From the NCBI GenBank assembly GCA_025361565.1, contig JANYKN010000125.1:31171-95170 (forward strand): a stretch of 64,000 bases of DNA. Reading direction: 5' to 3'. Of the stretch, positions 1-64,000 are shown piece by piece. The first letter of the stretch is position 1. Every line of letters starts with the position of its first letter. A program made the translations under genes and the position numbers. This DNA comes from Bacteroidota bacterium (GTDB taxonomy: Bacteria > Bacteroidota > Bacteroidia > Bacteroidales > NBLH01). The notes under the pieces are model-generated. The model did not search any database, was not told the origin of the DNA, and worked only from the letters and a program-made list of their open reading frames with translations.

Positions 1-687
1 TAGCTTGATATTTTGATAGATCAAATGAAAAATAATCAATGCTAATATTGGCAGTGCTATAAAAACATTAAAAAGATCTGTAACAAGAGAGAGAATAAAC
101 AAAACACCAAAAAGCATTATCAAAATCAAATACCACGGTGAAAGGCCTTCGCGATAAAGAACAACAAGAAATGCAGCATAAACCAAAGCTGAACCGGTAT
201 CGTTTTGCAAAATAATTAATGAAACCGGAATAATAATCAGCAAGCCAACTTTGGCTAAATCATTAATTCTATTAATTTTATAATCATGAACACTCATAAG
301 CCTGGCAATTGCCAGAGCTGTAGCTAATTTCGTAAATTCAGCAGGTTGAAATCTTATACTTCCAAACTCAAACCATGACCTTGCTCCATTAACTTCTTTT
401 CCAAAGAGAAGTACCGCAATGAGTAGCAAAATAGTTCCCAAATAAATAGGATAAGCCAAAACTTCATAAACCCTGCCATCAATAATAAGCACGATAATAA
501 TTAATACAAAAGCGATTGCAATCCATAATAATTGTTTGCCATATCGCTGTGAACCATCAAAAATACTACTATATTGCTCGTTGTAGACAGCTGCATAGAT
601 ATTGATCAAGCCAAATATAACTAAAAACAAGTAGATAAGGATAGTTATCCAGTCGAGCCTCTTCAATATATTGGATGAACGTTCCAC
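1..687 (-). CDS. rodA: Rod-shape SEDS protein RodA (FtsW/RodA/SpoVE family); 3' end cut by window edge
   Basis: Not in the ORF track because it runs off the window. My minus-strand translation from GTG at 687 reads VERSSNILKRLDWITILIYLFLVIFGLINIYAAVY...GKEVNGARSWFEFGSIRFQPAEFTKLATALAIARLM...LQNDTGSALVY. It is a multi-TM SEDS-like sequence. The GTG directly abuts the mrdA stop (688-690), and the gene sits in the usual position after mreBCD-mrdA. Confidence 0.85.
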   Translation of the reverse strand, partial: MERSSNILKRLDWITILIYLFLVIFGLINIYAAVYNEQYSSIFDGSQRYGKQLLWIAIAFVLIIIVLIIDGRVYEVLAYPIYLGTILLLIAVLLFGKEVNGARSWFEFGSIRFQPAEFTKLATALAIARLMSVHDYKINRINDLAKVGLLIIIPVSLIILQNDTGSALVYAAFLVVLYREGLSPWYLILIMLFGVLFILSLVTDLFNVFIALPILALIIFHLIYQNIKL

Positions 688-2502
688 TTATTCGTATTTA
701 AGTTTTGTATTAAAAATCCGCTCTTCAAGATATGGCCTTGAAATAGAATCAGTAAGATATTTCTCTATCATTAAACTTGCTATTGGTGCAGCCACTGTTG
801 ATCCAAAACCGGCATTTTCAACAAAAACAGCAATTGCAATTTTAGGATTATCTCTGGGAGCAAAAGCTATAAAAATGGAATGATCTTCTCCATGTGGATT
901 CTCTGCGGTACCAGTTTTACCACAAATCGCAATTTGAGGTAAAAATGCCACAGTTGCAGTACCCGCTTTTACAACCATTTCCATCCCTTCAATTACTGGT
1001 TCAAAATATTCTTGGTTTATATTAAGTTTCTGTTTAATATAAAACCTTTTATCTATGCTATCCTTTTGGTTTATTGCTTTTACTATATGAGGAATGTAAT
1101 AATAACCTCTATTGGCAATTGCTGCGCTAACATTGGCCAATTGAAGCGGTGTAATTCCCAATTCTCCCTGTCCAATTGCCATTGAAACAAGCCTAAGTGG
1201 TCTCCATCTTGAGTTTCCGAATATTTTATCCCATCGGTCTTTTGTATATAAAATACCTTTTAATTCATGCGATAAATCAGTGTTCAATTTTCTTCCAATT
1301 CCAAAATCCATTAGATGTTTTCTCCAATTAGCATAAGCCAATCCAATAGAATCATATTTACTATCGTTTAAGATTCGCATAAAAACTTGAGAGAAATATG
1401 CATTGCATGAACCCGAAATTGCTCTTGTAAAATCAACAGCCCCGCCATGACCATGACATGCTTGAAAAAAACTTCCAACTCTAAAACCTCCATTACAAGG
1501 TAAAACAGTTTGAGGAGTTATGACTCCCTCTTGCAAAGCTATAAGTGCATCCACAAGTTTAAATGTTGATCCAGGTGGGTACATTGCACCAATTGCCCGG
1601 TCAAATAAAGGTTTGTTTTTATCCAATTGCAAAATTCTATAATTCTTTGCCCGCTGCTGACCTACCAATAAATTAGGATCATAGGTTGGGCTCGTAACCA
1701 ATGCCAATATTTCACCAGTTGAGGGTTCAATTGCAACTACGCTCCCTTTAAAATTTTTCATTAATGATTCCCCATATTCTTGCAATTTCAAGTCGATTGA
1801 AGTTGTTAAATTTGAACCAACGATTGCAACAGAATCAAATTTGCCTTCTTTGAAACTTCCTTTAATCCGATTATGGACATCGACCATGAAAATTTTGACC
1901 CCTTTTTTACCTCGCAAAACTTCCTCGTATGATTTTTCAATACCACTTATACCAATATAATCACCAATCCTATAGTATGGATTTTCTTTTATAGCTTTAT
2001 CATCAACCTCTCCAATATAGCCTAAAAGGCTAGCAGCTAAAGGCTTGTCATAAGTCCGAATTGTTCTTGCCTGAGTAAAAAATCCTTGAAACTTATAGAG
2101 ACTTTCCTGTAAAAGTGAATACCTCTTAAAATCAAGCAATTGAATAATAATACTAGGCTTGTATGTTGAAAATTTTTTGGCTTCTTTGAGTTTGTTAATA
2201 AGCTCCAGCTTGTCTATATCGACTATTTTGCAAAATAGCAAAGTGTCAAAGGCTTTCATTTCATTAGGAACAATTACGACATCAAAAACAGATTGGTTAT
2301 ATACCATCAGTTTGCCATGTCTGTCGAAAATTAAACCTCTCGAAGGGTATTGAACTATATGCCTGAATACATTATTTTCAGCAGAAAGTTTATAACTTGA
2401 ATCAATTATTTGCAAAAAAAATAATCGGAGTATATAAATAAAAATAACAAGGATAAAAAATCCAGAAATAAATAATCTCCTATTCGAATATATATTCTCC
2501 AC
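688..2502 (-). CDS. mrdA: Penicillin-binding protein 2 (elongasome transpeptidase)
   Basis: 604-aa ORF with an N-terminal TM anchor. It carries the transpeptidase motifs SxxK (PPGSTFKLV), SxN (SGSCNAYF) and KTG (CGKTGTAE). It lies between mreD and rodA. Confidence 0.93.
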   Translation of the reverse strand: MENIYSNRRLFISGFFILVIFIYILRLFFLQIIDSSYKLSAENNVFRHIVQYPSRGLIFDRHGKLMVYNQSVFDVVIVPNEMKAFDTLLFCKIVDIDKLELINKLKEAKKFSTYKPSIIIQLLDFKRYSLLQESLYKFQGFFTQARTIRTYDKPLAASLLGYIGEVDDKAIKENPYYRIGDYIGISGIEKSYEEVLRGKKGVKIFMVDVHNRIKGSFKEGKFDSVAIVGSNLTTSIDLKLQEYGESLMKNFKGSVVAIEPSTGEILALVTSPTYDPNLLVGQQRAKNYRILQLDKNKPLFDRAIGAMYPPGSTFKLVDALIALQEGVITPQTVLPCNGGFRVGSFFQACHGHGGAVDFTRAISGSCNAYFSQVFMRILNDSKYDSIGLAYANWRKHLMDFGIGRKLNTDLSHELKGILYTKDRWDKIFGNSRWRPLRLVSMAIGQGELGITPLQLANVSAAIANRGYYYIPHIVKAINQKDSIDKRFYIKQKLNINQEYFEPVIEGMEMVVKAGTATVAFLPQIAICGKTGTAENPHGEDHSIFIAFAPRDNPKIAIAVFVENAGFGSTVAAPIASLMIEKYLTDSISRPYLEERIFNTKLKYE

Positions 2503-2520
2503 TCAAAATTGAATAACTTA

Positions 2521-3033
2521 CTATTTACGGAATACTAAAAACTGACTAACAACAATCAGTAAAAGTGAAAAGAAAGTGCCTATAATAACTTTTAAAATAA
2601 TCCTGAAAAAATGATCAAAACTAAAATCTTCTAAAAGATAATACGCCATTTGATGGCTAAAAACCAATATACTGGAATATCTAAGAAACCATGCTAAGCC
2701 CATATAGTGAACCCTTGGTTGTGTGCCGGCATCATAGCCACCCCTGGGAGAAATTGAACGCAAAACAATTGGTCTTAAAAATGCTAAAAGCACGCATGAT
2801 GCAGAGTTTAAGCCCATTGTGTCCGTAAAAATATCTATAATTAGGCCTATTAAAAACGCTACAATTAATATTAACCAATCAGGAATTTCAAAAGGAAAAA
2901 GGAGAATGCTCAATAAAAAAAATGCGGGAATAATCTTCCAACTAGTAATGCCAATATTATTAAATATCAATATCTGCAAAACAATCAGTACAAAAAAAAC
3001 TGCAATATTCTTAAGCAATATATCAATATTCAT
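2521..3033 (-). CDS. mreD: Rod shape-determining protein MreD
   Basis: 170-aa polytopic hydrophobic ORF. Its start overlaps the mreC stop by 11 nt, and it occupies the conserved position between mreC and mrdA. Confidence 0.8.
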   Translation of the reverse strand: MNIDILLKNIAVFFVLIVLQILIFNNIGITSWKIIPAFFLLSILLFPFEIPDWLILIVAFLIGLIIDIFTDTMGLNSASCVLLAFLRPIVLRSISPRGGYDAGTQPRVHYMGLAWFLRYSSILVFSHQMAYYLLEDFSFDHFFRIILKVIIGTFFSLLLIVVSQFLVFRK

Positions 3034-3856
3034 CTTCCGCTATATTTTCTAGAAGAATTTGTTCTCTCCTGTTTTTATTGTTAATCACATAAACGTCATA
3101 CAGACTTTTAAAATCGCTTGATAGTTCAATTTCAAGATTGAAAAAATTATCACTTTTGTTTTTCCTAATTTTTGAAATTACTCCAATATCAATGTTTTCT
3201 GGAAAAATGGCTGAATAATTATTCGTAACTACTGTATCTCCAACTGAAATATCTAAATGATTTGGTATTTCAGATAAATTAGCAAATCTATAATTATCGC
3301 CATCCCATTGAATAGTACCAAAATAATTATTCTTTTTAATTTTGGCACTAATACCTAATCTGCTGTTTAGCAGCGATATAACTAAAGAATAATGTTTTGA
3401 AGTTGCTACTACAATACCAACCAGACCTTTTGAACTAATTACACCAAAATCCTTTTCAACTCCATCTTTCCATCCCTTATCAATGGTAATAAAATTCTTT
3501 TCCTTTGAAACAGAGTTTTTAATTACTCTAGCTTTCAAGTACTCATATTGATATGGAGATGAAGTATCTACTTCAAATTTTTGAAGACTATATTGATTTG
3601 CCTTTAACTTTTCTATCTGATTTTTAAGATGTATATTTTCGTATCTTAATTGTTCATTCTCATTATCCAGCAAAAAATAAGAATCCCAATTGTTAATCTT
3701 ATTATTGAAATAACCAGTAAACGCATTGGCAGAACTAAAGAAAACATTTTTTTTCTCTACGTCAGCAAAAATAACCATAGACATAGAGATTATCTCAAGT
3801 ACTATGAAGATTATAAAAAAGTGAAATCTTAAAATTACATTGATTAATGTCTTCAT
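3023..3856 (-). CDS. mreC: Rod shape-determining protein MreC
   Basis: 277-aa ORF with an N-terminal TM helix, a coiled-coil segment (LRYENIHLKNQIEKLKANQ) and a beta-rich C-terminal part (GLVGIV...VISLLN). It lies directly downstream of mreB. Confidence 0.88.
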   Translation of the reverse strand: MKTLINVILRFHFFIIFIVLEIISMSMVIFADVEKKNVFFSSANAFTGYFNNKINNWDSYFLLDNENEQLRYENIHLKNQIEKLKANQYSLQKFEVDTSSPYQYEYLKARVIKNSVSKEKNFITIDKGWKDGVEKDFGVISSKGLVGIVVATSKHYSLVISLLNSRLGISAKIKKNNYFGTIQWDGDNYRFANLSEIPNHLDISVGDTVVTNNYSAIFPENIDIGVISKIRKNKSDNFFNLEIELSSDFKSLYDVYVINNKNRREQILLENIAEDEY

Positions 3857-3893
3857 CTAATTCTGGTTCAATCGGATAATAAGTGAATACTTA

Positions 3894-3940
3894 AATGCTT
3901 GAATGAATAATTAATTGACTCATCTTAGCATTCAAGCATT
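3894..3940 (-). promoter_or_regulatory. Intercistronic stem-loop between mreB and mreC (perfect 12-bp stem, 23-nt loop)
   Basis: AATGCTTGAATG (3894-3905) pairs with CATTCAAGCATT (3929-3940). On the transcript it begins 3 nt after the mreB stop and ends 37 nt before the mreC start. No U-tract follows, so it is not a classical terminator. Confidence 0.4.
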
Positions 3941-3942
3941 GA

Positions 3943-4965
3943 CTATTTCATCAGGAAATGGAATTTATCAACATTTTTAAGAGCAATACCGGTTCCTCTG
4001 GCAACAGCATGCAGTGGATCCTCCGCAATATGAACAGTGATATTTGTTTTCTCCATAATGCGAATATTAAGTCCTCTTAGCAATGCGCCACCGCCTGCAA
4101 GGTAAATACCTTTACGATAAATATCTGCATAAAGTTCAGGTGGAGTCTCTTCTAGTACGGCAAGAATTGCAGTTTCAATTTTTGCAAGCGATTTATCAAG
4201 ACAATGAGCTATTTCCTGATAAGAAACTGGTATTTCTACAGGAAGAGCAGTCATTTGATGAGGGCCACGTACAATAAAATCTGAAGGTGGATCTTCTAAA
4301 TCAGGAAGTGCAGAGCCCGCATTTATTTTAATGGCTTCAGCTGTTCTTTCACCTACTTTCACGTTGTGCTGATGCCTCATATATTCCTGAATCTCATGGG
4401 TAAAATCGTCTCCTGCTGTACGGATTGATTTATTTGCCACAATGCCTCCTAATGAAATCACTGCAATTTCAGTAGTACCTCCTCCAATATCAATAACCAT
4501 ATTGCCTTCGGGAGCTTGAACATCTAGGCCAATTCCCAGAGCAGCTGCCATAGGCTCATGAATCAAATATACATCTCTTGCCCCTGCATGTTCTGCTGAG
4601 TCCCTAACTGCCCGAATCTCAACCTCTGTACTGCCTGAAGGGATACAAATTACCATTTTAAGGGAAGTAGTAAACATATGATTCTTTGTACTTGCCATTT
4701 TAATCATCTCCCTAATCATCATCTCTGCAGCATTAAAATCAGCAATTACGCCATCTCGCAAAGGTCGAATAGTTTTAATTTGCTCATGGGTTTTGCCCTG
4801 CATTTGCCGGGCTTTTTGTCCAATAGCAATTAATTTACCAGAATTGTTATCAATAGCCACAATAGATGGCTCATCTACTACAATTTTATCATTCTGAATT
4901 ATAATGGTATTGGCAGTACCTAAATCGATTGCAATTTCTTGCGAAAAAAATGAAAATATTCCCAT
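3943..4965 (-). CDS. mreB: Actin-like rod shape-determining protein MreB
   Basis: 340-aa ORF with actin/Hsp70-fold motifs DLGTANT, DIGGGTTE and LAGGGALLRGL. Confidence 0.96.
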   Translation of the reverse strand: MGIFSFFSQEIAIDLGTANTIIIQNDKIVVDEPSIVAIDNNSGKLIAIGQKARQMQGKTHEQIKTIRPLRDGVIADFNAAEMMIREMIKMASTKNHMFTTSLKMVICIPSGSTEVEIRAVRDSAEHAGARDVYLIHEPMAAALGIGLDVQAPEGNMVIDIGGGTTEIAVISLGGIVANKSIRTAGDDFTHEIQEYMRHQHNVKVGERTAEAIKINAGSALPDLEDPPSDFIVRGPHQMTALPVEIPVSYQEIAHCLDKSLAKIETAILAVLEETPPELYADIYRKGIYLAGGGALLRGLNIRIMEKTNITVHIAEDPLHAVARGTGIALKNVDKFHFLMK

Positions 4966-4983
4966 GCTTTTAAATATTCTTTT

Positions 4984-6513
4984 CTAATGTTTAAAATGTC
5001 TAACCCCTGTAAAGACCATTGCAATATCATTTTGGTTGCAATATTCAATGGTGTCTTTATCCCTAATCGATCCTCCTGGTTGTATAACTAGATCAATTCC
5101 TTCTTTATGTGCAATTTCAACAGAATCGGAAAAAGGGAAAAATGCATCCGAAGCCAATATTGCATGATTTAAGTCGAATCCAAAACTTTTGGCTTTTTCA
5201 ATAGCTTGCTTAATTGAGTCAATTCTTGAGGTTTGCCCAATTCCACTTGCAAGTAATTGTTTGTTTTTTGCTAAAACTATTGCATTTGATTTTGAATGTT
5301 TCACCAATATATTTGCAAATATCATATCATCATACTGACTATCAACGGGCAGTTTATTTGTAACAGGCTTCATGTCAGCTCGTGTTTCTAACTTTAAATC
5401 CTTATCCTGGACTAATAATCCATTTAATAAAGATCTATACTGAATTTTTGGTAACTCAATCTGTTTTTGAACGAGTATAATCCTGTTTTTCTTAGTTTTC
5501 AGAAGTTCAAGAGAATCAATTGTATAAGAAGGGGCTAAAATTACTTCAAAAAACAGATTGTTAATTTCCTTTGCTGTGTTAATGTCAACTTCACTATTGC
5601 AAACCAAAATACCTCCAAAAGCAGAAACAGGATCTCCTGCCAAAGCATCTTTCCATGCATCAATCAATTTGGGCCTACTAGCAACTCCACATGCATTATT
5701 GTGTTTTATTATAGCAAATGTAGTTTCATTAAATTCAATAATAAGATTGATAGCAGCTTCTATATCTAATAAGTTATTGTATGATATTTCTTTTCCATGC
5801 AATTGATCGAATAATTTACTATAATCACCATAAAAGTAACCTGCCTGATGTGGGTTTTCACCATACCTTAAAACACTTCGTGGACCCTCACTTTTATTGA
5901 AATATTTAGCGTCTTTACCTGCAAAAAAACCATAAATCAAAGAATCATAAGAAGATGATATTTGAAATGCCTCGCCTGCAAACTGCTTCCTTTGTTCAAG
6001 GTTTGTTTCACCTTTTTGCAATTTTAATATTTCAGACAAAAATGGATATTGATTTTTTGAAGAAATAATAACAACATCATTAAAATTTTTAGCTGCTGCC
6101 CTTATCAAGGATATACCTCCAATATCAATTTTTTCAATAATCTCCGGATCTGTTGCTCCTGAGTTCAGCGTTTCTTCAAATGGATATAAATCTACAATAA
6201 CCAAATCAATTTCAGGAATATCATATTCATTTAGCTGTTCAATATCTTTTTTGTCGTTGCGTCGGGCTAATATTCCTCCAAAAACTTTAGGATGTAGGGT
6301 TTTAACCCTTCCTCCAAGTATGGAAGGATATGTTGTTAAACTTTCAACACTTTGCACTTGAATTCCTAGTTCTTCGATAAATGATTTAGTACCCCCGGTT
6401 GAATAAATGCTTATTCCCAAATTATTAAGTTCCTGCACAATTTCATCCAACCTATCTTTATAATAAACTGAAATTAGGGCCGATTTAATTTTTTTCAAAC
6501 CATTCATTTCCAA
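4984..6513 (-). CDS. purH: Bifunctional AICAR formyltransferase / IMP cyclohydrolase
   Basis: 509-aa ORF with an MGS-like N-domain (ALISVYYKD...GGTKSFIEE, KTLHPKVFGGIL) and an AICARFT C-domain (GGSIRD, FTGVRHFKH at the C-terminus). The start could be ATG 6513 or 6507. Confidence 0.95.
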   Translation of the reverse strand: MEMNGLKKIKSALISVYYKDRLDEIVQELNNLGISIYSTGGTKSFIEELGIQVQSVESLTTYPSILGGRVKTLHPKVFGGILARRNDKKDIEQLNEYDIPEIDLVIVDLYPFEETLNSGATDPEIIEKIDIGGISLIRAAAKNFNDVVIISSKNQYPFLSEILKLQKGETNLEQRKQFAGEAFQISSSYDSLIYGFFAGKDAKYFNKSEGPRSVLRYGENPHQAGYFYGDYSKLFDQLHGKEISYNNLLDIEAAINLIIEFNETTFAIIKHNNACGVASRPKLIDAWKDALAGDPVSAFGGILVCNSEVDINTAKEINNLFFEVILAPSYTIDSLELLKTKKNRIILVQKQIELPKIQYRSLLNGLLVQDKDLKLETRADMKPVTNKLPVDSQYDDMIFANILVKHSKSNAIVLAKNKQLLASGIGQTSRIDSIKQAIEKAKSFGFDLNHAILASDAFFPFSDSVEIAHKEGIDLVIQPGGSIRDKDTIEYCNQNDIAMVFTGVRHFKH

Positions 6514-6769
6514 TATGTTTTATTTAAAGCACAAAATTATCAAAATTCATTACATAATTCAATTTTAATTTACATTAATCATAATTATTTACACACATAC
6601 TTATTAACAATAAGTTGAATAAGCCCTTTTATATGTGGGTTTGCTAAAGGGAATAGGAAATCTGCTGAAAGGATGTTAATTAATTTAAAATGTAGACATT
6701 CAAATTTGACAAAATCATAGAAAACCTGAATTCTTATTGTAAAAATGAGGATTATTGAATAAGGCTTTT

Positions 6770-6777
6770 TATCTTTG
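6770..6777 (+). promoter_or_regulatory. Candidate Bacteroidota -7 promoter box (TATCTTTG, matches TAnnTTTG)
   Basis: Motif read directly in the sequence, 17 nt upstream of the ATG at 6794. No well-spaced -33 TTTG was seen. The motif is expected often by chance in AT-rich DNA. Confidence 0.3.
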
Positions 6778-6793
6778 TTATAAATTTTAACAA

Positions 6794-8038
6794 ATGATTT
6801 TTCTATATATTTTAAAAGAAAGCTTATTATTCGCAGTCAATTCATTGATTTTAAATAAGCTAAGAACGTTATTGTCATTACTTGGTATTACAATTGGTAT
6901 TTTTGCCATTATTACTGTTTTTACTGTTATTGATTCCTTGGAAAATAATATTCGAAACAGTATAGCTACCCTTGGAGACAATGTTGTTTACGTTCAAAAA
7001 TGGCCATGGTCAATGGGGAGTGAATACCCTTGGTGGAAATACATGAACAGACCTGTCCCAAAGTTAAATGAGAGCGAAGAAATTATGCGAAGGTCAAAGC
7101 TATCTAAGGCTGCTACTTTTATGATATTTACTCAAAAAACAATTCAATATAAAGAAAACTATGCCAATGACATACAAATAGTAGGAGCTGAACATAGTTA
7201 TGAAGATATCCGCACTTTTGAATTAACGAAAGGTCGCTATTTTTCTTTATTTGAGTCGATTAGTGGGAAAAATAAAGCAATTATAGGAAGTGAAATTGCT
7301 AAAAAATTATTCAAGGACGAAGATCCTTTGGGGAAAACTATTAAAATAGAGGGTCGGAAAATAAATGTTATAGGAATCTTCAAAAAAGAAGGATCTGATC
7401 TATTTGGAATGAACATGGATGATCAGGTTTTAATTCCAATCAATTATGCCAAAACTTTAGTCGATATTAGAAACGAAAGATTGGGTCCCTTGATCATGAT
7501 TAAAGCACAAAACGGAATTACTTCTGATGAATTGATTGATGAGTTAACAGGCGTAATGCGTTCAATGCGAAGACTTAAACCAACTGAAGATAACAATTTT
7601 GCGCTAAATCAGACAAGTCTAATATCACAGGGATTTGACAAGCTTTTTGTGATTTTGGACATAGCAGGTTTAATTATTGGTGGTTTTTCAATATTAGTGG
7701 GAGGTTTTGGAATTGCAAATATTATGTTTGTTTCAGTCAAAGAACAAACTAAGCTTATTGGAATTCAAAAAGCGTTAGGGGCCAAAAGTTACTTTATACT
7801 TTTACAATTTTTATACGAATCTATCATTTTAGCTCTAATTGGAGGTATTATCGGATTAATATTGATTTTCATACTCACTTCAATTGTATCGGCAACTGCT
7901 GATATGGATATTTCGATGAGCGCATGGAATATTTCTATGGGTGTAATTATATCGGTCTCAATAGGTATTATTTCAGGAATTATTCCTGCCTATAATGCTG
8001 CAAAATTGAATCCTGTTGAGGCAATTGCATTTGCCTGA
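6794..8038 (+). CDS. ABC transporter permease, MacB/FtsX family
   Basis: 414-aa ORF with an N-terminal TM helix (LLSLLGITIGIFAIITVF), a large extracytoplasmic domain of about 240 aa and a C-terminal 3-TM FtsX domain (IQKALGAKSYFILLQFLYESI). No ATPase partner lies adjacent. Confidence 0.85.
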   Translation: MIFLYILKESLLFAVNSLILNKLRTLLSLLGITIGIFAIITVFTVIDSLENNIRNSIATLGDNVVYVQKWPWSMGSEYPWWKYMNRPVPKLNESEEIMRRSKLSKAATFMIFTQKTIQYKENYANDIQIVGAEHSYEDIRTFELTKGRYFSLFESISGKNKAIIGSEIAKKLFKDEDPLGKTIKIEGRKINVIGIFKKEGSDLFGMNMDDQVLIPINYAKTLVDIRNERLGPLIMIKAQNGITSDELIDELTGVMRSMRRLKPTEDNNFALNQTSLISQGFDKLFVILDIAGLIIGGFSILVGGFGIANIMFVSVKEQTKLIGIQKALGAKSYFILLQFLYESIILALIGGIIGLILIFILTSIVSATADMDISMSAWNISMGVIISVSIGIISGIIPAYNAAKLNPVEAIAFA

Positions 8039-8086
8039 TAATTGGTTTTCAATAATTTATGAGCTGCTCCAGCGCAAAACTAAACA

Positions 8087-8116
8087 TTATGGAATTACAA
8101 TCTTTTAATTCCATAA
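8087..8116. terminator. AT-rich hairpin between convergent genes (10-bp stem TTATGGAATT/AATTCCATAA, 10-nt loop)
   Basis: Read in the sequence. On the minus strand it lies 38 nt after the Nudix gene stop and is followed by TGTTTAGTTT. On the plus strand an A-run follows, so it fits a terminator for the minus-strand gene better. Confidence 0.3.
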
Positions 8117-8153
8117 TTAAAAAAAGATTTACTATAGAGCAGACATAATATTT

Positions 8154-8693
8154 CTACCACTCGCCATTCTCAATAAATCTTCTGAAAATCAAATAAGCCT
8201 TGGCTGAAAATTTTTTGCTTCTGTCTTCCATCAGTTTCTGAATCTGAATTGAATCCATTAAAAAGCACTGAATATCTTCACTTGATTCATTTCCAATATT
8301 ATCAATAGTTCCTTTTGCCGTGCAAAAAACAATTGATACAACTTCATTAGTCATACCAGCAGAATTATATAAATATGGGCTAACGTCTTTAACAGAAATA
8401 AGCTCAAGATTGGTTTCTTCTTTAAGTTCCCTTTTTGCAGTTTCTTCAGGTAATTCATCATTGTCGACCAATCCTGCAGGTAAACTCCATTCATAATCAC
8501 CTATAGCAACACGAAACTCTTTGGTAACAGCAAGTTTTCCTTCAACAAGTGCAGCAACAAGAACGGTTTTACCTCCGTTATACCTTTCAGCCGAATACCA
8601 AATATCTTCTTTGTTGTTTTTATTTAAAAAAGTGGTGCCTACAAAATTTAAATAATTCGTTTTGTACAGGGTTTCTTTTTTTACAATCTTCAT
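8154..8693 (-). CDS. Nudix hydrolase (ADP-ribose pyrophosphatase-like)
   Basis: 179-aa ORF with the Nudix box GLVDNDELPEETAKRELKEETNLE (GX5EX7REUXEEXGU). Confidence 0.85.
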   Translation of the reverse strand: MKIVKKETLYKTNYLNFVGTTFLNKNNKEDIWYSAERYNGGKTVLVAALVEGKLAVTKEFRVAIGDYEWSLPAGLVDNDELPEETAKRELKEETNLELISVKDVSPYLYNSAGMTNEVVSIVFCTAKGTIDNIGNESSEDIQCFLMDSIQIQKLMEDRSKKFSAKAYLIFRRFIENGEW

Positions 8694-8734
8694 ATTTATA
8701 AATTGAAATAATAATCAATAGTCAATAAATTCGC

Positions 8735-9508
8735 TTATTTAAAAAATTCTTCCAACTGATTGGTTAATTTAACAAAATCATCAACACCTAGTTGTTCTGG
8801 TCTCATTGTCAAAAATTCAGAATCAAAACCATCAATGTTTCCAAAAGATCTCAAGCTATTTCTAATCATCTTTCTCCGCTGATTAAAAGTAAGTTTTACT
8901 ATTTGAGTAAATTGCTTTTCATTACAATCAAGCTTCTTCACCGAATTTCGAACAAGCCGGATAACTGCAGAATTCACTTTAGGAGGAGGGCTGAATGATT
9001 CCGGACCGAGTGTAATCAAGTTTTCTGTATGATAATAAGCTTGAACAAAAACACTTACTATTCCATATACTCTGCTCCCTGGTTTTGAAGTCACTCTGTC
9101 GGCTACTTCTTTTTGAAACATCCCAACCAACTCCAACACTTTATCTCTATAATCGAGCATTTTAAACAAAATTTGACTCGAAATATTATATGGAAAATTA
9201 CCAATTAGCGCAATAGTTCCTTTAAATTCCTCAGAAATATCCACTTTAAGAAAATCCTTAAAAATGATTCGCTCACGAATTTCCGGAAACTTATTACATA
9301 AATATTCAACTGATTCACTGTCAATTTCTACAAATGAACAATTATAATCTTTTTGCAATAAAAATTCAGTTAAAACACCCATGCCTGGCCCAAGCTCAAC
9401 TACATGATCAATATCTGTGACCTTTAAAAAATCAACAATTTTTGAAGCAATAACCCGATCCGTCAAAAAATGCTGTCCAAAGTGCTTTTTAGCTTTTACA
9501 TTTTTCAT
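8735..9508 (-). CDS. rsmA: 16S rRNA (adenine1518/1519-N6)-dimethyltransferase
   Basis: 257-aa ORF with FGQHFL near the N-terminus, the SAM-binding motif VELGPGMGVLT and IGNFPYNISS. Confidence 0.93.
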   Translation of the reverse strand: MKNVKAKKHFGQHFLTDRVIASKIVDFLKVTDIDHVVELGPGMGVLTEFLLQKDYNCSFVEIDSESVEYLCNKFPEIRERIIFKDFLKVDISEEFKGTIALIGNFPYNISSQILFKMLDYRDKVLELVGMFQKEVADRVTSKPGSRVYGIVSVFVQAYYHTENLITLGPESFSPPPKVNSAVIRLVRNSVKKLDCNEKQFTQIVKLTFNQRRKMIRNSLRSFGNIDGFDSEFLTMRPEQLGVDDFVKLTNQLEEFFK

Positions 9509-9640
9509 TTAAACAGTTTAACTATTATATTTGTGTTCAAATTTAAGCCGAAAAATTGACAAATTCATCCATTTGCAAAAATTTGAATGTGAATAAGGTT
9601 TTCAGCAATTCATCAAAATGATAAATACTTATACAGCCAA

Positions 9641-10666
9641 ATGTTAAAATCTACACAAATTAAAGATATTCTACTTAAGCTACTCCGTTTTTCTATTTTT
9701 TTTGGTATAGGCATATTGTTGTTTTGGTTTGTATATAAAGATCAGCCAATTGACGAAATAATAACAGCTTTAAAGAAAGCCAATTATTTATGGATAATAT
9801 TTCCATTATTTTTGGCAATTTTGAGCCACCTTAGCCGTGCATTACGCTGGAAAATACTTATTGATTCGATGGGATACAAACCCAAATGGACTAATACTTT
9901 TTTAGCCGTAATGGTCATGTACCTTTCAAACACAGTTATTCCAAGGTCAGGAGAAATTACACGTTGCGGAATTATTAAAAAATATGAAAATATTTCATTT
10001 ACCAAATTATTGGGAACAGTTGTAATTGAAAGAGCAATGGATTTTGTCATGCTTTTTATTTTGATCATAATTGTTTTGCTTACACAATTTAATGTATTCA
10101 TCGAATTTGTTAAAAACAATCCCGGAATTGATGAAAAATTTGCTCTATTTAAAAAAATCGACAACCTGATAATTGTTGCAATATTTACATTCTTGTTTTT
10201 TATGGCGATTTTCATTTTTAGACGAAAAATGAAAAATACAATATTTTATTTGAAAATCAAGGAACTGTATATCAAGTTCAAAGAAGGATTAAAAACAATA
10301 AAGACGCTGGAAAAAAAATGGCAATTTATTGCACATTCATTTTTTATCTGGATTATGTATTTTACAATGATATACATAACCTTTTGGAGTTTTGAATTCA
10401 CTGCCAATTTATCACTTTTAAGTGGGCTCACCGTTTTTGTAATGGCTAGTTTGGGAATTATTGCTCCATCTCCCGGAGGTATAGGCACATGGCATTTCAT
10501 GGTAATTGAAACCCTTGTAATTTATGGAATCGCTAAGCATCCCGATGCAAACGCTTTTGCTTTCGCAGTACATGGATCAATGACGCTCTTTTTGGTCATC
10601 GCCGGACTTATTTCACTTTTAGTGCTACCCATATTAAACAAGAAAAATAAAAATATTGAAAGCTGA
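9641..10666 (+). CDS. UPF0104 / LPG-synthase-TM-like ('flippase-like') integral membrane protein
   Basis: 341-aa polytopic ORF with the family-typical RALRWKILI motif after TM2 and a PGGIG motif near the C-terminal TMs. Confidence 0.7.
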   Translation: MLKSTQIKDILLKLLRFSIFFGIGILLFWFVYKDQPIDEIITALKKANYLWIIFPLFLAILSHLSRALRWKILIDSMGYKPKWTNTFLAVMVMYLSNTVIPRSGEITRCGIIKKYENISFTKLLGTVVIERAMDFVMLFILIIIVLLTQFNVFIEFVKNNPGIDEKFALFKKIDNLIIVAIFTFLFFMAIFIFRRKMKNTIFYLKIKELYIKFKEGLKTIKTLEKKWQFIAHSFFIWIMYFTMIYITFWSFEFTANLSLLSGLTVFVMASLGIIAPSPGGIGTWHFMVIETLVIYGIAKHPDANAFAFAVHGSMTLFLVIAGLISLLVLPILNKKNKNIES

Positions 10667-11651
10667 AATTAAGTCTTTCACTTTACAGCCCAAGATACAG
10701 ATAATCACAAAGATTCTTGTAGTTTTAGCAGCATTTACTTTTATATTTTATAGATTATCTGTAAATTTTGAAATCTCTCAAAATTTAATTCTTTTTGCAC
10801 GTTGGAGCAATCAGAAAACTATTCTACTTATCTCTTGTATTCTGATGATGATAATTAATTGGTCAACAGAATCAGTCAAATGGAAGCTTTTACTAAAAAA
10901 AATTGAAAAGATTTCGATATATAAATCCCTTAAATCTGTATTAATTGGTTTAACCTACGCCATATTCACACCATACAGGCTTGGCGAATATGCAGGAAGG
11001 CCAACTCTCATCAAAAAAGAAAATAAATTTTCCGCTATTCTGGCAATGTTTGTTGGAAGTATAAGCCAAAGTATTACTACTATTGGTTTTGGATTAATTG
11101 GCATGTTGATCAACGAAAATTTGAACAAAACTATTTACATTTCCAATATAAATAGATTAACCATAATTACTACTATTATCATTCTTGCATATTTTGCATT
11201 TGTCTATTTTTATTTCAACCCTTCATTAATTATTAGATTTATTGATAAATCAGGGAAACTTTATAGTTGGAAAAATAAAATACATTTTCTTAGTCAATAC
11301 AAAACTCAAGAATTATTAATTGTATTAATTTATAGCCATTTCAGATATTTAGTTTTCTTTTTTCAATACTATATTTTGCTGTATATTTTCGATGTGCATA
11401 TCGGCTTAATTCAAGCATTTAGTGCAATTAGTTTAGGCTATTTATTCCTTTTTTCAATTCCTGGAATTCCTATAGCCGAAATTGGCATAAGAGGATCTCT
11501 TGCACTCTATTTCATTGGCAGCTACACTTCAAATGAAATAGCTATTATATTAGCATCAACAAGTTTATGGATAATAAATCTTGCATTGCCATCTGTAATT
11601 GGTTCTGTGTTTTTAATGATTTTAAAAGACAAGGTAAAAAAATCATTATAA
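10656..11651 (+). CDS. Second UPF0104-like integral membrane protein (divergent paralog of the preceding gene)
   Basis: 331-aa polytopic ORF with ESVKWKLLLKK at the equivalent position. The TTG start overlaps the upstream gene by 11 nt, and the start codon is uncertain. Confidence 0.6.
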   Translation: MKAEIKSFTLQPKIQIITKILVVLAAFTFIFYRLSVNFEISQNLILFARWSNQKTILLISCILMMIINWSTESVKWKLLLKKIEKISIYKSLKSVLIGLTYAIFTPYRLGEYAGRPTLIKKENKFSAILAMFVGSISQSITTIGFGLIGMLINENLNKTIYISNINRLTIITTIIILAYFAFVYFYFNPSLIIRFIDKSGKLYSWKNKIHFLSQYKTQELLIVLIYSHFRYLVFFFQYYILLYIFDVHIGLIQAFSAISLGYLFLFSIPGIPIAEIGIRGSLALYFIGSYTSNEIAIILASTSLWIINLALPSVIGSVFLMILKDKVKKSL

Positions 11652-11864
11652 TATGCTCTGATTCATTCTGCTGAACATTAAATCTTTTAGTCATTATAAT
11701 ATATTACAATGTATTTAATCTTGATTATTATTCATAAATCCATTTTGAAATAATAATTTAGGATATTTTGAAATTTATTTCTAATGGCTTTTTCATACTT
11801 ATTTTTCTTACTTTTGTTATTATTCTTAACAAAATATCATCTTACTTTTACTAAAAACATTAAT

Positions 11865-12542
11865 ATGAGAAATTTATTATTGCTTAGCTTGTTGGCTATA
11901 TTTGTATTTGCATGCAACTCAACAAATAAGTCAACCGAATCTGATCAAAAAGATGGACAAAATACTTCAGGAAAAAAATATGAGATAGAATCAGGAATTA
12001 TAAGTTACAAAATGAATATGATGGGAATGGAAACCAAAATGACCACCTATTTTAAAGATTTCGGGAAAATTGAAGCAAGCATCACAGAAACAGATATGAT
12101 GGGTCAAAATACTAAAATTCAAACTCTTCAAAAAGATAATTATGCTTATACATATACATCAGGTCAGAATATTGGAACAAAAGTTAAAATGAATGATAAA
12201 AATGTTGCTGATGAAACCGGAGGTCAAAAACTGGATGAGGCAGCAATCTTGAAAATGGGAGGCAAAAAAATCGGAGCTGAGAAAATCCTGGGCAAAGATT
12301 GCATTATTTATGAATTAGCTGACAATGGAGCAACTTCAAAGATTTGGATTTGGAAAAGCTTGTTTCTGAAAACTGTTGTGAGCCAAAATGAAATGCAGAT
12401 GACCATGGAAGCTGTTGATATAAAAGAGACCTCCGATTTTCCTGCCGGTGTATTTGAGTTACCTCAAAACGTTAAATTCACCGAACCTCAAAATAATATA
12501 CAGCCCGAAAAAGATTTTGAAGACAAGAATGCCAAAGGTTAA
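11865..12542 (+). CDS. Lipoprotein of unknown function
   Basis: The track ORF starts at 11784. The internal ATG at 11865 gives a clean lipoprotein signal, MRNLLLLSLLAIFVFAC, with a lipobox Cys. The rest is beta-rich, Met/Lys-rich soluble sequence. I do not recognise the family with certainty. Confidence 0.6.
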   Translation: MRNLLLLSLLAIFVFACNSTNKSTESDQKDGQNTSGKKYEIESGIISYKMNMMGMETKMTTYFKDFGKIEASITETDMMGQNTKIQTLQKDNYAYTYTSGQNIGTKVKMNDKNVADETGGQKLDEAAILKMGGKKIGAEKILGKDCIIYELADNGATSKIWIWKSLFLKTVVSQNEMQMTMEAVDIKETSDFPAGVFELPQNVKFTEPQNNIQPEKDFEDKNAKG

Positions 12543-12545
12543 TCA

Positions 12546-13667
12546 ATGATTTACTATTCCATTGCCATTGCAGGCATAACGATAGTGTATCTTTTTATAA
12601 TCTCATTCTTTATCATTGGATGGGAAAAAATACCAGTTTATCAGAAGGGTTCTTCAATCCTTTCTGGTACTTTTTTAAGCCTGATTATAGCCTTGCGCAA
12701 CGAAGAAAAAAATGTTCCAAACCTGATTACTTCATTATTAAATCAATCCTTGGTGAAGTCTTGTTTCGAGATTATTATTGTGGATGATCATTCCTCTGAC
12801 AATACTTACCAACTTTGCACCTCTCTTGTCTTCAACCACTCTAATATTAAGATACTTAAACTCTCAAAAAATGCAGGAAAAAAACAGGCTTTAATTTTTG
12901 GCATTAAAGAGTCTATAGGACAACTAATTGTGACAACTGATGCAGATTGTGTACATCATAAAGATTGGCTAGAAACAATCCTTGAATTTTATCAAAAGTT
13001 TAAGCCTAAAATGATTTTGGCCCCGGTAATCATGCAATCAAACAATATATTTGAAAAAATTCAGGCAATCGATTTCTATTCTCTTATAGTCTCTGGTGCA
13101 GGGTCAAGTGGCCTACACAGACCAATCATGTGCAATGGATCTAATCTTGCCTTTGAAAAAGAAATATTTGAAGAGTTCTCCGATCCTTACAATCAGAATA
13201 TGATATCGGGGGATGATATATTTATGCTACTTAAAATAAAAAAAATATATACGGGGCAAATACAATTTATAAAATCAAAAGAAGCCATAGTAAATACCAA
13301 AGCTGAGCAAACTTTTAAACTGTTCCTAAATCAAAGAAAACGCTGGGCATCAAAAAGCACTGCTTATAGAGACAAAGATATTATAATTACAGCCTTTATT
13401 GTTTTTTTCCTAAATTCTTCCCTAGTGGTAAATTTATTTATTGGTTTTCTCTTCCACAATTTCATGATAATTTTTATTGCCCAACTTTTACTTAAATCAA
13501 TTGTAGACTTTATATTTCTGTCCAGAACAAACCAGTTTATTAAATACAAAAAACTGATGTGGTATTTTATACTAGCTCAGTTCTTTAATCTCTTTTTTAT
13601 TCCCTATGTAGCAATTGCAGGAATTATGAGTTCTGTAAGTTGGAAAGATCGGATTTATTCTAACTAA
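12546..13667 (+). CDS. Family 2 glycosyltransferase with C-terminal TM domain (processive-type QxxRW)
   Basis: 373-aa ORF with an N-terminal TM helix, the motifs VDDHSSDNT, TDADC and QRKRWA, and C-terminal TM helices. Its 3' end overlaps the convergent STAS gene by 8 nt. Confidence 0.85.
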   Translation: MIYYSIAIAGITIVYLFIISFFIIGWEKIPVYQKGSSILSGTFLSLIIALRNEEKNVPNLITSLLNQSLVKSCFEIIIVDDHSSDNTYQLCTSLVFNHSNIKILKLSKNAGKKQALIFGIKESIGQLIVTTDADCVHHKDWLETILEFYQKFKPKMILAPVIMQSNNIFEKIQAIDFYSLIVSGAGSSGLHRPIMCNGSNLAFEKEIFEEFSDPYNQNMISGDDIFMLLKIKKIYTGQIQFIKSKEAIVNTKAEQTFKLFLNQRKRWASKSTAYRDKDIIITAFIVFFLNSSLVVNLFIGFLFHNFMIIFIAQLLLKSIVDFIFLSRTNQFIKYKKLMWYFILAQFFNLFFIPYVAIAGIMSSVSWKDRIYSN

Positions 13668-13995
13668 TCTTCTCGAGTGCCTCTTCTTTATTCAGATTAA
13701 TATTAAATAAATTATCAAATCCTGAATATTGAAATACCTCTTTGATGTTTTTTTGAAGGTTACAAAGTAATATCTGTTTATTTGCAGCTTTTGATTTTTT
13801 TAAACTCATAATAAAAACACGCAATCCAGAGCTATTAATAAAATCAAGGTTATTACAATCAACAACAATATTTGATTCCAGATTTTCAGTAAGTTTAGCA
13901 AAAAAGTCTTCGATTTTAGAATTATTAGGAGCATCAATTCTTCCAATCAGTTCCACAATTTGAATTTGTCCAATATTTGTCTGCTTAATTTCCAT
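13660..13995 (-). CDS. STAS-domain anti-sigma-factor antagonist (RsbV/SpoIIAA-like)
   Basis: 111-aa ORF carrying DFINSSGLRVFI, which includes the conserved phosphorylatable Ser context. Confidence 0.85.
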   Translation of the reverse strand: MEIKQTNIGQIQIVELIGRIDAPNNSKIEDFFAKLTENLESNIVVDCNNLDFINSSGLRVFIMSLKKSKAANKQILLCNLQKNIKEVFQYSGFDNLFNINLNKEEALEKIS

Positions 13996-14410
13996 CGTCG
14001 ATCTTTTTTAAAAGCGTTATTACATTTTTACTATTCATCCTGCGATACGAAAAATTATCTGTAAATTTCTTTACAAGATGGATTCCGAGTCCTCCTATAT
14101 TCCTGTCTTCAAGCGGTTTGGCGAGATCGTCGGGTTCTGGAATTTCTAAGGGATTAAATTCAGGAGCTCCGTCTTTAATCTGAATTCTTAAATTATGCTT
14201 TTCAAGAGAAAATCTGATGGTAATGTCATATTCATCATGTCCATTATAACCATGTTGAATAACATTGGTAACAATTTCTTCAAGAGCCAGGTTCATACTA
14301 AAAGCCACATCTTTGCTGATTGACCACTCCTTACTTATTTTGGCCAATTGCTCATTCATTATACCAACTCCGCTAAGCCTGCTTTTAATGTGTATTATAT
14401 GGTTTCTCAT
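13985..14410 (-). CDS. Anti-sigma regulatory Ser/Thr kinase (RsbW/SpoIIAB-like, HATPase_c)
   Basis: 141-aa ORF with an N-box (LEEIVTNVIQHGY), a G1 box (DGAPEFNP) and a G2 box (GGLGIHLVKKF). It overlaps the STAS gene start by 11 nt. Confidence 0.85.
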   Translation of the reverse strand: MRNHIIHIKSRLSGVGIMNEQLAKISKEWSISKDVAFSMNLALEEIVTNVIQHGYNGHDEYDITIRFSLEKHNLRIQIKDGAPEFNPLEIPEPDDLAKPLEDRNIGGLGIHLVKKFTDNFSYRRMNSKNVITLLKKIDDGN

Positions 14411-14418
14411 ATTATAAG

Positions 14419-16116
14419 CTATTTAAGTTCTTTATATGTAACCGCTAAGATAGTAATATCATCAGATTGTTCAGTATCTAGTGTGAAATTTTTGATTTCA
14501 TGTTGGATTTTTTGGACGAGTTGCAAACTTCCTAATGTATTATTTTCACAGATTATGTCTAATAAACGCTTTTCGGAAAAAGCTTCGTCGTCCTTATTGA
14601 AAGCTTCAGTAATTCCATCTGTATACAATAATATTTTGTCACCTTCAACCAATTGCATCTTTTCGGGTTTAAAAACAAAATCTTCCATAACACCAAGTGC
14701 AATATTTTGATTCATAGAAATAAAGCGAAAGCCTTTATCCTGATTTCCTATAACCGGAGGATTATGCCCAGCATTAACCATCCTTAATTCACCTGTTTTT
14801 ACATTGAGAATAGCACAAAACAAAGTGGCAAACATAGCTGTATCGTTATTTTTAACAAGGGAATTATTTACATTGAAAATGAGTTCATCAATTGAATAAC
14901 CACGTTTGGCCTCGGCATTTATAAGTGTTTTGGTAATTACCATAAAAAGTGCAGAAGGAACACCTTTTCCTGAAACATCAGAAATAACAAAACAAAAATT
15001 GTCATCGTCGATAAAAAAGAAATCAAAAAAGTCGCCAGCAACTTCTTTGGCTGGTTCCATAATAGCAAAAATGTCAAATTCCTTGCGATGAGGAAAAGGT
15101 GGAAATACATGTGGGAGCATTCTCCGTTGAATATCTTTGCCCAGATTTAATTCACTTTGAATACGTTCTTTAGTTGCAGTAGTTTTTTGAAGATTAACAA
15201 TATAAAGATTTAAATCGTCGGTCATTTGATTAAATGCTTTGGCTAAATCACCAATTTCATCAGTTGTTTTTACTGCAATCCTATAACTTAAATCACCTTG
15301 AGCAACCTTTTTAACCCCTTTATGTAAATTATTAAGTGGCTTCATCATAAAAGCTGTTGCCCTATTGATTACAACAACTGTAAGAATGACTAAAACTGTC
15401 ATCATTATAATTAATCTAAGCTGAAGATCATTAATGGCGTCCTGGGTTTTTTGCATAGAAAAGCCAATCCTGAAAGATCCCCAATGGCGGCCTTTCACAA
15501 AAACAGGTGAGGATATTTTCCACATTTCTTCTCCGGTATCTCTATGATAAACATCAAACAAATAAGGGCTTTTAGTATTCTGATTTATTAAAGGATCATA
15601 ATAGATCCGTTTTGATCTGCTTTTTTCATTATCAATTGTGTAGTTTCCTACCAAAGGATCGTTAAAAATATTGTTATGGGTTGGTGTATATCCGTTATTA
15701 TCACAAAGCACAGCAAAGACAACTTGTGGATCTTTAAAAAATTCATCTTGAATAGATCCAATAAGGGAATCAAGATAAACGTCTAGTTCTGTGGTGTAAT
15801 GATACTTTTGGATTTCATTTATTTTAGCAAGTGGAATTTTACGGTATGCGGCCATTATATCTCTATCTAGAGGAATAGGCACTAAGGTGTCGTTAAAAAG
15901 TTGCTGAAGTGTAAATACCTTAGTATCAACTACATTATCGAGGATTTTGCTCATTATTTTTGCACCGGTTTGTGCTGTACCAATTCCCTTTTTAAGTATT
16001 GTCTCTTTCAACTGGTCAGATCTTTCATTTACCAAATATACTGTAAAAAGGGTATTGATTGTTCCCAGAATTACAATGAGGGCAAATGATAACCGAACAG
16101 AAAGCTTTTTAAACAT
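14419..16116 (-). CDS. Membrane sensor PP2C phosphatase (TM-extracytoplasmic domain-TM-HAMP-SpoIIE; RsbU-like)
   Basis: 565-aa ORF with two TM helices flanking a loop of about 200 aa. It has a HAMP domain (VAQGDLSYRIAVKTTDEIGDLAKAFNQM) and SpoIIE/PP2C motifs GDFFDFF, DVSGKGVPSALFM, LLYTDGITEA and DDITILAV. Confidence 0.88.
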   Translation of the reverse strand: MFKKLSVRLSFALIVILGTINTLFTVYLVNERSDQLKETILKKGIGTAQTGAKIMSKILDNVVDTKVFTLQQLFNDTLVPIPLDRDIMAAYRKIPLAKINEIQKYHYTTELDVYLDSLIGSIQDEFFKDPQVVFAVLCDNNGYTPTHNNIFNDPLVGNYTIDNEKSRSKRIYYDPLINQNTKSPYLFDVYHRDTGEEMWKISSPVFVKGRHWGSFRIGFSMQKTQDAINDLQLRLIIMMTVLVILTVVVINRATAFMMKPLNNLHKGVKKVAQGDLSYRIAVKTTDEIGDLAKAFNQMTDDLNLYIVNLQKTTATKERIQSELNLGKDIQRRMLPHVFPPFPHRKEFDIFAIMEPAKEVAGDFFDFFFIDDDNFCFVISDVSGKGVPSALFMVITKTLINAEAKRGYSIDELIFNVNNSLVKNNDTAMFATLFCAILNVKTGELRMVNAGHNPPVIGNQDKGFRFISMNQNIALGVMEDFVFKPEKMQLVEGDKILLYTDGITEAFNKDDEAFSEKRLLDIICENNTLGSLQLVQKIQHEIKNFTLDTEQSDDITILAVTYKELK

Positions 16117-16167
16117 TTAGAGGCAATTTCTTATACATAGCAGGTTTTTGATAAATAATAATGAGCA

Positions 16168-18354
16168 TTAATTTCCCATTTCTGAGATAAATTTCACTCG
16201 CATTAAACGGATGTCAATTTCACTATATTCATTTTCTCCAAGCTCTTTAAGTGCATCTTTTACCGATTCACTTTCTGCCTCTCTGAAATAATCATAAATT
16301 TCGTTTTGATGCTCTTCATCCAAAATTTCATTGATGTAATAATCAAGATTAAGCTTTGTGCCTGAATTTACAATAGCTTCGATTTCAGTTAATAGCTCTT
16401 TCATTTCCAGGCCTTTCCCATCTGCAATATCTTCGAGCGAAATTTTACGATCAATGCTCTGAATGTAATAAACTTTATTTACAGATTTATTAACAACCGA
16501 TTTCACAATCATATCTTGTGGACGATCGATTTCATTTTCAACTACGTAACGCTGAATCAATTCTAAAAATTCTTTTCCATATCTGCTCGCCTTTCCTGTT
16601 CCAACTCCAACAACCTGCTTCAATTCATCCATTATAATTGGGTATTGAATTGACATATCTTCAAGCGAAGGATCCTGGAAAATTACAAAAGGAGGAACTC
16701 CTAATTTTTTTGATATCTTTTTTCTTAGGTCTTTAAGCATTTGAAACAAGACCGGATCTGCTGAATTTGATGCTACTGCAGCGGCAACAATATCATCATT
16801 TTCAATCTCATCATAATCATGATCTTTTGCAAGTTTTACCGAAACCGGATTAATTAAAAATTCCTTTCCTTCCTTGGTCATTTTTAAAAGGCCATAATTT
16901 TCAATATCTTTTTCAATTAAATGCAATACAAGCGCTTGCCTAATAATAGCATTCCAAAATTTAATATCATGTGCTTTTCCAATTCCAAATACATCAAGTT
17001 TATCGTGTTTATATGACTTTACAGCTGCATTTATCTTTCCTGCCAATAGATTAGAAACATGATCCGCTTTAAAGTTTTCTTTTACTTTAGTAATCATCTT
17101 TAAAACAGTAACAATATGATCCATTCCTTCAAATTGTTCTTTAGGATTTAAACAATTGTCGCAATTATTGCAAGTTTCTTTAAGAATTTCGCCAAAATAA
17201 TTAAGCAGCATTTTTGGCCTGCAAACGGATGATTCGGCATAAGCAACAGTTTCAAGTAAAAGCTGTTTACCAATTTCCTGTTCTGCTACAGGTTTGCCTT
17301 GCATAAACTTTTCCAATTTTTGGATATCTTTATAACTATAAAAGGCTATGCATTTTCCCTCTCCGCCATCGCGGCCTGCTCTACCAGTTTCCTGATAATA
17401 ACCTTCAAGGCTTTTTGGTATATCATAATGAATTACAAATCTCACATCAGGTTTATCTATCCCCATACCAAAAGCAATGGTTGCAACAATAACGTCAACC
17501 TCCTCCATCAAAAATTTATCCTGATTGCCTGAACGAGTAGCAGAATCCATTCCGGCATGATAAGGAAGAGCTTTAATATCATTGATTAGTAATGTTTCAG
17601 CTAATTCTTCAACTTTTTTTCTACTCAAGCAGTAAATAATTCCTGACTTTCCAACATTTTCTTTAATAAACCTGATAATTTGCTTTTCAGGGTTTACTTT
17701 TAATCTAACTTCATAATATAAATTAGCTCTGAAAAAGGATGATTTAAATACTTTTGCATCAATCATCCCTAAATTTTTCTGAATATCGTGTTGTACTTTC
17801 GGTGTAGCGGTTGCTGTTAATGCGATTAATGGTGATGTGCCAATTTCCTCAATAATTGGTCTTATTTTCCTATATTCAGGCCTGAAATCATGTCCCCACT
17901 CTGAAATACAATGAGCTTCGTCAACTGCGTAAAATGAAATTTTAATCAATCGCAGAAATTCAATGTTCTCAGCTTTTGTTAAAGATTCTGGAGCTACATA
18001 CAGAAGCTTTGTTTTGCCAGAAAGAATATCTTCTTTAACCTGAACAATTTGATTTTTGGTTAATGAAGAGTTTAAAAAATGGGCTATTCCATCCAAATCA
18101 CTAAATGTACGCATAGCGTCCACCTGATTTTTCATCAATGCAATAAGCGGAGATATTATAATTGCAGTTCCTTCCATTATAAGTGCTGGAAGCTGGTAAA
18201 TAAGTGATTTTCCTCCTCCGGTTGGCATTAAAACAAATGAATCATTGCCATTTAAAACATTTCTAATAGCTGCCTGCTGCTGACCTTTAAACGTATCAAA
18301 GCCAAAATACTTCTTTAAATACTTTTGCAAATCAATTTCTACCTCTTTCACCAT
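16168..18354 (-). CDS. recQ: ATP-dependent DNA helicase RecQ
   Basis: 728-aa ORF with Walker A (MPTGGGKSL), a DEAH box (AVDEAHCISEWGHDFRPEY), a Zn-binding motif (CNNCDNC) and C-terminal RQC/HRDC-length sequence. Confidence 0.95.
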   Translation of the reverse strand: MVKEVEIDLQKYLKKYFGFDTFKGQQQAAIRNVLNGNDSFVLMPTGGGKSLIYQLPALIMEGTAIIISPLIALMKNQVDAMRTFSDLDGIAHFLNSSLTKNQIVQVKEDILSGKTKLLYVAPESLTKAENIEFLRLIKISFYAVDEAHCISEWGHDFRPEYRKIRPIIEEIGTSPLIALTATATPKVQHDIQKNLGMIDAKVFKSSFFRANLYYEVRLKVNPEKQIIRFIKENVGKSGIIYCLSRKKVEELAETLLINDIKALPYHAGMDSATRSGNQDKFLMEEVDVIVATIAFGMGIDKPDVRFVIHYDIPKSLEGYYQETGRAGRDGGEGKCIAFYSYKDIQKLEKFMQGKPVAEQEIGKQLLLETVAYAESSVCRPKMLLNYFGEILKETCNNCDNCLNPKEQFEGMDHIVTVLKMITKVKENFKADHVSNLLAGKINAAVKSYKHDKLDVFGIGKAHDIKFWNAIIRQALVLHLIEKDIENYGLLKMTKEGKEFLINPVSVKLAKDHDYDEIENDDIVAAAVASNSADPVLFQMLKDLRKKISKKLGVPPFVIFQDPSLEDMSIQYPIIMDELKQVVGVGTGKASRYGKEFLELIQRYVVENEIDRPQDMIVKSVVNKSVNKVYYIQSIDRKISLEDIADGKGLEMKELLTEIEAIVNSGTKLNLDYYINEILDEEHQNEIYDYFREAESESVKDALKELGENEYSEIDIRLMRVKFISEMGN

Positions 18355-18411
18355 TTCTATCTATAAAATACAATTTACTACCTGATTTTCTTCCAATTTT
18401 TTAAGGGGATA

Positions 18412-18419
18412 CAAAATTA
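18412..18419 (-). promoter_or_regulatory. Candidate -7 box for recQ (TAATTTTG on the minus strand)
   Basis: Plus-strand CAAAATTA lies 58-65 nt upstream of the recQ ATG. It is a motif match only. Confidence 0.25.
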
Positions 18420-18829
18420 ATAAAATACCCGACTTAATCCTATCGATCAAATCTTCTTTAAACCTTTTAATTTTTTTTAACAAATGAATACTTAAGAGGA
18501 TTATTCAACTTCAAATATTCGCATTTCTTTAGTGCAAGTATTTCCAAGTGCCATTGATAAACTAATAAACAAACCAAATTATTCTAGTGATTTGAAATTA
18601 TATAATCTATATTTGTAGCCTTAAAAATTATTAATAAAGTTAAATAAAATTTCTGGATGAAGCAAGAAGTAATTAATCTGTACCATATATAAATTCTATC
18701 CTAAATTCAATTTTGAAAAATACATGATGGGATATTCAAATACGAATAATTTTTTTATATAATATACTACAGAATGCATACTTTTATTTGCAAAAATCCA
18801 AAATAATATAAATCGAAATCGCTTATATA

Positions 18830-19651
18830 ATGGCACAGGAAACCGAAAACAAACAAGTTGAAATGGGATTTTTAGATCATCTCGAAGTGTTAAGATGGCA
18901 TTTAATAAAGTCTTTTTTAGCAATTGTTGTATTTGCAATTGTTGCTTTTATTTTTCAGGACTTTATTTTCAATAACATCATTCTTGCTCCAAAATCTCCC
19001 AATTTTTTTACCAATTCACTATTTTGTAGATTTGGACATTATATAAATGCCCCATCACTTTGTATAAATACCAAGCCTTTTCAAATCATTAATATCAAAA
19101 TGGCCGGACAGTTTTCAACCTCGATAATGGTGGCGTTGGTTGTGGGATTCGTGACTGCATTTCCTTTTGTATTTTGGCAATTATGGAGTTTTATTAAACC
19201 TGCTCTATACACTAATGAAAAACGACATGCAAGAGGAGCAGTTTTCTTCAGTTCTGTTTTGTTTATGACAGGCGTTTTATTTGGATATTATCTAATTATT
19301 CCCTTAACTCTCCAGTTTTTTGGTAGTTATAATGTAAGCGAACAAGTTTTAAATCAAATAAATCTCGATTCTTATATCTCAACATTTACTTCTGTAATAC
19401 TTGCTGCAGGAATCATTTTTGAACTACCCATTATTATTTACTTTTTAAGTAAAGCTGGATTAATTACTCCCGAATTTCTTAAAAAATATCGCAAACACTC
19501 ATTGATAGTGATATTAATGGTTGCTGCAGTTATTACACCTCCAGATGTTTTCAGTCAAATACTAGTTTCGTTGCCGCTTATAGCGCTTTATGAAGTTGGA
19601 ATTGTAATTTCAAAACGGGTTGTGGCTAAAGACAAAAGTCTTTTAGTATAA
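18830..19651 (+). CDS. tatC: Twin-arginine translocase subunit TatC
   Basis: 273-aa ORF with 6 TM helices and the motifs FLDHLEVLRWHLIKS, PALYTNEKR and ITPPDVFSQ. Confidence 0.92.
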   Translation: MAQETENKQVEMGFLDHLEVLRWHLIKSFLAIVVFAIVAFIFQDFIFNNIILAPKSPNFFTNSLFCRFGHYINAPSLCINTKPFQIINIKMAGQFSTSIMVALVVGFVTAFPFVFWQLWSFIKPALYTNEKRHARGAVFFSSVLFMTGVLFGYYLIIPLTLQFFGSYNVSEQVLNQINLDSYISTFTSVILAAGIIFELPIIIYFLSKAGLITPEFLKKYRKHSLIVILMVAAVITPPDVFSQILVSLPLIALYEVGIVISKRVVAKDKSLLV

Positions 19652-19658
19652 TAATCTT

Positions 19659-22166
19659 TTGCCTTTACTCGTTATTAATCATTTTGCAGTGAAAAACTAT
19701 AGTACGACATATATTTACATTACATTCTCTGTATTAATTATCCTGATTTTTAATACTAATCAGGTTTATTCTCAAAAAACAATTGTAAAAGGAGTAGTTA
19801 CTGATGCCTTTTCTAAAGAAGTTTTACCTTTTGTAAATGTTTCTTTTTTACATTCCACAATTGGTACAATTACAGAACCTGATGGATCATTTTATATTGA
19901 AACCACAAAAAAATACGATACAATCTCAATCGTTTGTATTGGATATGTAACACAATTTATCAAAATAAAAAAATTATCAACACAACAGATAACAGTAGAA
20001 TTAGACCCTTCCGATATCACATTAAGCGCAGTTACTGTTTTACCTGGAGAAAATCCTGCCCATGTTATTTTTAGAAATATCCAAAAAAATAAAAAACTTA
20101 ACAATCCTGAAAAATTACAGTATTACCATTGCGAAGTTTATAACAAGCTTCAGATTGATCTTAACAATATTACTGATGATTTAAAAAACAGGAAAGTGTT
20201 CAAGAATTTTCAATTCATATTTGAACTTGAAGACAGTTCTTCTGTAATGGGAAAATCATATTTACCTGTTTTTATAAGCGAAAATTATTCTCAATATTAC
20301 TATCAGCGAAAACCAGAAAGAAAAAAGGAAGTCATTGTTGCCAGCCAGATTTCTGGTATAGAGAATAAAAGCTATACAGAATTTACAGGCCAGATGTATA
20401 TTGATATCAATCTTTACGATAATTATGCCAGTGTTTTTGGAAAACAGTTTGTAAGCCCATTTTCAAGCACAGGTTTATTGGTTTATAAATATTACCTAAA
20501 AGACAGTGCTATTATCAATAATCAAAACTGTTATCATATTTCTTATAAACCTAAGAGAAAGCAAGAACGCACATTTTATGGCGATTTTTGGGTTAGTTCA
20601 AGTAATTGGGGAATAGTAAAAGTAAATGCGCGGATTTCAGAAGATGCAAATATTAATTATGTAAAAGATCTCATTATCGATCAGGAATTTACACTTTTTG
20701 GTGATACGATTTGGTTTAAAACCAAAGACGAAGTTTTTGCAGACATAAATGTTGCAGATAAGGCCCAGGGCTTCTTTGGACGGAAACAAACAATTTATAA
20801 AAATCTAGACTATAACAAGCCTCCTTCTGAAGATTTTTTCTCCGACACCCAAGTAGAGGAATCAGTATTATCAGATTCTGTTAATAATACCAATAAGGAA
20901 GAATGGAACAATTTACGACCTGAAAAATTAACAAAAGAACAAGAACAAATATACGAGATGGTTGATTCTGTGAAGAAAGTACCTGTGTTCAAAACAGTAA
21001 CCGACATTGTATATATGCTTGCATATGGTTACTATCTTTATAAGGATTTCGAATTTGGGCCCTATTTTAAAACATATAGTTTCAATCCTATAGAAGGAAA
21101 CAGATTTCGGTTTGGAGGACGGACTTCAAATGAATTCAGCACAAAGATTATGCTTTATGGGCATATTGCTTATGGCACCAAAGATGAAAAATTTAAATAT
21201 GGGCTTGGTACTCTTTATATGTTCAATAAAAATCCAAGGCTATCGCTGGATCTTTTCTATGAAAATGACTTATACCTACTTGGTCAAAGCGTAAATGCTT
21301 TCTCTGAAGACAATATTCTGGCTTCAATACTTTCTAGAAGGCCAAACGATAATTTGTTGTATCTTGAGAGGTATAGGTTATTATTAGAAAAAGAATGGTT
21401 CACAGGATTTTCAAATCAATTAAGATTATTATATGCCAACATACTTCCATCAGAAAAAATCCCATTCAAAAATACTGCCCAAAACCAATCATGGGATCAT
21501 CTAACAACATCAGAAATCTCGTTAAATACCAGATTTGCATTTAATGAAAAAGTACTTAGAGGTGAATTTGAAAAAGTCAGTCTTGGTTCAATCTATCCTA
21601 TACTAAATTTAGAAATGACCGCAGGAATAAAAGGTTTATTAAACAGTGATTATGAATATTACAGGGTTAGATTAAATGTAAACGATCTTATTGAAACAAA
21701 ACCATTTGGTTATTTAAAATATGCATTCTCAATTGGGAAAATTTGGGGTAAAATTCCATTTCCTCTTTTGATTTTACATGAGGGTAATGAAACTTATGCA
21801 ATGGATCCCGAAGGATATAATCAAATGAATTATTATGAATTTGCAAGTGATTTTTATCAAAGTATTTATTTAGAGCAGCATTTTCAAGGTTTCTTTCTTA
21901 ATAAAATTCCTATAATTAGAAAACTGAAATGGCGTGAAATTCTCTATTTCAAAGCACTGAATGGTTCTATAACTACAAAAAATGAAAATGTTTGGGATTT
22001 TCCAACAACATTAAACGAAATTACTATCCCATACATGGAAGCAGGTGTTGGCCTTGAAAATATTTTTAAGATTATCAGGATAGATGCGATATGGAGATTA
22101 AGTAATCTTTCTAATCCGGATATTCAAAAATTTGGTATTCGTGCCAAATTACAATTGATATTTTAA
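19659..22166 (+). CDS. CarboxypepD_reg-like domain protein with large beta-rich C-terminal region (DUF5686-like, probable outer-membrane protein)
   Basis: 835-aa ORF with a signal-like N-terminus and a CarboxypepD_reg-type motif (KGVVTDAFSKEVLPFVNVSFLHSTIGTITEPDGSFYIE). The long Y/F/N-rich body ends in an aromatic residue (...KLQLIF). The TTG start is uncertain. Confidence 0.65.
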   Translation: MPLLVINHFAVKNYSTTYIYITFSVLIILIFNTNQVYSQKTIVKGVVTDAFSKEVLPFVNVSFLHSTIGTITEPDGSFYIETTKKYDTISIVCIGYVTQFIKIKKLSTQQITVELDPSDITLSAVTVLPGENPAHVIFRNIQKNKKLNNPEKLQYYHCEVYNKLQIDLNNITDDLKNRKVFKNFQFIFELEDSSSVMGKSYLPVFISENYSQYYYQRKPERKKEVIVASQISGIENKSYTEFTGQMYIDINLYDNYASVFGKQFVSPFSSTGLLVYKYYLKDSAIINNQNCYHISYKPKRKQERTFYGDFWVSSSNWGIVKVNARISEDANINYVKDLIIDQEFTLFGDTIWFKTKDEVFADINVADKAQGFFGRKQTIYKNLDYNKPPSEDFFSDTQVEESVLSDSVNNTNKEEWNNLRPEKLTKEQEQIYEMVDSVKKVPVFKTVTDIVYMLAYGYYLYKDFEFGPYFKTYSFNPIEGNRFRFGGRTSNEFSTKIMLYGHIAYGTKDEKFKYGLGTLYMFNKNPRLSLDLFYENDLYLLGQSVNAFSEDNILASILSRRPNDNLLYLERYRLLLEKEWFTGFSNQLRLLYANILPSEKIPFKNTAQNQSWDHLTTSEISLNTRFAFNEKVLRGEFEKVSLGSIYPILNLEMTAGIKGLLNSDYEYYRVRLNVNDLIETKPFGYLKYAFSIGKIWGKIPFPLLILHEGNETYAMDPEGYNQMNYYEFASDFYQSIYLEQHFQGFFLNKIPIIRKLKWREILYFKALNGSITTKNENVWDFPTTLNEITIPYMEAGVGLENIFKIIRIDAIWRLSNLSNPDIQKFGIRAKLQLIF

Positions 22167-22385
22167 AGTTTTGCGAAAGTTAAAGCTTTTAGCTTAATTT
22201 GCAGCCCAAATGAATATTATTGAAATTGACTAATACTAAATTTGCTAAAGTTAGTTCATAAATTTGAATTGAAATAGACATTGAGATTTTGCAAATTAAA
22301 ATGTACATTTTGTACTCTGCATTAAAATTTCAATTAAGACTGAATAAAATACATTATTTGATATTACACACTTAAACGGTTCAAA

Positions 22386-23111
22386 ATGAAATTATATACC
22401 GAAAATATAGAAAAAAAATATGGTAAAAGAACAGTTGTAAAAGGAGTAAGTATCAATGTAAATCAAGGTGAAATAGTGGGTTTGCTTGGACCTAATGGTG
22501 CAGGAAAAACAACATCATTTTATATGATTGTTGGACTTATAAAGCCAAATGCAGGCAAAGTATTACTTGATGGTGTTGACATTACTAATTTACCAATGTA
22601 TAAACGCGCACAAAAAGGCATTGGTTATCTTCCCCAAGAATCATCGGTTTTCAGACAATTAAGTATTGAAGATAATATCAAAGCTGTTCTCGAAATGTCG
22701 TCTTATTCAAAACTAGAACAGGAAGAACGTCTTGAATCTGTGTTAGATGAGTTTGGACTTCAAAAAATAAGGAAAAGCCTTGGTGTCCAGTTATCTGGTG
22801 GTGAGAGAAGGAGGACTGAAATTGCCAGAGCACTGGCAATAAATCCTAAATTTATTTTACTTGATGAACCTTTTGCTGGAGTTGACCCAATTGCCGTGGA
22901 AGACATTCAACGAATTGTTGCCAAACTAAAGGAAAAAAATATTGGAATCCTGATAACAGACCACAATGTTCATGAAACATTGACCATAACAGACAGAGCT
23001 TATTTACTGTACGAAGGAAAAATTTTAGAGTCCGGAACTGCTGAAGAACTAGCTTCGAATCCAGAAGTACGCCAAAAATATCTTGGTGAAAATTTTGAGC
23101 TTAGAAGATAA
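22386..23111 (+). CDS. lptB: LPS export ABC transporter ATP-binding protein LptB
   Basis: 241-aa ORF with Walker A (GPNGAGKTT), the signature LSGGERRR and Walker B ([12 protein letters not shown]). Its size and C-terminal tail are typical of LptB. Confidence 0.9.
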
Positions 23112-23114
23112 AAT

Positions 23115-24140
23115 CTAAAAATCAGGACACGGAATTGTGACTTGTCTTTGTTTCCGCTTGAGTTTCATATTTTTATTAAATTCATAGATAATCGATACTT
23201 CATGGGCCCCACCGGTAGCACTTTGATTTAATTTTGAAAGCGTATAGTCAAAACTATAACCAAACCGTAGATCGTATATTTCATAACCTATTAGCACAAT
23301 AACCGCATCTAGGGCTTCATACCCGCTCGGTTTTGTAAATACGGGAATTCCACGAAACCACAAACCAAGTGTAAAAGGTACTTTTTTCCAATAAGCACCT
23401 AGATCCAACTGATCGCTCCCATCTTGAGTTTGATATAACATACTAAATGTTACGCTTTCAGTAATTTCGTGACTTTTTCTACTATCACCTTTTATTGGAA
23501 TTCTTGTGCCTCCAAATAAAGAAATTTTAATTGGAACCCTACTTTCATTGCCAATACCAACCAAGGTTTGATTTGGACGTAATAAATTTGCAACCGTAAT
23601 CCCTCCCCAATAACGACTGTGATATGCCAATGCAGAGGCATCAACATCTAAATAACCTGTTTTGGCTAATGTATTGTCGTGATCTGCTGAACCCGAAGTT
23701 GGAGCCCCATCTAAAGTTAGTTGGCTACCAAATATCAATTTAGTAATATCAATTCCACGTTGACCATATTTAAATTTGATGCCTGGTCGTACATGCCAGA
23801 ATCTGTTAATCATAATATCATATGAATACAATAAGCCAATATCCGTCAAATTCAAATTTCCAGTTCCGGCAACATCCCTGACTACTGAAATTCCGATTCC
23901 ACTTTTCATCCTGTCAAAATACTGGTCATAAGAAAAAGCATAAGTTGTAAATGTGCCCGGAATATTAGGCCATTGATCCCTATAATTAAGCACTACCCTG
24001 CTTCCTGCAATTAATCCAGTATAAGAAGGACTTAAAACAAGAGGTGCTGCATAAAATTGTGAAAACTGGACTTTCTGAGCCAAAAGCTGTGCAGTATACA
24101 ACAATATACTCAATATAATTAAAATATTCCTTTTTTTCAA
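23115..24140 (-). CDS. Type IX secretion system membrane protein, PorP/SprF family
   Basis: 341-aa ORF with a signal peptide and an N-terminal motif like that of PorP/SprF proteins (QFSQFYAAPLVLSPSYTG). It has a beta-barrel-like composition and lies immediately downstream of a protein carrying a type-B CTD. Confidence 0.85.
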   Translation of the reverse strand: MKKRNILIILSILLYTAQLLAQKVQFSQFYAAPLVLSPSYTGLIAGSRVVLNYRDQWPNIPGTFTTYAFSYDQYFDRMKSGIGISVVRDVAGTGNLNLTDIGLLYSYDIMINRFWHVRPGIKFKYGQRGIDITKLIFGSQLTLDGAPTSGSADHDNTLAKTGYLDVDASALAYHSRYWGGITVANLLRPNQTLVGIGNESRVPIKISLFGGTRIPIKGDSRKSHEITESVTFSMLYQTQDGSDQLDLGAYWKKVPFTLGLWFRGIPVFTKPSGYEALDAVIVLIGYEIYDLRFGYSFDYTLSKLNQSATGGAHEVSIIYEFNKNMKLKRKQRQVTIPCPDF

Positions 24141-24553
24141 AACTCCCGCTATTTATTACTTATTGTATTTAAACGCTTACAATTCATGAATATTATGATT
24201 TCAATTGAAAATTGATTTAAATTGAATGCATAACTCAATTGATTCATTCTGTTTCCATAAAATGTGTCCTCTTATGTGTGTATCAAATTGAGTACCAAAA
24301 TAAATAATATTTTCTATTATCCCTAATCAAATTTTGATATATAGATTAGTCTGCTTGTTCAAAGCATTCTATTTGAATAATATTTATAAGTCTTTTAACA
24401 AATTATCGCTGAAAAGATGGTGATATCATGAACCTTTAGCTATAACGGAAAGGCTCTATTTATTTCTATAGTTTATTTAAAAGATTTTAATCCAAGTCAT
24501 TCTAATTTTCAATTTTACATAATTTAGTGACCTTAGAAATCAGAATCAAGATC

Positions 24554-24582
24554 AAAAAAAATGCAGCACAAAAGTGCTGCAT
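24554..24582 (-). terminator. Rho-independent terminator after the giant ORF
   Basis: The minus-strand transcript reads AUGCAGCAC-UUUU-GUGCUGCAU (9-bp perfect stem, 24561-24582) followed by U7 (24554-24560). It starts 18 nt after the stop codon. Confidence 0.65.
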
Positions 24583-24600
24583 TTATTCAGTTTGCTTAAA

Positions 24601-27600
24601 TTATCTAATTAATGTGACATCACCGGCATCTTTAAATGGAACTCCATTTCGGTATCTACCTGTAACTTTCCATACATAAACATCCTGAGGGCACAATTTC
24701 CCGTCTCTATATCCATCCCAACCTATCGCAGGATCATCACTTTCAAATATTTTTTCTCCCCAACGGTTGAATATTTCAAGTTTATACATATCTACACCTC
24801 TGTGTATTGGATGGAAAATATCATTCGATACATCATTTGCAACCCATCGACCATCTGAAGGACCTGAACGATTTGGCGAGAAAGCATTCGGGAATTTACA
24901 TACACCAGCAGGTTCAACAACAATGGCTGCATTAATGGATGTTGAATCAAAACAGCCATGCTCGGTGTACACTCTTAATATAATATTAAATGTTCCAGTT
25001 TTAGTATAAAAATGTGTCGGATTCTCTTCAGTAAATACTTCATTGCCATTATCTCCAAAATTCCATTCGAAGATATCGCCGTAAGTTGAACGATTGTAAC
25101 AATATATGGCTGAATTTGGCAACATCACAGTATCTGGAGTTACTAAGAAATCAGCCACCGGTGTTGGATAAACATTTACTGTATCGTGCCTAATAAACAC
25201 ACTATCAATAAGAGCACCTGGTCCCCAAGCATAAAGGTTTACAATATACTGTCCAGGACTATCATAGGTATAATCAGGAGTGATTGAATCTGAACTACCT
25301 CCATCACCAAATTCCCAATACCACTGTGTTGCATACTCGGTTCCATTTGGATTGAACTTAACAGTAAATGGAGCACAACCCGCATAATTCCGCCCACCTG
25401 TATTCTTTGGCAACGGTGCTAATATAGTAATATCATGTTTTGCAGTATCGGAACATGTTACCGATGCAACTACAAGCTTGATAGTAAATGTGCCCCAGGT
25501 TTGATAAGCATGGGAGAAATTGGTATTAAATGAATTATCCAACTGAGACTCTCCATCTCCGAAATCCCATGAATATTTAGGATAAGTATCGCCACTCAAG
25601 TTTTCAAAATTTACCTGTGAACGAGGCCAGGTCTGCGAAAGTGGAGAAGGAGAAAAATCTACTTTTGGAATCCTGAATGCGGTAACCTGATGTGTAACAG
25701 TAGCGGTACAACCTGCAGGGCTGGTTGCAATCAGGGTAATATTAGAAGTAGAATCTCTGTCATCGTAAAGTGCAACATAAGTACGTGGATTTGGAGTCAC
25801 TCCAATTGTGTCTGAATTTCCAAAATTCCAGTAGTAAGAGATTGCACCAGTACTTGTATTGTTAAATGTTACAGTAATTGGAGAACAACCAGTACTATTT
25901 GTCATCTCGAAAGCAGCAGTTGGCGGCATATTGTAATTTACAATTACAGTGTCACTATTGCTACAATCAGTATTTTTAAAAACTTCCCATTTGAAAATAT
26001 TCGGACCTTCGCTTAAATTAGTAACTACTGTAGTTTCTAATGAAGTGTTAGCAAAAGAACCAGTACCATTTAAGACAGTCCATAAACCAGATCCACTGAC
26101 ACCGGCCGATTGAGCAGCCATTGTAGTTGAGCCCGTACAAGTATTCCTGTCTGCACCAGCAGTGATAGAAAATTCACCATTAATAATATTTACCACATCC
26201 GATACAGAAAAACCACCAATTGAAACTGTCCACTTATAAATATTGACGCTACCTGGAAGAATACCAGTAACTTCAGTATTGGGGTCTGTATCATTGGCAA
26301 AATTTCCAGACCCTTGCGAAATAGTCCATTTACCAGTACCAGGGAACGGAGCAGTTGCTGTTAAGAAGGTTCTATCGGTACAAATGGTTTGAGAATTCCC
26401 TGCTTCAGCTGTAATTGAATTGTAGGTTATATTTACATCATCTGAAGATGAGCAACTATTCCAATCCACACTCCAACGGAAGATATTTACACCATAACCA
26501 AGGTTTGTAACAGCAGTAGTCCCTGAATTGGCATTTGCAAAGCTTCCATTACCTGAGAAGATTGTCCAGGTTCCGGTAGCTGCAATGCTTGGCAATTGAG
26601 CTGTTAAAACAGCATTGGGAACAGTTACTGTTTGATCATTTCCGGCAAAAGCTTTAAAATAATTACTCAAAACTTGAACAGTAGAAGTTCCAGTGCAACC
26701 CTTATCTGTAACTGTCCATGCAAAGGTATTAGTTCCTTGTTGCAGGTTGCTTACCAATGTATTTGCCGAAGTTGGAGTAACAATAGTTGTTGTAACACCT
26801 CCACCAGACCATAAACCAACACCTGTTGCACTTAATGGCGTAGCACTTAATGTTGCAAAGTTGTTACAAGTGGTTTCATTAGTACCTGCAGTTGCAGTAA
26901 TTGAATTGTTGGTGATAACCATTTCATCAAAAGAAACACAGGTGCCTTTAGTTACGGTCCATACCAATCGATTATCTCCATTTGCAAGGCCAGTAACAAG
27001 GCTACTTGCCAAAGTTGGAGAAACAAATAAGCCACCACCGGTTTGGGCTGTCCATTTTCCACTAGCACCCCATGTTGGGTTCAATGGTTGGGCAGTAACC
27101 GTAGTTTGGTTTGAACAGATTGCCCTGTCCGCACCAGCAGTTGCTGTATATAAATCATTGGTAATTGTTACATCATCAGTTGCAGGACAACCATCTTTAT
27201 GTGCTGTCCAAGTAAAAGTATTTGCCCCATTGTTCATATTGATAACGGTGGTGGCAAAGCTGGTTGCAGAAACAAAATTACCTGTTCCACTGCTAATTGT
27301 CCATAATCCAGTACCATATAAAGGATCCTCAGCAACTAAAGGATAGGAATTACCGCATGAGATTGCATCAGCACCTGCAGTTGCAGTAAATGAATTGTTT
27401 GATACAATTACTTGATCAGAAACCGTACAGCCATTTCCATTTAATGTCCAAGTAAAGGTGTTAGCTCCAGGTCCCAAATTGCTTACAGTTGTACCTGCTT
27501 GTGTACTATTTGTTATTACTACTGTAGAAGGAATAACGGACCAAGATCCAGTACTAGGTGGTGATACTGTCTGTGCATTTAACGTAGTTGAAGTTTGACA

Positions 27601-30600
27601 AACAATTTGATCGGCGCCAGCACTGGTATATATTGAATTGTTCAATAAACTAAAGCTTGCAGGTGAAGAACATCCATCTTTGGTTATAGTCCAGGTGATA
27701 GTACTTGTTCCTCCTGGCAAATTCCTTGCTGTAGTTAAAACAGAAGTATTACTATCAAAGGTAATACCTGCAGCAGTAGATGACCATAAGCCAGTTCCAC
27801 CAAATGGTAAACTACCTCCTTGTATTTGAGAAAAATTAACACAATTGGTATATGCATTCGCTTGTGCAGTGGTTGTGTAATAATTGTCAGTTATTTTCAA
27901 TTCATCGTAAGCGCTGCATGAAGCATTTGATATAGTCCATCTAAAGTCGGTTCCTCCATTTCCAAGACCAGTGACAGTAGTAACATTACTTGTAGAATTT
28001 GTAATTATACCAGAGCCAGCAGAAATTTTAGTCCATGTGCCAGTCTCTCCAATACCAGGGAGATTGCCGATAATAGTTGCATCATGTGTTGATGTACATA
28101 TAGTTATATCAGCATTTGCAAAAACATCTACAGAACTATTTGTCACATTAATATCATCCGATAATTTACAACCATTTTTATTTACTGTCCAAGTCAAAGT
28201 GTTTAGACCTTTATTAATACCTGTAACCACAGTGTTATTAGCCAAAGGAGTAGCTATGGTTGCACTACCACTAGTCACAGACCAGGAACCGGTTCCATTT
28301 AAAACGGCCACAGCGCTGACAGAAGTATTATCAGTACAGATTAGTTGATCAGCACCAACAGTAGCAGGATCAGGAGTATTATTAGTTACTTCAACATCCG
28401 CAAAGTTGGTACAATTTCCATCTGTTAAAGTCCATCTGTAAGTATTTGCACCTTTTGTAATATTGCTAACCAATGTATTGAATATTGAGGCATTAGCAAA
28501 TGTACCAGTACCTCCATTTACATTCCATGTTCCTGTAATTCCAGCGGCAGGCACAGTACCATCAAGCTGCAAACTATTTACATTACAAATGGTTTGATTT
28601 GTACCAGCAGTAACATAAAGACTATTGTTATTTATACTTACCTGATCACTGGCAGAACAAGTTCCCACAGTAACTGTCCATTTAAATATATTTCCGCCAG
28701 TTGAAAGTCCTGACACTATGGTTTGGTTAGTTGTAGCACTGGCAAATGAACCTGCTCCACCAGTTACCTGCCATAATCCGGTTCCTGCACCAGGATTAGT
28801 ACCTACAAGATTTGTGGTTCCGGAACAAATATTCTGATCAGGGCCGGCAGATACATTTCTAGGCAAATTACTAGTTATAATTACTTCGTCTACATTGGTA
28901 CAACCATTGTAACTAACAAGCCACTGGAAGTTATTGTTCCCATATGCAAGGTTAGAAACAGCTGTATTTGCAGAAGTACTGTTTGTAATGACTACGCCAG
29001 GAGTAGTAGATATCCAAACTCCTGAACCGGTAGTTACATTGGCGCTTATTGAATATGCACTGTCACAAATGACATGGTCTACACCAGCATCAGCAAAAAC
29101 TTGATTGTTGGTTATGGTAATCAAATCGGAAGTGCTACAAGTACTGTTGCTGATTGTCCATCTGAATATGTTTATACCTGGATCCAACTTATTAACTAAA
29201 GTTTGGAAAGACGTTGGACTAACAATGCTCACAGTTGATGAGCCTACTACTTTAGACCAAAGTCCTGATTCACCAGCACCATTTGCCGGATTTGCAGTAA
29301 TCTGGGTAGAAGTAATACAAACTGCCTTATCTGCCTGAGTAGCTGCCTTTGTCGGTAATAAACTGACAAACTCAATATCATTATAGAAAGTACAAGACCC
29401 ATTTGTAATTGTCCATCGCAGTTTATTAAATCCTGCTAAGTTACGCGCAATTGTTGAATAGGAAGTAGAATTATCAAATGTTCCTCCACCTTCGACTGCA
29501 GACCAGGCTCCACTTGTACCTATAGGAGGAACTGTAGATTCGAGATAAAGTGTATCGGCACAATCTTCAGTATGAGGAATACCTGCAACTACATTAATTG
29601 CATTACTAGTAATCAACACATTATCAGCCGCTTTACAAATACCATTATCAATTGTCCATGTAAATAGATTAGCCCCCTGACTCAAATTGGTAACATTGGT
29701 ATTGTAACTGGACTTACTTGTAATAACCACATTGGTATTTCCAATTGTCCATAAACCAGTATTTCCGGGATCTGGATTGTTTCCTGCAAGAGTAATAAAA
29801 TTGTCACAAGTTATCCTGTCTGTACCTGCATCAACAGTTGGTGTGTTATTAGTAACCACCACCCTGTCAGTTGCGGTACATGTTCCATTGGATATGGTCC
29901 AAGCAAAAGTAATTTGACCTTGTCGCAGATTGGTAACAATAGGATTGTTTATAGAAGCGCTGGTGAAAAGTTCAGCCCCGGCTGCTCCATCAATAGTCCA
30001 TGTACCGGTTTCTCCCAATTTAAGAGAATTACCGGAAAGTTGTACTCTATTTTCACAAACACTTACATCTGTTCCGGCATTAGGACTAGTCAAGTTATTG
30101 GTTATATTGAACTGCTTGGATGAACTGCAACCGTTGTCGGTTATTGTCCATTGCACAATATTGTTACCAGGAGAGGCAGTTACCGTCGTTGTGTTCGAAG
30201 CAAGATTAGCAAAACTAACTGTACCTGATACCAAAGACCATAAACCACTACCTGTAGGCGTTGGTGCTTGCGCATTCATTCCGAATGTATTGCTACAAAG
30301 TGGCTGATCAGAACCAGCAGTGTTAATAGGTTTGCTATTGTTTATAACTACTTGATCCGAACTTACACATCCACGGCTATTTACAGTCCAAAAGAAAGTA
30401 TTGTTTCCAATCGGAAGATTCCTGGCAAAAGTTGTGGCCATAGAATTGTTGTCAAAAGTTATAGCTGAACTACCAGTACTTTCAGTCCATAGACCAGTAC
30501 CAGTAACAATATTGGCATCGGCTATCAATTGAACTAAATTGGAACAACCATGAACGATATCAGGAATTGTAATATTTGCATTAGGAACAAAGTACTCAAT

Positions 30601-33600
30601 ATTCATGGTGTCGTTTGCAGAACAAGTACCTCTGGTAACTGTCCAACGTAACCTGTTTATTGCATTTGGCACCAGACCTGAAACAGTAGTGATATATGCT
30701 GAAGGAACAGCAATAACTTGAGTAGTTTGATTGTCTACGGTCCAAACTCCTGTTGCACCTTGTAATATAGGATTAATATTATCAGAAGTGATTGCAGTAC
30801 TATTATTACAAGTCATAAATCCAGTTGCACTTGCAGTAACCTGATCATTGGTGATTATTACATCATCAAAAGCAGTACATCCTTTATCAGTAATTGTCCA
30901 CTTTAATGAATTAACACCAGGATTCAAGCCTGAAACAGTAGCATTATAAATCAGCGAATTAGTAAAAATTCCACTTCCGGAAGGTATTGTCCATACACCA
31001 GTTGCGGTTGGTGAAACAGTCAGTGGATCACGGCCAAGCATTGGATAAGAACCGTTACATGTAAAGTTGTCAGCATTTGCAAAAACAATAAAGGCATTAT
31101 TGAATACGGTGACAGTACTTATTGATGGACATGCTCCGTTATTAGTGATAGTCCATGTAAACACTTCATTGTATGGATTAGCTTTAACCGGCATATTAAC
31201 GGTCGAATTATACAAAGTTGCATTTCCAAAGGTTGTTGTTGAACCACTTGGAACTGTCCATATACCAGAACCAATAACTGGGTTATTTCCATCCATAATG
31301 AATGATGCAGAACAAGTATTTATAGTAGTCCCTGCCACAGAGATATCCGGTGCATTATTGGTAATTATAATATCCTTAGTTGCTATACAAATACCATTTT
31401 TAACTGTCCATGTGAATTTATTATTGCCTTGCTGAAGCCCTGAAACTGTAGTTAAAGCTGATGCACTATTGGCAATAATTCCACTACCGGATTGAAGCGA
31501 CCAGGTTCCAATTCCAACAGTAGGAGAAACCGCTATTAAATTTGCAAAGTTGTTGCAAGTTGGGGCAACATCAGTCGCCGAAGCAGTAACTCCGTTATTG
31601 GTAATTACAATATCATCGGAAGTAGAACATCCTTCTACAGCAGAAGTAACTGTCCATGTAAGCGTATTAAGCCCGGACTGCAAATTATTTACCCTGGTAT
31701 TGTATTGAGTTGACTGAACGAAAGTTCCAGTTCCTCCTGTTGTCCATTTGCCTGTTCCTCCACTTCCGGATACATCATTTCCATCCAGTGGATCGTAAAA
31801 GGTATTACAGGTGACCTGGTCTGTTCCAGCACTTGCCTTGATCTGGTTGTTGGTAATCAACACATCGTCGTTTGCCGTACATATACCTTTGGACACGGTC
31901 CATTTAAAGGTGGTTGTTCCTATCTGTACATTGTTGACTAAAGAATTATATAAGGTATTGTCAACAAAGGTGGCTGTGGTTACGGTCTGGTCTGTCCACT
32001 GGCCTGTTCCCTGTGTAAGTGTAGGGTTGTTACCTGCCAATGTCACAAAATTGTTGCATACTGTAGTTTTATCAGCTCCCGCATTAGCTACCACTTGGTC
32101 GTTTGTAATAACCACTGAATTAGAAGAAGTACAGCTTACACTGGTCCCTTTTGTAAGAGTCCAGGTAAAAGTGTTCGGACCAAATGGCATCCCTGAAGAA
32201 CTAGTATTATTGGCTGAAGGTATTGCAATTGAAGCGCCTAGATTGGTTGTCCATAATCCACGTTCACCAATACCTGGTGCATTAGCATTAAGAACACCTG
32301 TACTATTACATACTGTAGGTTGAGGAGTTGTTGGGTTCGATACCGATGGGCTGCTATTTGTCACAACAACAACGTCTGATGTTGGACATAAAGCACCGTT
32401 AATAACTGTCCATGTAAATGAGTATATATTTCCAGTCAACCCAGTTACTGAGGTTATTGGGCTAGTAGAGTTCACAATATTTACTGCTGCTCCACCTGTT
32501 TGTGTCCAGGTTCCAGTTCCAATTGCAGGAGGGGTGGCTCCTAAATTTATACTCGAGTTACAAGTCTCGATGTCGGTGCCTGCATTCGCAGTGACCCCGA
32601 TATTGTTGATCACCATATCATCTGAACTGGTACAACCTTCTGCTGAAGAAGTGACTGTCCAAGTTAAGGTGTTCAATCCTGATTGTAAATTGTTTACCCT
32701 GGTGTTATACTGCGTTGGCTGTACAAAAGTACCTGAACCTGTGGTAGTCCATTTGCCAGTTCCGCCAATACCTGAAACATCGGTTCCATCAAGTGGATCA
32801 TAGTAAGTATTACAGGTGGACTGGTCTGTACCTGCATTTGCTTTGATCTGGTTGTTGGTAATCACCACATCATCGTTTGCTGAGCAGATGCCTTTGGATA
32901 CTGTCCATTTAAAGGTAGTCGCCCCTATCTGTATATTGTTGACTACAGAATTGTATAAGGTATTATCAACAAAGGTGGCTGTAGTTACAGTCTGGTCTGT
33001 CCACTGACCAATTCCCTGTGTCAATGTTGGATTATTTCCAGATAAGGTTACAAAATTATTACAAACTGTAGTTTTATCTGCACCTGCATTGGCAATAACA
33101 TGGTCGTTTGTGATGACAACCGAATTTGAAGAAGTACAGCTTACACTGGTTCCTTTGGTAAGGGTCCAAGTAAATGTATTTGGGCCTAATGGCAAGTTAG
33201 ATGCTGTTGTGTTAAAGGCTGAAGGCACTGCTATAGTTGACCCAAGAGCTGTTGTCCATATACCTGTTTCCCCTGATCCCGGCGCATTACCGTTTAGCAC
33301 TCCAATACTGTTGCATACTGTTGGTTGAGGCGTTGTTGGATTCGATACCGATGGTGTGCTGTTTGTAACAACCATAACATCGGAGGTTGGGCATGATGCT
33401 CCGTTTATCACCGTCCAGGTAAATGAATAGGTATTTCCTGTCAACCCGGTCACTAAAGTAATTGGACTGGTAGAGTTCACGATATTTACTGCGGCTCCGC
33501 CTGTTTGCGTCCAGCTCCCTGTTCCAAAGGTTGGTGGGGTGGCACTTAAATTGATGCTTGAATTACAAGTCTCGATGTCGGTCCCTGCATTTGAAGTGAC

Positions 33601-36600
33601 TCCGATATTGTTGATCACCACATCGTCTGAACTGTTACAACCTTCTGCCGAAGATGTGACTGTCCATGTTAAAGTGTTCAATCCCGATTGTAAATTGTTT
33701 ACCCTTGTATCATATTGTGTAGCCAGTACAAAAGTACCCGGACCGGTAGTGGTCCATTTACCTGTTCCGCCAATTCCGGAAACATCGGTTCCATCCAGTG
33801 GATCATAGAAATTATTACAGGTTGATTGGTCTACACCAGCACTAGCTGATATCTGGTTGTTGGTTATTACCACATCGTCATTTGCAGAACAAATGCCTTT
33901 GGATACAGTCCATTTAAAGGTTGTTGAGCCAATCTGAATATTGTTTACCAATGTATTATATAAGGTTTTGTCAACAAAGGTAGCTGTTGTTACGGTCAGA
34001 TCTGTCCACTGACCAGTTCCCTGTGTCAATGTTGGATTATTTCCAGATAAGGTTACAAAATTATTACAAACTGTAGTTTTATCTGCACCTGCATTGGCAA
34101 TAACATGGTCATTGGTGATAACAACAGAGTTTGAAGAAGTACAACTTACACTGGTTCCTTTGGTTAGGGTCCAAGTAAATGTATTTGGGCCCAATGGCAT
34201 ATAAGATGCTGTTGTGTTAAAGGCTGAAGGCACAGCTATAGTTGACCCAAGAGCTGTTGTCCATAAACCTGTTTCACCTGATCCCGGCGCATTACCGTTT
34301 AGCACTCCAATACTGTTGCATACAGTTGGTTGAGGTGTTGTTGGATTCGATACTGATGGTGTGCTGTTTGTAACAACCATAACATCGGAGGTTGGGCATG
34401 AAGCTCCGTTTATCACTGTCCAGGTAAATGAATAGGTATTTCCTGTTAAGCCAGTTACAGTGGTTATTGGACTGGTAGAGTTCACGATATTTACTGCGGC
34501 TCCGCCTGTTTGCGTCCAGCTCCCTGTTCCAAGGGTTGGTGGGGTGGCACTTAAATTAATGCTTGAATTACAAGTCTCGATGTCTGTCCCTGCATTTGAA
34601 GTGACTCCAATATTGTTGATTACCACATCGTCTGAACTGGTGCAACCTTCTGCTGAAGATGTGACTGTCCATGTTAAAGTGTTCAATCCTGATTGTAAAT
34701 TGTTTACTCTGGTGTTATACTGTGTTGGCTGTACAAAAGTACCTGAACCTGTTGTAGTCCATTTGCCTGTACCTCCAATACCTGACACATCGGTTCCATC
34801 CAGTGGATCATAGTATGTATTGCAGGTAGACTGATCAGTTCCTGCACTTGCTTTGATCTGGTTGTTGGTAATCACCACATCGTCATTTGCAGAACAAATG
34901 CCTTTGGATACAGTCCATTTAAAGGTGGTCACACCTATCTGTACATTGTTGACTACGGTACTATATAATGTATTGTCAACAAAAGTGGCTGTGGTTACGG
35001 TCTGGTCTGTCCACTGCCCTATGCCTTGGGTAAGTGCTGGATTGTTACCGGCCAGGGTCACAAAATTGTTACATACTGTGGTCTTGTCAGCTCCTGCATT
35101 GGCAATAACATGGTCGTTTGTGATGACAACCGAATTTGAAGAAGTACAACTTACGCTGATCCCTTTGGTAAGAGTCCAGGTAAATGTATTTGGGCCCAAT
35201 GGCATATTAGATGCTGTTGTGTTAAAGGCTGAAGGCACAGCTATAGTTGACCCAAGAGCTGTTGTCCATAAACCTGTTTCACCTGATCCCGGTGCATTAC
35301 CGTTTAACACTCCAATACTGTTACATACTGTTGGTTGAGGTGTTGTTGGATTCGATACCGATGGTGTGCTGTTTGTAACAACCATAACATCGGAGGTTGG
35401 GCATGAAGCTCCGTTTATCACTGTCCAGGTAAATGAATAGGTATTTCCTGTCAACCCGGTCACTAAAGTAATTGGACTGGTAGAGTTCACGATATTTACT
35501 GCAGCTCCGCCTGTTTGCGTCCAGCTCCCTGTTCCTAGGGTTGGTGGGGTGGCACTTAAATTGATGCTTGAATTACAAGTCTCGATGTCGGTCCCCGCAT
35601 TTGAAGTGACTCCAATATTGTTGATTACCACATCATCTGAACTGGTGCAGCCTTCTGCTGAAGAGGTGACCGTCCATGTTAAAGTGTTCAATCCCGATTG
35701 TAAATTATTTACCCTGGTGTTATATTGGGTTGGCTGTACAAAGATCCCTGAACCAGTGGTAGTCCATTTACCTGTTCCGCCAATACCGGATACATCATTT
35801 CCATCCAATGGATCGTAATAATTATTGCATGAATTTTTATCAACCCCGGCACTTGCCGCAATTTGGTTGTTTGTGATTATCACGTCGTCAGCATTACTGC
35901 AACCCCCTTGTGATACTGTCCACCTGAAGGTAGTAGTTCCGATCCTTACGTTGTTGACTAGGGTATTGTACAAAGTACTGGCCACAAATGTAGCCGTGGT
36001 GACAGATTGGTCTGTCCACTGTCCAGAACCCTGTGTCAATGAAGGGTTGTTCCCTGACAAAGTTACAAAGTTGTTACATGCAGTGGTTTTGTCCGCTCCT
36101 GCATTGGATATCACCTGGCTGTTGGTTATGCTTACTGAATTGGATGAAGTACAAGATACATTGATACCTTTGGTCAATGTCCACGTATAGGTATTTAATC
36201 CATATGGCATGCCGGATACTGTTGTGATATTGCTTGATGGGTTTGCAATTGTTGAGCTTCCTCCACCTGTCCATAATCCGCTTTCTCCCAATGCGGGTGC
36301 ATTGCCTTGCAGAACCGCGTTACCTGTACAAACTTCAGCCAATGGTGTGTTTGGGTTCGATATCGATGGGCTGCTGTTCGTCACAACAACAACATCTGAA
36401 GCGTTGCATGTTCCATTTACAACTGTCCAGGTAAAAGAAAAAGTGCCACCTGTCAATCCTGTCACTGAAGACTGCCGGTTAAGTGAATTGGTTATCGCAA
36501 CCGCCGCACCGCCCGTCTGCGTCCAGCTACCTATCCCTGAAGATGGGGCAACTGCACTCAGGTTTATATTATTGTTGCAGGTTTCTATATCCAAACCCGC

Positions 36601-39600
36601 ATCTGCAGTTACTCCTATATTGTTTATTACCACATCATCGGATCCTGTACAACCTTCAGCGGCAGATCTTACTGTCCAAGTAAGGGTATTTAGGCCAGGT
36701 TGCAAGTTGTTCACCCTGGTGTTATACTGGCTGGATGTCACAAATGCGATGGTTCCTGTGGCACTCCATAATCCTGTTCCACCACTTCCGGATACATCAT
36801 TTCCATCCAATGGGTCGTAATAGTTATTGCATGAATTTTGATCAGCCCCGGCACTTGCTGCAATTTGGTTGTTTGTGATTATCACGTCGTCGTTTGCAGT
36901 ACAGATGCCTTTGGAAACAGTCCATTTAAATGTGGTAGCTCCAATTTTTACATTGTTAACTATTGTATTATACAAGGTATTGTCAACAAAGGTGGCCGTG
37001 GTTACTGTTTGATCTGTCCATTGCCCTGCTCCCTGAGTAAGTGTTGGGTTGTTACCTGCCAGGGTTACAAAATTGTTACATACCGTAGTCTTGTCAGCAC
37101 CTGCGTTAGCTACCACATGATCGTTTGTAATTACAACCGAGTTCGAGGAAGTACAACTGACGCTAGTTCCTTTTGTTAGAGTCCAGGTAAATGTATTTGG
37201 ACCTAATGGCATATTAGATGCTGTTGTGTTAAAGGCTGAAGGAACTGCTATGGTTGATCCCAGAGCAGTTGTCCATAAGCCGGATTCACCCGCTCCTGGA
37301 GCATTACCATTAAGCACGCCGATATTGTTACATACGGTTGGCTGAGGTGTTGTTGGGTTAGACACAGATGGGCTGCTATTGGTCACAACAACAACATCAG
37401 AAGTCGGGCATGATCCTCCATTAACCACAGTCCATGTAAATGAATAGGTATTACCCGTCAATCCGGTTACCAATGTTACAGGGCTCGTTGAGTTGACTAT
37501 GGTCACAGCAGCACCACCTGTTTGAGTCCAGCTTCCTGTTCCCAAGGTAGGTGGAGTTGCTCCTAAATTAATGCTTGAATTACAAGTTTCTATGTCGGTT
37601 CCTGCATTCGAAGTAACACCTATATTGTTAATTATAACATCATCAAAGCTGGTACAACCCTCTGCAGAGGATGTTACTGTCCAAGTCAATGTATTCAAGC
37701 CGGACTGCAAATTATTTACCCTGGTGTTGTATTGTGTATTATGAACAAAAGTTCCTGGCCCAGTAGTAGTCCATTTCCCGGTTCCACCGATTCCGGAAAT
37801 ATCATTTCCATCCAGCGGATCATAATAAGTATTGCAGGTTGACTGATCAGCACCAGCACTCGCTGAAATTTGGTTGTTGGTGATCACTACATCATCATTA
37901 GCAGAACAAATTCCTTTGGATACGGTCCATTTAAAGGTAGTAGAACCAATTTGTACATTGTTTACCAATGTGTTGTACAAAGTTTTGTCTACAAATATAG
38001 CCGTTGTTACAGTTTGATCTGTCCATTGACCTATACCTTGCGTCAATGTAGGATTGTTACCTGATAAAGTTACGAAATTATTACAAACCGTTGTTTTATC
38101 TGTTCCTGCATTAGCTACCACATGGTCGTTTGTGATGACAACCGAATTTGAAGAAGTACAACTTACGCTGGTTCCTTTGGTAAGAGTCCAGGTAAATGTA
38201 TTTGGACCAAGAGGCATACCAGAGGCAGTTGTATTATTGTTGGTTGAAACAGCAATGATGGATCCAAGATTTGTCGTCCATAAACCACTTTCACCTGTTG
38301 CGGGAATACTGGCATTAAGCACACCAACACTATTGCAAACCGTGGCTTGCGGAGTTGTAGGATCGGAAACCGATGGCGTACTGTTGGTAACAATAACAAC
38401 ATCGGAAGTTGGACATAATCCACCATTCACCACTGTCCATGTAAATGAATAAATATTACCTGTCAATCCAGTTACCAATGATATAGAGCTGGTCGAGTTA
38501 GCAATAGTCACTGCTGCACCACCTGTTTGAGTCCAGCTTCCTGTTCCAACAGGAGGAGGAGTAGCGCTTAAATTGATGCTTGCATTACAGGTCTCGATAT
38601 CGGTTCCTGCATTCGAAGTCACCCCGATATTGGTAATAATAACATCATCAGAACTTGTACATCCTTCTGCTGATGACGTTACTGTCCAGGTTAGCGTATT
38701 AATACCTGCTTGCAAATTATTTACTCTGGTGTTATATTGGCTCGACAAAACAAAAGTTTCAGTACCAGTTGAACTCCATACACCTATTCCAGTTCCAGAA
38801 ACATCATTTCCATCCAGTGGATCATAATAAGTATTACAGGTTGTTCGATCAATTCCTGCAATTGCTTTCATCTGATTATTGGTAATAATTACATCGTCGT
38901 TGGCAGAACAAATTCCTTTGGATACGGTCCATCTAAGAGTAGTAGTTCCTACCCTTACATTGTTTACCAATGTATTGTATAAAGTATTATCTGTAAAAGT
39001 GGCTGACGTTATTGACTGATCTGTCCATTGGCCAACTCCCTGAGTTAATATTGGGTTGTTACCAGAAAGAGTCACAAAATTATTACATGAAGTAGTTTTA
39101 TCAACTCCTGCATTGGCAATAACATGATTATTTGTAATGATGACTGAATTGGAAGAAGAACAGCTTACATTGGTTCCCTTTGTAATTGTCCAAGTAAATG
39201 TGTCTGGACCTAAAGGCATACTGGAAGCAGTTGTATTGTTTGAAGAAGGAGCTGCTATAATTGAAGTTCCTCCACTTGTCCATAATCCGGTTTCACCTGC
39301 AAGTGGTGCATTACCCTGTAATACAGCGCTTCCATTACAGACTTCTATTGCTGGAGTGGTAGGGTTGGAGGCTGTAGGTGTACTATTAATTACAACAACT
39401 ACATCCGTAGCGGAACAAGTTGCATTAACTACAGTCCATGTGAAAGAATAAGTACCTCCGGCTAAACCAGATATAGATGTTTGTCTGTCTGTTGAATTTG
39501 CTATTGTTATTGCAGCACCACTTGTTTGAGTCCAGCTTCCAGTGCCAATTGTAGGTGCAATGGCACTTAAATTAATACTTGAAGAGCAAGTTTCAACATC

Positions 39601-42600
39601 AGATCCAGCATCAGAAGTAACCCCATTATTTGTAATTCCAACCTGGTCAGAATGTGTGCAACCTTCTGAGGCAGAGGTAACTGTCCATGTTAAAGTATTT
39701 AAGCCTGGACGTAAACCTGTAACTCCAGAATTAAATAAAGTTGGAGTAGTGATTACAACTAGTGGATTAATTGATGTCCAATGACCTGTTCCACCACTTC
39801 CCGAAACATCATTTCCATCCAATGGATCATAAGTGGAATTACAAGTTATGCGGTCTGCACCAGCACTTGCGAGAATCTGATCGTTGGTTACTATTACATC
39901 ATCATTTGCAGAACAAGTCCCTTTGGATACTGTCCATTTAAAAGTTGTTGAACCAATCTGCACATTGTTAACCAATGTGCTATATAAAGTATTGTCAACA
40001 AAGGTGGCTGTTGTCACTGTCTGATCTGTCCATTGACCAGTTCCTTGAGTTAATGCAGGATTATTACCTGACAAGGTTACAAAATTGTTGCAAACCGTGG
40101 TTTTATCAATCCCTGCATTTGCAACTACATGGTCGTTTGTAATGACAACTGAATTAGAAGAAGTACAGCTTACACTGGTTCCTTTGGTAAGAGTCCAGGT
40201 AAACGTGTTTGGGCCAAGTGGCATTGCAGAAGCTGTAGTATTATTTGTAGATGGCGCTGCTATTATAGAACCAAGGTTCGTACTCCATAAACCGGTTTCG
40301 CCTGCAGCAGGAACAGCTGCATTAAGAACTCCGATGCTGTTACAAACTGTTGGTTGAGGTGTTGTTGGGTTAGAAACCGATGGCGTACTATTGGTGACAA
40401 CTACAACATCCGATGTTGGACATAATGCTCCGTTAACAACTGTCCATGTGAATGAATATGTATTTCCAGTTAAGCCGGTTACCAATGTTATTGGACTGGT
40501 TGAGTTGACTATTGTCACTGCTGCTCCTCCAGTTTGTGTCCAGCTTCCTGTTCCAATAGCTGGTGGAGTGGCACTCAAATTAATGCTTGCACTACAGGTT
40601 TCAATATCTGTTCCTGCATTGGAAGTAACACCGATATTGGTAATTACTACATCGTCAGAGTTGGTGCAGCCTTCAGCTCCTGAAGTGACTGTCCATGTCA
40701 GTGTATTGAGTCCGGACTGTAAAGTATTTACTCTACTGTTATACTGTGTGGACTGGACAAATGTTCCAGGTCCTGTAGTGGTCCATTTACCTGTCCCGCC
40801 GATTCCTGATACATCATTTCCATCCAGTGGATCATAATAAGTATTACAGGTTGATTGATCTACACCTGCACTTGCCTTTATTTGGTTGTTGGTGATAATT
40901 AATTCGTCGTTAGCAGAACAGATACCTTTGGACACAGTCCATCTAAATGTGGTAGCACCTATTCTAACATTGTTGACCAAAGTATTATACAAGGTATTGT
41001 CAACAAAAGTAGCTGTTGTTACTGTCTGATCGCTCCATTGTCCTGTTCCTTGTGTCAGTGTAGGGTTGTTACCTGCAAGTGTTACAAAATTGTTACACCC
41101 TGTAGTCTTGTCGGCCCCTGCATTTGCTACCACATGATTGTTTGTGATGACTACCGAATTGGAAGAGGTACAACTTACATTGGTTCCTTTGGTTAGAGTC
41201 CAGGTAAAGGTATTTGGGCCTATTGGCATACCAGATGCTGTTGTATTGTTTGCTGAAGGTACTGCTATCGTTGAACCAAGGTCAGTTGTCCATAAACCTT
41301 TTTCGCCAGTACCTGTAACATCTGCCTGAAGAACTCCGTTACCATTACATACAAAGGCCGTTGGAGTTGTTGGATTAGAAACTGTTGGGCTACTATTTGT
41401 AACCACTACAGTTGCCGCATTTGAACAAGTTCCATTTGTTATTGTCCATGTAAATGAATAAACACCAGCAGTAAGTCCGGTAACCTGTGTTGTTGCACTA
41501 TTGGCGTTGATTATAGTTGCACCTACAGGACCACTTGATTTTACCCAAGTACCCGTTGCAGGAAAAGGATCCTGCGCTCCAAGTGAAATAACTGAATTAC
41601 ATGTTTCAAAATCAGTACCTGCATTTGCGACTAATTTGCTATTTGTAATACCAACTTCATCAAATGCTGTGCAACTTTCAGCCCCAGAAGTAACTGTCCA
41701 CCTGAATGTATTTAAACCCGGATCAAGACCCGTAACTCCAGTATTAAATAGAGTAGCAGTTGTAACCAAAGCGGTATTACCAATTGAAGTCCATAAACCA
41801 GTACCTCCAAGACCTGCAACATTGTTTCCATCTAAAGGTCCATAAAAATCGTTACATGTAACCTGATCTACCCCAGCTGTTGCTGTAATCTGATTGTTTG
41901 TTATCCTGACAATATCAGAAACAGTACAAGGAGTAAGACCTAAAGAAACAGTCCATCTAAAATCTGTAGATCCCTGTCTTAACCCTGTTACACTTGTATT
42001 ATAAAGAGTATTTGCTACAATAGTGGCAGAGGTAGCATTCATATCGAACCAAAGACCGTTTCCTTGAGTCAATTTTGGATTATTACCAGAAAGAGTAGTA
42101 AAATTGGCACAAGCAGTCGATTTATCTATACCCGCATTTGACACAACGGTATTATTTGTGATAATTACATCATCAGTGCTTGTACACAAGTTTTTTGTAA
42201 CAGTCCATCTGAATGTATTAGTTCCAAGGTTTAAACCTGTTACTGTAGCATTATAATTGGTTACATTATCAAAGGTTGCCACATTGTCAAGACGTGACCA
42301 TACTCCTGTTCCAATAGATGGAATTCCAATAACTGTCAGCAAAGTTGAATTGGTGCAGACTTCATTGTCGGCTTCAACAAGAGCAGTGGTTGGTGTGTCA
42401 TTATAAATATCAACTTGTGTAGCATTTGTACAAGTAGTAGCATTTAGTGTTTTAGAAATTGTCCATTGGAATGTATTTTGACCACTGGCCAAATTGCTAA
42501 CTAACGATGTATTGAGTGAAGGTGTTGCAATAGATGCACCACCCAATGTTGCCACCCAATTACCACTTCCACCTACTGGAGGTAAATTACCGTTTAAGGT

Positions 42601-45600
42601 AGCCGAAGTAGTACAAACCCTTTGAAGCAGACCTGCATTGGAAGTCACTTTATTATTATATATGATAACATCATCAGAAGCAGTACAATTTGCCTTAGTG
42701 ATTGTCCATCTGAAGGTATTGGTTACAGATAAATCAGGAGTTGGGGTTAATCCATTAACCTGTGTATTATATAAAGTGCTATTTACAAATGCTCCTCCTC
42801 CACCAATCAATGTCCATAAGCCAGATTCCCCAGCACCTGGTTGTTGTCCATTTAGTGTTGCAAAATCATTACAAACCGTTTGGTCAGCATTTGCTGTAAC
42901 GGTAAAATGGCTATTTACGATATTTACTTCATCAAATGCGGAGCAAGCACCTTTGGATACAGTCCAACGTAAAATATTGGTTTGAGTATTGTCAAGGTTA
43001 GAAACGATGGCATTATAACGTGTGTCTGAATCAAAAGTTAAACCAACACCCTGTGAAACTGTCCATTTACCTGAAGGAATCGCAAAACCACCATTATAAG
43101 TATTCGGATCACTTGCAGCTAGTGTAGCAGTGCTGATACAAATTGCCTGATCAGGTCCTGCATTTGCAGTAACATTATTATTGGTAATCATTACATCATC
43201 CGCTGAAGAAGGGCAACTTGGGTTGTCAGTGATTGACCACCTGAAGAAACTTCTGTCCAGTGCTAGGTTATTAACTGTTGTAATTGAAGAATTAGTATTA
43301 ATAATATTACCACCGCCTGATACGATAGACCATTTTCCTGTACCAAAAACAGGAGGTGTACCGCTTAATGTTATTGTAGTTGCCGCATCCCTGCAAACGG
43401 TTTGGTCAGCTCCGGCATTGGCTGTGGTTGGTATATACACGATTACAGAAACAAGGTCGGAATTGGTACATGTAACACCGTTTTTTGTGTTACTTAGCGT
43501 CCACCTGAATATGTTTGTACCCCTATCCATGCCATTGACAACTGAGTTAAATAAAGTAGGTGAAACAATTGTACCAAAACTTGGAGCTACCGACCATATA
43601 CCAGTTTCACCCAACGGAATATTAGGTGGAGTAGCACTTAATGTAACTGTTGAATTTCTAACCTCTAATCCACAGACATTATCAATATCTATCCCTGCAT
43701 TTGCAACCACAGAATTATTGGTTACGGTAACATCATCATATTCAGAGCATAATGCTTTTGTAACAGTCCATCTATATGTATTTGTTCCTACCGGGATATT
43801 GTTAACAGTTGTGGTAGCAAATAAAGAATTTGTAAAAGTTCCATTCCCAAGAAAAACTGACCATGCACCGGTTCCCATTCCTGCAACTGGAGTATTTGCA
43901 GCTAATGTAGTTGTGTTTGTACATAAAGTCTGATCCGCACCAGCACTTGGATTCTCAGGATTATTATTTGTAATCTGCATCCTATCTTCAGAAGAACAAG
44001 TTCCGTTGGTAAGAGTCCATCTGATCGTATTTAAACCAGGACTTAAAGTTGTTACCGCTGTAATACTTGAATTGGCATTAAAAAGAGTACCTCCTCCACC
44101 TAAAACATCCCAAACACCAGTAGTTCCTGCAGGTATATTTGCTGATATATTGGTATTATCAACACAAACTGTTTGATCTGAACCCGCATTGGCAGTTAAC
44201 TCATAATTCCAAACAGTAACATCCTGATGTAATGTACAAGTTTTACTAATTGGCGGTGGTCCAACTTCAGAATAAGTCCTTGAGGTTGTCCATCTGATTG
44301 TATTTTGACCATAACCCAAATTGGTTACATCTACATCACATAAAAAACTTTGGCAGGTTGAATTGGATATGGTTCCACCACCACCAATAACTGCCCACGA
44401 ACCAGTACTACCGGGCATTGGGCGGGTTGCAGACAGTACAGTTGTATCCACACAAACTGTAAGCGTAGGAGGTGCTGAAATTGCATCTGAAGGTAAAGCA
44501 TTCGTTATATTTACATCAGCTGTAGCTATACATCCTTTTGTGGTATTTGTTACTGTCCACCTGAATATATTGGTTTGACGTGGCATATTTGTTACCACTG
44601 TAGTTGCAGAATTAATAGCAGCGAAAGTTCCACCACCTTGTAAAACAGACCAGGCACCAGTTGCTGCATCTCCAATAGGAATTCCAAATTCTGGCGCAGT
44701 GGCAGTTAAGGTAGTATTATCGGCACAGACAATTTGGTTCGGTCCTGCATTAGGTCTCCCTGTATTATTTGTTTTGGTAACAACTGTTTCATCCCACACG
44801 GAACAGGTTACACCATTTATTACATTTGTTTTTGTCCACCTGAAAGTAGTATTTGCTGATTGCAAAAACTGAACATAGGTATTCCATTGATTAACATCAT
44901 TAATTGTTTCAACAGTGTGAGGAAACGGTGCCTGAATTGTCCAAACATGCGTTTGAGCCCTGCTGCCATGATCTATTGCGTTTAGATTTACCTCATCAAA
45001 ACAAACTGTTTGATCAGGGCCTGCATTAGCTAAATCAGGAGCCGCATTTGTAATCGTAACTTCATCAAATAATACGCAATTCCTATAACTAATAGTCCAT
45101 CTAAATGTATTTACTGTTGGATTTAGACTCCAAAAATCAGGACCAGAAGGTTGAGCATATTGTGCAAGATTATTAACATTCATCGTGGGGCTTGAGGTAG
45201 GATCCATAAACGTACCACTACCAGCAACTTGTGTCCATGCACCGACTTCTCCCCTACCCAAATCAACAGGATTAGCAGTCAGAGCACTATATATACTAGA
45301 ATAGCCTGTTGGCAATCCAGCTGCAAAATTAACACCGCAAAAAGTAGCATCAGGTCCAGCATTTGGTGTTGTAGGCCTATCATTACTTATAACAACCTGA
45401 TCGGAAGAAGAACAGAAACCATTACTAATAGTCCATGTCAAAGTATTGGAATTTGGTTCCAAATTACTGGCAACAGCATTATAAGCATTTATATTGCTAA
45501 AAGCTATTGGAGGCAAAGCAGGTAATGCACTCCATGTTCCAATTGCATTTATGGTAGGATTTACAATATTTTGTGTTGAAGGAATAGTACCTTGCAAAGT

Positions 45601-48600
45601 ATAGTTTCCATCGCAGGTGTAATCATCCGGGCCAGCATTTGATGCTACTGAATAGTTTGATATCATTACATCATCAAAGGAAGAACAAGTACCTACGGTA
45701 ACGGTCCAACGATAAATATTATCCCTACGTCCCACGAGGGTGACAGTCGTATTATAAGAAGAAGGATTAGTAAATGTACCTACACCAACCTGAGTCGTCC
45801 AAAGACCAGTTCCAGTCGGGCTGGGATCAGTACCACTAAGTGTAAAAGTACTGTTACAGCTTTGTTGATCTGGCCCAGCAGTAACTGCAGGAACAAGATT
45901 ATATGTAATAAGTACATTTGAAGTACTTGTACATGAACCATTTGTAATTGTCCATGTTAGCGTATTTAAACCGGGGCTTAAGCCAGAAACTGTGGTATTA
46001 AAACGGGTGTTACTAACAAAAACAGCCGTTGGTGGAACAGGAGGATTTATTACCCATGAACCAGTACCATAAACAGGATTATTGGCTGCAAGTACAGCCG
46101 ATCCATTACAACTGGTTTGTGCAGCACCGGCAGCAGAAGTTGAAGGCCTATCATTATAAAGGATAACATCATCTGTGGCTGTGCAAGCTCCAAGAACAAC
46201 AGTCCATCTAAAGGTATTGGCACCAGGACCTAATCCAGTAACAGCAGAAAGACTAGACGTAACTACAGTTGCTGAGCCTGCTCCACTTACAAGTGACCAG
46301 GTTCCACTACCAGTGGCAGCCATTGTTGCGGTTGTAGTACAAACATGCTGATCCGCTCCTGCATTGGCGACCACATTTGATCTGGTAACAACACTTGTAG
46401 CGTCGTCAAAACAGATACCCTTGCTTAGATGCCAATTAAACGTATTTGAATTAAGATTTAAACCAGTTACTAAGCTTGATGGGTTTGATGGAGTTGCAAT
46501 TGTACCGGTTGAAGCTACTATTGTCCATAATCCGGTAGCTCCTGCAGGAGTTGCATTGCCTGTTAAGTTTGCAGAAGTTCCACACACTGCCTGGTTTGTT
46601 GCAGTTGCATCAACAGTATTGTTGGTAATCTGAACAATATCTGCCGTAGAACAAGTACCATTTGTAACAGTCCACCTCAGGGAATTAACACCACTACTCA
46701 AAAGAGAAACTGTTGTTGAAGGACTAACGGCGCTTGCAAAAGTTCCAGGTCCACCAAAAGAGTCCCATAAGCCAGATTCACCTGCTTTTAATGGTGTTGC
46801 ACTTAATGCGTAACTGTTATTTACACATGCCTGAGCATCAACGCCTGCATTTATAACTGGAGTCACATCTGTAATAGCAACCACATCAGATGCAGTACAT
46901 CCGCCATCAACAACAGTCCATGTAAAATTAGTTGTTACGCCATAAGGCAAATTTAAAACTTGAGTGTTCGCAGCTGTAGTTGAAACTATAGTAACACCTG
47001 CAACAGGAGACCAAGTTCCAATACCAGTACCCGAAGCTGGAGTTGCAGCCAAATAAAGTGGATTCTGGTTAGAACAAGTCTTAGCTTGATCCGGGCCTGC
47101 ATTAGCTGTGAGTGTACAAGCTATATTGATATCAAATTTATTGGCAACATTATAAATTGTTTGAGTATTCCATGAAGTACTTCTACCACCCGAAACCCTA
47201 ACGTCGATTTGTGGTAAATTATTGGCAGTAACCGTATTAACCGTATAGTTTTGTGTGAAAACAGAACCAGTAACATCCCATCCGGAAGTAGACGCTGTTA
47301 GAGTAACAGCCGGATTTTCAACAGGGAAACTAATTACCGGATTTACTGTTTTATCCATTGCTATTGAATAAGTTGCAACAATTGAAAAAGTAGGAGTTGC
47401 ACTTGTAACTGTAGCCACACTTGTGGTTAATAATGTAACTGTGGGATTAATGAAATCGATACTAAATACATCGGCTTGATTAAAAGTAACAGTTTGGTTA
47501 TTTAGAGCAAGATCCTGACCGCCTGCTACACGCACATCAATATTTGGCATAGCCAAATTATCACCCAATACAGAATAATAGGCTGTATAAACGGTATTTC
47601 CTACCGACCAGACTCCACTATTAAATGTTAATTTATTGGGGATCAAAGGATTTTCTCCACCGGTCGGAAAACTAATTACTGGTGTAACCGCAGTATTCAT
47701 TGCCTCGCTCCAGTTAACTGTTATGGTAAAGTTATTACCTGGAGATTGAGCATCGGTAACCAAATTAAGAAATGGTGATGCGCCTATTACGGCTGGAGTA
47801 ATACTTACAACAGTAGGGGGAGTTCCATCAAGCGCCGAAAGCTGTGTTGGAATAGCTGGTGTTCCAGTTATATTAAAAGTTGTACCTGCAATTGCAGCAG
47901 CATTTTTTGTCCAAACACCACCATTCCAATTTGCTCCAAAAAGAGTTGCTCCAATCACATCAGCAGGAAGAAAAGCTAAATTTGTAAATGAAGCGGAAGC
48001 TATACCACCTGAAACTAACCAATATCTATTTAAATATTCAGTAACTGAAGCATTAATATTTGAATTTTTTCCATTTATTACTCTCATACCGATAAAGCCA
48101 CCAGCTAATGCGGTAGGTGTAGCAGTAATTGGAGAATAATTTGTTGAACCAATTCCATCACCAATTGGAAAAGTAAATGCTGCAATTGCACCATATGTTT
48201 TTCTAAACTCACCAGTACCATCAGCAATTACATAGTTATTTGAACCAGGAGCTCCGGCAATTGTTGCTCCTGCCAATAAATTTAAATTAAAGGTTGACAA
48301 TGTGAGCCTGCCTCCTGTTAAAATAAGAGAACCGGCAGCAGCTGTTCCAACATTTGTTGCAACGCCCAATGTCACACTACCTACTGTATTATTTATTTCT
48401 AAATTATAAAATGTAGTTGACTGAACACCAGCTATTTGTTGTGCTCCAGTTCCATTGAAAGCAACTGTAAAATTTCCTGCAAAATTTCCTGAAGTATTTG
48501 TCCAGTTTCCGGCTACGCCAATATTGTTTACTAAAGTAAGGGCTGTTCCTGCTGTTTTATTTAGAATAACATTATAGAAATTATTTACTGAAGGCCCTGT

Positions 48601-51600
48601 TATATTTTGAGGATTTAAATTATTAGAAAAAGTAACTGTTTTATTATTATGAGAAAAAGTTCCGGCATTTGACCAAGCTCCAGTAACTGAAACATCTGCT
48701 CCTAAAGTTAAATTTCCAGATGTTATAGTAACTGCATCCAAAGATGTTCCACTAAAAATTGCTCCATTTGAATTATTAACAACTAAATCTGTGGTATTTG
48801 TAGTATTTGGAATAGTGATTGTAGGATTTCCTCCAGCAGTTGCAATTGTTGAAGTTCCTGCAACATTAGTAAGAATAGACCCTCCTCCAACAGTTGGCGA
48901 ATTGCGAAGAGTCAAGGTATTAGCACCAACAGTTAAAACACCGGAAGATAGCGTTAATGTTCCATAAACATCTAATGTACCAGCCAGTGCAAGACCTCCA
49001 GTACTATTTAAAATTAAATTATTTAAGGATATATTATTAGGAATAACATAAGCAGCTGCTCCATTTAAAGTCAGCGACGATGTATTGTTCACAGATAAAT
49101 TAGCAACTGTTCCTGTAATAGCATTACTTAGAGTAAGCGTATTTGCACCAACAGCAAAAGAACCTGATGGTAAATTTAAGGTTCCTAATACTGTAAAGCT
49201 ATTTCCCATGCTTGCACCAGAAGCATCATTTAGACTTAAATTGGTATAAGAACCTGTGCCAGTGAGATTATGAACACCCAAACCTCCATTAGTTAAAGTA
49301 ACAAAACCAGTTCCTATTTGAGAACCGGAATTAGAAATACTGCCATCGACGCTCAGCGTATTTGCAACATTATCCAAAACAACACCAGGATCAATGGTCA
49401 AATTATTATCAATCATATAACTTGCCCCCAGTGTTTTTGTACCGGAACCCTGCAGATATAAATTATAATAAGTTGTGACAGGAGTTTTGATTGTCTGAGC
49501 TCCTGCAAAATTATAATAAACATCATTAGAAACTGATGAGGCATTTAAAGTTCCGAGAGTCATCGGAGTAATTGCATTGCCATAATATAATTTACTGTTT
49601 GCCCCATTTATCCAAGTAGAGCCAGCAACAGTACCGTTAAGAGTTCCAGCTGCAATCGTTATTCCGGCAGTATTTGAATTGGTTACACTCACAGCAGTTG
49701 ATACAACAACATTCCCTCCAAATGTAATCGCTTGTGTTCCAGCAATTGATTGTGTTGCATTAAAAGTATAAATTCCCGCACCAGTAGTAAAAATACCATT
49801 ATTGACAATACCACCCGAAAATGTATAATCCTCATTAACAGATGAATTCCATATTCCATTATTGGTAACCGAGCCGGCAAACGTTTTAGACCCTCCGGTA
49901 TTATTATTAATTAAAGTTCTTGTTCCTGCTATAGTTGTTGCTCCGGTTACTGTTAATGTCACATTTCCAATTGTACCATCTCCGGTAGGCATTGTTAAAG
50001 TACCGCCTATGTTAACTACACCAAGTGTTCCATGGTTAATTGTACCACCTGAAATATCAACATTGGTTAAATTTGCTGCACCACCCGCATTTGAGTCACC
50101 AAGCGTGCCTATTATAAAAGTTGTACCTGTTACATTTAAATTTTGAGCAACAGGATCAAGTGTTGACAAAGAACCAATGGTTAAATTTTCGTTAACAGTA
50201 ACAGCACCAACAGTAATTGTCTTGGTAAAAGCGCTACCGGAAGTTCTCAAATTTGCATAAGTTCCATTTTTTATATTCTGAGCAGCACCCGCACTGTAGT
50301 CCCAGGTTGAATTGGCATTATTTGTCAATGTTGGTGCGGGAGCAGCAGCACCTTTATATGAAACGTATGTATTTACATCATTTAACCAGGTTCCTCCGCC
50401 AAGTAAATTGCCGCCAATGGTAATAAATGGGCTTGCACCTATATTTTGATTTGTAAGTGTACCAGCTACAGTTACATTTCCGCCAAAAGTTATGGGAAAA
50501 TTTCCGGTAATTGACTGTGTTGCAGTTAATCCAATAGCACCAGTACTAAAATCAATTGCACTTCCGGTATTATTTATTCCTCCGGCAAAATTAAATGCAG
50601 TAGCAGAACTTACAACAACAGTACCCACATTTGAAAAAGCTCCGGTGAATGTTTTTGTACCGGTTGTACTGTTGGCATTAAAAGTTAAAGTTCTTAAGTT
50701 TGAAACAGTGGTTGTACCTGTAACATTTATAGTTCCCCTCCCAATAAATCCATTTCCTGATGCACAAGTCAAATTACCAGCAATATTTACATTACCAGTA
50801 GCTGCTCCATCAATTGTTCCGCCAACCATATCTACACTTTGAAAATTAGCTATTCCTGCGGCATTGGTTGTGTTAATTGTGCCTGTAAGCGTTGTAACTC
50901 CTCCAACAGCTAATGTAAAAGCGGGAATATTGATTGCTCCACCCGTACCAACATTTAAGGTACCAGTTATACTAAGATTTCCGCCAAGTGTTACGATACC
51001 GTTGGTAACTGTCATGTTTCCTGCCACAGTATATGCAGCTGGTGTTGTTTTTGTTCCTGTGCCACTAATATTAAGATTTCCGAAAACAGTAGGCCCGGCA
51101 TTTATTGTCCAGTTATTTGCACCAGTAATATTTACCGTACTAGTCAGATCCAATGTGTTGGTAGTCATTAATGTTGGAAAACAGGAAGCCCCAGTTCTTG
51201 AAGATGTATATACTGTATTTGGTCCTAAAGTAAAAGTCCCCAATGCCGTACCGGTAATTGTAAAATTACCATCAGCAAGTATACCTGAAGTTACTGAAAG
51301 ATTTCCATTTACTATAATATTGTTTGTTAAAGTTGCAGCTATACCCGCTATTTTTGAAATAACTAAATTATTGAAAGTTATGGAAGAAGTATTTGAAATA
51401 TTTGAAGCAGCGGCGCCATTAAAAGTTACTGTCCCTGTACCTGCAGTAAAAGTGGCTGTGCCTAACTTTGTGAAATTTCCAGCAATACTGATATTGAATG
51501 CTCCGGCGTTAAGTGTGTTGGCAGCATTTAAATTTAAGCTTCCATTTAAAATGATATTTGCAGCTAAAGTTTTAGTTCCTACTCCGGTAGTTATTAAATC

Positions 51601-52182
51601 AAAAAATGTTGTTGGAGTATTAATACTTTGAGCAACACCACTATTTAAAGTCACAACACTTGTTGATGGAGTAAAATTAGTCACACCCCAATTGCCGGTA
51701 ACAAATATTGGAGCAGCTCCTGTACAAGTCAAGTTAGCAACATCTAAATTACCACCTACTGTCAAAATACCTCCAGCAACAGTAACAGTACCTGTGCCAG
51801 TAACATTAGCTGTAGCACCTGTGGTAGTGAGATTATTCGCTCCCATTGTTATTGATCCAGTTCCAGTAATTGTAACTAATGTAATACTATTAGTAACTAC
51901 GCTAACGTTTAAAGGGATTGTAAAACCTGCAGGTATAATAACTTGATCATTTTGTCCGGCATTTTGGCCTGGAAAGGTTGAGGTTGAAGCACCACCTACT
52001 TTATTCCATGTTGCAGGAGCATTCCAATTACCTCCATTTACTATTGCTGTAAATGTTGTTTGCGCCCCTAGGGATCCTGATAATACTAAAAATAGAAAAG
52101 AAATTATAATCGTACGCAACATTGATTGCGTTATAAAATAATTTCTTTTCATGTTGTTTGCTGGAGCCTTAATAATTTCCAT
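24601..52182 (-). CDS. Giant (9,193 aa) SprB-class T9SS-secreted cell-surface repeat protein / putative adhesin
   Basis: Single uninterrupted ORF. The likely true start is ATG 52152, giving MKRNYFITQSMLRTIIISFLFLVLSGSLGAQ as the signal peptide. The C-terminal ~95 aa match the type-B T9SS CTD pattern (PNAFSPN...FNRWGEKIF...GWDG...VYVWKV). A PorP/SprF-family gene lies downstream. Confidence 0.9.
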   Translation of the reverse strand: MEIIKAPANNMKRNYFITQSMLRTIIISFLFLVLSGSLGAQTTFTAIVNGGNWNAPATWNKVGGASTSTFPGQNAGQNDQVIIPAGFTIPLNVSVVTNSITLVTITGTGSITMGANNLTTTGATANVTGTGTVTVAGGILTVGGNLDVANLTCTGAAPIFVTGNWGVTNFTPSTSVVTLNSGVAQSINTPTTFFDLITTGVGTKTLAANIILNGSLNLNAANTLNAGAFNISIAGNFTKLGTATFTAGTGTVTFNGAAASNISNTSSITFNNLVISKIAGIAATLTNNIIVNGNLSVTSGILADGNFTITGTALGTFTLGPNTVYTSSRTGASCFPTLMTTNTLDLTSTVNITGANNWTINAGPTVFGNLNISGTGTKTTPAAYTVAGNMTVTNGIVTLGGNLSITGTLNVGTGGAINIPAFTLAVGGVTTLTGTINTTNAAGIANFQSVDMVGGTIDGAATGNVNIAGNLTCASGNGFIGRGTINVTGTTTVSNLRTLTFNANSTTGTKTFTGAFSNVGTVVVSSATAFNFAGGINNTGSAIDFSTGAIGLTATQSITGNFPITFGGNVTVAGTLTNQNIGASPFITIGGNLLGGGTWLNDVNTYVSYKGAAAPAPTLTNNANSTWDYSAGAAQNIKNGTYANLRTSGSAFTKTITVGAVTVNENLTIGSLSTLDPVAQNLNVTGTTFIIGTLGDSNAGGAANLTNVDISGGTINHGTLGVVNIGGTLTMPTGDGTIGNVTLTVTGATTIAGTRTLINNNTGGSKTFAGSVTNNGIWNSSVNEDYTFSGGIVNNGIFTTGAGIYTFNATQSIAGTQAITFGGNVVVSTAVSVTNSNTAGITIAAGTLNGTVAGSTWINGANSKLYYGNAITPMTLGTLNASSVSNDVYYNFAGAQTIKTPVTTYYNLYLQGSGTKTLGASYMIDNNLTIDPGVVLDNVANTLSVDGSISNSGSQIGTGFVTLTNGGLGVHNLTGTGSYTNLSLNDASGASMGNSFTVLGTLNLPSGSFAVGANTLTLSNAITGTVANLSVNNTSSLTLNGAAAYVIPNNISLNNLILNSTGGLALAGTLDVYGTLTLSSGVLTVGANTLTLRNSPTVGGGSILTNVAGTSTIATAGGNPTITIPNTTNTTDLVVNNSNGAIFSGTSLDAVTITSGNLTLGADVSVTGAWSNAGTFSHNNKTVTFSNNLNPQNITGPSVNNFYNVILNKTAGTALTLVNNIGVAGNWTNTSGNFAGNFTVAFNGTGAQQIAGVQSTTFYNLEINNTVGSVTLGVATNVGTAAAGSLILTGGRLTLSTFNLNLLAGATIAGAPGSNNYVIADGTGEFRKTYGAIAAFTFPIGDGIGSTNYSPITATPTALAGGFIGMRVINGKNSNINASVTEYLNRYWLVSGGIASASFTNLAFLPADVIGATLFGANWNGGVWTKNAAAIAGTTFNITGTPAIPTQLSALDGTPPTVVSITPAVIGASPFLNLVTDAQSPGNNFTITVNWSEAMNTAVTPVISFPTGGENPLIPNKLTFNSGVWSVGNTVYTAYYSVLGDNLAMPNIDVRVAGGQDLALNNQTVTFNQADVFSIDFINPTVTLLTTSVATVTSATPTFSIVATYSIAMDKTVNPVISFPVENPAVTLTASTSGWDVTGSVFTQNYTVNTVTANNLPQIDVRVSGGRSTSWNTQTIYNVANKFDINIACTLTANAGPDQAKTCSNQNPLYLAATPASGTGIGTWSPVAGVTIVSTTAANTQVLNLPYGVTTNFTWTVVDGGCTASDVVAITDVTPVINAGVDAQACVNNSYALSATPLKAGESGLWDSFGGPGTFASAVSPSTTVSLLSSGVNSLRWTVTNGTCSTADIVQITNNTVDATATNQAVCGTSANLTGNATPAGATGLWTIVASTGTIATPSNPSSLVTGLNLNSNTFNWHLSKGICFDDATSVVTRSNVVANAGADQHVCTTTATMAATGSGTWSLVSGAGSATVVTSSLSAVTGLGPGANTFRWTVVLGACTATDDVILYNDRPSTSAAGAAQTSCNGSAVLAANNPVYGTGSWVINPPVPPTAVFVSNTRFNTTVSGLSPGLNTLTWTITNGSCTSTSNVLITYNLVPAVTAGPDQQSCNSTFTLSGTDPSPTGTGLWTTQVGVGTFTNPSSYNTTVTLVGRRDNIYRWTVTVGTCSSFDDVMISNYSVASNAGPDDYTCDGNYTLQGTIPSTQNIVNPTINAIGTWSALPALPPIAFSNINAYNAVASNLEPNSNTLTWTISNGFCSSSDQVVISNDRPTTPNAGPDATFCGVNFAAGLPTGYSSIYSALTANPVDLGRGEVGAWTQVAGSGTFMDPTSSPTMNVNNLAQYAQPSGPDFWSLNPTVNTFRWTISYRNCVLFDEVTITNAAPDLANAGPDQTVCFDEVNLNAIDHGSRAQTHVWTIQAPFPHTVETINDVNQWNTYVQFLQSANTTFRWTKTNVINGVTCSVWDETVVTKTNNTGRPNAGPNQIVCADNTTLTATAPEFGIPIGDAATGAWSVLQGGGTFAAINSATTVVTNMPRQTNIFRWTVTNTTKGCIATADVNITNALPSDAISAPPTLTVCVDTTVLSATRPMPGSTGSWAVIGGGGTISNSTCQSFLCDVDVTNLGYGQNTIRWTTSRTYSEVGPPPISKTCTLHQDVTVWNYELTANAGSDQTVCVDNTNISANIPAGTTGVWDVLGGGGTLFNANSSITAVTTLSPGLNTIRWTLTNGTCSSEDRMQITNNNPENPSAGADQTLCTNTTTLAANTPVAGMGTGAWSVFLGNGTFTNSLFATTTVNNIPVGTNTYRWTVTKALCSEYDDVTVTNNSVVANAGIDIDNVCGLEVRNSTVTLSATPPNIPLGETGIWSVAPSFGTIVSPTLFNSVVNGMDRGTNIFRWTLSNTKNGVTCTNSDLVSVIVYIPTTANAGADQTVCRDAATTITLSGTPPVFGTGKWSIVSGGGNIINTNSSITTVNNLALDRSFFRWSITDNPSCPSSADDVMITNNNVTANAGPDQAICISTATLAASDPNTYNGGFAIPSGKWTVSQGVGLTFDSDTRYNAIVSNLDNTQTNILRWTVSKGACSAFDEVNIVNSHFTVTANADQTVCNDFATLNGQQPGAGESGLWTLIGGGGAFVNSTLYNTQVNGLTPTPDLSVTNTFRWTITKANCTASDDVIIYNNKVTSNAGLLQRVCTTSATLNGNLPPVGGSGNWVATLGGASIATPSLNTSLVSNLASGQNTFQWTISKTLNATTCTNATQVDIYNDTPTTALVEADNEVCTNSTLLTVIGIPSIGTGVWSRLDNVATFDNVTNYNATVTGLNLGTNTFRWTVTKNLCTSTDDVIITNNTVVSNAGIDKSTACANFTTLSGNNPKLTQGNGLWFDMNATSATIVANTLYNTSVTGLRQGSTDFRWTVSLGLTPCTVSDIVRITNNQITATAGVDQVTCNDFYGPLDGNNVAGLGGTGLWTSIGNTALVTTATLFNTGVTGLDPGLNTFRWTVTSGAESCTAFDEVGITNSKLVANAGTDFETCNSVISLGAQDPFPATGTWVKSSGPVGATIINANSATTQVTGLTAGVYSFTWTITNGTCSNAATVVVTNSSPTVSNPTTPTAFVCNGNGVLQADVTGTGEKGLWTTDLGSTIAVPSANNTTASGMPIGPNTFTWTLTKGTNVSCTSSNSVVITNNHVVANAGADKTTGCNNFVTLAGNNPTLTQGTGQWSDQTVTTATFVDNTLYNTLVNNVRIGATTFRWTVSKGICSANDELIITNNQIKASAGVDQSTCNTYYDPLDGNDVSGIGGTGKWTTTGPGTFVQSTQYNSRVNTLQSGLNTLTWTVTSGAEGCTNSDDVVITNIGVTSNAGTDIETCSASINLSATPPAIGTGSWTQTGGAAVTIVNSTSPITLVTGLTGNTYSFTWTVVNGALCPTSDVVVVTNSTPSVSNPTTPQPTVCNSIGVLNAAVPAAGETGLWSTNLGSIIAAPSTNNTTASAMPLGPNTFTWTLTKGTSVSCTSSNSVVITNDHVVANAGIDKTTVCNNFVTLSGNNPALTQGTGQWTDQTVTTATFVDNTLYSTLVNNVQIGSTTFKWTVSKGTCSANDDVIVTNDQILASAGADRITCNSTYDPLDGNDVSGSGGTGHWTSINPLVVITTPTLFNSGVTGLRPGLNTLTWTVTSASEGCTHSDQVGITNNGVTSDAGSDVETCSSSINLSAIAPTIGTGSWTQTSGAAITIANSTDRQTSISGLAGGTYSFTWTVVNATCSATDVVVVINSTPTASNPTTPAIEVCNGSAVLQGNAPLAGETGLWTSGGTSIIAAPSSNNTTASSMPLGPDTFTWTITKGTNVSCSSSNSVIITNNHVIANAGVDKTTSCNNFVTLSGNNPILTQGVGQWTDQSITSATFTDNTLYNTLVNNVRVGTTTLRWTVSKGICSANDDVIITNNQMKAIAGIDRTTCNTYYDPLDGNDVSGTGIGVWSSTGTETFVLSSQYNTRVNNLQAGINTLTWTVTSSAEGCTSSDDVIITNIGVTSNAGTDIETCNASINLSATPPPVGTGSWTQTGGAAVTIANSTSSISLVTGLTGNIYSFTWTVVNGGLCPTSDVVIVTNSTPSVSDPTTPQATVCNSVGVLNASIPATGESGLWTTNLGSIIAVSTNNNTTASGMPLGPNTFTWTLTKGTSVSCTSSNSVVITNDHVVANAGTDKTTVCNNFVTLSGNNPTLTQGIGQWTDQTVTTAIFVDKTLYNTLVNNVQIGSTTFKWTVSKGICSANDDVVITNNQISASAGADQSTCNTYYDPLDGNDISGIGGTGKWTTTGPGTFVHNTQYNTRVNNLQSGLNTLTWTVTSSAEGCTSFDDVIINNIGVTSNAGTDIETCNSSINLGATPPTLGTGSWTQTGGAAVTIVNSTSPVTLVTGLTGNTYSFTWTVVNGGSCPTSDVVVVTNSSPSVSNPTTPQPTVCNNIGVLNGNAPGAGESGLWTTALGSTIAVPSAFNTTASNMPLGPNTFTWTLTKGTSVSCTSSNSVVITNDHVVANAGADKTTVCNNFVTLAGNNPTLTQGAGQWTDQTVTTATFVDNTLYNTIVNNVKIGATTFKWTVSKGICTANDDVIITNNQIAASAGADQNSCNNYYDPLDGNDVSGSGGTGLWSATGTIAFVTSSQYNTRVNNLQPGLNTLTWTVRSAAEGCTGSDDVVINNIGVTADAGLDIETCNNNINLSAVAPSSGIGSWTQTGGAAVAITNSLNRQSSVTGLTGGTFSFTWTVVNGTCNASDVVVVTNSSPSISNPNTPLAEVCTGNAVLQGNAPALGESGLWTGGGSSTIANPSSNITTVSGMPYGLNTYTWTLTKGINVSCTSSNSVSITNSQVISNAGADKTTACNNFVTLSGNNPSLTQGSGQWTDQSVTTATFVASTLYNTLVNNVRIGTTTFRWTVSQGGCSNADDVIITNNQIAASAGVDKNSCNNYYDPLDGNDVSGIGGTGKWTTTGSGIFVQPTQYNTRVNNLQSGLNTLTWTVTSSAEGCTSSDDVVINNIGVTSNAGTDIETCNSSINLSATPPTLGTGSWTQTGGAAVNIVNSTSPITLVTGLTGNTYSFTWTVINGASCPTSDVMVVTNSTPSVSNPTTPQPTVCNSIGVLNGNAPGSGETGLWTTALGSTIAVPSAFNTTASNMPLGPNTFTWTLTKGISVSCTSSNSVVITNDHVIANAGADKTTVCNNFVTLAGNNPALTQGIGQWTDQTVTTATFVDNTLYSTVVNNVQIGVTTFKWTVSKGICSANDDVVITNNQIKASAGTDQSTCNTYYDPLDGTDVSGIGGTGKWTTTGSGTFVQPTQYNTRVNNLQSGLNTLTWTVTSSAEGCTSSDDVVINNIGVTSNAGTDIETCNSSINLSATPPTLGTGSWTQTGGAAVNIVNSTSPITTVTGLTGNTYSFTWTVINGASCPTSDVMVVTNSTPSVSNPTTPQPTVCNSIGVLNGNAPGSGETGLWTTALGSTIAVPSAFNTTASYMPLGPNTFTWTLTKGTSVSCTSSNSVVITNDHVIANAGADKTTVCNNFVTLSGNNPTLTQGTGQWTDLTVTTATFVDKTLYNTLVNNIQIGSTTFKWTVSKGICSANDDVVITNNQISASAGVDQSTCNNFYDPLDGTDVSGIGGTGKWTTTGPGTFVLATQYDTRVNNLQSGLNTLTWTVTSSAEGCNSSDDVVINNIGVTSNAGTDIETCNSSINLSATPPTFGTGSWTQTGGAAVNIVNSTSPITLVTGLTGNTYSFTWTVINGASCPTSDVMVVTNSTPSVSNPTTPQPTVCNSIGVLNGNAPGSGETGIWTTALGSTIAVPSAFNTTASNLPLGPNTFTWTLTKGTSVSCTSSNSVVITNDHVIANAGADKTTVCNNFVTLSGNNPTLTQGIGQWTDQTVTTATFVDNTLYNSVVNNIQIGATTFKWTVSKGICSANDDVVITNNQIKANAGTDQSTCNTYYDPLDGTDVSGIGGTGKWTTTGSGTFVQPTQYNTRVNNLQSGLNTLTWTVTSSAEGCTSSDDMVINNIGVTANAGTDIETCNSSINLGATPPAIGTGTWTQTGGAAVNIVNSTSPITSVTGLTGNIYSFTWTVINGALCPTSDVVVVTNSSPSVSNPTTPQPTVCNSTGVLNANAPGIGERGLWTTNLGASIAIPSANNTSSSGMPFGPNTFTWTLTKGTSVSCTSSNSVVITNDQVVANAGADKTTVCNNFVTLAGNNPTLTQGTGQWTDQTVTTATFVDNTLYNSLVNNVQIGTTTFKWTVSKGICTANDDVLITNNQIKASAGTDQVTCNTFYDPLDGNDVSGSGGTGKWTTGGTGTFVQSTQYNTRVNNLQSGLNTLTWTVTSAVEGCSTSDDIVITNNGVTASATDVAPTCNNFANLIAVSPTVGIGTWSLQSGSGIIANSASALTTVSGLQQGNNKFTWTVKNGICIATKDIIITNNAPDISVAGTTINTCSASFIMDGNNPVIGSGIWTVPSGSTTTFGNATLYNSTVNMPVKANPYNEVFTWTITNNGACPSISTVTVFNNAFIVFANADNFTCNGSYPMLGRDPLTVSPTATGVWTIPSGSGIFTNSLIYNATVSGLNPGVNSLKWTITDKGCTAFDDVIITNDQVTASATGFMTCNNSTAITSDNINPILQGATGVWTVDNQTTQVIAVPSAYITTVSGLVPNAINRLRWTVTRGTCSANDTMNIEYFVPNANITIPDIVHGCSNLVQLIADANIVTGTGLWTESTGSSAITFDNNSMATTFARNLPIGNNTFFWTVNSRGCVSSDQVVINNSKPINTAGSDQPLCSNTFGMNAQAPTPTGSGLWSLVSGTVSFANLASNTTTVTASPGNNIVQWTITDNGCSSSKQFNITNNLTSPNAGTDVSVCENRVQLSGNSLKLGETGTWTIDGAAGAELFTSASINNPIVTNLRQGQITFAWTISNGTCTATDRVVVTNNTPTVDAGTDRITCDNFITLAGNNPDPGNTGLWTIGNTNVVITSKSSYNTNVTNLSQGANLFTWTIDNGICKAADNVLITSNAINVVAGIPHTEDCADTLYLESTVPPIGTSGAWSAVEGGGTFDNSTSYSTIARNLAGFNKLRWTITNGSCTFYNDIEFVSLLPTKAATQADKAVCITSTQITANPANGAGESGLWSKVVGSSTVSIVSPTSFQTLVNKLDPGINIFRWTISNSTCSTSDLITITNNQVFADAGVDHVICDSAYSISANVTTGSGVWISTTPGVVITNSTSANTAVSNLAYGNNNFQWLVSYNGCTNVDEVIITSNLPRNVSAGPDQNICSGTTNLVGTNPGAGTGLWQVTGGAGSFASATTNQTIVSGLSTGGNIFKWTVTVGTCSASDQVSINNNSLYVTAGTNQTICNVNSLQLDGTVPAAGITGTWNVNGGTGTFANASIFNTLVSNITKGANTYRWTLTDGNCTNFADVEVTNNTPDPATVGADQLICTDNTSVSAVAVLNGTGSWSVTSGSATIATPLANNTVVTGINKGLNTLTWTVNKNGCKLSDDINVTNSSVDVFANADITICTSTHDATIIGNLPGIGETGTWTKISAGSGIITNSTSNVTTVTGLGNGGTDFRWTISNASCSAYDELKITDNYYTTTAQANAYTNCVNFSQIQGGSLPFGGTGLWSSTAAGITFDSNTSVLTTARNLPGGTSTITWTITKDGCSSPASFSLLNNSIYTSAGADQIVCQTSTTLNAQTVSPPSTGSWSVIPSTVVITNSTQAGTTVSNLGPGANTFTWTLNGNGCTVSDQVIVSNNSFTATAGADAISCGNSYPLVAEDPLYGTGLWTISSGTGNFVSATSFATTVINMNNGANTFTWTAHKDGCPATDDVTITNDLYTATAGADRAICSNQTTVTAQPLNPTWGASGKWTAQTGGGLFVSPTLASSLVTGLANGDNRLVWTVTKGTCVSFDEMVITNNSITATAGTNETTCNNFATLSATPLSATGVGLWSGGGVTTTIVTPTSANTLVSNLQQGTNTFAWTVTDKGCTGTSTVQVLSNYFKAFAGNDQTVTVPNAVLTAQLPSIAATGTWTIFSGNGSFANANSGTTAVTNLGYGVNIFRWSVDWNSCSSSDDVNITYNSITAEAGNSQTICTDRTFLTATAPFPGTGKWTISQGSGNFANDTDPNTEVTGILPGSVNIYKWTVSIGGFSVSDVVNIINGEFSITAGADRNTCTGSTTMAAQSAGVSGSGLWTVLNGTGSFANTSLETTVVTNLSEGPNIFKWEVFKNTDCSNSDTVIVNYNMPPTAAFEMTNSTGCSPITVTFNNTSTGAISYYWNFGNSDTIGVTPNPRTYVALYDDRDSTSNITLIATSPAGCTATVTHQVTAFRIPKVDFSPSPLSQTWPRSQVNFENLSGDTYPKYSWDFGDGESQLDNSFNTNFSHAYQTWGTFTIKLVVASVTCSDTAKHDITILAPLPKNTGGRNYAGCAPFTVKFNPNGTEYATQWYWEFGDGGSSDSITPDYTYDSPGQYIVNLYAWGPGALIDSVFIRHDTVNVYPTPVADFLVTPDTVMLPNSAIYCYNRSTYGDIFEWNFGDNGNEVFTEENPTHFYTKTGTFNIILRVYTEHGCFDSTSINAAIVVEPAGVCKFPNAFSPNRSGPSDGRWVANDVSNDIFHPIHRGVDMYKLEIFNRWGEKIFESDDPAIGWDGYRDGKLCPQDVYVWKVTGRYRNGVPFKDAGDVTLIR
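24604..24900 (-). other. Domain: type-B T9SS C-terminal sorting domain (gliding-motility-associated CTD / CHU_C-like)
   Basis: CKFPNAFSPNRSGPSDGRWVANDVSNDIFHPIHRGVDMYKLEIFNRWGEKIFESDDPAIGWDGYRDGKLCPQDVYVWKVTGRYRNGVPFKDAGDVTLIR. Confidence 0.8.
24901..25929 (-). repeat. Four tandem PKD-like domains (about 86 aa each)
   Basis: Four occurrences of the PKD hallmark W-x-F-G-D/N-G/S: YWNFGNSD, YSWDFGDGE, YWEFGDGG and FEWNFGDNG. Confidence 0.8.
25930..47118 (-). repeat. Array of 84 tandem two-cysteine Ig-like domains of about 84 aa
   Basis: I parsed the translation unit by unit. The consensus is [AN]AG-D-Q-x-x-C ... L-x-[AG] ... G-x-G-x-W ... G-x-G-x-F ... T-x-V-x-x-L-x-x-G-x-N-x-F-x-W-T ... G-x-C-x-x-x-D-x-V-x-I-x-N. 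The span of 7,063 aa over 84 units gives 84.1 aa per unit. Confidence 0.8.
31588..42147 (-). repeat. About 10.5 tandem copies of a 1,005-bp (335-aa, four-domain A-B-C-D) super-repeat
   Basis: The unit start motif DK[ST]TxC[AN]NF occurs 11 times and the unit end motif VSC[TS]SSNSV occurs 10 times. Homologous nucleotides recur at exact 1,005-nt offsets (for example 33541, 34546 and 35551). Sampled 60-nt blocks differ at 1-8 positions. Confidence 0.9.
47119..47830 (-). other. Two Ig-like modules (SbsA/Big_5-like by motif) linking the N-terminal region to the repeat array
   Basis: PPTVVSITPA...FTITVNWSEAMNTAVTPVISFP... and INPTVTLLTT...FSIVATYSIAMDKTVNPVISFP... are two homologous units of about 115 aa. 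Confidence 0.5.
47831..52059 (-). other. N-terminal ~1,400-aa G/T/N/A/V-rich, nearly uncharged region (beta-helix-like, with a ~165-aa globular tail containing YLNRYW)
   Basis: It contains short degenerate repeats (NVTGTGTVTVAGGILTVGGNL...). A [FY][FY][ND]L...G.G.KT-type motif occurs six times, and a module of about 285 aa is duplicated (...RTLTFNANSTTGTKTFTGAFSNVG...ATQSITGNFPITFGGNVTV versus ...RTLINNNTGGSKTFAGSVTNNG...ATQSIAGTQAITFGGNVVV). Confidence 0.55.
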
Positions 52183-53093
52183 ATTTTTTTCTTTTAAGAG
52201 AACTTCTTCTAAAAAATATTTAAAATCTGATATAAATTAAATACAAAACGTCCTCTTAAAAAATGAAATTATTCACTAACTAAGGATATCATTAAGCCCA
52301 ATTCTTGAAAGGATTAATTGTATAATTTACTGTATATTAGATTTTTATAAATTTGTTTTTCTTTAAAAATTACTTTAATCTGTGCATTGCTTGTTAGACA
52401 TTATATCAACTAAAATAGTTGCACCTTAATATTATATATTCAATAAATTCTTTTTCAATAACCAGATTTTTTACAAAAATTAAGCCGTCTTTGTATAAAT
52501 GTCAACAATATAAAACTATTTTCAATCAATGATAATTAACTAATGTTGAACTATCAGTATCGATTTCTTATTTTTGATTACTTTTATCTTAGAGATTTAC
52601 AAAGATAAAAATATTAACATTTTATTAACAATTAAGTTTTCTAACAAACTCAAAATAATTGGTTTTGTTTTGTTTTGTGAAATATAATTTGTGAAAACCC
52701 TTATCAATCAGCCTAATTAAGCTATTTCAATTTGCAATTTAATCTAAAAATCCATCATTTAATTGAATAAAAAATTATTATACTTAAACATTTATACGAA
52801 AAATTCACCATTTTGTTTCCATAAATACAAGGTATGGGTTTAATTTTTTTAATTATGATTGTCCTCTTTGTCTTATAAATTTGCAAATATTGAGTTATCT
52901 GAATTGTAATAAAATTGGATTTTTTCGAATATTTGTCAAAATTATTCCGGCCAACAATAATAATTACAACGCAAAGTAAATGTGTCAACTGCGGTATAAA
53001 AATAATACAATCTTAAATTTTTGAATTCGGTAATAAATCTTTATACCAATTGCACATATCTATTGAAAAATAAAAAAAATTAATTGATTTTAT

Positions 53094-53101
53094 TAAATTT
53101 G
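53094..53101 (+). promoter_or_regulatory. Candidate -7 promoter box TAAATTTG (TAnnTTTG) for the rhomboid gene
   Basis: It lies 20 nt upstream of the ATG at 53121. It is a motif match only. Confidence 0.3.
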
Positions 53102-53120
53102 TAAAAACAAAATCATAATC

Positions 53121-53660
53121 ATGAAAAACAGCTTTATTTTCGCACTGATGATTGTAGCTGCCATGTGGGCGGTTTTTATTGTTAATCTATTGGTTCCCAT
53201 AGACTTTAATCAGTTTGGAATTATACCACGTACGGTTGAAGGAATCAAAGGAATACTTTTTGCACCTTTCCTGCATGCCAATTTAGCCCATATCGTTTCC
53301 AATACAATACCCATGCTTATTTTAACTACAGTTTTGTTTTTGTTTTATCGAAATATTGCCGTTCGCGTTTTACTGCTTTCAACTGTTATGGGCGGTACAT
53401 TAGTTTGGTTTTTTGGGCGTAATGCCTATCATATTGGAGCCAGTGGGGTAATATTTGCTCTTGTGGCATTTCTAATTGCAAGCGGTATTTTCAGGAGACA
53501 AGTTAAAGCCTTGTTGATTGCCATCGTTATTTTTGTCTTTTATGGAGGAGTGGTATGGGGAATTCTACCCACGCAACAAGGAGTTTCATGGGAAAGCCAT
53601 TTATTTGGTTTTTTATCGGGAATTGCGCTGGCATATCTTTTTAAGGATTCGGACAAATAG
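53121..53660 (+). CDS. Rhomboid-family intramembrane serine protease
   Basis: 179-aa ORF with 6 TM helices, HANLAHIVSN, the catalytic GASGVIFAL (GxSG) and a downstream His (SWESHLFGFLSG). Confidence 0.85.
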   Translation: MKNSFIFALMIVAAMWAVFIVNLLVPIDFNQFGIIPRTVEGIKGILFAPFLHANLAHIVSNTIPMLILTTVLFLFYRNIAVRVLLLSTVMGGTLVWFFGRNAYHIGASGVIFALVAFLIASGIFRRQVKALLIAIVIFVFYGGVVWGILPTQQGVSWESHLFGFLSGIALAYLFKDSDK

Positions 53661-53826
53661 TTGTGGGTTAAGGGCTAATATTATAGATTTATTTTAAGTA
53701 AAAGAGACAATAAGATAATTTATTTTGCACTTGGATTATTATTTTTATCTTAGCAGAAGAGCAAATTTGGCGATTAAAAATAATCAAATCACTAAATTGG
53801 CCGATTAATTATTAAGGCAATATATA

Positions 53827-54579
53827 ATGGGCAATTCAATTCTTGAAGATCGAACAATTAGTAAAAGGTTTTTATTCCCTCGCGAAAAGCATTTTCATGA
53901 GCCCTATTTAATCACTACTTCATCTAATAAACTTTCGTGTTACAGGCGTATTGTGGATGAAACAAAAAAAATGCTTGTTGTTTTTCATGGAAGCAACGAG
54001 GTTGTACCTGATTATCTTGATATTTTTGCCCATGAAATTGAAGAAATGGGTTTCAACTTATTAATTGCAGAATATCCTGGATATTCATTATCAACAGGAA
54101 CTTCAAGTTTGATAAATATTATTGGTGAAATACCTTTTATAATCAAAAATTGCGGCGTACCAATTGATCAATTGGTTATTTTTGGCCGCTCACTAGGAAC
54201 ATCTTATGCAGTGAATACTGTTTCACAATTTCCTGAAATAAAAGGGCTGATCATCGAGAGCGGTATTGCTGATTTTTATGAACGCCTCGACAGACGCGTT
54301 AGTCCTGAAGATATCGATACAACCGAACAAATTCTACGTGCAGAAGTATTAAAGTACTTTGATATAGAAAAACAACTTAAAGCATACAACGGCAGCACTC
54401 TAATAATGCATACCAACGAAGACAGAATAATAAACGTGAGACATGCAAAACAAAATTATGAGTGGGCAAATGAACCAAAACAGCTAACACTCTTTGAACA
54501 CGGAGATCATAGTGATATTCAATTTAGTAATCATGATGAATATTTTAAAACAATTCATGAGTTTATAGATAAGTGCTGA
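53827..54579 (+). CDS. Alpha/beta-fold hydrolase
   Basis: 250-aa ORF with the nucleophile elbow GRSLGTS and downstream acid and His candidates (HTNEDRII, HGDHSD). Confidence 0.75.
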   Translation: MGNSILEDRTISKRFLFPREKHFHEPYLITTSSNKLSCYRRIVDETKKMLVVFHGSNEVVPDYLDIFAHEIEEMGFNLLIAEYPGYSLSTGTSSLINIIGEIPFIIKNCGVPIDQLVIFGRSLGTSYAVNTVSQFPEIKGLIIESGIADFYERLDRRVSPEDIDTTEQILRAEVLKYFDIEKQLKAYNGSTLIMHTNEDRIINVRHAKQNYEWANEPKQLTLFEHGDHSDIQFSNHDEYFKTIHEFIDKC

Positions 54580-54596
54580 GGTTTTTGAACCGAGGG

Positions 54597-55346
54597 TTAA
54601 GAGTTGAGTATTTTATCTATTTTTTTTTCGATGTTTTGCAGCCTTAATTCCAAATCAGGTACTTTATCAAATTGATTTATAATAAGTTGATTCGCTTTCC
54701 AAATCACTTTAATATTTACCTTGTTAATTGATATATCCATATAATTTGGATTATCGTACTTTAAACTAATAAATTCTCCATCCGTAAATATTCTGCCAAT
54801 ATGGAATTTATCCCCTTCAATAATTATAAAAATAGGTTTGATTGAATCATTGGCAAGATTACCTAAATCAAATGGCTCTGCAACAATGACATCACCATGT
54901 TTAATACCCACGCAATTTGTAATCATCTCAGAACCAGTGTATTCAAAAGCAATACTGGCAGATTTAAGATTTGGAAGTCTAATTGATTGTAATCCTTGTA
55001 AATAGGTTTGATTGTTAAATTTTTGAATAAATTCAATCCTATCCTTTTCTTTCACATAAGGAATTGAATTATCTAAACTGATTTGTTTATATGATTTCTC
55101 AAACTTCTGACTTTTTTCAGAGATATGATATATTTCATTGATGGTCAATTCTTTTCTAAGAAGTTGATCAACCGACAATTTATAAAATTCTGCAATTTCA
55201 ATCACAGTATCAATTTTCGCCTCAGCACGTCCTTCTTCATATGCTCCGATGCTTCCTCTTTTTAGATTAAACAAATCAGCAAATCCAGTTTGGCTAATTT
55301 TTTTAGCAGTGCGGATTTTTTTTATATTTCTACCAAAGTAGGACAT
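54597..55346 (-). CDS. XRE-family HTH regulator fused to an S24 (LexA/CI-like) C-terminal domain
   Basis: 249-aa ORF. The N-terminus is HTH_XRE-like (IKKIRTAKKISQTGFADLFNLKRGSIGAYEEGRAEAKIDTVIEIAEFYKLSVDQLL). The C-terminus has the S24-like motif GSEMITN..IKHGDVIVAE (compare GDSM...GD.v.v) and a later Lys context (FISLKYDNPNY). Confidence 0.75.
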   Translation of the reverse strand: MSYFGRNIKKIRTAKKISQTGFADLFNLKRGSIGAYEEGRAEAKIDTVIEIAEFYKLSVDQLLRKELTINEIYHISEKSQKFEKSYKQISLDNSIPYVKEKDRIEFIQKFNNQTYLQGLQSIRLPNLKSASIAFEYTGSEMITNCVGIKHGDVIVAEPFDLGNLANDSIKPIFIIIEGDKFHIGRIFTDGEFISLKYDNPNYMDISINKVNIKVIWKANQLIINQFDKVPDLELRLQNIEKKIDKILNS

Positions 55347-55427
55347 AATAAATTAGTCATTAGAAATTCAACTGTGTTCATTTGCTAAACTTAAAAAATA
55401 GCTTTTAGAACTTAGAATTTTTAAAAT

Positions 55428-55452
55428 ATTGCATATAATTCCAGTATGCAAT
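55428..55452. promoter_or_regulatory. Inverted repeat ATTGCATA-N9-TATGCAAT in the divergent XRE/pspA intergenic region (candidate operator)
   Basis: Perfect 8+8 inverted repeat read in the sequence. It lies 82-106 nt upstream of the XRE gene start and about 190 nt upstream of pspA. An inverted repeat of this size is not statistically remarkable on its own. Confidence 0.3.
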
Positions 55453-55644
55453 GATTAACTGAAACTTCAAATATTCCAATACAAATATAATAGAGAATTT
55501 TTATTTTATCCTAATAAAATATATGCCTGAATAAATATTTAATTAATTGAACAAAAAGTAAAAAAAACGATTTTGATATTGCAAATATTTTTAGCATATT
55601 TGTATAGAAAAAAATTACTTACTAATTAATTAAAAAATACGACT

Positions 55645-56361
55645 ATGGGATTATTCAACCGCATTTTTAAAATTGGAGAAGCTAACGCAAATGCTTTAGT
55701 AGATAAATTGGAAGATCCAATCAAGATGACAGAACAAGCCATCAGGGATTTAAAAGTTGATTTGGAAAACAGTATTAAAGCTTTGGCCGAAGTTAAGGCA
55801 TTGGCAATTCGTTCAAAAAACGAAGTAGATATGAACAAAAACAAAGCTCAGGACTATGAGAACAAAGCGATGATGATATTACAAAAAGCAGCAAGTGGTG
55901 GTATGGATCAGGCTGAGGCTGATAAACTTGCACAAAGCGCACTTGAGAAAAAAGATGAATCTACCCGAAACCTTACATCTTCATTACAAAACCAAAAGAA
56001 ATATGATGAATCAGTTGCTAAACTTGAATCTCAGGTTAAAAAACTAAAATCAAATATTACAGAATGGGAAAATGAAGCCAATGTTTTAAAAGCACGCGCA
56101 AAAGTGAGCGAGGCAACGGCAACTGTTAACAAACAACTTGCTGGCATTGATTCATCAAGCACAGTAGCAATGCTTCAAAGGATGAAAGAAAAAGTAGACC
56201 AACAAGAAGCACTTTCTGAATCTTATGCTGAAATTGCAAATGATAATGTAAGTGTTGATGATGAATTGAATTTGGCTCTTGAGAATACAAGTTCTTCAGA
56301 TGCATTGGCCGCTTTAAAACAAAAACTAGCACTAAAAGGTGGTGATGTAAAAGAAGTTTAG
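55645..56361 (+). CDS. pspA: PspA/IM30-family membrane-stress protein
   Basis: 238-aa coiled-coil ORF with the N-terminal amphipathic motif MGLFNRIFKIGEANANALVDKLEDPIKMTEQAIRDL, typical of PspA/Vipp1/LiaH. Confidence 0.88.
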   Translation: MGLFNRIFKIGEANANALVDKLEDPIKMTEQAIRDLKVDLENSIKALAEVKALAIRSKNEVDMNKNKAQDYENKAMMILQKAASGGMDQAEADKLAQSALEKKDESTRNLTSSLQNQKKYDESVAKLESQVKKLKSNITEWENEANVLKARAKVSEATATVNKQLAGIDSSSTVAMLQRMKEKVDQQEALSESYAEIANDNVSVDDELNLALENTSSSDALAALKQKLALKGGDVKEV

Positions 56362-56387
56362 TTTGTATAATCAAAAATAGTAAAATG

Positions 56388-56419
56388 AAGCCATCTGTAA
56401 AATGATGGCTTTTTTATTT
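56388..56419 (+). terminator. Rho-independent terminator after pspA
   Basis: AAGCCATC-(8-nt loop)-GATGGCTT followed by a TTTTATTT run, 27 nt after the pspA stop. Confidence 0.6.
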
Positions 56420-56638
56420 ATATGAATTGATAAGACTGAGAAGGATTATAATTGTGAATTTGAAAGTGTGGACCAATGCCTATTAAGAAAAAAAATTTGT
56501 ACTTTTATCGGTACTATTAATGCCTTTTATTATTAACCAAATAATAAACCTGTATTTTTTCTAATATAAAAATAAAAAAGAGAAATTCAATTCTTTAATA
56601 TTTTACTATTAAATAACAGGTTAGCAAATGATTATCAT

Positions 56639-59600
56639 ATGAGTGAATCGATATTAAATGCACTTGTGCATCTTTTTGCAATAATTACCAATTTTACCGA
56701 TACAAGGGTTTCGAGCAAAGCAAAGGAAATTGTCCATTCCTATTTGAAAAAACAACTTAGCATAAGCCAGGCAGATGATTATTTAAAGATATTTGACGAT
56801 TACTTGAATGAATATGATGTAGATAACGCCAAAGTAACCAGTGAAAAAGGCAGAAAACGAGGTGCTTTAAGCTCAGTAAGGGTTTTGAAAATATGTCAGC
56901 AAATCAATGAAAACCTGCGTCAAAGAGAAAAATTTATTGTATTACTAAGATTGATTGAATTTGTTAATGAGGATGGAGTAATTACTGATACTGAGTTGGA
57001 TTTTGTATCAACTGTTGCGGAATCGTTCAATATCTCTGAAAATGAATTTATTCAAATTAAGGCATTAATTACTAATAATATAGATTCTATTCAAGAAAAA
57101 GATAAGGTTTTGATTATTGACAAAACTGTTCCTGGCTCAAACTCAGATGGAGAATGGTTTGAAAAGTATAAACCAGGCTTTATAAAAGAGCCAAAACATA
57201 TTTATAATGAAAACCTGGATGGTAGGATAATAGTTCTAAATATTACCAGCAACGATTTATACTTTTTTGCCTATTTTGGAAAAAGTGTACTTTATTTACA
57301 AGGACACAATGTAATACCTGCTACAGGTTATATACTAGATCATGGCTCCATTATAAAAGGCCCTAAAATTTCACCATTATATTATAGCGACATTGTTGCC
57401 AAATTTCTGGTATCGCCAACACAGGATAAAATTACTTTTACCGCAGAAAACATAAATTACAGGTTTAAAAACAGCAATAATGGAATCCAGGATTTTAGTT
57501 TTTGCGAAGAATCAGGCAACCTAATTGGAATTATGGGTGGAAGTGGAGTAGGAAAATCAACGCTGCTCAATGTATTAAATGGAAAATTTCCTCCACATTC
57601 GGGAACAATTACAATTAACGGTTACGATATACATAAAGAAAAAGATTACCTCGAAGGCGTAATTGGTTTTGTACCGCAAGATGATTTATTAATTGAAGAA
57701 CTTACCGTATATCAAAATTTATACTATAATGCCAAATTGTGTTTTAGCAATTTTGATGATTTCGAAATTGAAAATTCAGTGCAAAATGTGTTAATAGATC
57801 TTGATTTACAGGCTATAAAAGATTTAAAAGTTGGCAATCCTCTTGAAAAATATATCAGCGGAGGGCAAAGAAAAAGGTTGAATATAGGATTGGAACTAAT
57901 AAGGGAACCTTCAGTACTTTTTGTTGATGAACCAACTTCCGGATTGTCGTCAAATGATTCAGAAATGGTTATGCTATTATTACGGCAACAAGCCTCAAAG
58001 GGAAAATTGGTGATTGTAAACATTCACCAACCTTCTTCAGATATTTATAAACTGCTAGATAAGCTTTGGGTTATGGATAAACATGGATATATCATATATT
58101 CAGGTAATCCTATCGATGCGGTTGTCTATTTCAAGCAAATTACCGAACATGTTGATGCCGATGTGAGTGAATGCCCTACTTGTGGCAATGTAAATTCAGA
58201 ACAAATTCTGGAAATTGTTGAATCTAAAGTAGTTGATGAATTTGGAAAATTTACCAGAATCCGTAAAAGAACTCCAGAAGATTGGTTCAGAATATTTTCC
58301 GAAAAAGAACATGCTAAAGTTAAATTAAGGAAGGAAAAAGAGAAACTCCCAAGCAATTTTTTCAAAATACCAAGTGTCGAAAAGCAGTTTCAGATTTTTA
58401 CCATTCGAAATATACTGTCAAAGCTAACCAACAAGCAATATTTATTGATAAACTTACTTGAAACACCCATTTTAGCATTTATTTTGGCATTTTTCACTAA
58501 ATATTTAGTTTCAGGAGAATATATCTTTGCCGAAAACAAAAACCTGACTGTCTATCTCTTTATGAGTATCGTAGTTGCGATATTTATCGGTTTAACTGTT
58601 AGTGCTCAGGAAATTATAAGAGACAGACATATACTGGAACGTGAATCATTTTTAAACCTAAGTCATTTTAGTTTTATCAACTCCAAAATTGTTGTGTTGT
58701 TTATGATGTCGGCCATTCAAATAATCAGTTTTGTTTTAATCGGTAACTGGATACTCGAAATTAAAGGAATGACATTTAATTATTGGCTATTATTGTTTAC
58801 AACAGCTGCTTTTTCAAATATGATTGGCCTAAATATTTCAGCTTCATTTAATTCAATTGTGAACATTTATATTCTTATTCCATTCATTTTGGTGCCGCAA
58901 CTATTACTTGGTGGGGCAATGGTAAATTTTGACGATTTACACGAAAATATTACTTCAAAAAAATATGTTCCGATAATTGGGGACTTGATGGTTTCGCGAT
59001 GGGCATATGAGGCGCTTGCCGTAGAACAATTCTCGAACAACAAATTTGAGCGAATCTTTTTTGAGGATGAAAAGGAAAAAAGCAGACAGCAATATAAATC
59101 CGCATTCTTAATATCTGAACTTTCTAATAGGCTAGTTCAATGTGAACTTGAGATTAAAAGGACTAAAAGTCCTGAATTTGAGCCAACTATGGATTTATTA
59201 AGAAATGAATTGATTGTGTTGGCTGCAGATCCTGCTTTGAAAAAAATTCAAATTCCAAATTTAAAAAAGTTAAACAAAGGTGCAGTTCTGAAGGACATTG
59301 AAAATGCAAAAGAATATTTAGACACAATTAAAAATGTATTTTCTAAACTTTCAACAGAAGCAGGAGTTCATAGAGATGATAAATATAAAGATTTAATCAG
59401 AACATTGGGAAGTGAAAAAGTTTACCAGATGCAAAAAGAATATTACAACAAAAACCTGGCTGATATAGTAATGAACAAAATGCAATTGCAAAAAATAATC
59501 GAAGTTGATGGAAAACTTATTCAGAAAAAAGATCCTATTTTTATGAAACCCGATTCAAAATTTGGAAGAGCCCAATTTTACTCATCTGAAAAAAATATTT

Positions 59601-59749
59601 TCGGATATACAATTAAAACATATTGGTTCAACATTATAAATATCTGGTTTGGCTCTTTTGTTCTATATTTGGCATTATTGCAGAGTTGGCTAAAAAAATT
59701 CTTGCTTATTTTTGATAATATACGATTTAAGAAGAAGTTGAAAGAATAG
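56639..59749 (+). CDS. ABC transporter ATPase-permease fusion (ABCG/ABC-2 type) with extra N-terminal (TerB-like) and C-terminal helical domains
   Basis: 1,036-aa ORF with Walker A (GGSGVGKST), the signature ISGGQRKRL and Walker B (LFVDEPTSGLS), then about 6 TM helices. The preceding ~290 aa include a TerB-like helical segment (...LIEFVNEDGVITDTELDFVSTVAESFNISENEF). The following ~230 aa are a charged helical region plus a final TM helix. Confidence 0.85.
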   Translation: MSESILNALVHLFAIITNFTDTRVSSKAKEIVHSYLKKQLSISQADDYLKIFDDYLNEYDVDNAKVTSEKGRKRGALSSVRVLKICQQINENLRQREKFIVLLRLIEFVNEDGVITDTELDFVSTVAESFNISENEFIQIKALITNNIDSIQEKDKVLIIDKTVPGSNSDGEWFEKYKPGFIKEPKHIYNENLDGRIIVLNITSNDLYFFAYFGKSVLYLQGHNVIPATGYILDHGSIIKGPKISPLYYSDIVAKFLVSPTQDKITFTAENINYRFKNSNNGIQDFSFCEESGNLIGIMGGSGVGKSTLLNVLNGKFPPHSGTITINGYDIHKEKDYLEGVIGFVPQDDLLIEELTVYQNLYYNAKLCFSNFDDFEIENSVQNVLIDLDLQAIKDLKVGNPLEKYISGGQRKRLNIGLELIREPSVLFVDEPTSGLSSNDSEMVMLLLRQQASKGKLVIVNIHQPSSDIYKLLDKLWVMDKHGYIIYSGNPIDAVVYFKQITEHVDADVSECPTCGNVNSEQILEIVESKVVDEFGKFTRIRKRTPEDWFRIFSEKEHAKVKLRKEKEKLPSNFFKIPSVEKQFQIFTIRNILSKLTNKQYLLINLLETPILAFILAFFTKYLVSGEYIFAENKNLTVYLFMSIVVAIFIGLTVSAQEIIRDRHILERESFLNLSHFSFINSKIVVLFMMSAIQIISFVLIGNWILEIKGMTFNYWLLLFTTAAFSNMIGLNISASFNSIVNIYILIPFILVPQLLLGGAMVNFDDLHENITSKKYVPIIGDLMVSRWAYEALAVEQFSNNKFERIFFEDEKEKSRQQYKSAFLISELSNRLVQCELEIKRTKSPEFEPTMDLLRNELIVLAADPALKKIQIPNLKKLNKGAVLKDIENAKEYLDTIKNVFSKLSTEAGVHRDDKYKDLIRTLGSEKVYQMQKEYYNKNLADIVMNKMQLQKIIEVDGKLIQKKDPIFMKPDSKFGRAQFYSSEKNIFGYTIKTYWFNIINIWFGSFVLYLALLQSWLKKFLLIFDNIRFKKKLKE

Positions 59750-59941
59750 TGATAGAAATTTGCAATTAGAAACTTAAACATTACATGGTTTACCTACTAT
59801 TTGAACACTAAGCTTACCTGAAGTTTGTTGTCGTCATTGTATTTCTGCTAAGTATAATTGTCAAAATATTTTAGTTGGCACATTAATTGATATTTTTTCA
59901 ACAAAATAATCCATTTATCAAGGTGTTTAAAGCAATATAAA

Positions 59942-60160
59942 TTGAAAAGCAGAATTGAACTTTTTAAAGAGAATAGTCCACTAGGTGGTTATTCTATTGC
60001 TGTGCGTGACGATTGGTCTTTTAAAATCAAAAGATTACATATTGATGCTATCGAAAAAGAAGCCTATGAAAAACAATTTGGCAACACCATAATCCTTGAA
60101 AGAGAATTTATGGATTGGTGGACAAATTTCAGGATAAATGAAAGGGATAAATCCGAATAA
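59942..60160 (+). CDS. Hypothetical small protein (72 aa, TTG start)
   Basis: This is only an ORF. It has a balanced charged/aromatic composition (..DDWSFKIKRLHIDAIEKEAYEKQF..MDWWTNF), no in-frame ATG near the start and no recognisable motif. Confidence 0.25.
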   Translation: MKSRIELFKENSPLGGYSIAVRDDWSFKIKRLHIDAIEKEAYEKQFGNTIILEREFMDWWTNFRINERDKSE

Positions 60161-60175
60161 ATAAGTTGAAATACA

Positions 60176-60853
60176 CTAAAATTGAATATTACTATTATTC
60201 AATAATTCTACAAACTCACTCAATATCATAGCTGTAGCACCCCAAATTTGATTTTCACCAAATTTAAAAAGTGGTACTTCGTAAATTGTACCTCGAACTT
60301 CCACAGAACCCAGCATGCAGTTTTCACCATAAAGAAAGTGAACCAAAGGAATCTCAATTAAACCGGCAACTTCTGAGTCGTTTAATATAAACACAGGTTC
60401 CTTAGCACAAAATCCAATAACTGGAAATACAATATAATTGCTTACAGGAATAAACAAGGTAGTTAGGTTTCCAATTATTTGGATATCAGAAGGTTCAACT
60501 CCAATTTCTTCATGTGTTTCGCGTAAAGAAGTAACCATTAAATCCTTATCGGTTTCGTCATATTTGCCTCCGGGGAAACTTATTTGTCCGCTGTGAACAC
60601 TATTATTGACAGCCCGTTTGATAAAAACCAGTTTTAGAATTTCATTCTTATAGTACAATAACAATAAAACTCCACTTTTTTTTGATTGTCTGGATTCAGG
60701 TATTAGAGTTCGAATCCTGGATTCAGGAGCCATCTTGAACTGTGATTGAATTCCAGGTAATGGTTTTTTTAGCTCATTTTCAATACTCTGTATAACCGAA
60801 GACTTGTTATGTTCATTATTTACCATATCACAAAAGTAATAAAGCTTTGCCAA
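60176..60853 (-). CDS. Nudix hydrolase, CoA pyrophosphatase type
   Basis: 225-aa ORF with the Nudix box FPGGKYDETDKDLMVTSLRETHEEIGVE, preceded by LLLYYKN..LVFIKRA...HSGQISFPGG, typical of the NudL/CoA pyrophosphatase subgroup. The start may be the internal MVNNEH. Confidence 0.8.
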   Translation of the reverse strand: MAKLYYFCDMVNNEHNKSSVIQSIENELKKPLPGIQSQFKMAPESRIRTLIPESRQSKKSGVLLLLYYKNEILKLVFIKRAVNNSVHSGQISFPGGKYDETDKDLMVTSLRETHEEIGVEPSDIQIIGNLTTLFIPVSNYIVFPVIGFCAKEPVFILNDSEVAGLIEIPLVHFLYGENCMLGSVEVRGTIYEVPLFKFGENQIWGATAMILSEFVELLNNSNIQF

Positions 60854-61022
60854 TGCATTTTATTAAAAAAGTTTAAAATGTATAAAATTTAAAAATATGA
60901 ATATGAATATGAACAATTTGAAACAATGGACAAATTATTATTCCGCTTTGAACATATTACTTCTTAAAATAATTGGTAAAATAATGATGTGTTGCGATAT
61001 ATTAATACACTGAATGAAAATA

Positions 61023-62267
61023 CTATGCAAATTTAATTGCATTAGCAGGCTTGATGCGTGAAATTATTAATGAAGGGATTACAAGCATAAATGTAGTTAT
61101 TAACAATGTTCCAGCATTCAGGAGTAGAATATGCCAAATTTTAAAGTTAATTGGCACGCTATCAATATAGTATGTAGATGGATCAAGTTTTACAAAATGA
61201 TAATGGTACTGAATTAATCCTAATCCAATTCCGATAAAATTACCCAATAAAAGTCCTTTACTAATTAAAAAAGAGGCATGATAAAGAAAAACTTTACTGA
61301 TGCTGAAATTTCTGGCACCAAGGGCTTTTAAAATCCCAATCATATTTGTACGTTCAAGTATAATAACAAATAAGCCGGAAATCATATTAAAAACACTTAC
61401 AAGAACCATTAAACCTAAAATTATCCAAACATTGGTATTTGTCAATTCAAGCCAATCAAAAATCTGAGGATATATATCTTTAATATTTTTGACAGTCAGT
61501 TGTTCTTTTCCTTCAATATATTGAGTACCAACCTGATTGTTAACCAAAGTAGTCATTTGATCCAATTGATCAAAATCATCAACCAAAATCTCAAATCCAT
61601 TTATTTGGTTTTCGGACCAATCATTCAGTTTTTGTACATGAGCAATATCTCCTATCACAAAGAGTTTATCCATTTCTTGTAAATCGGTTGAATAAATACC
61701 TGCAATATTAAAGCGTTTCATTTTTATCGGATCATGTATAAAATACATGAATAGAGGATCTCCTACGTTTAGTTTTAACAAGGATGCCAAATATTTGGAA
61801 ATAAGAACATTATCAGTTTTTTTTCCTTCGGTTATCTTAAAACTATTTCCTTCAATAATACTTTGATTGAAAAAACTCCAGTCGAAATCTGTGCCTACTC
61901 CTTTTAAAACCACTCCCTGAATTTCGGATTTTGTTTTTATTATACCCGCTTTGGTTGCAAAGACTTGTATGTGCTTAATTCCTTTGATCTTTTCAATATC
62001 GGGATAAAAACTTTGATTTTTGCTTATGGGATAAGCTTCATAGGAATTATTGGTGTCATAATTGCTGATGAGGATATGGGATCCAAAACCAATTACTTTT
62101 TGCCGAACTTGCTCTTTAAATCCGGTTACCACTGCAACGGATAGAATCATAACTGCCATACCTAATGCAATACCAAATACGGCAATTGAAATTACCGAAT
62201 TTGATATTCCATCTTTATTTTCTTTGGCATAAAATAACCTGCGGGCAATAAACCATTCTAAATTCAA
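61023..62267 (-). CDS. LolC/LolE-like ABC transporter permease (FtsX family)
   Basis: 414-aa ORF beginning MNLEWFIARRLFYAKE..., with a TM helix, a periplasmic domain and a C-terminal FtsX 3-TM domain (ILKALGARNFSISKVFLYHA). Confidence 0.85.
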   Translation of the reverse strand: MNLEWFIARRLFYAKENKDGISNSVISIAVFGIALGMAVMILSVAVVTGFKEQVRQKVIGFGSHILISNYDTNNSYEAYPISKNQSFYPDIEKIKGIKHIQVFATKAGIIKTKSEIQGVVLKGVGTDFDWSFFNQSIIEGNSFKITEGKKTDNVLISKYLASLLKLNVGDPLFMYFIHDPIKMKRFNIAGIYSTDLQEMDKLFVIGDIAHVQKLNDWSENQINGFEILVDDFDQLDQMTTLVNNQVGTQYIEGKEQLTVKNIKDIYPQIFDWLELTNTNVWIILGLMVLVSVFNMISGLFVIILERTNMIGILKALGARNFSISKVFLYHASFLISKGLLLGNFIGIGLGLIQYHYHFVKLDPSTYYIDSVPINFKIWHILLLNAGTLLITTFMLVIPSLIISRIKPANAIKFA

Positions 62268-62294
62268 GGAATTCTTTACTTATTTTAAAAATCA

Positions 62295-63491
62295 TTATTT
62301 ACGACCAGGATATACTTTAAGCGCTTCTTCCAGACATTTAACTGCATTTCCCAAATCCTCAATATTCAATACGTAGGCAATTCGGGCTTCGTCAGTACCT
62401 AATCCTTCTGTAGCATAAAAACCACTGGCAGGTGCAAGCATTACTGTTTCATTTTGATAATCAAAATCTTCGAGTAACCATTGACAGAAATGTTCGGCAT
62501 TTTTAACGGGTAATTTGATAATGGTATAAAAAGCTCCTTTGGGCATGGGTGCATAAACCCCATCGATTTTATTTAATGCGCCTATAACAAAATTTCGACG
62601 ATTAATATATTCCTGATATACTTCGTTGAAATATGAATCGGGGGTTTCAATGGCAGCTTCTCCTGCAACTTGCCCTAATGATGGAGGGCTTAAACGAGCC
62701 TGGCCAAATTTTAATACTGTATTATAAACATCAGAATTACGGGTAATCAATGCGCCTGTTCGTACACCGCACATACTATAACGTTTCGAAACAGAATCTA
62801 TTAACACTGCATTTTGTTCCAAACCTTCCATTTGTAAAACGGAGATATGTTTATTGCCATCGTATACAAATTCCCTGTAAACTTCATCGGCAAAAATAAA
62901 CAAGTTGTGTTTTAAAACCAGCTCTTTAAGCTCTAATAGTTCATCTTTTGAGTAAAGATATCCTGTTGGATTATTGGGATTGCAAATGATAATTGCCTTG
63001 GTTCGTGATGTAATTACTTTCTCAAAATCTTCAATTTTAGGAAGTGCAAAACCATTTTCAATACTTGAAGTAATTGGAACTACCTGAACACCAGCTTCAA
63101 CAGCAAATCCATGATAGTTTGTATAATATGGCTCAGGAACAATAACCTCATCGCCAGGGTTCATAGTAGCTAACATGGCAAATAAAATAGCTTCGGAACC
63201 ACCAGTAGTAATCATAATTTGAGAATGATCTACCTGGATACCAATATTTTGATAATATTTAGCGAGTTTTTTTCGATAAGATTCATTACCTGCAGAGTGA
63301 CTATATTCAATTACTTTTTCGCTATAGGCATGAATAGCTGCAAGTGATAATTCTGGAGTGCGAATATCAGGCTGACCAATGTTTAGATGATAAACTTTTT
63401 TGCCCTTCTTCTTTGCTGCTTCGGCAAAAGGTACTAATTTACGAATAGGAGACGCGGGCATTTGAACGCCCCTTTCAGATAATACTGGCAT
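62295..63491 (-). CDS. PLP-dependent aminotransferase, class I (aspartate/aromatic type)
   Basis: 398-aa ORF with PIRKL near the N-terminus, NPNNPTG, and the PLP-lysine motif SVSKRYSMCGVRTG. Confidence 0.88.
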   Translation of the reverse strand: MPVLSERGVQMPASPIRKLVPFAEAAKKKGKKVYHLNIGQPDIRTPELSLAAIHAYSEKVIEYSHSAGNESYRKKLAKYYQNIGIQVDHSQIMITTGGSEAILFAMLATMNPGDEVIVPEPYYTNYHGFAVEAGVQVVPITSSIENGFALPKIEDFEKVITSRTKAIIICNPNNPTGYLYSKDELLELKELVLKHNLFIFADEVYREFVYDGNKHISVLQMEGLEQNAVLIDSVSKRYSMCGVRTGALITRNSDVYNTVLKFGQARLSPPSLGQVAGEAAIETPDSYFNEVYQEYINRRNFVIGALNKIDGVYAPMPKGAFYTIIKLPVKNAEHFCQWLLEDFDYQNETVMLAPASGFYATEGLGTDEARIAYVLNIEDLGNAVKCLEEALKVYPGRK

Positions 63492-63613
63492 ATTGAATTT
63501 TTAAAATTAATATCTTTAAAAAAGATTTTTCTTGTTTATGCATTATTATAATTCTCTAAATCCTTTAATTATGAGAAACAAATAGCTAAAGATGTTTTAG
63601 GGAATATGCTCAT

Positions 63614-63656
63614 TTAAAAATTATAAAGCAAGTTGGAAAACCAATACTTGCTTTAT
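63614..63656 (-). terminator. Rho-independent terminator after the DUF1573 gene
   Basis: Perfect 11-bp stem ATAAAGCAAGT/ACTTGCTTTAT (63623-63656) with a 12-nt loop. On the minus strand it is followed by AATTTTTAAAT. Confidence 0.5.
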
Positions 63657-63721
63657 ATTGAAATTATTTAAATTTAATAAAATTTGTCAATCCAAATGAA
63701 TCTTAAACCAAATAAGGTCGA

Positions 63722-64000
63722 TTATTTTGTTCCTGTTGGTTCAGGAACTTTAACTTCACCTCTAATCATTAATTCAACTGGAGAATTAGTTGCATTAGAA
63801 AATACTTTTATGCTCTTGGTAAATGGGCCAATTCGTTCTGTGTCATATTTTACAACGATTTTACCTGTTTTTTTTGGTAAAATTGGTTCTTTATCCCAGC
63901 TAGGTATAGTACATCCACAAGAAGACTGAACATTTGAAATGATTAAAGGAGCTTTACCTGTATTTTTAAATACAAATTCAAATGTGCCATTCCCTTTTTG
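63722..64000 (-). CDS. DUF1573-domain protein, C-terminal 92 aa only (5' end outside window)
   Basis: Not in the ORF track because there is no start in the window. My minus-strand translation reads QKGNGTFEFVFKNTGKAPLIISNVQSSCGCTIPSWDKEPILPKKTGKIVVKYDTERIGPFTKSIKVFSNATNSPVELMIRGEVKVPEPTGTK*. The SCGCT core is characteristic of DUF1573. Confidence 0.75.
   Translation of the reverse strand, partial: QKGNGTFEFVFKNTGKAPLIISNVQSSCGCTIPSWDKEPILPKKTGKIVVKYDTERIGPFTKSIKVFSNATNSPVELMIRGEVKVPEPTGTK

Follow-up and report, generated by a model that had tools for sequence, protein, structure and literature searches.

Super-repeats of four Ig/PKD-like domains in the stalk region of a giant, putatively T9SS-exported protein of a sediment Bacteroidota: an old array patchily reshuffled by recombination

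The super-repeat array described here probably occupies the centre of the stalk of a giant T9SS-exported surface filament and sets the stalk length, and appears to be old, under purifying selection and patchily homogenised, a reading to which we assign a probability of about 0.75. It lies in a 64,000-nt stretch of DNA (the window) from a sediment Bacteroidota genome, an uncultured MAG belonging to a Bacteroidales-like lineage. The array is real, and rather ordinary among repeat arrays that recombination has reshuffled.

Architecture of the giant protein and its neighbourhood

The gene, its domains and the adjoining downstream gene are located as follows.

24601-52182, minus strand: single ORF of 9,193 aa (ORF list; translated without internal stop)
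47107-52182, minus strand: signal peptide (MKRNYFITQSMLRTIIISFLFLVLSGSLGAQ) and Thr/Gly/Asn-rich head module of beta-strand repeats, aa 1-1692 (direct sequence reading)
25930-47106, minus strand: stalk of 84 Ig/PKD-like domains, aa 1693-8751 (self-HMM segmentation; matches to PF22352, K319L-like_PKD)
24913-25905, minus strand: three canonical PKD domains (matches to the PF18911/PF00801 profiles)
24661-24897, minus strand: T9SS type-B C-terminal sorting domain, CHU_C / Bac_Flav_CTERM (PF13585, TIGR04131)
23115-24140, minus strand: adjoining downstream gene encoding a PorP/SprF-family outer-membrane protein (PF11751, E=3.8e-56)

The N-terminal Sec signal peptide was recognised by inspection only. 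The head, approximately 1,650 aa built of beta-strand repeats, gave no match in Pfam and NCBIfam searches (aa 1-1692); its homologs (29-37% identity) consist mainly of T9SS type-A cargo proteins, one of which is named 'beta strand repeat-containing'. The 84 stalk domains delimited by the self-trained HMM measure approximately 84 aa each, and exactly two cysteine residues are present in 81 of them. The C-terminal domain scored 35.9 bits with PF13585 (cut-off 27) and 28.1 bits with TIGR04131 (E=1.6e-6), the latter value being under the curated cut-off of 35. The PorP/SprF ORF shares the strand of the cargo gene, and its product is presumed to be the cognate partner of this type-B cargo. The gene located beyond it encodes an ABC ATPase and that located upstream of the giant gene encodes a rhomboid protein (53121-53660), both on the opposite strand. 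No core T9SS genes were found within the 64-kb window, and no OmpA/PorE-like domain was detected among the Pfam-scanned ORFs of at least 150 aa. Judging from these sequence features, the 9,193-aa protein would be a giant surface filament or adhesin secreted by the T9SS.

Organization of the super-repeat

The mid-part of the stalk consists, over approximately 10.5 kb, of units made up of four Ig/PKD-like domains, always in the order A-B-C-D, to which 42 of the 84 stalk domains belong.

31585-42141, minus strand: super-repeat array of 10.5 A-B-C-D units (BLASTN and HMM segmentation)
The units, delimited by domain segmentation, are:
41128-42141, minus strand: U1
40123-41127, minus strand: U2
39118-40122, minus strand: U3
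38116-39117, minus strand: U4
37111-38115, minus strand: U5
36109-37110, minus strand: U6
35104-36108, minus strand: U7
34099-35103, minus strand: U8
33094-34098, minus strand: U9
32089-33093, minus strand: U10
31585-32088, minus strand: U11, half unit (A-B only)
33094-35610, minus strand: C and D domains in units U7-U9, the sole truly near-identical part of the array (94-98% nt identity; dense shared 31-mers)

These limits are at most 6 nt away from those given in a previous sequence-only reading, which had described 10 full copies of the four-domain block plus a half copy. In the self-trained HMM segmentation, the A-type domains start at aa 3348, 3686, 4021, 4356, 4690, 5025, 5359, 5694, 6029, 6364 and 6699. 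The 1,005-nt period, also predicted in that reading, is the highest autocorrelation peak of the gene: identity at this offset is 0.43 for the whole gene and reaches 0.68-0.95 when taken in 250-nt bins over much of 31.5-40.5 kb, versus a background of approximately 0.25-0.35, and 10 in-register copies were obtained by BLASTN with one unit as the query. Tandem Repeats Finder returned nothing, the longest period it handles (500) being shorter than 1005. The exact 1,005-nt spacing claimed for the copies holds for most of them but not for U1 (1014 nt), U4 and U6 (1002 nt each), the full units measuring in order 338, 335, 335, 334, 335, 334 and four times 335 aa. Amino acid identity between domains averages 78% at lags of 4, 8 and 12 domains, versus 36-38% at all other lags.

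The copies are less alike than had been suggested. Their whole-unit DNA identity is 60-88%, and most of them are 12-40% diverged in DNA and have almost no 31-mers in common, exact 31-mer sharing being concentrated in 33.0-35.7 kb, so that the description of the array as some 10 kb of near-identical 1-kb repeats does not hold. Near-identity at the protein level, which had been attributed to the copies at 33.1-36.1 kb, was overstated, since U7, U9 and U10 show whole-unit identities of 90-93% (aa) and 82-88% (nt) with U8. At a finer scale, the 60-mers starting at 33541, 34546 and 35551 do differ at only 1-3 positions, the 65-mer at 33076 agrees with the copy at 34081 over its start and that at 35086 over the remainder, as had been noticed, and a 94-nt exact repeat straddles the U9/U10 boundary.

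Copy number and reliability of the assembly

Four units of the same four-domain type (R1-R4) are present in a related Bacteroidales MAG, L001. The homologous gene shows approximately 68% nt identity over the aligned stretches, the A-B-C-D order is kept, and the domains flanking the array show collinear one-to-one orthology between the two genomes. The array domains (74-81% aa identity) are among the best conserved, versus 45-73% in the flanking stalk domains. Copy number would thus appear to vary, as had been expected (10.5 units versus 4), both counts coming, like the depth data presented below, from short-read assemblies or contigs. The L001 sequence is a MEGAHIT k141 contig; given the 96-97% likeness between R2 and R3 in segments A and C, its count of four may be collapsed.

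The array in the window, or the number and order of its units, might likewise be an artefact of short-read metagenome assembly, which is known to misassemble tandemly repeated adhesins (bioRxiv 10.1101/2025.09.30.679566). The sequence-only reading had warned of this hazard, and signs of trouble in the assembly or the population were indeed found at 35.8-36.9 kb.

35786-36817, unstranded: stretch of approximately 2x contig depth, candidate extra 1002-nt unit absent from the window (104-nt and 958-nt contigs in runs X1-X4)
35858-35889, unstranded: 32-nt exact repeat whose other copy lies at 36860-36891; the k=31 graph loops here

The contigs covering 35786-35889 and 35860-36817 show depths of 22.6 and 23.5 in X1 (flanks 11.4-12.6) and 49.2 and 44.5 in X2 (flanks 24.4-25.4), i.e., approximately 1.8-2.0 times the flank depth. 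This excess, seen in two independent sample sets, fits a collapsed repeat and suggests that one extra unit is missing from the window. In both the window and X6/X8, five sites (36814, 36823, 36840, 36845 and 36859) distinguish the 104-nt stretch 35786-35889 from its copy at 36788-36891. In X1-X4, the 36788-36891 stretch is identical to this paralog at the readable sites, and the window letters at 36818-36861 are missing from the contigs. Over 32.0-40.8 kb, moreover, the Logan contigs shatter into pieces of 60-1400 nt. An artefact affecting the array as a whole is nevertheless unlikely. All the X1 and X2 contig pieces placed on the array at 98% likeness or more match the window with 0-1 mismatches, and the 36755-36905 junction recurs unaltered in a 151-nt contig of X6/X8. 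The order of the units is set by unique sequence, given their 12-40% divergence and the few 31-mers they have in common (as in the 752-, 958-, 637- and 1364-nt contigs), and the depth of the k-mers common to U7-U9, approximately 2.6-2.7x, is that expected from the 2-3 copies in the window. The same four-domain unit is, in addition, independently present in the related genome. The doubt is confined to the count of at most one unit and the phasing of U7-U9, and long reads would be required before the copy number assembled at 35.8-36.9 kb could be relied upon.

Age, selection and recombination

The median dS between the units is approximately 1.6 (saturated), with an omega of approximately 0.08, and dS ranges from 0.5 to saturation over all the whole-unit pairs; the similarity of the units at the protein level mostly reflects purifying selection, as this omega value indicates. 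Among U7-U9, dS amounts to 0.08 in C, 0.23 in D and 0.96 in B and is saturated in A; within a single pair of units, the segments differ more than 10-fold in dS. The PHI test on U1-U10 gave z=-12 and was significant in all four designs (z=-12, -4.1, -8.9 and -7.6), including those restricted to third codon positions (z=-7.6) or run without U7-U9 (z=-4.1). The longest identical tracts measure 67-84 nt, with global permutation p<=0.004 in the C-D halves of U7-U9 and p<=0.014 among U7, U8, U9 and U10.

The trees of the individual segments conflict with high bootstrap support. U1 pairs with R1, the first unit of L001, in segments A (100% bootstrap) and B (88%), and the array therefore predates the split from that MAG. 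The B domain of U3 clusters with U1/R1 (100%). In segment D, all the window units including U1 and all the L001 units including R1 fall into genome-specific clades (79-99%), and segments A and B show genome-specific clades of U2-U11 versus R2-R4. Two marks of concerted evolution were thus observed: in the segment trees, paralogs of one genome resemble each other more closely than they resemble their orthologs in the other, and the PHI tests, the segment trees and the dS values indicate a mosaic history along the unit. Recombination between the units, which had been proposed from the patchy differences, is well supported by these data. Among the tree patterns, exchange is strictly needed to explain only the positions of U1/R1 in segment D and of U3 in segment B; the genome-specific clades U2-U11 and R2-R4 could alternatively result from independent lineage-specific amplification rather than homogenisation, and the fine-scale mosaic in U7-U9, where the k=31 contigs are shattered, could be partly an artefact of short-read phasing.

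An ancient duplication followed by vertical divergence, in which purifying selection alone kept the units similar without any exchange, would account for the saturated synonymous divergence and low omega of most units and for the U1 ortholog in L001, but it is highly improbable in view of the PHI results, the strongly supported tree conflicts, the uneven dS along unit pairs and the identical tracts. Recent amplification of the whole block from one unit, with young differences, had been put forward in the sequence-only reading; despite the C-D halves of U7-U9 and the 94-nt repeat, it can hardly be credited, being contradicted for the whole array by the whole-unit identities, the high dS in all pairs and the occurrence in both the window and L001 of no fewer than two unit lineages (that of the U1/U3-B type and that of the remaining units), and it is possible for the U7-U9 sub-block only.

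Comparison with known systems

In both sequence and fold, the repeat domains most closely resemble the stem of GhpA (grappling-hook protein A) from Aureispira sp. CCB-QB1 (PDB 9flp, 9fls, 9flu-9fly, 9g8b). A phmmer search of PDB with one unit matched GhpA (9flp_A, E=1.6e-70), and the AlphaFold2 model of the unit (pLDDT 91.1), which consists of four beta-sandwich domains, had GhpA base and stem fragments as its top Foldseek matches (9fly, 9fls, 9flp; E=5e-18, 29% identity). GhpA comprises a signal peptide, a head, 52 Ig-like repeats and a T9SS C-terminal domain, and is followed by a PorP homolog (bioRxiv 10.1101/2024.01.29.577165); the present protein is similar in being a giant putative T9SS cargo with a signal peptide, a head, an extended series of Ig-like domains carrying conserved cysteines, a T9SS C-terminal domain and PorP downstream. 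It differs in having 84+3 stalk domains versus the 52 repeats of the GhpA stem. Of the PorP (GhpB) and PorE (GhpC) genes that lie downstream of GhpA, a PorP homolog is present here, and no PorE-like gene was seen after it among the Pfam-scanned ORFs of at least 150 aa. The consulted part of the source contains no mention of a four-domain super-repeat in GhpA (bioRxiv 10.1101/2024.01.29.577165). The N-terminal 1,694 aa gave no match to GhpA, whose adhesin-like N-terminal hook module spans residues 26-1402, in PDB at E<=1; instead of the hook module, the head here is a beta-strand-repeat module common to T9SS type-A cargo. The GhpA stem is a hollow heptamer. The array lacks the Bacteroidota O-glycosylation motif D-[ST]-[AILVMT].

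SprB, the gliding adhesin of Flavobacterium johnsoniae, is a repetitive protein of several thousand residues with a type-B C-terminal domain (CHU_C / TIGR04131) and SprF/PorP encoded immediately downstream. The present protein resembles it in its giant repetitive nature, its type-B C-terminal domain and the adjoining downstream PorP/SprF gene. SprB repeats (PF13573) were not matched in seven overlapping pieces spanning the whole protein, and no upstream same-strand partner of the sprC-sprD kind is present, the upstream neighbour being the opposite-strand rhomboid gene.

The extenders of giant RTX and fibrillar adhesins, such as that of MpAFP/MpIBP with its approximately 120 identical 104-aa Ig-like repeats (PMC4083281), are likewise tandem Ig-like spacers that project a binding head and are prone to recombination and short-read misassembly. 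Their unit is a single domain, often in identical copies, and they depend on the T1SS, whereas the unit here has four domains, its copies are diverged in DNA and the predicted route is the T9SS. Several distinct Ig-like types are also repeated as a block in the 7- and 11-domain super-repeats of the titin A-band, and titin fragments were present among the Foldseek fold matches; titin is, however, eukaryotic and unrelated in sequence, and its period fits the lattice of a partner filament, no such partner being known here.

Possible mechanism and significance

Since only domains four apart are similar, misaligned pairing would occur only in steps of one unit, i.e., approximately 1005 nt or 335 codons. 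Each unequal crossover or conversion would then keep the reading frame and the domain boundaries, and each exchange would add, remove or overwrite four domains, one unit corresponding to roughly 16-18 nm of stalk if a domain spans approximately 4-4.5 nm. The array ends in an A-B half unit, which means that the changes are not strictly whole-unit. The four domain types are maintained by strong purifying selection, and patchy gene conversion or unequal exchange may have repeatedly homogenised segments in each genome, the latest of these in the window being the C-D halves of U7-U9.

It is conceivable, but rather doubtful, that A-B-C-D is a structural super-repeat of a stalk that is multi-stranded, as is the heptameric stem of GhpA, giving the axial register for lateral contacts between strands. 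If this were so, length would change only by a whole or half unit, and this would explain why four types are under strong purifying selection despite saturated synonymous sites, why their order is kept in L001, and why the array domains are so highly conserved between the two genomes.

Taken as the length-setting part of a filament stalk, the array provides a clean, quantified example of length change in what would be a giant bacterial surface filament. With a recombination register of several domains, identical domains would never be adjacent; adjacent identical domains are thought to favour misfolding. The GhpA-type stalk domains are also extended to a Bacteroidales-like sediment lineage, in which they are combined with a different head and are almost twice as numerous.

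Organization of the super-repeat array

The super-repeat is carried by a giant gene predicted to encode a T9SS surface filament, in the middle of a stalk of Ig/PKD-like domains:

24601-52182, minus strand: giant gene, a single ORF of 9,193 aa with zero internal stops
31585-42141 (aa 3348-6866), minus strand: super-repeat array U1-U11, domains 20-61, consisting of ten complete A-B-C-D units (U1-U10) and an A-B half unit (U11)

An HMM trained on the giant protein itself identified 84 domains of about 84 aa each, spanning aa 1693-8751. Domains separated by 4, 8, or 12 positions (lags 4, 8, 12) were on average 78% identical; all the other lags gave means of 36-38%, the same level as in the half of the stalk that is not repeated. 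In terms of base identity, the 1005-nt offset gave the top autocorrelation peak of the giant gene (0.68-0.95 in 250-nt bins across a large part of 31.5-40.5 kb; the background was 0.25-0.35), and BLASTN with one unit against the giant gene yielded ten in-register copies. The autocorrelation, the BLASTN copies, and the HMM units all show that the super-repeat described in the sequence-only reading is real and was correctly described; the sequence spot checks were also correct on recheck. Tandem Repeats Finder, from which a period of 1005 had been expected, reported no such repeat, its longest period being 500, and autocorrelation and BLAST were used instead. The claim that the offsets are exactly 1,005 nt is correct for the majority of adjacent units but fails for some, since the units measure 338, 335, 335, 334, 335, and 334 aa, followed by four of 335 aa.

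A three-unit higher-order period, prompted by an autocorrelation peak at 3012, was rejected: units at lag 3 were on average no more alike (72.7%) than those at lag 1 (75.0%) or lag 2 (74.4%), and a split of the lag-2 offsets between 2007 and 2010 accounts for the peak. ORFs on the other strand within the giant gene (31811-32323, 34853-35338, and 36209-36820, for example) were taken to be shadows, since they are wholly contained in the giant coding frame.

Divergence and age of the units

The near-identity attributed to the copies was not borne out at the nucleotide level: over their whole length, the units are 60-88% identical to one another, and identities of 94-98% are reached only by U7, U8, and U9, in their C and D domains. 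The 31-mers common to several units are likewise concentrated at 33.0-35.7 kb. Between unit pairs, the median dS was about 1.6 (saturated) and the median dN 0.19, giving an omega of about 0.08 (Nei-Gojobori), and the likeness of the units at the protein level is therefore due mostly to purifying selection and not to a young origin.

A genome scan for close relatives gave a single useful match, the MEGAHIT contig JBNKRJ010000137.1 ("MAG: Bacteroidales bacterium"; here L001), which shows about 68% nucleotide identity, while the best match in a protein search with one unit was just 39% identical. A metagenome scan returned nothing beyond one 1.7-kb fragment (66% identity), the JGI contig Ga0316611_1026023 (1,723 nt), which is just one and a half units in length, encodes a unit 66% identical to U8, and was evidently broken in assembly by its array. 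The L001 gene is collinear with the giant gene: window domains 7-12, 14, 16, and 18-21 and, on the opposite flank, 62-78 have 1:1 reciprocal best matches in L001. The number of A-B-C-D units in L001 is four (R1-R4), versus ten and a half in the window, and R4 is followed by six domains (aa 4158-4653 of the analysed stretch) without any window counterpart. At the other end of this gene (L001:686-21148), the signal peptide directly precedes PKD-like domains, about 19 of which occur before the ortholog of window domain 7, and L001 therefore lacks the beta-strand-repeat head (1,650 aa) present in the giant protein.

In neighbour-joining trees built separately for each domain type from the U and R units, U1 paired with R1 with bootstrap values of 100% in A and 88% in B, which means that the first unit is orthologous and that the array is older than the split between the two genomes. 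Both this result and the saturated dS values speak against the recent amplification that had been proposed. The B domain of U3 clusters with U1/R1 (bootstrap 100%). In addition, the C and D domains of U3 (39118-40122) and U6 (36109-37110) belong to a second subtype (motif NRQSSV/DRQTSI, for example) and are nearer in amino acid sequence to the C and D domains of L001 than to those in the rest of the window units, so that no fewer than two old lineages of units are mixed in the array.

Evidence for recombination between the units

A sliding nearest-neighbour scan showed that the nearest paralog changes along the unit. The PHI test with permutation was significant in all the designs run: on U1-U10 (z=-12), without U7-U9, the part most prone to mis-phasing (z=-4.1), with the L001 units added (z=-8.9), and on third codon positions only (z=-7.6). 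A GENECONV-like scan detected identical tracts of 67-84 nt in U7-U8, U7-U9, U8-U9, and U9-U10 (global p<=0.014). In the U7-U9 comparison, dS ranged from 0.08 in C and 0.23 in D through 0.96 in B to saturation in A, and this spread within a pair is a sign of exchange rather than of selection acting differently on the segments.

In segment D, the trees show genome-specific clades, all the U units including U1 being separated from all the R units including R1 (bootstrap 79-99%). The conflict between the segment trees is the classical signature of concerted evolution; for the genome-specific clades U2-U11 and R2-R4, independent amplification could fit equally well. The PHI results, the conflicting segment trees, and the heterogeneity of dS uphold the homogenisation between units put forward in the sequence-only reading.

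Assembly and variation among samples

The sequence is present in eight runs (X1-X8) of one sediment-metagenome study, which were read as Logan contigs. Since the runs resemble four near-duplicate pairs (X1/X3, X2/X4, X5/X7, and X6/X8, with near-equal record counts, contigs, and depths), they amount to four independent data sets at most. In X1 and X2, the contigs are fragmented over 32.0-40.8 kb, and the array contig pieces shown at >=98% likeness all match the window with 0-1 mismatches. The k-mers common to U7-U9 have a depth of about 2.6-2.7x, in agreement with the window expectation. The depth was raised in one stretch:

35786-36817: high-depth stretch, a 104-nt contig and a 958-nt contig, present once in the window

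The depths of the 104-nt and 958-nt contigs were 22.6 and 23.5 in X1 (flanks 11.4-12.6) and 49.2 and 44.5 in X2 (flanks 24.4-25.4). Differing from the window at a single position, the 958-nt contig ends exactly 30 nt inside the second of the two copies of the 104-nt stretch (36788-36891); the implication is that its final bases are those that begin the 104-nt contig (30 nt), which closes a graph loop with a period of 1002. At the readable sites of this second copy, X1-X4 carry the letters of the first, while the window and X6/X8 retain five differences between the two. Since the 958-nt contig ends in paralog letters, at least one junction leading from the 958-nt stretch into a 35786-type copy exists in X1-X4. 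The simplest reading, to which we give a probability of roughly 0.6-0.7, is that the dominant genome of X1-X4 carries one 1002-nt unit more than the window; at a minimum, the samples differ in a conversion tract of 46-104 nt. The earlier assembly warning was justified for one unit, but not for the whole 10 kb.

Two other observations were not taken as proof. The window letters at 36818-36861 do not occur in the X1-X4 contigs, but contigs drop variants, and true absence was not accepted on this basis. A contig in X5/X7 going back 1002 nt (36859 to 35858) looked at first like outright evidence of another tandem unit but is not decisive, because both sides share 32 identical nt, more than the graph word length (k=31), and a de Bruijn contig may follow such a path without read support if alternative edges are missing.

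The coverage of X5 is low and patchy. One of its contigs, 804 nt in length, is 96.6% identical to window positions 37379-38089, which form part of U5 (24 mismatches), and no window unit is as near to U5 as this contig, which represents a strain allele or else a unit missing from the window. The X5 contigs on the rest of the array match the window exactly, and the presence of the 804-nt contig beside them indicates further heterogeneity.

The giant protein and its genomic context

At its C-terminus, the giant protein has three PKD domains followed by a type-B T9SS sorting domain (CHU_C), which scored above the Pfam cut-off and slightly under the cut-off of TIGR04131. The stalk domains match PF22352, and no SprB repeat was found among them in the Pfam search. 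The 1,650-aa head shows 29-37% identity to beta-strand-repeat modules present in many T9SS type-A cargo proteins. The next gene downstream belongs to the PorP/SprF family (E=3.8e-56) and is separated from the stop of the giant gene by a 460-nt non-coding gap (24141-24600). The surroundings consist of chromosomal housekeeping genes, among them mreBC, a PBP transpeptidase (likely PBP2), purH, recQ, and tatC, and they also contain the following ORFs:

56639-59749, plus strand: 1,036-aa fusion ORF with an N-terminal TerB domain, an ABC ATPase, and an ABC-2 membrane domain
9641-11651, plus strand: two overlapping adjacent ORFs, each with LPG_synthase_TM (E=1.8e-39 and 5.2e-11)

The TerB/ABC fusion ORF adjoins a PspA/IM30 gene (55645-56361) and a LexA-like HTH/S24 peptidase gene (54597-55346), and the two LPG_synthase_TM ORFs look like a tandem paralog pair.

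One unit matched GhpA, the grappling-hook protein of Aureispira, with E=1.6e-70, and the best fold matches of the AlphaFold2 model of U8 (pLDDT 91.1, four beta-sandwich domains) were base and stem fragments of GhpA. The preprint on GhpA describes a signal peptide, a head, 52 Ig-like repeats, a C-terminal T9SS domain, and a PorP homolog encoded downstream (bioRxiv 10.1101/2024.01.29.577165), the same general plan as in the giant protein, and a heptameric, 240-nm stalk (bioRxiv 10.1101/2024.01.29.577165). The head of the giant protein shows no detectable similarity to the hook of GhpA. The Bacteroidota O-glycosylation motif D-[ST]-[AILVMT] occurs at 13 sites in the whole giant protein and at none in the array (31585-42141) or the head; for the GhpA stem, glycosylation of every Ig-like domain is reported.

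The giant protein is thus predicted to be a T9SS fibrillar surface protein of a kind already known, with a recombining repeat array. As regards the pairing register, DNA similarity is found only between domains four positions apart, which would limit misaligned pairing to whole-unit steps and would keep the reading frame and the fold boundaries intact. Under the A-B-C-D arrangement, near-identical domains are never adjacent, and with each event the stalk would change by four domains, or roughly 16-18 nm.
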